A stretch of 27,249 bases of DNA from an uncultured Singulisphaera sp. (GCA_964484265.1 CAZAFH010000108.1:1-27249), one strand, 5' to 3'. Counted from the first letter of the stretch, positions 1-27,249 are shown. Made by a program: numbers and translations. The notes: a model not told the origin generated them from the sequence alone.

Positions 1-843
1 AAACTAGCCTTTTCCACGAACGCTTACCTCAACTTCTCCTTTGCCGAGACCTGTCATCGGCTCGCGCGCATCGGGTATACCGGTGTCGAGATCATGGCGG
101 ATGTGCCGCATGCTTGGCCGGCTTATATGCTCGACGAGCAACTGCAGGGCATCAAGCGGGCGCTGAGCGACAACAAGCTCGCAATCTCCAACATCAACGC
201 GTTCATGATGCATGCCGTCAACGACCCTCGGCAAAAATACTGGTATCCGTCGTGGATCGAACCGGATCGGCACTATCGCCAGATTCGCATCGATCACACC
301 AAGCGTGCACTGACGCTCGCCAGGCAACTCGGGGCGCCGTGCATCACCACCGAACCCGGCGGGCCTGTCGAAGCGGGGCAGTCGTGGGCGTCGGCACTTA
401 AGCTGTTTGTCGAGATGATCAAGCCGGTGGCGGAACACGCGGAGAAGGAAGGCGTGCTGTTGCTCGTCGAACCAGAACCGGGGTTGCTGATCGAGACCGC
501 CGACCAGTTCCTCGAATTCATGCAGCACATTCAATCGCCGGCGGTGGGATTGAACTTCGACATCGGCCATTCGTACTGCGTGTCCGACGATCCCGCCACG
601 ACGATCCCGCGCGTCGCCAAGTACATTCGGCACTTCCACCTCGAAGACATCGCCGCCACGCGCGTGCATCATCACATGGTGCCCGGCGACGGAGCGATTG
701 ATTTCGCGGCTTGCCTACGTGCCATCCGTGCGATCAACTACAATGACTGGGTGACGATCGAACTCTATCCCTACATCGACAACCCCGACCACGCGGCCCA
801 GACGGCGCTCGAACGGGTGCAGAAAATAGTTGCTAGTTGTTAG
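1..843 (+). CDS. Sugar phosphate isomerase/epimerase (xylose-isomerase-like TIM barrel), 5'-truncated by the window edge
   Basis: Frame 1 is open from base 1 (KLAFSTNAYLNFSFAETCHRLARIGYTGVEIMADVPHAW...), so the ATG listed at 94 is internal. Stop TAG is at 841-843. Family-typical strings: LLLVEPEPGLLIET, NFDIGH, IRHFHLEDI, DWVTIELYP. Confidence 0.85.
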   Translation, partial: KLAFSTNAYLNFSFAETCHRLARIGYTGVEIMADVPHAWPAYMLDEQLQGIKRALSDNKLAISNINAFMMHAVNDPRQKYWYPSWIEPDRHYRQIRIDHTKRALTLARQLGAPCITTEPGGPVEAGQSWASALKLFVEMIKPVAEHAEKEGVLLLVEPEPGLLIETADQFLEFMQHIQSPAVGLNFDIGHSYCVSDDPATTIPRVAKYIRHFHLEDIAATRVHHHMVPGDGAIDFAACLRAIRAINYNDWVTIELYPYIDNPDHAAQTALERVQKIVASC

Positions 844-910
844 TTGTCAGTTGTTAGTAGTGGAATGCAAGTATCAATCCGTACAACTGACAACTAACAA
901 CTGACAACTC
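828..910. repeat. Inverted pair of 4x heptamer tandem arrays (AGTTGYN x4 / ACAACTN x4) forming a long imperfect hairpin
   Basis: Left arm 828-857: agttgct agttgtt agttgtc agttgtt ag. Right arm 883-910: acaactg acaacta acaactg acaactc. The arms are reverse complements at about 24 of 26 positions, with a ~25-nt spacer. The stop codon of the upstream gene (841-843) lies inside the left arm. Confidence 0.85.
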
Positions 911-920
911 GGACCACCCA

Positions 921-1844
921 ATGAAACACCTGCTCGCCTTTGCTCAGCTCGTTCGGTTGCCGAACACGTTTTCGGCGCTGGCGGATATTTGTTTCGGCGG
1001 TATCGCGACCGGACTGGCGCTGACGCATTGGCCGACGTTTGTCTGCTTGCTGGGCTGCTCGATGCTGTTGTACTGGTCGGGCATGGTGTGGAACGATTAT
1101 TTCGATGTTCTCGAAGATCGCCGTGATCGGCCCGGGCGTCCGCTGCCGTCGGGGCGTGTGTCGATGCGGACGGCGTTGCTGTTGGGCAGCGCGTTGATGA
1201 TCGGCGGCCTGTTGTTGGCGCTGGCGGCGGACATGCGTTTCGATGAAGAAGGCATGCAGTTGCGCTGGCGTTCGTTCCCGATCGCGTGCATGCTGGTCGT
1301 GACGATTTTTCTTTACGACGGCGTATTCAAAGCGACCTTTCTCGGGCCGGTGTTCATGGGCCTGTGTCGGCTGCTCAATATCCTTCTCGGTCTGTCGATA
1401 CTCGGCGCCTGGCCGCCCGGTTGGGGTTGGCTCGTGGCGATAGTCGTCGGCACGTACATCGCGGGAATCACCTGGTTTGCACGCACCGAGGCGGAGATGA
1501 GCAGCCAAACGATGTTGCTGGCGGCGGCGGTCTGCATACTCATTAGCCTGGTGCTGGCGTTATCCGTGGCGGCGCTAGCGACCGAGGCGGCGGGGAATTT
1601 CGAGCCTTCCCCGTTGTTCGTTTACGCTCTGGCCGCGTTCGGCTCTTACCTGGGCGTTGCCGTCTATCGCGCGATCCGTCGGCCCGAACCTCGCTTCGTG
1701 CAGCTTGTCATCAAGCGGGGGATTCTTGGACTGGTCGTGCTGGATGCGATTCTCGTAAGCGCTTTCGTTGGCAGCGTCGGGCTTTTGCTTGCAGTGTTGC
1801 TCGTTCCAGGCATGATCCTCGGGCGGTGGGTGTACTCGACGTGA
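921..1844 (+). CDS. UbiA-family aromatic/polyprenyl prenyltransferase (integral membrane)
   Basis: ATG at 921. First Asp-rich UbiA motif NDYFDVLEDRRDRPGRPLPSGRVS. About 8-9 hydrophobic helices across 307 aa. Confidence 0.9.
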   Translation: MKHLLAFAQLVRLPNTFSALADICFGGIATGLALTHWPTFVCLLGCSMLLYWSGMVWNDYFDVLEDRRDRPGRPLPSGRVSMRTALLLGSALMIGGLLLALAADMRFDEEGMQLRWRSFPIACMLVVTIFLYDGVFKATFLGPVFMGLCRLLNILLGLSILGAWPPGWGWLVAIVVGTYIAGITWFARTEAEMSSQTMLLAAAVCILISLVLALSVAALATEAAGNFEPSPLFVYALAAFGSYLGVAVYRAIRRPEPRFVQLVIKRGILGLVVLDAILVSAFVGSVGLLLAVLLVPGMILGRWVYST

Positions 1845-1858
1845 TGCAACTGAATTAA

Positions 1859-1919
1859 CCCCGAAGGGGTTTTGGTCCCAAAGCCCAGGGTCGCGAGCGC
1901 CAGCGAGCGCACCCTGGGT
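1859..1919. repeat. Left outer inverted repeat of the RAYT unit (61 bp)
   Basis: ccccgaaggggttttggtcccaaagcccagggtcgcgagcgccagcgagcgcaccctgggt. It contains an internal 8-bp stem, CCCAGGGT...ACCCTGGG. Confidence 0.9.
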
Positions 1920-1972
1920 GACCAGCCCGCGCAAGAACGTACCCCGAAGGGGTTCCATCAACGGAGCGTACC

Positions 1973-2428
1973 ATGCCGCAATCGCTCGCGCAGATTTATG
2001 TACACATTGTTTTCTCCACCAAAAGCCGACATCCATTTTTGCAGGACGCATCGATCCGCGACGAATTGCACAATTATCTCGGAGGCACCGTGAACAATCT
2101 CGATTGTCCGGTGCTTCGCGTCGGCGGTGTTGCCGATCACGTTCACATCCTTTGCCGCCTGGGCAAAACTAAATCCATCGCGGATCTTGTCAAGGAATTA
2201 AAACGTGAATCATCGCAATGGATCAAAACGAAAGTGGCAAACCTCCACGACTTCTACTGGCAGAGCGGCTATTGCGCATTCTCCATCAGCCCCGGCCACG
2301 TCGAGGCATTGCGAACCTACATCGCGAATCAAGAAGAGCATCACCGAATCGAATCCTTCCAGGACGAGTTTCGGCGACTGCTGACCATGTACAGCCTTCA
2401 ATGGGACGAGCGGTACGTGTGGGATTAG
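1973..2428 (+). CDS. Y1 HUH transposase, IS200-like / RAYT family (151 aa)
   Basis: N-terminus MPQSLAQIYVHIVFSTKSRHPFL. HUH motif in DHVHILCRL. Tyr-containing motif FYWQSGYCAFSISP. C-terminus YIANQEEHH. The size is typical of the family. Confidence 0.85.
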   Translation: MPQSLAQIYVHIVFSTKSRHPFLQDASIRDELHNYLGGTVNNLDCPVLRVGGVADHVHILCRLGKTKSIADLVKELKRESSQWIKTKVANLHDFYWQSGYCAFSISPGHVEALRTYIANQEEHHRIESFQDEFRRLLTMYSLQWDERYVWD

Positions 2429-2471
2429 TTTATGGAACCCCTTCGGGGTACTCGCGGTTTCGGAAATGTTT

Positions 2472-2532
2472 ACCCAGGGTGCGCTCGCTGGCGCTCGCGA
2501 CCCTGGGCTTTGGGACCAAAACCCCTTCGGGG
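2472..2532. repeat. Right outer inverted repeat of the RAYT unit (61 bp)
   Basis: acccagggtgcgctcgctggcgctcgcgaccctgggctttgggaccaaaaccccttcgggg is the exact reverse complement of 1859-1919. Confidence 0.9.
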
Positions 2533-2603
2533 TAAAATGCGGATGCCTGACAAACGTATGACCTCCACTTGCAATAACGCCCCTCTCACGTCACAATAAC
2601 TCA

Positions 2604-3689
2604 ATGAACTCGGCATTGTTAGAACCAGCAATCGTCCGCACGGCGACGCCTTTCCGGATCGGTAGTCTCACGCTCCAATCGCGCTACTGCCTGTCGCCTC
2701 TTGCTGGCTACACGAACCTGCCGTTCCGCGTTGTCGTGCGTGAGCTCGGCGGGTTGGGTTTGGCGACGACCGAACTCGTCAGCTCGCGCGCGCTGCTGAT
2801 GGGCAGCAAACGGACGAACGAATTCATCGAGACCTGTGCCGGCGACGCACCGCTCGCTGCCCAAATTTACGGGTCCGATGGACGCGAACTCGGCGAGGCG
2901 GCGCAGTGGCTGGAAAACTACGGCGTCGCTGCCGTCGATATCAACATGGGTTGTCCGGTCAACAAGGTCGTCAAGAACGGCGGCGGTTCGGCGCTGATGT
3001 GCAATGCCGTCGGTACGACGGCGCTTGTCAAGCAAGTCGTGGAAGCAGTCAAGATACCCGTCACTGTCAAAATGCGGCTCGGCTGGGATGAACTCAACCT
3101 CACCGCGCCGCGTTTGGCGGCCAGTTTTGAACAAGTCGGCGTCGCCGCGGTGACGATTCATGGCCGAACGCGCGAGCAAGGCTTCTCGGGGCAGGTGAAT
3201 TTGGCGGGCATCCGCGCCGTCGTCGAGGCGGTCGAGAGCATGCCGATCATCGGGAATGGCGACGTGCGAACCATCGCCGCCGCCGAACGCATGTTTCACG
3301 AGACGGGCTGTGCCGCCGTGGGCATTGGTCGCGGGGCGTTGCTGAACCCGTGGATCTTCGCGCAGCTTTGCTCGGCGGAGTGCACCGGTCAGCCGGGCAC
3401 GATTCCGTCGTACTACGATCACCTCGGATTCATGGGTCGGCATTTCCGCCGGCTCGTGGAGCAGCGTGGCGAACGCGGCGCGAGCCTGACGTTTCGCAAG
3501 TTCGGCGGCTGGTATTCGCGTGTGTTGAAACCGGGAAAGGAATTGCATCAACGAATCATGATGCTCAATGGCGTCGACGATTTTGACGACATTGTTCGGC
3601 TGTTGGAAGAGAAAGGCCCGCCAACGACATGGAAGGCGGGCGAGATGCCGGAGATCGCCGTGCCCAAGGGGCCGATCTCGCACTGGTAA
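2604..3689 (+). CDS. dus: tRNA-dihydrouridine synthase (Dus family)
   Basis: Motifs DINMGCPVNKVVKNGGGSALM, VTVKMRLGWD, VTIHGRTREQ, IIGNGDV. 361 aa. The specific paralogue (DusA/B/C) cannot be assigned by eye. Confidence 0.9.
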   Translation: MNSALLEPAIVRTATPFRIGSLTLQSRYCLSPLAGYTNLPFRVVVRELGGLGLATTELVSSRALLMGSKRTNEFIETCAGDAPLAAQIYGSDGRELGEAAQWLENYGVAAVDINMGCPVNKVVKNGGGSALMCNAVGTTALVKQVVEAVKIPVTVKMRLGWDELNLTAPRLAASFEQVGVAAVTIHGRTREQGFSGQVNLAGIRAVVEAVESMPIIGNGDVRTIAAAERMFHETGCAAVGIGRGALLNPWIFAQLCSAECTGQPGTIPSYYDHLGFMGRHFRRLVEQRGERGASLTFRKFGGWYSRVLKPGKELHQRIMMLNGVDDFDDIVRLLEEKGPPTTWKAGEMPEIAVPKGPISHW

Positions 3690-3732
3690 GATCCCAGGGA
3701 TTCGCTGCGCTCATCCCCGGGCGTATCATTAT

Positions 3733-5406
3733 TTACTGGCCGCCGACGGTTGGCCGAGTTCCGCCTCCGGTGACGGTGATGACGGTGGCACGCGGCTCGG
3801 TGGTATCGATGACAATCGGCTGGCGCGAGGTGTCATGGGCGATATTTCCAGCCTTGTCCGCGACGTCGATCTTGAAGAAGAACTGCGAGCCGGCTTCGCG
3901 CGGGAACGCCCAGCGGTACGAACCATCGTTCTTGATCCCGCGAGCGATGACCTGCCAGGGACCATCCGCCTGCGTGCGATAAGAGAGCGTCACCGGTTCG
4001 GTCCCCAGGTTCTTATCCGTGGCGTTCCAGCGAATCTCAACTTCCTTGCTGGCGGGCAGCACTTCGGCCGACCGCAGTTGCACGTAGGGGCTGGTGGTAT
4101 CGACTTCGATCAGACAGTGCGGCGCGTCGCCCGCAACGGGAGCTCGGCCGCCGAAACCGTTGCCATTCGTCACGGCAATGCGGATGCCGTACACGCCATC
4201 GCCGGGCAGTTTGATATTCGCGGGGCTGCGTTTGTCGGTGTCTTCGCCGAGGCGATGCCAGCTTTGGCCGTTGTTCGTGGTCATATACACTTCCACGCGA
4301 CCCACGCCGCTCGGCCCAACCTCGTCGAGCCGATATTCGATCGACGCATGTTCGGTGTTGATGAGTTGATGCGTCTTGCCACGATTGTCGGTATTGGCTG
4401 GTTCGCTCGGCGGCGGATTTTGCGTAAAGACGGGAATCTTGGGCGTGACCGGCGGTTTCACTTCATTTGGGGACGGATTCAGATTCGGGATAGGCAGAGG
4501 ATCGGCCGGCGTTGAGAACTCGGGCCGGTTGACCTCCACTTTTGCCGGCGGAATCGGTACGGGAACTTCGACTGGTGCGACCGGCAATTCGCCTCGCGGC
4601 GCTGGCAAGACTGCGGGAAGCGATGGAGCGGTTGGCACGATCTTGCTCGGCGTGTCGATCTTCGGAGCCGGTAGTCCGCCGCGAAAATCGGATCGGCTCG
4701 TGAGTGCGATATCCGTCTTCGGAACCGACGGCGCCTTCACCACCGTCGTCAAGTCGAATTCCCGCGCGGCGCTGTTGCCTGCCAAATCTCGGCCGGTCAC
4801 GACGACAGGAAATTGCGACGCTTCCGTCGAACGGACGTGGAAGACACCCGGCTGGCCAGGAACCGCTTCCAGCGGAATCGGTCCGCTAGGCGTCTTGTAC
4901 GTGGCCTTTAGGCTCTTGAGATCGGGATGCGCGTCTTCGAGCGTGCATCGGAGCGTTACTTCGCCGCCAGGCGTGGAGGCCGGATTCGCTTGAATGACCG
5001 GCGGAGTCGTGTCGATGACGACGCATTGGCTCGGTGGTTCCTTATTGAGATCCGGGGGCGCCATTCGACCGGCCTTGTCCACCACGACGAGCGTGTACCA
5101 GTATTCGCCGTCGGCGTTGATTTTGCAATTGAATCGCGTGGTGTGGTTCGGCATGCTTTCTTGCAGCCGCCACTCCGTTGAAGGCGTCCGCACGTACAAG
5201 CGAATCTCTTTCAATGCCAGCCGGTGCTCTTGCGGCATATCGACAGGTAGATCGAACACGCGCACGTTGGTCACGTGTTTCGCCGGCATGCCCGCATTCA
5301 TTGGCTGCGCGGGCGCGATGCTTGTTGCACTCAAAAGCGTCATGGCGAGAACGCCCGCGTGAATAGTCCGCATCGTCCAGCGCTTTAGGCAGTTTGCTAG
5401 TTTCAT
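3733..5406 (-). CDS. Secreted repeat protein: four Ig-like modules and a central Pro-rich hinge (unknown function)
   Basis: ATG at 5406 follows GGGAG. N-terminal signal-like segment HAGVLAMTLLSATSIAPAQP. Four modules share ends of the type D(K/L)AGN...(I/V)DTTxP: VVDKAGRMA..VVIDTTPPV; GRDLAGNSA; IEVDTTSPY; VADKAGNIA..IVIDTTEPR. A P-rich linker of about 100 aa separates modules 2 and 3. Confidence 0.7.
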   Translation of the reverse strand: MKLANCLKRWTMRTIHAGVLAMTLLSATSIAPAQPMNAGMPAKHVTNVRVFDLPVDMPQEHRLALKEIRLYVRTPSTEWRLQESMPNHTTRFNCKINADGEYWYTLVVVDKAGRMAPPDLNKEPPSQCVVIDTTPPVIQANPASTPGGEVTLRCTLEDAHPDLKSLKATYKTPSGPIPLEAVPGQPGVFHVRSTEASQFPVVVTGRDLAGNSAAREFDLTTVVKAPSVPKTDIALTSRSDFRGGLPAPKIDTPSKIVPTAPSLPAVLPAPRGELPVAPVEVPVPIPPAKVEVNRPEFSTPADPLPIPNLNPSPNEVKPPVTPKIPVFTQNPPPSEPANTDNRGKTHQLINTEHASIEYRLDEVGPSGVGRVEVYMTTNNGQSWHRLGEDTDKRSPANIKLPGDGVYGIRIAVTNGNGFGGRAPVAGDAPHCLIEVDTTSPYVQLRSAEVLPASKEVEIRWNATDKNLGTEPVTLSYRTQADGPWQVIARGIKNDGSYRWAFPREAGSQFFFKIDVADKAGNIAHDTSRQPIVIDTTEPRATVITVTGGGTRPTVGGQ

Positions 5407-5732
5407 TCCCCAACTCCCGATAAGGAAGGACTATCCGCGCTTGAACCGCCATCCCCGAACGGTTCTCCCCGCGCGACTTCATTACGATTGTGATGGCGGG
5501 CCTATAAACGAGATTGAAAAAGCCGTCAAGAGGAAATAATGAAATTTGTGTTTTTGGCGAGCCAGAGGCGCAACGCGGCAGAACCGCAACCAAGTTGGTC
5601 CCGCGAGCCGAGCGGGACCGGGGGACCGTAAAGACTCTCAGGGTTCAAGAGGTCCGGATCGGCTCGCCGAACCTACTATAGGAACGAGAATTCCTCCGGT
5701 CGCTTACGCTCCCGGCCCGCCCGAGTAGCAAG

Positions 5733-7721
5733 CTACTTGTCGAATTCGAAGGCGCCAACGTCCGGCCCTTTGCCTCGATGGTCGTCGTTGATTCCGCGCA
5801 GAACCACGCCACGATCGATGCATGGACTGCCGGGGCGTAGGTGCAGGCCGCCGGTAGTCACGCTGGCGGCGAGCAGTGCGGAGAACGGCGTGTCCAATGC
5901 GGGCGTGGCGAATTTGCCCGCGTCGCCTGCGTCCACGAAAAGCGGGTCGGCGTAAAAGCCGTGCGTTTCCTGGCCGACGGCCTTGGCGAAGAGTGCGATC
6001 GTGTTGTAGGTCGTTTTGCCAGCCTGGAAGCGGCGCGGCGCGCGATTGGGAATGTGATAGTAGCAGTTGTAGTCGAGTTCGTTGTCTTTGCGCCAGGCGC
6101 GGACGCACCATTCATTGACGATGACGATGTTGTTTTTGAAAACCTTGTTCGTGCAAGGCAGCGTGGGCGAGAAGCTGACGCCCGTGCCGCCGTCGTCGCC
6201 GCGCGACAGACTGTAGCCCGCGTTGTGGTAAATGTAGGTCCAGCCGTGCGACACCGTGCCGCCGACGTTGAACTTGATAAACAGGCCGAAGAACGTGGCA
6301 GTGTTGCGCGTCACGTACACCGGTCCGCGTTCGATCGGCGCGAGTGAGAGCGCCGTTCGGCAATTGCGAATCGTATTGCCGTGGATGCGCATGTTGACGC
6401 CGCCGCCGTCGGCCTCGATGGCGTCGTCGGAAGCATTGTAGAGCGTGTTGAACGAGATGTCGCAATCCCGGTTGTACTGGATTTTCGATACATTCTTCCA
6501 CGATTCGACGGAGATCAAATCAAAGTAACCGTGAATAGTATTGTGACAAAACGAGTTCCCGCGCCCTGCCTTGTCGCAGTAGATCGCCTGGTTGGCGTAG
6601 GCGATGGCGTAATGAGCAGTCCAGCCAAAGTCGGCGGCGCCGCGTTCATAGATTTCGTTTTTCCAGATGGCGTTGTCGCGAGTCGTTTCGCTTTTCATGA
6701 AGATCGCGCCGGGGCTATTGTGGATTGTGTTTTCATACAGCACGCAACCAGCCGCCCCGTCGGACAAACGCACAGCGGCTGAGCCGTAGTACCGCATGGT
6801 CAGCCCGCGAATGACGACGTTCTTCGCCCCGCTGAGGTAAAACGCGTAATCATGCTGGGCGAGATTGTATGCGTGCTCACTTGGCGCTTTTCCCGAACCG
6901 GTGCGGACATAGAGCCTCTTGGCCTTGGCGTCGTGGAACCATGCTCGCCTTGCTTTCTGCTTGTCCGCCCTCAGATCGGCGAGAGTCGGATACGGAAACA
7001 TTCGTAATCCGTCCTGGGCGGCATAATTAGCGAACACGGGAACGGCAATGGAAAAGATGCCGTTGCCCTCATCCTTCCAGCCGGCATGCCCCTTGGCAAC
7101 TTCACGGCTGCTGTCGAGCACCGGTTTCGCGCCCGGGGCGGCGGCGATCACGATCGGCTTCGCCTCGGTCCCCTTCAATCCCGCGAAGAGATTCGCCTCG
7201 GCGTAAACGCCATCGTGCACCAGCAGCGTGTCGCCCGGCTGCAGCTTCGTTTTGGCATGGGAAAATGTCTTAAAGGGTTTTTCCTTAGTCCCTAAATTAA
7301 CATCCAAGCCGGAGGGACTGACATGGAACGTGTTTCCCGCAGGCGCAAACTGAAACTTCCGCGTGGTCACGCTGCCCGCCCAGGCAAGTTTTACTTTGTC
7401 CTTTTGATCGGGATCGTGGAAGAGAATCCGAACCTCAATCTTTTCGCCTTGCTCCAGGGGCCAAATACTCGCCCAGATGAGCTTGCGGTTGCGGTCGAAC
7501 GTCATGTCCACGCCATTGCGCCACGCGGCATCGCCCGCTCTTCGCCACGTGAACGACGCCTGCGCGTTGCCATTGTCGTCGTCGCTGTAGGCCGCCTCGA
7601 TGCCCACGGCTGCGTGAGTTGGATAGAGTTCGACCTTGCCCGGTTTGATGACTGCATCCGCTCGCGCGATGCCATGAAGTACGAAACCAAGCATGACGCA
7701 AATTACCAGACGGCAAGGCAT
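5733..7721 (-). CDS. Secreted right-handed parallel beta-helix repeat protein (pectate-lyase-fold / DUF1565-like)
   Basis: Signal peptide MPCRLVICVMLGFVLHGIARADA. Entry motif FHVSPSGLDVNLGTKEKPFKTFSHAKTKLQPGDTLLVHDGVY. Recurrent beta-helix turns: NTIHNSPG, HNTIHGYFD, HGNTIRNCRT, FKNNIVIVN. Confidence 0.8.
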   Translation of the reverse strand: MPCRLVICVMLGFVLHGIARADAVIKPGKVELYPTHAAVGIEAAYSDDDNGNAQASFTWRRAGDAAWRNGVDMTFDRNRKLIWASIWPLEQGEKIEVRILFHDPDQKDKVKLAWAGSVTTRKFQFAPAGNTFHVSPSGLDVNLGTKEKPFKTFSHAKTKLQPGDTLLVHDGVYAEANLFAGLKGTEAKPIVIAAAPGAKPVLDSSREVAKGHAGWKDEGNGIFSIAVPVFANYAAQDGLRMFPYPTLADLRADKQKARRAWFHDAKAKRLYVRTGSGKAPSEHAYNLAQHDYAFYLSGAKNVVIRGLTMRYYGSAAVRLSDGAAGCVLYENTIHNSPGAIFMKSETTRDNAIWKNEIYERGAADFGWTAHYAIAYANQAIYCDKAGRGNSFCHNTIHGYFDLISVESWKNVSKIQYNRDCDISFNTLYNASDDAIEADGGGVNMRIHGNTIRNCRTALSLAPIERGPVYVTRNTATFFGLFIKFNVGGTVSHGWTYIYHNAGYSLSRGDDGGTGVSFSPTLPCTNKVFKNNIVIVNEWCVRAWRKDNELDYNCYYHIPNRAPRRFQAGKTTYNTIALFAKAVGQETHGFYADPLFVDAGDAGKFATPALDTPFSALLAASVTTGGLHLRPGSPCIDRGVVLRGINDDHRGKGPDVGAFEFDK

Positions 7722-7894
7722 GACAAACTCCGGGGTTATTCTGCTGAATGTGCTTCCTGCAGAGGCGGGATGAAAACCAGTAAAACGGCATTTTGGGCTA
7801 TGACACAGTGTATTCAGGCCTGTTGGATTTCAAAGACCGCGAAACGAAACGAGGATGTGTCTACTTGAAGCGTCGCCGGAATGAATGTCTACAG

Positions 7895-7918
7895 GCGCAA
7901 TCGTCCGTGAGATTGCGC
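7895..7918 (-). terminator. Possible intrinsic terminator hairpin downstream of the phosphoesterase gene (no U-tract)
   Basis: GCGCAATC-gtccgtga-GATTGCGC, an 8-bp perfect stem, lies about 35 nt past the stop at 7953. There is no T-run, so function is uncertain. Confidence 0.3.
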
Positions 7919-7952
7919 GTGAAGCGTGGAGAACCGTGCGGAAAAACCCAAA

Positions 7953-8666
7953 TCAACTCACGAGGATCGCCGGTTCCTCGGCTGGAACCATCTTGATCGT
8001 CGGCGCTTCGCTGAGCTGGAAGTTGCCGTCCTGAACCGTCAAGAAATGGCAATGGTGGTCAGTCCAGCAACCGGTATTGAAGTAAGCGGGAAACGTCAGG
8101 GTTTCGGGCGTCGGTTCCTCGGCGAAATGCGTGTGCCCACAGACGACGATATTGGCATTCTTTGCCTTCGCGTATTCGATCGCCTCGGTGCGCACGCGAT
8201 CGACGCAGCGCAGAAACGTCTTGCTGCTCCGCTTGGCGCTATTCGCCAAACGCCGGCTCCAGCGCTGGATCCGCAGATAAAACCAATCGGCGACGTGCGT
8301 AATCAGGGGATGGTCGGTCAGAAAGCGGTCCCACGCATCGCCATGAACGCATAGAACCTGCTTCCCGCCGGAATCGAATGTGTACTCAGGAACAAAGTTG
8401 GCGCCGATCAGATGAGCGACCGATTCGGCATCGAAATCATGGTTGCCGCGAACCCAGACGATCTCCATCTTGTCCGCCAGCTTGCGTAATTGCGAGAGGA
8501 CTTTCCAGTGCTGCTTCGTCAACCGGAATTCGGTATTTTCGAGCACGTCGCCAACAAGAATAAGCCTGTCCGTCGCGGGCAATGAATCGATGAACTCCTG
8601 CAGGGGCTCCACCTGACATGACTCGGCGCCAAGATGAAGATCGGAAATCAGGACGGCATCGAACAC
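7953..8666 (-). CDS. Calcineurin-like metallophosphoesterase, LpxH-like (UDP-2,3-diacylglucosamine diphosphatase-like)
   Basis: Metallophosphoesterase signature blocks: ISDLHLG, LVGDVLE, VRGNHD, VHGDAWD, CGHTH. The track start (TTG at 8684) is probably too long. AAGGAGG at 8673-8679 is followed 6 nt later by GTG (8666), giving MFDAVLISDLHLG. Confidence 0.8.
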   Translation of the reverse strand: MFDAVLISDLHLGAESCQVEPLQEFIDSLPATDRLILVGDVLENTEFRLTKQHWKVLSQLRKLADKMEIVWVRGNHDFDAESVAHLIGANFVPEYTFDSGGKQVLCVHGDAWDRFLTDHPLITHVADWFYLRIQRWSRRLANSAKRSSKTFLRCVDRVRTEAIEYAKAKNANIVVCGHTHFAEEPTPETLTFPAYFNTGCWTDHHCHFLTVQDGNFQLSEAPTIKMVPAEEPAILVS

Positions 8667-8960
8667 GGCAGACCTCCTTGTCAAGGGAGAAGAGTGCGAT
8701 TCTGGCCAGCGGCAATCACTCAGGAACGTTGAGTTCTTCTAGTAAAGTTCCGTGAAGACACGAAGTGTTCTCTGCGACTGTCGTGTGAAATCATCTTCAA
8801 AAATACTTGACACAAAACTCTTCACAACATCATCCTTCCTCGTCCGTGGGTTGTTACATTACTTCAAAACTCCACCACGATTGCCAGCATGTGCGCTGGT
8901 CGAGCGTGCTGGTGGGCCGACTCGAACGAGGCCCAATCCGACACCGAGGAACCGATCATC

Positions 8961-9779
8961 ATGACGACGATCCAGCAGCAGTATGACGAGGTCATTGCAC
9001 TTCATTACGATCTCGATCCGCAGGCGGTGACAGGCTCGACTCTCAATCGAGCCGTCGAACAGATCAAGAAACAGGAGCTCCTCAGCGATCTCACCACGCC
9101 GCTCCGCGTTTACGACGTCGGCATGGGCACGGGCATCTTCCTCAGCCGGCTCATTGCGCTAGCCGAGGGTCAGGTCCAACCGTTCGGCCTTGATCTTTCG
9201 CAGAAGATGATCGATTGCGCCTATCAGAAAATCCCCGATCTCGCCGGCGCTGTCGATACCGCGGCAAATCTCGACGCGCACTTCCCGGAGCAATCGTTCG
9301 ACCTGATCTCCACGCACTTCATCAGCGGGTTCGTTCCCCTCGATGTGCTGGCGCCGAAAGTCTTCAGCCGCCTCGAAGAAGGCGGGTACTGGTCTTACCT
9401 CGGCGCGACCAAGGGAGCCTATCCGGCACTGCAGTCGGCGTCCAACAATCGTGCTTTGCGATGGATCTTCGGCGGTCCGAAGCTCGATCTCGACAGCATG
9501 GTCCTCAGCCCCACCAACCAAAAGGAAGTGCTCGAAACCATGGAACGCAACGGTTTCGTGGTGCGCCAGTGCGAGACCTTCGAGCCGAAACTCAAGTTCC
9601 GCAACCTCAACGAATTCCTTGAATTTGGTTACTACGGCGGCTGGCTGACGCCATTCATCGACGCCATCGGCCTGCACAAGGCAGGTGCATTCACGCGGTT
9701 CTTGTTGGACCGCTTTGTCTTCCCGATCGAAGATCACCACAGCATCGAAATACATCTAGCACAGAAAATCACAAACTGA
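8961..9779 (+). CDS. Class I SAM-dependent methyltransferase
   Basis: SAM-binding motif I VYDVGMGTGIF. Downstream acidic and aromatic blocks (GLDLSQKMI, FDLISTHF). ATG at 8961 is preceded by GAGGAA. The 8889 start in the track adds an implausible Cys/Trp-rich leader. Confidence 0.8.
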   Translation: MTTIQQQYDEVIALHYDLDPQAVTGSTLNRAVEQIKKQELLSDLTTPLRVYDVGMGTGIFLSRLIALAEGQVQPFGLDLSQKMIDCAYQKIPDLAGAVDTAANLDAHFPEQSFDLISTHFISGFVPLDVLAPKVFSRLEEGGYWSYLGATKGAYPALQSASNNRALRWIFGGPKLDLDSMVLSPTNQKEVLETMERNGFVVRQCETFEPKLKFRNLNEFLEFGYYGGWLTPFIDAIGLHKAGAFTRFLLDRFVFPIEDHHSIEIHLAQKITN

Positions 9780-9785
9780 ACGACG

Positions 9786-9815
9786 AAAGGCCAAGGACAT
9801 GTTTCCTTGGCCTTT
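9786..9815 (+). terminator. Rho-independent terminator after the methyltransferase gene
   Basis: AAAGGCCAAGGA-catgtt-TCCTTGGCCTTT, a 12-bp perfect stem starting 7 nt after the stop. It runs into TTTTGCCTTT. Confidence 0.6.
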
Positions 9816-9836
9816 TGCCTTTGAGGAGGGTTGCTC

Positions 9837-11141
9837 TTGAAGATTGCAATTATTTCCGAAGTATTTTTGCCGAAGATCGACGGCGTCGTCAATCGCACGT
9901 TGAACCTGATTCGACAGCTGCCGCGCTATGGCGACGAACTGCTGATCGTCTGCCCGCAGGCGCCGGGATGCGACCAATGCCCCGTGCCGGTGGTGGATGT
10001 GCCAAGTTTCTCCTTCCCGCTGTATCCCGAGTATCGCATCGGCATGCCAGATCGAAGGTTAGTGGACAGCCTTCGGCGATTCGAGCCGGATGTGCTCCAT
10101 TACGTGAATCCGTTTGCGTTCGGCTTCCGGTGCAATGACGTGCTGCGGCGAGCGGGCATGAGCGTGCCGAGCGTTTTTTCGTTCCACACGCTGTATGGCG
10201 AGTTTGTCAAGGGCTACAAGGCCCTCAAACCGATGTCGTCGCTCATCTGGTGGCTGATGCGCGAATACCACAATCGAGCGGATGTGAACTTGACCGTATC
10301 CGGTATCGTGCAGGAGGATCTGGTGAAGCGTGGGTTCAAGAGCGTCGAACTTTGGCCGCCGGCGGTGGACAGCGACCTGTTTCACCCCAATCGAAAAAGT
10401 ACCGCGATGCGCGATCGACTGACGAATGGCCGGCCTGACAAGAAGTTGTTGTTGACGGTGTCGCGGCTCGCGCCGGAAAAAAATGTCGGGTTCATCGCCG
10501 ATGTGCTGCGGGAAATTCCCGACGCCTGTTTGGCAATCGTCGGCGATGGGCCGGCGCGATCGGATCTCGAACGCCGATTCCAGGGCACGGACTCCCGCTT
10601 CGTCGGCTATTTGAAGGGCGAAGAGTTGGCGTCCGCGTACGCATCTGCCGACGCCTTCGTGTATGCGTCCGAAACGGAGACGATGGGCAATGTCGTCCTC
10701 GAAGCGATGGCGTGCGGCTCTGCCGTGGTAGCGCCTCGCGCGGGCGGCATTCCGAATCTCGTCGCTCATGGCGAGACCGGTTTTCTCTTTCAGCCGCGCG
10801 ACGTGCAAGACGCAGTGCAGTGGACGCGCGAGGCCTTGTCGGAGGGCGTCCGCAAGCAAATTGGCGAGGCGGCACGGCACGCCATCGAAGCCCGTAACTG
10901 GGAGCAGTCAATCGGCCGCGTTCGCGAAACCTACCTTCAAGCCATCGAAAAGGCCGAGCGCGTCGCGCCGCGTTCGACATGGAGCGAACGATTGGCGCAG
11001 ATCACGACCAGGACGCTGGTCTCGCTATTCCGCTCCACCGCCGACCGGAAGAAACGCCGGCTGGACATTTCCCACCACCTCGCGATCCCAGTCGTGGCGC
11101 AGCCGAGTTTCGAAGCGCTGCCGACGAGCCGCGTTGCGTGA
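9837..11141 (+). CDS. GT4-family glycosyltransferase, SqdX/SQD2-like (candidate lipid glycosyltransferase)
   Basis: N-terminus MKIAIISEVFLPKIDGVVNRT. Other blocks: FSFPLYPEYR, FEPDVLHYVNP, RLAPEKN, AIVGDGP, FVGYLKGEELASAYASADAFVYASETETMGNVVLEAMACGSAVVAPRAGGIPNLV..GETGFLF (EX7E-type GT-B C-domain). GAGGAGG at 9823-9829 favours TTG at 9837 over TTG at 9831. Confidence 0.85.
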   Translation: MKIAIISEVFLPKIDGVVNRTLNLIRQLPRYGDELLIVCPQAPGCDQCPVPVVDVPSFSFPLYPEYRIGMPDRRLVDSLRRFEPDVLHYVNPFAFGFRCNDVLRRAGMSVPSVFSFHTLYGEFVKGYKALKPMSSLIWWLMREYHNRADVNLTVSGIVQEDLVKRGFKSVELWPPAVDSDLFHPNRKSTAMRDRLTNGRPDKKLLLTVSRLAPEKNVGFIADVLREIPDACLAIVGDGPARSDLERRFQGTDSRFVGYLKGEELASAYASADAFVYASETETMGNVVLEAMACGSAVVAPRAGGIPNLVAHGETGFLFQPRDVQDAVQWTREALSEGVRKQIGEAARHAIEARNWEQSIGRVRETYLQAIEKAERVAPRSTWSERLAQITTRTLVSLFRSTADRKKRRLDISHHLAIPVVAQPSFEALPTSRVA

Positions 11142-11188
11142 GGTGGGAGAACCTGGAATTCGCGTGCGGGAGCGTATGCAATAGAGGC

Positions 11189-11716
11189 CTACGCCCCCCG
11201 TTCGCCTTTGACGAGGAGATCGGCCTGCAGTCCGGGCGACGTGAGAACATTCAGAACGATCGGTACCTCGTAGATCAATAGAACGACGAACAGCACGGAA
11301 CCCTTCGTGTATTTTTTGTTGAACTCCGTCATATCCGTCTCGACCGTATAAAGCTTGTGGCTCCAGGCCTGAATCTTGTAAGCGATTGGAATGATAATTA
11401 AGTACGCCCACCACGGGATCGTCACCCACAATGCCGCCGCAAAGATGACGCCCAGAAACAAGAGGGTGGATGCAAGAACGCGGATCGGGACATTGGGCGC
11501 GATCGCGGCGAGGTACGCCAATGCCGGAATGGCGAGCACCCATTCGACGCCCGCCAACCAGTAGAGAAGCCCGTAGACCGCGTACCAGATCGCAAACAGT
11601 GCAATCAAGTGCAGCACGTTGATCCCGAGTTGCGAATGCCGGCACAGGTGTCGAGCACAAAGTTCGTCGAACTCAACCAGCAGCAGGCGCATGGGCCGAC
11701 TTGTCAGTGTTGCCAT
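11189..11716 (-). CDS. Polytopic membrane protein, tentatively DUF962/Mpo1-like
   Basis: ATG at 11716 is preceded by GGAG. The part of the track ORF upstream of that ATG overlaps the aminotransferase gene. There are 4-5 TM helices. His/Asn pattern CRHSQLGINVLHLI and later IQAWSHKLYTVE resemble the two conserved His blocks of DUF962. The family call is from memory only. Confidence 0.6.
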   Translation of the reverse strand: MATLTSRPMRLLLVEFDELCARHLCRHSQLGINVLHLIALFAIWYAVYGLLYWLAGVEWVLAIPALAYLAAIAPNVPIRVLASTLLFLGVIFAAALWVTIPWWAYLIIIPIAYKIQAWSHKLYTVETDMTEFNKKYTKGSVLFVVLLIYEVPIVLNVLTSPGLQADLLVKGERGA

Positions 11717-13757
11717 GTCTTCTTCTCCATAATCCGAGCGATTTGAGCATGCCGCTGGCGGCACTTGTAAGCAGCTTGTAGAACGGCCGACGAATGACCT
11801 CGCCGATCGTTGCACACATTTGGCGAATTTCGTCCGGCTGAATCGTCAGAGGCGGCGTGATTTTGAGAACGTTGGGTTCGTATTGGCAGAAGCCCACGAG
11901 CACCGGAAAACGCGGATGCTGCAGCATGCTTGAAAGGTAGAACCAAAAGAGCCGTTTCTTGAACCAGCGTTGCGGCCAGGGCGTCGCGTCCAGTTCGATG
12001 CCGATCAGTAGACCGTGGACGCGAACCTCGCGCACTGCCGAACACGCCGCCAATTCCTCCCGAAGCAGTTTCGCGAATAGCTCTCCCGAGGAAACGACCT
12101 GTTCGCTCAGGCCAACTCTCTCGGCAAAGCGCAACACGTTAACCGCCGTGCGACATCCGAACGGGAACGCGAATCGCTTGCGGATCGCGGCAGGCAGCGT
12201 CGATCCGGCAGCGGAAAGTCTAGCCTGGACGTGCTCGGAATAAAGCGTCAGCGCGAACGGAAACATCATGTCGGAAACCGCTTTGCCAACGACCATCAGG
12301 TCCGGCGTCAACCCCATCGCACGGGAAAGCGAGAACTGCCCCGTGCGAAACATGCCGGTCTGAATTTCGTCGATCAGCAGCAAACAACCGTGCCGCGCTC
12401 GGCAGGCGTCGAGGTGCCGCACGACGGGTTCAGGCACGGGCCGAACGCCGCCCACGCCCTGGACCAATTCCATCTGGACGACGGCAATCGGATGCCGAGC
12501 CATCGCCGCGTCGATCTGCGCGATAGCGTCATCGGCAAACGGATCCACGTAGATCACGTCGCCGTACAGCGGGTCGATGTGCTCCTTGTAGGTCGAGTTC
12601 CACGTGCCCGTGAGCGCGAAGAGCGTCTTGCCGCCGAACCCCGATTTGAGCGCGAGCACATGCCGTATCGGGAATTGCGCGGCAAGAGCGATCTTGAGCG
12701 CGTTCTCGACGGCGCCGGAACCGCTGACTGAGGGCAAGACGTGATCGTGGCCCGTCAATTCCTTGAGTCGCGCGGCGAGTTCCGCCTCGCAATCAACATC
12801 GGCGAACGCGGCGATTTCCTCGGCATAGGTCGGCGGATTATGCCCGCGGACGCTGCATGCGACGCCGCCTACGGTGTCGAGAACCGGTCGCCCGTCGGCT
12901 ATCACGTAATGGCCGGCCGCGCGTATCCGAGGCGTGTCGTACCCTGTCGCCGCGATCGCGCTCGCAAGCGATGGACTATACAATCGGCGGAGCCTCTTTA
13001 GTCGCAGGTCTGGATTGGTGTCGATCTCGCGTAGCTCCTCCTGAACAATCGCGAAAAACTCGGGATCGTCCTTTTCGAGGCAGCGCATGAAGTGCAGCGC
13101 CGAAATCGTGTTGGGCTGAAACGTCGTCGAGTGGAAAGTCGATTTCCCAGGCTTGTTCCAGTGGTCGTACAACCGCCGGGTCGCCGAGAAGGCGCCGAAG
13201 GGCACTTCGTCATTGACGAACGATCCATCGAACACCACGATGTCGGGCGGATTCGCGGGCAGCAACATTTTCAGACGATGCCGATCGACGCAAACGATCA
13301 CCAACGCGCCTTCACTCGCCAATCGCTTCGCAAGACTCGCGTGTGAAGTTGGATCGTCGCCGGAGGCCAGTACGACGAATCCAAACTTGGCGTCCGTCGG
13401 CACGGCTTCGATCTTGCCAACCACGGTCAGCCCAGGCACGAACACGACGTTGCCTTCCGAGGCGAAAGGCCCAAGCCGATCCTCGGGGTCAATCACCAGG
13501 CCCGCCGTGGATTTGCCCGCCACGCTGCAACAGTACCGCGCCAGCTTGATCGCTCCGCTGAGCGCCTCGTCGAAGCTGTTCGCGAGAAACGATTGGTATT
13601 CCTCTGCGTTCTTGGCAAGAGACAGCCTGGACGCCTGCGCATATCGAGACAGGCAGAAACAGGTCTGCGCGACGTACGGGTTGAGATAGAGCCGAAACAG
13701 GTTCGGCAACTGCTCGCGCAACATCTGGTCCACGGTCGCTGTGAGGCGGTCATCCAT
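11673..13757 (-). CDS. Class-III (omega) aminotransferase: degenerate N-terminal AT-fold copy fused to an intact PLP-dependent domain
   Basis: C-terminal domain: SGSGAVENALKIA, LLLIDEIQTGMFRTGQF, PDLMVVGKAVSD (Schiff-base Lys), VHGLLIGIEL, VLKITPPLTI. N-terminal ~280 aa: LYLNPYV, NSFDEALSGAIKLARY, PPDIVVFDGSFVNDEVPFGAFSA (no Lys), FHSTTFQPNTISA. The first ATG is at 13757; the track start at 13805 is a TTG that overlaps the upstream gene. Confidence 0.85.
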   Translation of the reverse strand: MDDRLTATVDQMLREQLPNLFRLYLNPYVAQTCFCLSRYAQASRLSLAKNAEEYQSFLANSFDEALSGAIKLARYCCSVAGKSTAGLVIDPEDRLGPFASEGNVVFVPGLTVVGKIEAVPTDAKFGFVVLASGDDPTSHASLAKRLASEGALVIVCVDRHRLKMLLPANPPDIVVFDGSFVNDEVPFGAFSATRRLYDHWNKPGKSTFHSTTFQPNTISALHFMRCLEKDDPEFFAIVQEELREIDTNPDLRLKRLRRLYSPSLASAIAATGYDTPRIRAAGHYVIADGRPVLDTVGGVACSVRGHNPPTYAEEIAAFADVDCEAELAARLKELTGHDHVLPSVSGSGAVENALKIALAAQFPIRHVLALKSGFGGKTLFALTGTWNSTYKEHIDPLYGDVIYVDPFADDAIAQIDAAMARHPIAVVQMELVQGVGGVRPVPEPVVRHLDACRARHGCLLLIDEIQTGMFRTGQFSLSRAMGLTPDLMVVGKAVSDMMFPFALTLYSEHVQARLSAAGSTLPAAIRKRFAFPFGCRTAVNVLRFAERVGLSEQVVSSGELFAKLLREELAACSAVREVRVHGLLIGIELDATPWPQRWFKKRLFWFYLSSMLQHPRFPVLVGFCQYEPNVLKITPPLTIQPDEIRQMCATIGEVIRRPFYKLLTSAASGMLKSLGLWRRRHGNTDKSAHAPAAG

Positions 13758-13764
13758 TGTCTGC

Positions 13765-15384
13765 TTACTCGCTATGCTTGCCAGGATTGGATCGAACGAT
13801 CGCAAACGTCCGTTTCAGGTAGGCCTCGAATACGCCGCGGTTCCAGCGGAACATGAACATATCCGCCGACACACAATCATTTTCGCAAAAAGGCGAATTG
13901 GGCAAACCGTCGCGGCGGATGTAGCGAAGCTGGATCTTTTTCAACGGCAATGCCTGGTGCGTGCGCCAAAAGACCGCGAATTCCTCGGGCGTGAAAAACA
14001 ACTCGACATGCCAGGCCAACCACCGCGTCAGAGCGTGCATCAGAAACGAGGTGACCGCGTTCTCTTCGAGCCGATCCCAAAGTCGGCCGAGCGAATCGCG
14101 CGGCATTTCGAGAGCCGGCGCCGTCGTTTCGGTCAGCGACTTGTAGTATTTGGTGAGTTGGATCTTGTTGCTCCCCGCCGCCGATTTTCGAATTTCCACA
14201 TTCGTGGCTCGTGTATCGCGCAAGGCCTCGACGATCTGGTCGCTGTCGGCATTCTCCAATTCTTGTGTGTGTGCGAAATAGGTGGCCTTCGGTTTGACGC
14301 GCATCCACAATCGCAGGACAAGCATTGGCGAGGCGAAGTTGTAGACGTTCTCGCGAAATCTCGGATCGTCGCTTGTCGCCAGGATGAATCGGTCCTGCAT
14401 CGGATCGTACAGCAGCGCCTTGACGAACGTCTCCGCGACGGTCGTATAATCCGCGGCCGACCCGTGAATCGGTACGTAAAAAGCCGTGCCCAGGCAAACG
14501 TAGGAGTAGTTGGGCAGTACGAAAAGCTCCTGCCCGTCGGTAGCGAGAATGTCCGTGGCTCTGCGAATCGTGGCGCCGCAGTCCGCCTTAATGACGTCCT
14601 TGCTCGTGCGGACGATGCGGTTGCAATGAACCGTGGACACGACCGTGCGGCCTGGATAACGATGACCAAAGTGAACGACGCCATTGTTGTAGCCGACGAT
14701 CTTTACGTATCGAAAGTTGTGCGGATTGTAGAGTGCGAGCAATTCCGTGAAGGACGTTGGCCGAAGCGTGTCGCAATTCCACTGCCGAAGCGACGGCCGC
14801 CAATAGGCCAGCAGGTCAAGAATCATTGCCGCGATATGACCGATCAGCAGCAGCGACAAAAAATAGCAGATGCCTGTGAGGATCGCGGACCAGATGCCGG
14901 AAGTTCGATGCTCGCGCAGGACGTCCTTCCATGAGCGATTTGGGCCGAGGATGGTGACAGGCCGGCGAGGCCCCGTGCGGCGTTTCTCTAATTCGATCGC
15001 CGTGGAAAGCTCGGCATCCGTCACGAAGCAACTGCGCATGCGAGCGGGGACAAGCGGATAGGCGAAACCGAATCGGCGCAGCCAGATCGTGGTGCGCGAA
15101 GCCGTTCCAAGAATATGGCCAGCGCGAAACACGACGACGGGCGCGGAGAGATGCTTCATGCGAGCGAGGACTTCTGCTTCCGCCGCCGCTGCCGAGGCGT
15201 CGCCGAGATGAACGCGAAAACTGCTGACGACTGCGACAGACTCGGCCTTCTCCAATGTTGGCATGAGGGCGTCAAGCGTCCGCAGGCCGTCGGCAAGGTT
15301 GAAGGTGCAGCACGAAAAAGGAGCCTCAGGCTCGTCGTTCAGCCGTCGGCCTTCATCCCTGGTAAGTAAAGACAGGCTGGCCAT
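13765..15384 (-). CDS. FAD-binding (FAD_binding_4 / PCMH-type, ALO-like) oxidoreductase with an internal TM helix
   Basis: VKIVGYNNGVVHFGHRYPG, IKADCGATIRRATDIL and LPNYSYVCLGTAFYVPIHGSA are typical of the FAD_binding_4 fold. Hydrophobic segment IWSAILTGICYFLSLLLIGHIAAMILDLLAYW precedes it. The N-terminal ~150 aa looks like a Rossmann-less remnant of an SDR/epimerase (VVVFRAGHILG). The ATG at 15384 overlaps the psd stop by 32 nt. Confidence 0.7.
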   Translation of the reverse strand: MASLSLLTRDEGRRLNDEPEAPFSCCTFNLADGLRTLDALMPTLEKAESVAVVSSFRVHLGDASAAAAEAEVLARMKHLSAPVVVFRAGHILGTASRTTIWLRRFGFAYPLVPARMRSCFVTDAELSTAIELEKRRTGPRRPVTILGPNRSWKDVLREHRTSGIWSAILTGICYFLSLLLIGHIAAMILDLLAYWRPSLRQWNCDTLRPTSFTELLALYNPHNFRYVKIVGYNNGVVHFGHRYPGRTVVSTVHCNRIVRTSKDVIKADCGATIRRATDILATDGQELFVLPNYSYVCLGTAFYVPIHGSAADYTTVAETFVKALLYDPMQDRFILATSDDPRFRENVYNFASPMLVLRLWMRVKPKATYFAHTQELENADSDQIVEALRDTRATNVEIRKSAAGSNKIQLTKYYKSLTETTAPALEMPRDSLGRLWDRLEENAVTSFLMHALTRWLAWHVELFFTPEEFAVFWRTHQALPLKKIQLRYIRRDGLPNSPFCENDCVSADMFMFRWNRGVFEAYLKRTFAIVRSNPGKHSE

Positions 15385-16234
15385 ACTTGACCCTTAAGTT
15401 GGGAGAAATCAGCGGCGCCACATTGACGCCAGGCGGGGTGATCAGAACCGCGGTCGAGCCAAGCTCGAATGTCGCGATCCATTGCCCGCGTTTGACTTCC
15501 AACGGCGAAGACCACGTCTTTACCGAAAGTTCGTTGCGGCGAGGGCGAAAGTCCGGCGCCGACGGAAGCGAAATATTGCCCACGCCCCAGCCGGCGACCA
15601 TGACGACGAGGCATGGCCCCAGCGGTGTCGAGATGCGCAGGATCATCCGCTCATTCAAGGCATATACCGGAAACTCCGCACGCTGACAGGGCGGATGCAC
15701 CGGCAAGCGATATCCGGGAACATGTATCGCCTCTTCGAGCCTACCGTCCTGCGGGCTGAACACGCGGTGGCAATCGATCGGCGAGAGGAACACGATCGCG
15801 TAATGTCCATCCTCGAACGGGCGCGTGTCCACTTTAGGGAGCAAGGAACTCAGCGAATACTCGATGTTCTTCAGCGTGAGCAGCTTGCCGTGATCGACAC
15901 GACCGAAATCCTGCACCGTTCCATCGCAGGGGTAGAGAAAATGCCGGGTGTCCTCGGCAATAGGGCGAAACTCGGGCTTCACGCCGCGGGTAAAGAGGGC
16001 GTTGAGCGACAGGTAGGCCGACAGCGGCTGCTCGGCTTCATCCTCGTTGATGCCAGGCGGGTATTTCTTGTTGAAGATCGTGCGGTAGAGCGACGTGCGC
16101 AATCGCTTGCTCGGAATACGCAACCGGGCTAATTTCACTCCCATCACGGCTACCAGGAATTTCCACAAACCGCCGTGAACCATCTTCGCCTGGCGGAACT
16201 GCTCGCGCTTGATTGTTTTTATAGGCGTATTCAT
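15353..16234 (-). CDS. psd: Phosphatidylserine decarboxylase family proenzyme (pyruvoyl-dependent)
   Basis: YPCDGTV, FLSPIDCHRVFSPQDG, NERMIL, VAGWGVGNI and the self-cleavage motif FELGSTAVLI (GST). The start is uncertain: TTG 16303 (track), ATG 16246, or ATG 16234. The last is preceded by GAGG with 6-nt spacing. Confidence 0.85.
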   Translation of the reverse strand: MNTPIKTIKREQFRQAKMVHGGLWKFLVAVMGVKLARLRIPSKRLRTSLYRTIFNKKYPPGINEDEAEQPLSAYLSLNALFTRGVKPEFRPIAEDTRHFLYPCDGTVQDFGRVDHGKLLTLKNIEYSLSSLLPKVDTRPFEDGHYAIVFLSPIDCHRVFSPQDGRLEEAIHVPGYRLPVHPPCQRAEFPVYALNERMILRISTPLGPCLVVMVAGWGVGNISLPSAPDFRPRRNELSVKTWSSPLEVKRGQWIATFELGSTAVLITPPGVNVAPLISPNLRVKYGQPVFTYQG

Positions 16235-16283
16235 CTTGGTCCTCATTTTCGGGGAGTTCGCCCCCCAGGGCCTTTTTTGCCGT

Positions 16284-17855
16284 TCATACGTCGCTTGAAA
16301 CAATACGTGCGACGCGCAAGGCGTTGGCGATGATCGTTAACGCCGGGCCGACACCGAGCGACGTCGGCATGAAACTGCCATCCACGACGAACACATTCGG
16401 ATGCTGATGCATCCGGCAATCCGGCGTGAGCACGGATCGAGCCGGATCGTTTCCGAAGCGTATCGTTCCACATTGGTGAGCCACGTGCTCCGCCGACGCG
16501 AACTGGCTGGTCAGGCAAACCGACGCGCCGGATCGCTTGAGAATCTGCGCTGTCAGCCCGGCCAATTCCTTGCCTCGCTCCAGGTCGTACGGAGCGAATC
16601 GATGGTGCAGACACGGCTTGCCGTCCGCGCTCCATGAAACACGATTGGCCGGGTCGGGCAGATCCTCGATGATGCCGACCAAGGGCAGCATTCGGCGTCT
16701 CAGAAATCTCAGAACGAAGCTCGGCAGGAACCGCGAGGCCGCCTTGGCCAGCATCAAGGGACCAGGAACCGGAAGTGATTGCACCAGCCCCATCTTGTGG
16801 CTGAACTCCTTCGTTCCGAAATAGTAATCCGAGAAGCCGACCTGCTTCACGAAACCTTCGTCCGCTCCAAGACGACGGGCGAAGATCCCGATCGCGATGG
16901 GCGACAAGTGCATCATGTAATTCCGCCCGAGGAGCGGATGATCAACACCCGAACGCAACAGCACGAGCGGCGAGCCAATCGCGCCAGCCGCCAGCACGTA
17001 CCGCCGGGCGCGATATACTCGGCGCTGCCCGGTCCCACGATCGACCGCGTGAATTCCGGCCGGATTGCCTGCGCTATCGAGGTCGAAACATTCGACCTCG
17101 GTATTCGCGTGGACGCGCAACTTCGCCGGATCGGCCTCCTCCAACAATTGTGCCGAAGAGCGTCTCGCGCCGGTCGGGCAGATATAACCAGGGCAGGCTC
17201 GGCATTGCAGACAACGCTTAGAGTCGATCGCGAGCGGCAGGCGAAACGGCCTCAGTCCGTGCGATCGATTCGCCGACATCAGCCGTTCATTGACTGGGTG
17301 CAAGGGCAAGGGCTGATTCGGAAACCCATCGCGCGGCGTTGGCAGCGGACCGAAGTCGTCGTCCGTAGTTCCGGAGACCGAGAACAGCCGCTCGGCCTCC
17401 GCGTAGTAAGGTTCGAGGTCGTCATACGCGATCGGCCAATCCCATTGATCGCGGGGAAGCCTCGTGCCGTAGCTCTTGCCCGGATGGAAGTCGTCTCGGC
17501 TTGGGCGCAGGAGCGCGGCGCCATAGAGGGCCGTGCTGCCCCCAAGCACGCCGCCCATGTATAACCGCCGTGCCAATCCGTTGACGTCGATCTGGCGATC
17601 GTCATACGGCTGCTTGTCGATGAGCATTGCCTGTTCGTCGTGAAACGATTCGGATGCTCCCGCCGGCGGAGAAGGAGAGGCTCGACCGCGTTCCAGAAGC
17701 AGCACACTTTTCCCGGCTCGCGCGCATGTATGGGCCAGCGTCGCGCCTCCCGCGCCGCTGCCTGCCACGATTATGTCGGCATCGTATGGCAATTCAACTC
17801 TCCGAAACACAAGCAGCGACACGCGCTGACGCACGCAACAGCCTGGCAGCGGCAT
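16284..17855 (-). CDS. GMC-family FAD oxidoreductase with Cys-rich (Fe-S-like) insert
   Basis: ADP-binding fold YDADIIVAGSGAGGATLAHTCARAGKSVLLLERG. Central LAAGAIGSPLVLLRSG. C-terminal HQCGTIRFG...NVFVVDGSFMPTSLGVGPALTIIANALR. Cys cluster CLQCRACPGYICP. An alternative start is TTG at 17792, after GGAGAG, giving M-PYDADIIV. Confidence 0.85.
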   Translation of the reverse strand: MPLPGCCVRQRVSLLVFRRVELPYDADIIVAGSGAGGATLAHTCARAGKSVLLLERGRASPSPPAGASESFHDEQAMLIDKQPYDDRQIDVNGLARRLYMGGVLGGSTALYGAALLRPSRDDFHPGKSYGTRLPRDQWDWPIAYDDLEPYYAEAERLFSVSGTTDDDFGPLPTPRDGFPNQPLPLHPVNERLMSANRSHGLRPFRLPLAIDSKRCLQCRACPGYICPTGARRSSAQLLEEADPAKLRVHANTEVECFDLDSAGNPAGIHAVDRGTGQRRVYRARRYVLAAGAIGSPLVLLRSGVDHPLLGRNYMMHLSPIAIGIFARRLGADEGFVKQVGFSDYYFGTKEFSHKMGLVQSLPVPGPLMLAKAASRFLPSFVLRFLRRRMLPLVGIIEDLPDPANRVSWSADGKPCLHHRFAPYDLERGKELAGLTAQILKRSGASVCLTSQFASAEHVAHQCGTIRFGNDPARSVLTPDCRMHQHPNVFVVDGSFMPTSLGVGPALTIIANALRVARIVSSDV

Positions 17856-18074
17856 CCGACCTGGCCATCAAAGTGAATATTTTGGGTTCGACATGTGAAA
17901 AAAAGCGGAAAGCGTTGGTGAAGTATTGGTGAAGAGAAAGGGATCTTTGGTAATCGAATCATTTCAATCTGGCTGTTCGATCTTTGGAGTGCGGCGGCGT
18001 GATGCCGCTTTCTTTCTTTCGGCAGTGAATAGAAAAAAAGAAAAGGAAACCAATCTTGTCGACCGGAGCATGCC

Positions 18075-19778
18075 ATGCGAGCGCTATCCTTGTTGAGCGT
18101 CGTCGTTTTCACGTCCATAGCGAGCGGAGCCGATGCGCCGCGCTTTCAAGTCGCCGTCGAAGACACCATGCACCGCGTTCGCATCGATGCTCCGTACACA
18201 GGCGACTATCCCAAGCTTGGAGCGTTGACGGTTCGGCCACACCCGGGATCGCTGCCGGCCTCGCCCGTCGTCCTCAACCCACGCAGGCCAGGCGACCTCC
18301 GCCGCACTGCGGCGCTTAGCGCTGCTCCGGGGGAAGCGGAGGGATTTCAGGTCGTAATCATGGCGACCGAGATCGATCTGGCCGACGTCACTCTTTCGGC
18401 ATCGGCTCTCGCGCTTACCGGTGGAAAGGCTACCATCGCACCGGCACAGATTACCTTCAATCAAGTCGGTTATGTCAAGACGGCCAAGCCAGGCTACGCC
18501 GTCGAACGAACGGGCTGGTTTGCCGATCCTTTGTTGAATCCCGCCAAATTCAGCGTGAAAAAGGGCGACGTGCAACCGGTCTGGGTGACGATCCGGGTGC
18601 CGCCGAGAACTCCGGGCGGGGTCTACACCGGGGCCGTGACCGTGAAGCCCGCGAACAGTGATGCCCGTACGGTCCCGGTAGAACTCAGGGTCTGGTCGTT
18701 CGAGATTCCCGCGCAGGGTAGCCATCTCAAGATGGCCTTCACCTGGGACGAGAACGCCTCAGCAGCGATCCACGGATTGGAGAATTGGAAGGCGAACGAT
18801 CTCAAACGCAAGTATATGGACGCTCTGCTCGACCATCGCCTGGGGGTGGACAACATCTATCGATGGACGCCGCCGAATGTCGAGGACGTCAAGTATGCCG
18901 TGGCACGCGGTGCGCAGAATTTCAATCTGTTCAATGTCGGTTGGCCGAAAAGCTATACCGAAGCCCAGATTGAAAAGACGCTCAAGCGGATCGAGCCGAT
19001 TTGGCAACAGTATCAGGATGCCGGCGTCGCGGATAAGGCCTACATTTACGGGTTTGACGAGCACTATCAGGAGCTTGCAATTCCACAGATCTATGGAGCG
19101 ATCAAGAAGAAATTCCCCAACCTAAAACGTGCCGTCTCGACCGGCCCGCGCGGCAAACCGGCGGACGACCATGTGGATATCTGGACGATGAGCCTGGGGA
19201 CCTATTTCGCCGCCATGCAAAAGGGGCACATCGAGCGACTGCAACCCAAGGGCGTCCAGTTTTGGCTGTATCTGAGCACTTCCGCCGGTCCGCCGCGGCC
19301 GAACTGGTGGATCGAAAGCCCGCTGATCGAATCGCGCAGCTTGTTTTGGCTGGCGTATCAGGTCGATGCCGACGGTTGCCTGTATTATGCGATCAACCAT
19401 TTCACCGCAAAGCCGACACCCATCGCCGAGGACGGCGGCGCCTACACCACGTGGTCGGCTCGATCTTTTCCCGATCACAACGGCGACGGCCAGCTAATCT
19501 ACGCAGGCAAGAACGGCCCCTTGGCGTCGGTTCGGATGGCCAACATTCGCGATGGTATCGAGGATTACGAGTATTTGAAATTACTCGAACGGCTTCTTGT
19601 GCAAAAGAAGATCGCAAAGAATCAGGCCGAGGCGAGAAAACAGATCAAGGACCAGTACGTCCGTTACGTGGGCACCAATTTCTGGATCCACACACACAAG
19701 GCCGAAACGCTGCGGGCGATGCGCGATAGAGTCGCGGAGGCGATCGAGAAACTCAGCAAGTCAACGGCCGCGAATTAG
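18075..19778 (+). CDS. Secreted DUF4091 / GH123-like glycoside-hydrolase-fold protein
   Basis: GGAG lies 6 nt before the ATG. Signal peptide MRALSLLSVVVFTSIASGADA. C-terminal block NGDGQLIYAGKNGPLASVRMANIRDGIEDYEYLKLL is characteristic of DUF4091. Confidence 0.75.
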   Translation: MRALSLLSVVVFTSIASGADAPRFQVAVEDTMHRVRIDAPYTGDYPKLGALTVRPHPGSLPASPVVLNPRRPGDLRRTAALSAAPGEAEGFQVVIMATEIDLADVTLSASALALTGGKATIAPAQITFNQVGYVKTAKPGYAVERTGWFADPLLNPAKFSVKKGDVQPVWVTIRVPPRTPGGVYTGAVTVKPANSDARTVPVELRVWSFEIPAQGSHLKMAFTWDENASAAIHGLENWKANDLKRKYMDALLDHRLGVDNIYRWTPPNVEDVKYAVARGAQNFNLFNVGWPKSYTEAQIEKTLKRIEPIWQQYQDAGVADKAYIYGFDEHYQELAIPQIYGAIKKKFPNLKRAVSTGPRGKPADDHVDIWTMSLGTYFAAMQKGHIERLQPKGVQFWLYLSTSAGPPRPNWWIESPLIESRSLFWLAYQVDADGCLYYAINHFTAKPTPIAEDGGAYTTWSARSFPDHNGDGQLIYAGKNGPLASVRMANIRDGIEDYEYLKLLERLLVQKKIAKNQAEARKQIKDQYVRYVGTNFWIHTHKAETLRAMRDRVAEAIEKLSKSTAAN

Positions 19779-19792
19779 CGGATGACTCAGGC

Positions 19793-20032
19793 TCATTGCC
19801 CGAAGATGGCGACACATCCAACGATGGCGGCGCCGATGACAAACGGAATCGACAGAAGCATGTACGAGGCTGGCCGAGCGAAGTTGACGGTGGCCCCCCA
19901 TTGCCAGCCTCGCCGTTTCGCAACGACGACGTTCGGATCCTTCGGAGCGAAATAGAAGATGCCGAGATGCCAGTTGGCTGGGTTGCTGTGTTCGGGGTGG
20001 CAATCGGCGACGGTTTTGGTTTGTTCTTGCAT
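19793..20032 (-). CDS. Small membrane protein with DUF5808-like motif
   Basis: 79 aa. ATG follows AAAGGGA. WHLGIFYFAPKDPNVVVAKRRGWQWGATVNFARP matches the W.GIFY.NP.DPR..V.KR.G.G.T.NF..P pattern, followed by one TM helix (MLLSIPFVIGAAIVGCVAIF). Confidence 0.6.
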   Translation of the reverse strand: MQEQTKTVADCHPEHSNPANWHLGIFYFAPKDPNVVVAKRRGWQWGATVNFARPASYMLLSIPFVIGAAIVGCVAIFGQ

Positions 20033-20193
20033 GGCTGATCCCTTTCATTTGTTGGGTCACTTCGATCTCTCCGACGAACATCGTCGGAACGATTCCAGTA
20101 CCAGCCAACGGGCATGTTGTGACAAACGGGCGGATAATTTGGAATTATTTTCGTAAATAGGCGTTCTTCTGTTTCCCAAAAACGGCGAACCAG

Positions 20194-20223
20194 GCGCTTG
20201 GCCATCTGCTGTTGGCCAAGCGC
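20194..20223. terminator. Strong terminator-like hairpin in a gene-free region (strand and function unclear)
   Basis: GCGCTTGGCCA-tctgctgt-TGGCCAAGCGC, an 11-bp perfect stem. On the + strand it is followed by TTTCGCACTTTTTCGGCCTTTTTTTGCACTTTT. No + strand gene ends nearby. Confidence 0.4.
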
Positions 20224-20580
20224 TTTCGCACTTTTTCGGCCTTTTTTTGCACTTTTGGGGGGTGTTGGCCAACAAGCCGGGGGGGAGAGGGGGGGGAACT
20301 GCGTGCAGATTATTTTGGGAAAAACGAAAAAATGCCTCGCAACCGACTTTGCAATCGCCTCCGTCAGCGCGTTACGATGATGGAAAAACCCACTCTTCCG
20401 AGCGTCTCCGCGGACCCCTCAAACACTACGAACGCAAAGCCGCATAGGTGTTTGTTCGCAAATCCAATCTGCTTATTCGGTGGTGCCGCGAGACCCGCCG
20501 CCGGGGATTGTCCGGCCCTGTTGGCGGATTTCGCTCTATCGAACCGAAATTTCCCGGGTCCCACCAACCGAAGCGGACAT

Positions 20581-20820
20581 TCAACTCACGCCGTTCTTCT
20601 CGTTTCGTCGCGATTTCCATGCCGCTGACACTGTGTCAATATTTTTGCATAGGAAGGTAATCGTCATCGCTGAAAAACGCTTCGACGATTGCCCCGCTGC
20701 GTCACATGGTGCGGCAAACCGGCGACCACAATACGTGCAATTCTGGCAATACTGGAAGAGTAGGAACCGTGCCCGCACACCGCAAGAATTAAGTATGGTG
20801 CGCACCGTTCCCAAGTTCAT
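20581..20820 (-). CDS. Hypothetical small Cys-rich protein (79 aa), possibly translationally coupled to the upstream membrane-protein gene
   Basis: Its ATG (20818-20820) overlaps the TGA (20817-19) of the 306-aa gene as ATGA. Contains SCGV...YCQNCTYCGRRFAAPC. A hand count of GC3 gives 45/79, which is not decisive. No family was recognised. Confidence 0.3.
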   Translation of the reverse strand: MNLGTVRTILNSCGVRARFLLFQYCQNCTYCGRRFAAPCDAAGQSSKRFSAMTITFLCKNIDTVSAAWKSRRNEKNGVS

Positions 20821-21737
20821 TCGCTGTACGAGGAATCCTCGTGTGATGATTGCGAATTATTCTCGCTCCAGCCAAACCAACCGAGCCTCTCTGAAACGTA
20901 GAAGAAAAGTGAGCCTATGCATCCGAGAATAATCGCTCCTAACCACCCGCCAATTTTGTGACCGAGATATGCAAGGAGTCCGCTCCCAATGAATTTAACA
21001 ACATAGCGAACGCAGTCATAGAAAGTAATCTTCTGTTTCTTGGGGTTTTCGTCGTTCTCACGTTCTTCGCAGTCCTGGTCTTCGAAATCTTCGTCAACTT
21101 CCTCTTGCGCGTTTTTCTTTGATAGCGCAGCAGGTCTACGGGTGACACCGAATAGTACAAATGCAACGGTCATCGAAACCATAAATAGAAAGTGACTCAA
21201 GAAATGGAGAAAATGCCACGGCGCGTAATTCCATTGGCCGGAAAAAACAAAACTCATCATTCTTACGAAAAGATTAACAATAAATGAAAGAAGTAGCGGG
21301 ATGATGAAGGATGCTGCATAAAAACCAATCACCGAAACCGCTGCGTCTTTTCCTTCTTCGATTTCCCCCCGCCGATACATAATGATCGTAAAAACGGTAG
21401 CACCAATCGCGTAGAAAATTAGCCCGAATATGAGCATTCGATTCATGTACCCCGAAATGATCCATCCGGTTGAGGACACATCACATTTAGACATGTACCA
21501 TTTTGGTGCAAGCACCTTCTCATCGGCGATTTCCTTCTTCGCCAATTCCACCACCCGAATTCGTTCAACTTCTGCCTGCTGGGCTTCCACGGCAGCGCGT
21601 GCTGCGGCTTCTTGCGCTTGTTTTTTCCGGGCGTTATCGCATCCATTCTTTATTCCACCAACTACGAGAATGAGAACTATGATGATAATAATAATCGTGA
21701 TGGGCTCGCCCTTGCGTACGTGACGATCAATTAGCAT
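20817..21737 (-). CDS. Polytopic membrane protein of unknown function (306 aa) in a low-GC islet
   Basis: ATG follows GGGGA. TM1 is ITIIIIIIVLILVVGGI, followed by a charged helical segment (KKQAQEAAARAAVEAQQAEVERIRVVELAKKEIADEK). Three more TM helices and an acidic loop (EEVDEDFEDQDCEERENDENPKK) follow. The C-terminus is a glycine-zipper TM hairpin (GHKIGGWLGAIILGCIGSLF). Codon use is AT-rich compared with the neighbouring genes. Confidence 0.75.
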   Translation of the reverse strand: MLIDRHVRKGEPITIIIIIIVLILVVGGIKNGCDNARKKQAQEAAARAAVEAQQAEVERIRVVELAKKEIADEKVLAPKWYMSKCDVSSTGWIISGYMNRMLIFGLIFYAIGATVFTIIMYRRGEIEEGKDAAVSVIGFYAASFIIPLLLSFIVNLFVRMMSFVFSGQWNYAPWHFLHFLSHFLFMVSMTVAFVLFGVTRRPAALSKKNAQEEVDEDFEDQDCEERENDENPKKQKITFYDCVRYVVKFIGSGLLAYLGHKIGGWLGAIILGCIGSLFFYVSERLGWFGWSENNSQSSHEDSSYSE

Positions 21738-21972
21738 CGTATTCCCCTGATTTCAATTATCGTTTGAATGGCCTTGTCGAGAAAAAAATGTTCACAATTT
21801 GATTCGAATCTCAGATGGAAATATTTGAGTCATTGCTATTTTTTTTTGTTTCGGGGGACACCATACTTATCTCTTCGGCCCCGGCTTGCGAGGGTGAAGG
21901 TCGGTGCCCAGTCGCTGTGAGAGTTCGTCGATGAATCGCCCCGAACCGAGCGCGGGCTCGGGGGACACCATA

Positions 21973-22139
21973 TTCATACTTCACGCGGTGGAGATTGTCG
22001 CATTTGCCGACGGACCAAAACATTTCCGAGCCGCGACCGTGAGGGAGCGGCCGACAATATCTGTTCTGGCAAGGTATCCGGCTGGCCGCTCCCTCACGGT
22101 CGCGGCTCGGAAAAACGTCAATGTCACCCGCCGAAGGTA
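21973..22139. mobile_element. 167-bp palindromic MITE/REP-like element
   Basis: The core is a perfect 29-bp inverted repeat, 22024-22052 (ttccgagccgcgaccgtgagggagcggcc) and 22084-22112, with a 31-nt spacer. The flanks continue as an imperfect palindrome (cttcacgcggtg... / ...cacccgccgaag). The element splits a motif that is present intact at 21851-21884. Confidence 0.6.
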
Positions 22140-22384
22140 TATCTCTTCGGCCCCGGGTTGAGTTTCCGTTTTGGATTTATCGACAACTCGACACCATGTC
22201 CGAACCGTGCATGCAGCGCAGCGGAGTAAATGGCGCATTTGCAAAGCCATCCACTTACTGCGCTGCGCTGCGTGCGTGGCTCGGACAGGCCGATACTTCT
22301 CTTCCGTATCCAGAGCACGAAATCAATGCCATGGACGCGACTCCCATTTGTGCAGGCGCAGGCTGCGAAAAAACTTCCCGGTTT

Positions 22385-22444
22385 TTCCGCTTGCGGCTTG
22401 GCGCTCAACAGGGCGCCATGCTGAGCGCCAAGCCGCAAGCGGAA
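22385..22444. repeat. Perfect 23-bp inverted repeat (hairpin) just downstream of the DUF1501 gene
   Basis: TTCCGCTTGCGGCTTGGCGCTCA-(14 nt)-TGAGCGCCAAGCCGCAAGCGGAA. It begins 25 nt past the stop at 22469 on the minus strand. There is no adjacent U-tract. Confidence 0.8.
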
Positions 22445-22468
22445 AACGCAAACAATCTCGCTAACCCA

Positions 22469-23932
22469 TTAACTCAGCAGCGGGATCGGTTCGGCGTTGT
22501 AGAGGTGGTAGGGCCGATCGACGGTGTCGCGCCATTCGGCGGTTGCGGGGATGCCGAGGGCCTGGTAGATCGTTGCTGCCATGTTTTCCGGTGTCTGCGG
22601 ATCTCTGGCTGGGTGAGCGCCGACAGGGTCGGAAGAGCCGATGACCGTCCCGCCGCGAACGCCGCCGCCCGCGAAGAAGACGCTCTGCACGGCGCCCCAG
22701 TGATCGCGTCCGACGGCGTCGAACACCGCCGGCGCGCGCGACAATCTTGGAGTCCGGCCAAATTCGCTGCCGATGACGATCAGCGTGCTATCGAAGAGGC
22801 CGCTGGAACGCAGATCGTCCATCAGCGCGCACAACGCCTTGTCGGTCGGCGGAAACAACTTGTCGCGCAGGCGTGCAAAGATGTCGCCGTGCGTGTCCCA
22901 CGTCTCGTTATTGCCGAGGTTGACCTGGATCATGTTGACGCCCGCCTCGACGAGCCGATACGCCATGAGGAGCGACCATCCGAAGCTATTGCGGCCGTAG
23001 CGTTCTTGAGTGCGGACATCGGCACGGGTCACGTCGAAGGCACGGCGGACGCGCGGGTCGGCGAGCATCGAGATCGCCGATTGGCGATGCTCGTCGAAGC
23101 TTTGCATCGTCGCGGCTTGTTCGAGCGATTGCCTTTGACTGTCCAGATTGCGCAGGAGCCGCAGTCGGCCATTCAAGCGGTCGGCATTCAAGCCCGGCGC
23201 AAGGGTGATGCTCGGCGCCTGGAAGACGCGGTCATCGGCGTTTGGCGGCGGCGTCTTGGGCAATTGTGCGAAGGTGTACTCGGGATAGGCGCCGCGCCAC
23301 ATCGGGTTGCCATACGGCGACGCTTCGATGAAGAGCGGATCGTGCCGGCGTCCCATCAGGCCGCCGTAAGCGCCCGGCAAGACGCCGCCGGACCAGTGGA
23401 CAAGCCGCTCAGGCAGTACGATTGCCGGCGGCAGGTTGTTGTTCCGCGCGGGCAGCGCCCCACCGACGGTCGACGCAATCGAGGGCCAATCCGTGGAGCG
23501 CGGCATGCGGTCGCCGAGAAACGCCGGCGAGGCAACGCTTCGCCCGGTCAACATGAAATAATGCCCGAGCGTGTGCCCGTTCGTCGGATGGGTTAACGAG
23601 CGGACGATCGCCCAGTGCTCGCTGCGCTGCGCCAGGCCTGGCAGGTGTTCGCTGATCTGCACGCCCGGCGTTCGCGTGGCGATCGGCCGAAACTCGCCGC
23701 GGATCTCGGCCGTGGCGTCGGGTTTCAGGTCGAAGCTCTCGTGCTGAGCCAGGCCGCCCGAAAGGAAAATGTAAATGCACGCCCGCGCCCGGCCTCGGCG
23801 CGGCGTGCTCGTCGGCGCCGCGCGTAACGCCTCGACGTGATTCATGCCCAGGCCGAGCAACCCGATGGCGCCGGCCTGGATCGCCGTCCGCCGCGTGATT
23901 GTGGGATGTCGGAAGTCATGCGGTTGCGTCAT
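22469..23932 (-). CDS. DUF1501 domain protein (sulfatase-fold) with Tat signal
   Basis: AAAGGAGACCGT precedes the ATG at 23932. Twin-arginine leader MTQPHDFRHPTITRRTAIQAGAIGLLGLG. Blocks GGLAQHESFDLKP, THGD, IGSEFGRTPR, GRDHW are typical of DUF1501. Confidence 0.85.
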   Translation of the reverse strand: MTQPHDFRHPTITRRTAIQAGAIGLLGLGMNHVEALRAAPTSTPRRGRARACIYIFLSGGLAQHESFDLKPDATAEIRGEFRPIATRTPGVQISEHLPGLAQRSEHWAIVRSLTHPTNGHTLGHYFMLTGRSVASPAFLGDRMPRSTDWPSIASTVGGALPARNNNLPPAIVLPERLVHWSGGVLPGAYGGLMGRRHDPLFIEASPYGNPMWRGAYPEYTFAQLPKTPPPNADDRVFQAPSITLAPGLNADRLNGRLRLLRNLDSQRQSLEQAATMQSFDEHRQSAISMLADPRVRRAFDVTRADVRTQERYGRNSFGWSLLMAYRLVEAGVNMIQVNLGNNETWDTHGDIFARLRDKLFPPTDKALCALMDDLRSSGLFDSTLIVIGSEFGRTPRLSRAPAVFDAVGRDHWGAVQSVFFAGGGVRGGTVIGSSDPVGAHPARDPQTPENMAATIYQALGIPATAEWRDTVDRPYHLYNAEPIPLLS

Positions 23933-24109
23933 ACGGTCTCCTTTGGAAAGAAATATTTTACCGCGCCCCGTCGGCCATGTCACGAGGATTCTCGACGACT
24001 AATCCGTCGCTTCCCGTAAAGACATCGGCCCGCGCGCCGATTGAACCTCGCGACGCCGCGCATACATTGACATACCACACCTATTGGCAACCCTATTCGG
24101 ATAACCGCG

Positions 24110-25261
24110 ATGGACAACACGCTTTTCGAGCAATTACAACAAACCGTCAAAACCGCGGGGCCGGCAGCGGCTATCGACAAACTCTGCGACGAACTCAAAT
24201 CCCGCAAAGATTACGGCGGCCTGTTCTATGCGCTGCTGATGAAAAAACGCTTCGAGCTTGGCGTTTCGCCCATCGCGACCGGTTCCAACCAGGACCTGCC
24301 CGAATCGGTTCACGAGGAGTTCGAGAAGGGAATCGCCAAGGCCGCACGCACGGTCGGCGACCTCTATTTGGCCGATGGGCAGATCCCGCAGGCTTGGGGT
24401 TATTTCCGCATGCTGGGCGATCCCCGTCCGGTTGCCGAGGTGCTCGAAAAGCTGACCGTCGATGACAGCACCGACATCCAATCGATCGTCGATGTCGCTT
24501 TTCACCAGGGCGTGGCGCCCCTCAAAGGCATCGACTGGATCTTGCAGCGGTTCGGCATGTGCAGCGCGATCACCGTCATGGGAACCGATCTGCCCTTCAC
24601 GCCAGACGTCCGGGCGGCCTGCACCAAACGGCTCATTCGCGCCTTGCGAGCGGAATTGATCGAGCGCCTGAAAGCGGAAATCCAGCGTGTGCAAAACTTC
24701 GAACCCAGCGGCACAACCGTCGCTGAACTGGTCGAGGGGCGCGATTGGCTGTTCGGCGAGGACTATTATCACATCGACCTGTCGCACCTGAATTCCGTCG
24801 TGCAGATGTCAACACAACTCGACAACTGCGAGGAATTGGCGATCGCCCGGGACCTGTGTGCTTACGGACTGAAGCTGTCGCCGAAGTTCCGCTATCAATC
24901 CGAACCGCCGTTCGACGATCAGTATGCCGACTATGGCCGCTACCTGGCGATCCTGATGGGCGAGAACGTCGAAGAGAACCTGGCCCATTTCCGCGCCAAG
25001 GTCGAAGCGAATCCGCCACAGGAGGCTGGAACCTTCCCGACAGAGATCTACGTAAATTTGCTGATGCGACTCGGCCGCGAGGAGGAAGCGCTAGAGGCGG
25101 TGCGGAAATACCTCACGCCGCTGGGTGAATTGCGCTTGTCGTGCCCGAACCTGGTGGAGCTGGTGCAGCGGACGAAACGATTCGACGTGCTCGCGGAAGT
25201 CGCGAAGGAGCAGGGAAACGCCGTCAACTATCTCGCGGGCCTTATCGCAGCAAAGACCTGA
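24110..25261 (+). CDS. Hypothetical alpha-helical (TPR-like) cytoplasmic protein
   Basis: 383-aa ORF with an ATG start, consistent high-GC codon use, no signal peptide and no TM helix. No family was recognised by eye. Confidence 0.6.
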   Translation: MDNTLFEQLQQTVKTAGPAAAIDKLCDELKSRKDYGGLFYALLMKKRFELGVSPIATGSNQDLPESVHEEFEKGIAKAARTVGDLYLADGQIPQAWGYFRMLGDPRPVAEVLEKLTVDDSTDIQSIVDVAFHQGVAPLKGIDWILQRFGMCSAITVMGTDLPFTPDVRAACTKRLIRALRAELIERLKAEIQRVQNFEPSGTTVAELVEGRDWLFGEDYYHIDLSHLNSVVQMSTQLDNCEELAIARDLCAYGLKLSPKFRYQSEPPFDDQYADYGRYLAILMGENVEENLAHFRAKVEANPPQEAGTFPTEIYVNLLMRLGREEEALEAVRKYLTPLGELRLSCPNLVELVQRTKRFDVLAEVAKEQGNAVNYLAGLIAAKT

Positions 25262-25266
25262 GCAAA

Positions 25267-25340
25267 TAGCGGGGGCCGGATTTGAACCGGCGACCTTGGC
25301 CTTATGAAGACCCTGCTCTAACCAACTGAGCTACCCCGCC
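25267..25340 (-). tRNA. tRNA with anticodon CAU (elongator Met or lysidine-modified Ile2); CCA not encoded
   Basis: Reverse complement: GGCGGGG-TA-GCTC-AGTTGGTTA-GAGC-A-GGGTC-TTCATAA-GGCCA-AGGTC-GCCGG-TTCAAAT-CCGGC-CCCCGCT-A. The cloverleaf is canonical, with a G1:U72 wobble and a 27:43 mismatch. It lacks the three G-C pairs of an initiator anticodon stem. Confidence 0.85.
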
Positions 25341-25428
25341 GCCCTAAATGGTAAGGGCTCGTACATGGAAATTTAATTTTACCTCCGCCATCTTCCGTGG
25401 CAAGGCCGGATTGCGTTGAAGTCGTCCG

Positions 25429-26037
25429 CTATCTGCCTTTGGTGCGGCCTTTGCCGGGGTAGACTGCGGTCTCGGTGATGATCATGTCCATGAAGATGTC
25501 GTGCCTGGCTGTCGGAATCTCCGGGAAGAGCTGGCACTCGAACGCCAGTGCCACGAGCGGCGCGTCGAGGCGGGCGTGTTGCAGCAGTTTGTCGTAGTAG
25601 CCTTTGCCATGCCCCATGCGAGCGCCGGTGCGGTCGAAGGCGACGCCGGGGACCATGATCAGGTCGAGGTCCGTCGCTTCGGCTTGCTTCGTGGCGAGCT
25701 GGCGCAACTCCGGTTTTGGTTCGAGAATTTTGTACATGCCGACGGAAAGCTCATCCATGTTTTCCAGATGAAAAAGCTCGAGTTCACCTTTGGCGTTGCA
25801 CCAGGGAATGATGATCTTTTTTCCCGACGCCAGCGCGCCGGGCAATTCTTGCCGGGTGCGAACTTCGCTGCGAACGTCAATGTAGTACATCACGGTTTTT
25901 GCGCTGGCGTAGGCCGGCAGAGCGACGAACTTCGCGCAGATCGCTTGACTCAATTCGTCCTTGTGCTCCTGTGCGTTGCGGTTGGCGTGTGCCTGGTCGC
26001 GAATCTTCTTCTTGCGTTCCTGCATGGTCTCGGTCAT
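25429..26037 (-). CDS. 5-formyltetrahydrofolate cyclo-ligase
   Basis: MYYIDVRSEV, IIIPWC, LDLIMVPGVAFDRTGARMGHGKGYYDKLL. Starting at ATG 26037 (AAGGAC upstream) gives about 202 aa, the usual family length. The track ORF extends to GTG 26238 with a low-complexity leader. Confidence 0.8.
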   Translation of the reverse strand: MTETMQERKKKIRDQAHANRNAQEHKDELSQAICAKFVALPAYASAKTVMYYIDVRSEVRTRQELPGALASGKKIIIPWCNAKGELELFHLENMDELSVGMYKILEPKPELRQLATKQAEATDLDLIMVPGVAFDRTGARMGHGKGYYDKLLQHARLDAPLVALAFECQLFPEIPTARHDIFMDMIITETAVYPGKGRTKGR

Positions 26038-26349
26038 GAATCGATGGTCCTTGAATAATACGGGTTCTCCCTCAAGAGAATTATAGATTTCTGGCGGGAG
26101 CGCGGATACGAGAAGAGATGCGGAAGCCGTGGAAAGGGGTGGGATCACGGCGTTGCCGATTTGGCCAGGCAATTCGGGCAATACCAGGGCGCGGGCGTTT
26201 TTACGGGCCGGGGACTTCGTTTTCGGCATTGAGCGCACAGAAAGCGTTTACCTTTGACGGCGGTCTTGGGGCGAACTTTCTTTCCCGTTCTGAGAATATT
26301 TTTGGCCATCGAATCCTCCACACCGGGATCGTGGTGCGATTCCTTTCGC

Positions 26350-27036
26350 CTACTTCATTCTCTGGCTCACAAGCTGCCAATCGGTCGGCGAGCCTACCGA
26401 AAGCCAGGCGAAGTAGCCGAGCACGCACAGGATAGAGTACGTCAACAATGTCGCGGGCCAGGATTCCGAGGTCAGTTTCAACGCGCTGCCCGCGAATTGA
26501 TTGAGCTTCGGCACGACGCCCATGAGATCGACCGAGCATAGTTCGTCAAGGACGAGGTGCGAAAGAAACCCGATCATGGTTCCGAGGGCGAAGTACATTC
26601 GTTTGCGCACCTCGTCGGAGGGCAGAACGTGATCGGGTTGATGGGCGAGGAAGACAACGAGACCGGCGATGAGGAGCGCGGGAACGCTGTGAAACATGCC
26701 GCGATGCACCGTTATTTTGCGAAAAAGCTCAGCGACGGCGTAGCGAATGACGAAGTAGATGCCCGCGAGCATGACGAGAAGTTGCTCGGCACGAAAGCCA
26801 CGCGCTTGCAACCGTTCGATGAGGAGCAGTGGCACGAGCACGCCCGCCAGGCCGAACATCTCGCGAACGGGGATGCCGCTATCGGAATCGAGATCGGGCA
26901 GCATGCCGCCGATGGCAGTGAGTCCGCCGGCGAGACAGCAAGCGCCCCAATCGTAGCCGAGGTACGAGTAACCGAGAAATCCGACACCGACGCCCAGCGC
27001 GGAGCTGGTGGTGATGTGCCCGTAAAAGCCAGCCAT
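26350..27036 (-). CDS. Membrane-bound metal-dependent hydrolase, DUF457 / YdjM-like
   Basis: GGAGG lies 7 nt before the ATG. N-terminus FYGHITTS. LPDLDSDSGIP and HRGMFHS motifs. About 6 TM segments. Confidence 0.8.
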   Translation of the reverse strand: MAGFYGHITTSSALGVGVGFLGYSYLGYDWGACCLAGGLTAIGGMLPDLDSDSGIPVREMFGLAGVLVPLLLIERLQARGFRAEQLLVMLAGIYFVIRYAVAELFRKITVHRGMFHSVPALLIAGLVVFLAHQPDHVLPSDEVRKRMYFALGTMIGFLSHLVLDELCSVDLMGVVPKLNQFAGSALKLTSESWPATLLTYSILCVLGYFAWLSVGSPTDWQLVSQRMK

Positions 27037-27140
27037 GATTCGTCCTCCGTGACGAAGAGAATATCAATTAAGCCCAAGGGTGGACTGATGAAAAACCTGG
27101 GTAATTTTCATCTTGATATTGTTGCGCATTTTCTCCCCTC

Positions 27141-27249
27141 TCCCACCGGGAGGGGTCGGGGGTGAGGGACGCAGGTTGTTTGCAATGCTGCGAATTTCCT
27201 TGCATTGCCAGCGCCAAGCGGCCCTCACCCCTTCCCTCTCCCGGTGGGA
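27141..27249. repeat. REP-like imperfect inverted repeat, possibly cut by the window end
   Basis: tcccaccgggaggggtcgggggtgaggg (27141-27168) matches the reverse complement of 27222-27249 at 24 of 28 positions. An inner hairpin GCAATGC...GCATTGC lies between the arms. Confidence 0.7.

Follow-up and report, generated by a model that had tools for sequence, protein, structure and literature searches.

A gene cluster conserved across Planctomycetota that probably builds an amine-bearing membrane-lipid head group

Closest described systems and layout of the locus

In the canonical route to phosphatidylethanolamine (PE) and phosphatidylcholine (PC), PssA, Psd and PmtA act in succession, and the lipids of this route (PE, MMPE, DMPE and PC) also occur in the organisms that host the operon described here. 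The operon shares with it a canonical-looking PSD proenzyme (LGST, D/H/S motifs) and an adjacent SAM methyltransferase. However, its PSD gene sits between two flavoenzyme genes, followed by an aminotransferase gene; neither pssA nor a CDP-alcohol phosphatidyltransferase motif was found in the window (the whole 27,249-nt stretch of DNA analysed) or in 44 related loci, bearing out the preliminary description, which had noted psd without pssA; and the linked methyltransferase is no recognisable PmtA, matching the Legionella-type phospholipid N-methyltransferase only weakly (18.9 bits, cut-off 390).

Other likenesses concern single proteins or pairs. NeoQ/BtrQ and NeoB/BtrB combine a GMC flavoenzyme with a class-III aminotransferase, as does the operon, to which their alcohol-to-carbonyl-to-amine logic may apply, but the operon contains no aminoglycoside genes and its proteins are membrane-linked. 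The catalytic subunits of the membrane-bound, 3Fe-4S FAD-glucose and fructose dehydrogenases are the top matches of the GMC protein, over nearly its full length, although the operon has neither a cytochrome c subunit nor a small Tat-signal subunit. DprE1, a precedent for hydroxyl (secondary alcohol) oxidation on a lipid-phosphate-linked polyol or sugar at the membrane, alditol oxidase (AldO), whose substrates are polyols, and the aldonolactone oxidoreductases have a predicted fold in common with the C-terminal 370 residues of the second, VAO-like flavoprotein (13–16% identity). The latter differs in its extra alpha/beta domain at the N terminus and its transmembrane hairpin, and in place of a DprE2-type reductase partner the aminotransferase comes next. 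Yeast Mpo1 (DUF962, PF06127), an Fe(II)-dependent 2-hydroxy fatty acid dioxygenase, resembles the fifth protein in being a small multi-pass membrane protein with conserved His and Glu residues, whereas the family of the fifth protein stays below the Pfam cut-off in all 22 orthologues scanned. The phosphorylated serine pathway (SerA–SerC), which converts glycerate, as its phosphate ester, via hydroxypyruvate into serine, offers by analogy only the same chemical logic as the route proposed below; by contrast, the operon has flavoenzymes rather than NAD-dependent SerA and a class-III rather than a class-V aminotransferase, and its proposed substrate would be a phospholipid head group. PlcP–Agt, a phosphate-starvation lipid-remodelling and glycolipid pair (PMC4796936), is a candidate likeness for the calcineurin-like phosphoesterase and GT4 glycosyltransferase that adjoin each other and the lipid genes, although those of the window are divergent, absent at many loci and below the cut-offs of curated families. 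A full-text literature search returned neither a description of this cluster nor a characterised pathway that uses these genes together, as the preliminary description had also held.

Five ORFs occupy the minus strand from 11189 to 17855 (Table 1), in the order GMC flavoprotein, PSD-family pyruvoyl decarboxylase, membrane-anchored VAO-fold flavoprotein, class-III aminotransferase and small 4-TM protein. Their description as a tightly packed same-strand unit with two overlapping junctions was confirmed: the sequence gives two gaps, of 40 nt between GMC (stop 16284) and PSD (ATG 16243) and of 7 nt between the VAO-like protein (stop 13765) and the aminotransferase (ATG 13757), and two overlaps, of 32 nt between PSD (stop 15353) and the VAO-like protein (ATG 15384) and of 44 nt between the aminotransferase (stop 11673) and the small protein (ATG 11716), the last ATG being preceded by GGAG. 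Use of the alternative PSD start (TTG 16303) would turn the GMC/PSD gap into a 20-nt overlap. GC content by codon position in the minus-strand frames (GC3 0.70–0.74 > GC1 > GC2) indicates that these frames are coding and that long plus-strand ORFs are mere shadows. The presumed promoter region matched no Rfam family, and its promoter and terminator consensus matches were not commoner than in shuffles.

Table 1 Features of the operon and its surroundings in the window
Feature	Coordinates	Strand	Remarks
Calcineurin-like phosphoesterase (LpxH-like; possibly PlcP-like)	7953..8684	-	Pfam Metallophos
Class-I SAM methyltransferase	8889..9779	+	Pfam Methyltransf_25/11; convergent with operon
GT4 glycosyltransferase	9831..11141	+	Pfam Glycos_transf_1/Glyco_transf_4; co-transcribed with methyltransferase, 51-nt gap
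Small integral membrane protein	11189..11716	-	175 aa, ~4 TM helices
Two-part class-III aminotransferase	11673..13757	-	694 aa; Pfam Aminotran_3
Membrane-anchored VAO-fold flavoprotein-like enzyme	13765..15384	-	539 aa; fold prediction
PSD-family pyruvoyl decarboxylase proenzyme	15353..16243	-	ATG 16243, alternative TTG 16303
GMC-family FAD oxidoreductase	16284..17855	-	523-aa ORF; Pfam GMC_oxred_N/C
Presumed operon promoter region	17856..18074	.	219-nt divergent spacer, operon versus GH123-like gene

Protein families and conserved motifs

Profile searches upheld three of the five family assignments of the preliminary description (GMC, PSD and Aminotran_3) above cut-off; that of FAD_binding_4 stands by fold and not by Pfam, and that of DUF962 did not hold. 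The GMC protein scores 63 bits with GMC_oxred_N and 68 bits with GMC_oxred_C; its orthologues begin to align at about residue 16–25, so its true start may lie downstream. Among solved structures it comes closest to FAD-glucose dehydrogenase alpha (6a2u/8hdd, 1e-31) and to the fructose dehydrogenase large subunit (7w2j, 6e-26), whereas a NeoQ-type 6'''-hydroxyparomomycin oxidase matches at 2e-12 and only partially (residues 262–345), making the proposed NeoQ/NeoB analogy weaker than claimed. Two motifs are invariant in 27 orthologues: HQCGT (within HVAHQCGT) and, at residues 215–227, C-x2-C-x2-C-x4-C-P. The latter presumably falls roughly where FAD-glucose and fructose dehydrogenases bind their Fe–S cluster; its spacing (CxxCxxCxxxxCP) is unlike that of the FAD-glucose dehydrogenase cysteines.

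PSD scores 148 bits with PS_Dcarbxylase (Pfam) and 131 bits with TIGR00163 (cut-off 111.75), and matches E. coli PSD (7cnw/6l06) at 1e-24. Every canonical motif is kept, including the LGST self-cleavage site, and PcD, FLSP.dCHR, LNER, AGWGVG and TFeLGSt are conserved among 25 orthologues. Of the three products previously called membrane-associated, the VAO-like protein (residues 161–196) and the small protein (~4 segments) are the only operon products with hydropathy-detected transmembrane segments; for PSD, which has none, membrane association is family knowledge.

The VAO-like protein comprises an N-terminal alpha/beta domain, the hydrophobic hairpin (161–196) and a catalytic body that resembles aldonolactone oxidase, alditol oxidase and DprE1 and ends in an invariant NPGKHS. 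It reaches 18.6 bits with FAD_binding_4, under the Pfam cut-off of 26.4, and matches no NCBIfam family. The VAO fold is confirmed at the level of an AlphaFold (AF2) model (pLDDT 80.4, with putative cofactor loops poorly modelled), for which Foldseek against the PDB returned galactonolactone dehydrogenase, alditol oxidase, DprE1 and type-II cholesterol oxidase (E 1e-14 to 1e-10; 8qnc 1.9e-14, AldO 2vfs 6e-13, DprE1 5e-12). There are at least 640 homologues, the best 120 listed being 54–74% identical.

The aminotransferase consists of two parts. Residues ~279–654 form a complete class-III domain (Aminotran_3, 159 bits, over 279–654) with DEIQTG and the GK492 lysine intact (alignment A3), while residues 1–250 are a degenerate aminotransferase-like half in which Glu replaces the PLP lysine (VVFDESF). 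Half of 14 such N-terminal halves match Aminotran_3, at best with 2.4e-6, at model positions 251–303. In the 'vlR..PPL' motif, the usual conserved carboxylate-binding Arg is an invariant Lys. The nearest solved structures, AcOAT/LysJ (1vef) and PigE (4ppm), are of enzymes that aminate aldehydes rather than 2-oxo acids.

The small protein has the invariant residues R22, H23, R26, H27, H36, Q116, H120 and E150 (alignments A2 and A4). Its match to Pfam Mpo1-like/DUF962 has E = 0.19 for the window copy, and 12 of 22 orthologues reach E <= 1, though even the best of them (3.2e-4) falls short of the threshold; the previously assigned Mpo1 likeness is thus reduced to a remote, sub-threshold sequence resemblance. 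The AF2 model (pLDDT 88.7) is all helical and has no fold match in the PDB. An exhaustive HMMER profile search recovered only 108 representatives in 1.84 billion proteins, a closed family.

Conservation and linked genes

The five-gene synteny, which the preliminary description had proposed to look for across Planctomycetota, recurs there: order and strand are identical in all 41 genome loci recovered, as far as each contig reaches, covering at least five lineages (Gemmatales, Isosphaeraceae including Singulisphaera acidiphila, Pirellulales, Planctomycetaceae and Tepidisphaerales). The VAO-like protein in these loci is 37–64% identical to the window's copy, and the outer flanks vary and are unrelated between loci; so constant a gene order goes far beyond what chance would give. 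Other loci besides the window also show tight or overlapping junctions.

The methyltransferase adjoins the operon in 33 of the 41 loci; its orthologues start to align at about residue 17–27 and share conserved motifs, and as a candidate N-methyltransferase it may act on the product of the pathway. GT4 adjoins in 17 loci (in L027 directly downstream on the same strand) and is absent beside the operon in every Isosphaeraceae locus and several others. Among NCBIfam models it matches lipid glycosyltransferases best, none of them reaching its cut-off: 135 bits with GlcNAc-PG synthase and 78 bits with MGlcDAG synthase. The LpxH-like phosphoesterase, near the cluster in 15 loci, scores 44.6 bits with NCBIfam LpxH (cut-off 134). 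These three genes, like the pseudo-aminotransferase half and the Fe–S-type Cys motif, were absent from the preliminary description.

Proposed pathway and alternatives

The operon probably equips a membrane lipid with an amine-bearing head group, by an undescribed route. The membrane-lipid part of the earlier proposal fits the methyltransferase, GT4, LpxH-like phosphoesterase and membrane anchors; the product itself we infer. Tentatively, we propose a lipid-linked serine pathway from the phosphatidylglycerol (PG) head group through phosphatidylserine (PS) and PE to N-methylated lipids, run as one translationally coupled pathway at the cytoplasmic membrane. The two flavoenzymes would act on the free glycerol that heads PG, one oxidising its secondary alcohol to a ketone and the other its primary alcohol to a carboxylate, with the electrons of the GMC enzyme leaving through its putative Fe–S cluster. 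The aminotransferase would convert the carbonyl to an amine, yielding PS without PssA, PSD would decarboxylate PS to PE, and the methyltransferase would carry PE to MMPE, DMPE and PC. The small His-rich protein may be an iron-binding accessory; it could serve as an oxidase on a 2-hydroxy-acid intermediate (phosphatidylglycerate would belong to Mpo1's substrate class, 2-hydroxy acids), or else anchor the pathway to the membrane or accept electrons.

This reading is suggested by the conserved gene order and strand with differing flanks and tight junctions, by PSD lying inside the operon everywhere with all motifs kept and its equivalog cut-off passed, by the lack of pssA in the loci searched, and by the fact that turning a glycerol into a serine head group takes exactly two alcohol oxidations and one transamination. 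It is also consistent with the alditol oxidase and DprE1 folds nearest the VAO-like protein, the relation of the GMC protein and its invariant four-Cys motif to membrane-bound Fe–S sugar dehydrogenases, the intact PLP lysine and DEIQTG, and the frequently adjoining methyltransferase. PG, PA, PC, PE, MMPE and DMPE are present in planctomycetes from peat, among them Singulisphaera and a Gemmata-like strain (PMC7828035, PMC12493201); MMPE, DMPE and PC beside PE imply that stepwise PE methylation operates there. Against the serine route stand the preference of AcOAT and PigE for aldehydes, an objection that a ketone-first order, itself unproven, avoids; the Arg-to-Lys replacement in the aminotransferase; the lack of a role for GT4 and the phosphoesterase; and the poorly modelled putative cofactor loops of the VAO-like protein and sub-threshold Mpo1 link. 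To our knowledge, formation of PS from PG has no biochemical precedent, and pssA and a second housekeeping psd, if present in these genomes, would make the route redundant.

The main alternative, which we consider rather unlikely, is synthesis of a cationic aminoglycolipid: GT4 would supply a glycosyl-diacylglycerol or glycosyl-phospholipid, on which a sugar hydroxyl would be oxidised to an aldehyde or ketone by the GMC enzyme, the VAO-like enzyme or both (compare NeoQ and DprE1), the aminotransferase would add an amine (compare NeoB) and the methyltransferase would N-methylate it. The sugar-dehydrogenase relatives and partial NeoQ-type match of the GMC protein, the sugar-lactone/alditol oxidase and DprE1 folds, and GT4 itself, by its position and its lipid-glycosyltransferase matches, all speak for this, as does the resemblance of Metallophos plus GT4 to PlcP–Agt (PMC4796936). 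However, GT4 is missing beside many of the operons, its family scores and those of the phosphoesterase are far under cut-offs, and the fifth protein is left without explanation. PSD, invariant in mid-operon, would have to supply PE in parallel or act on some other intermediate; it has no role here, since a sugar head group lacks the alpha-amino acid that pyruvoyl decarboxylases require.

PSD also weighs on two further readings. Its equivalog score and the known PE, MMPE, DMPE and PC of these organisms would suit ordinary phospholipid synthesis, in which PSD and the methyltransferase form a housekeeping PE-to-PC branch with pssA elsewhere and the other four proteins, whose substrates are putative only, merely share the transcript (for example for acyl-chain or other lipid tailoring, or as a respiratory dehydrogenase). 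Phylum-scale gene order, a PSD wedged among oxidoreductases and start/stop overlaps nevertheless favour a single pathway, and with the methyltransferase so far from PmtA we regard this explanation as improbable. More improbable still is a lipidic alkylamine route, in which a flavoenzyme, the aminotransferase and a PSD-like decarboxylase would take a 2-hydroxy fatty acid through the 2-oxo and 2-amino acids to a long-chain primary amine, then methylated or put into a lipid. The chemistry is coherent for a dehydrogenase, an aminotransferase and a pyruvoyl decarboxylase, the PSD family also includes non-PS decarboxylases such as PsiD, and the fifth protein has its remote Mpo1-like signal. However, no alkylamine lipid is reported for planctomycetes in the literature examined, this PSD appears canonical, and both flavoenzymes resemble sugar and polyol oxidoreductases rather than 2-hydroxy-acid dehydrogenases; a single oxidation would suffice, yet two flavoenzymes are conserved.

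Organization and conservation of the operon

The five open reading frames between 11189 and 17855 of the window lie on the minus strand in the order GMC flavoprotein, PS-type decarboxylase (PSD), VAO-like flavoenzyme, class-III aminotransferase (AT) and small membrane protein. As read from the sequence, the GMC stop at 16284 is separated from the PSD ATG at 16243 by 40 nt (an alternative upstream TTG start for PSD, at 16303, gives a 20-nt overlap with GMC), the PSD stop at 15353 and the VAO-like ATG at 15384 overlap by 32 nt, 7 nt lie between the VAO-like stop at 13765 and the AT ATG at 13757, and the AT stop at 11673 and the small-protein ATG at 11716, which is preceded by GGAG, overlap by 44 nt. 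Both the ORFs and their junctions bear out the preliminary description of five packed same-strand genes. The minus-strand frames show the codon-position GC of coding sequence in this genome (GC3 0.70–0.74 > GC1 > GC2), and inverted codon-position GC in the long plus-strand ORFs over the operon marks these as shadow frames rather than genes. An antisense ORF opposite the VAO-like gene (13741–14934, +) is open in most related loci (equivalent positions, 40 loci); by codon-position GC it is no gene itself but the shadow of a GC-rich one. Promoter and terminator scans gave matches no commoner than in shuffled sequence, and no Rfam family was found in the region. Transmembrane segments are present in two of the five products, the VAO-like and the small protein; for PSD, a place at the membrane follows from its family.

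A genome scan with the single VAO-like sequence returned no loci; an alignment-based scan, with one genome per species, returned 41, of which 40 are assigned to Planctomycetota by record title and one is unclassified. These loci span Gemmataceae/Gemmatales, Isosphaeraceae (including Singulisphaera acidiphila DSM 18658, where the operon lies near 5.13–5.15 Mb of NC_019892, Paludisphaera and Aquisphaera), Tepidisphaerales, Pirellulales and Planctomycetaceae (including Fuerstiella), and their VAO-like proteins are 37–64% identical to that of the window. At least 640 VAO-like homologs exist, the best 120 listed being 54–74% identical, and gene calls around three homologs reproduced the five-gene order, with convergent GT4 and methyltransferase genes after it. 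The proposal that the five-gene order would recur across Planctomycetota held in tblastn searches: order and strand are kept in all 41 loci as far as contigs extend, the small protein being absent only at contig ends and in one frameshift-ridden assembly.

In flanks extending at most 9 kb either way, 33 of 41 loci have a methyltransferase gene linked to the operon (downstream and convergent, upstream and divergent, or running in the direction of the operon), 17 have a GT4 gene (none of them in Isosphaeraceae) and 15 an LpxH-like phosphoesterase gene. ORF clustering over a related set of 44 loci yielded no further conserved neighbor, and the outer flanks differ; Ser/Thr kinases recur in seven loci but are generic. 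From the counts and the clustering, the functional unit comprises the five-gene operon and the methyltransferase, often with GT4 and the phosphoesterase. None of the three linked products reaches the cut-off of the curated model it matched: the methyltransferase scores 18.9 bits against PmtA (NF045882, cut-off 390) and matches only generic class-I domains in Pfam, the phosphoesterase 44.6 bits against the LpxH model (cut-off 134), and GT4 135 bits against its best curated family (cut-off 480). In one Gemmataceae MAG (L027:4987–7770), methyltransferase and GT4 genes follow the small-protein gene immediately and on its own strand, an apparent seven-gene operon unlike the convergent layout of the window. 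The GH123-like glycoside hydrolase beside the operon in the window is secreted, and is not conserved at this position in other loci.

Table. Features of the window around and outside the operon
Feature	Position	Strand	Remarks
IS200-like Y1 transposase	1973–2428	+	Y1_Tnp 92 bits (Pfam); between UbiA prenyltransferase and dihydrouridine synthase genes
557-aa ORF	3733–5406	-	Weak Ig-like domain matches; unrelated to operon
Methyltransferase–GT4 pair	8889–11141	+	Convergent; bounds operon downstream
GH123-like gene	18075–19778	+	Divergent; bounds operon upstream
ORF, 306 aa	20817–21737	-	Isoleucine run, several hydrophobic stretches, acidic tail; no Pfam family
DUF1501 protein	22469–23983	-	269 bits; unrelated to operon
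tRNA-Met (CAT)	25267–25340	-	Only RNA gene found in window

Families of the five products

The GMC flavoprotein exceeds the cut-offs of both Pfam domains of its family (PF00732, 63.4 bits, cut-off 23; PF05199, 68.3 bits, cut-off 24.6), which upholds the original family call, and carries the GxGxxG FAD fold at its N-terminus (IIVAGSGAGG, residues 27–36). Its nearest solved relatives are the catalytic subunit of membrane-bound FAD-glucose dehydrogenase (1e-31, full-length) and fructose dehydrogenase (6e-26), whereas the NeoQ-type 6'''-hydroxyparomomycin oxidase aligns over residues 262–345 only (2e-12); the analogy previously drawn to NeoQ was therefore overstated. Two motifs stand out: HVAHQCGT, invariant in 27 orthologs, which, judged by its motif rather than by structural superposition, may hold the catalytic His of the C-terminal domain, and C-x2-C-x2-C-x4-C-P at residues 215–227, invariant in 27 of 27 full-length orthologs. 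In glucose and fructose dehydrogenases, a 3Fe-4S cluster lies in roughly this Cys-motif region; the Cys spacing in FAD-glucose dehydrogenase is different. By analogy with these cluster-bearing relatives, GMC probably reduces an electron acceptor different from O2. FAD-glucose dehydrogenase alpha subunits and fructose dehydrogenase have cytochrome c and small-subunit partners encoded alongside; by contrast, no match to such families (Pfam, NCBIfam) was found among the conserved cluster genes, which are the only recurrent neighbors.

The VAO-like protein falls below the cut-off for FAD_binding_4 (PF01565, 18.6 bits versus 26.4) and has no NCBIfam family; 18 of its best 120 listed homologs (of at least 640) have a precomputed PF01565 match. 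However, its AlphaFold (AF2) model, built on 25 homologs (pLDDT 80.4, pTM 0.76), matched L-galactono-1,4-lactone dehydrogenase, alditol oxidase (AldO), DprE1 and type-II cholesterol oxidase in Foldseek (probability 1.00, E 1.9e-14 to 3e-10), which supports a VAO two-domain fold. The FAD_binding_4 call thus fails by Pfam and stands by fold. Residues 234–238 and 291–312, which we take to be cofactor-contacting loops, model at pLDDT < 50, and FAD binding is putative. Beyond this fold, the protein carries an alpha/beta domain at its N-terminus and a hydrophobic hairpin of 36 residues (161–196). In an alignment of orthologs, at the N-terminus (residues 1–60 of the window's protein), the initial 40–90 residues of the alpha/beta domain are absent from the window's protein and its four closest relatives; the missing stretch includes the conserved LLVAGFG.P.A.DYA strand present in most orthologs, and its loss suggests that this domain may be dispensable or degenerate. 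Both flavoenzymes belong to clades that oxidize sugar or polyol hydroxyls, and that of the VAO-like protein includes DprE1, which acts on a lipid-phosphate-linked sugar.

The 694-residue AT contains a complete class-III domain (PF00202, 159.2 bits, cut-off 30.5) at residues 279–654, in which DEIQTG and the PLP lysine K492 (GKAVSD) are invariant, so that the class-III assignment is confirmed by both Pfam score and motifs (DExQTG and the lysine). Residues 1–250 repeat part of this fold in degenerate form, with Glu (VVFDESF) in place of the PLP lysine, and 7 of 14 orthologous N-terminal halves match Aminotran_3 (best 2.4e-6) around the PLP-lysine model positions; this likeness of the two halves was established by per-member Pfam scans, hhalign being set aside as confounded by overlapping sequence ends. 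The Lys of NVLKITPPL, invariant in 20 orthologs, aligns with the Arg before 'PPL' of AcOAT (1vef) and PigE (4ppm), the conserved residue by which class-III aminotransferases hold a 2-oxo acid at its alpha-carboxylate. Among class-III enzymes, the nearest relatives of the AT aminate aldehydes.

PSD passes the curated cut-offs of Pfam PF02666 (148.4 bits, cut-off 22) and TIGR00163 (131 bits, cut-off 111.75), which vindicates its earlier family call, and matches E. coli PSD at 1e-24. Across 25 orthologs the LGST self-cleavage site (TFeLGSt) and the Asp/His/Ser motifs are invariant or nearly so, and PcD, FLSP.dCHR, LNER and AGWGVG are kept; judged by these residues the enzyme looks canonical, with PS as its putative substrate. 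A pyruvoyl decarboxylase requires an alpha-amino acid. A motif search by regular expression for a CDP-alcohol phosphatidyltransferase (pssA/pgsA) gave no match in the window or any of the 44 loci, in agreement with the earlier remark that no pssA accompanies psd.

The fifth protein (175 residues) is modeled as an all-helical membrane protein with four transmembrane segments (AF2 pLDDT 88.7), in which the invariant H23, H27, H36, H120 and E150 are candidate metal ligands. Its assignment to DUF962 (Mpo1-like) claimed more than the scores allow: the window's protein reaches only 12.3 bits (E = 0.19) against PF06127, whose gathering score is 24 bits, and the tie is weak, 12 of 22 orthologs matching at E <= 1 (best 3.2e-4). 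A Foldseek search of the model against the PDB gave no match. Searched exhaustively against 1.84 billion representatives, a profile from the alignment of this family retrieved only 108 (E <= 1e-3), too small a number to suggest that it extends into the large DUF962 family, to which any link is putative. The protein may form a family of its own, possibly of remote Mpo1-like ancestry.

A candidate lipid pathway and its alternatives

Function can only be inferred here, and a membrane-lipid, amine-forming pathway is plausible. This retains the lipid context and the catalytic families of the preliminary description, without its DUF962 and NeoQ analogies. The phosphoesterase–GT4 pair resembles, in family type only, PlcP-Agt, a phosphate-starvation lipid-remodeling module (PMC4796936), a likeness that fits a membrane-lipid context.

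The leading scheme, itself tentative, starts from the glycerol head group of PG, of which the secondary alcohol would be oxidized to a ketone and the primary alcohol to a carboxylate; transamination of the carbonyl would yield a serine head group (PS), which PSD would convert to PE, and methylation of PE would give PC. The scheme would mirror the soluble phosphoserine pathway chemically and, if correct, would leave none of the four catalytic types idle. Constraints compatible with this still doubtful reading are a coupled five-product transcript, the canonical PSD, the flavoenzyme clades, the traveling methyltransferase and the lack of a pssA motif at the loci; against it, we know of no precedent for a PG-to-PS route, and the aldehyde chemistry of the nearest AT relatives counts likewise. 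In its full form, that Planctomycetes make PS and thence PE and PC from PG independently of PssA, using an Fe-S GMC enzyme, a DprE1-like flavoenzyme, a pseudo-dimeric AT, PSD and a new N-methyltransferase, the proposal is somewhat less probable again, as is the notion that PS and PE are reached through this operon by a route new in category. PG, PA, PC, PE, MMPE and DMPE all occur in the host organisms (PMC7828035; PMC12493201).

In the main rival reading, which we consider rather unlikely, GT4 would make a glycolipid that is then aminated along the lines of NeoQ/NeoB or DprE1; GT4 would thereby be explained, but the invariant PSD would have nothing to do. Housekeeping PE/PC genes joined by unrelated passengers are an unlikelier explanation, and a route from 2-hydroxy acids to alkylamines is very improbable. 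Several other candidates were rejected. Ornithine-lipid synthesis, for which the planctomycete pathway was recently solved, proceeds in S. acidiphila through OlsH/OlsG/OlsI (Sinac_1599–1601), whose families are unrelated to the operon; for an aminoglycoside-type cluster, other genes of that kind are missing and the likeness to NeoQ is slight; de novo choline/betaine synthesis leaves the aminotransferase unexplained; and hopanoid or sterol amination conflicts with the occurrence of the operon in lineages that are not known to make sterols.

Bacterial phospholipid head-group biosynthesis is considered essentially solved, with the Kennedy pathway and a small number of variants accounting for it. 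Full-text literature searches yielded no description of this cluster, in line with the earlier statement that no characterized pathway has this gene set. Each component belongs to a known superfamily or is remotely related to one; the combination is not described, and neither are the pseudo-dimeric AT and the two proteins that lack a curated family assignment. An intact, phylum-wide operon that combines a decarboxylase of PS type with an aminotransferase and two flavin oxidoreductases points to a new way of making a common lipid (PS, PE or PC), or to an amine-bearing lipid not yet described. In either case bacterial membrane biology would gain a pathway, and some of the unidentified lipid spots of S. 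acidiphila could be accounted for (PMC12493201). Since gene knockouts have just been established in this genetically tractable host (PMC12493201), the function is now directly testable.

Base composition outside the operon

GC content falls to 0.46–0.52 at 20001–22000, compared with about 0.59 elsewhere in the window, and this region may represent recently acquired DNA.
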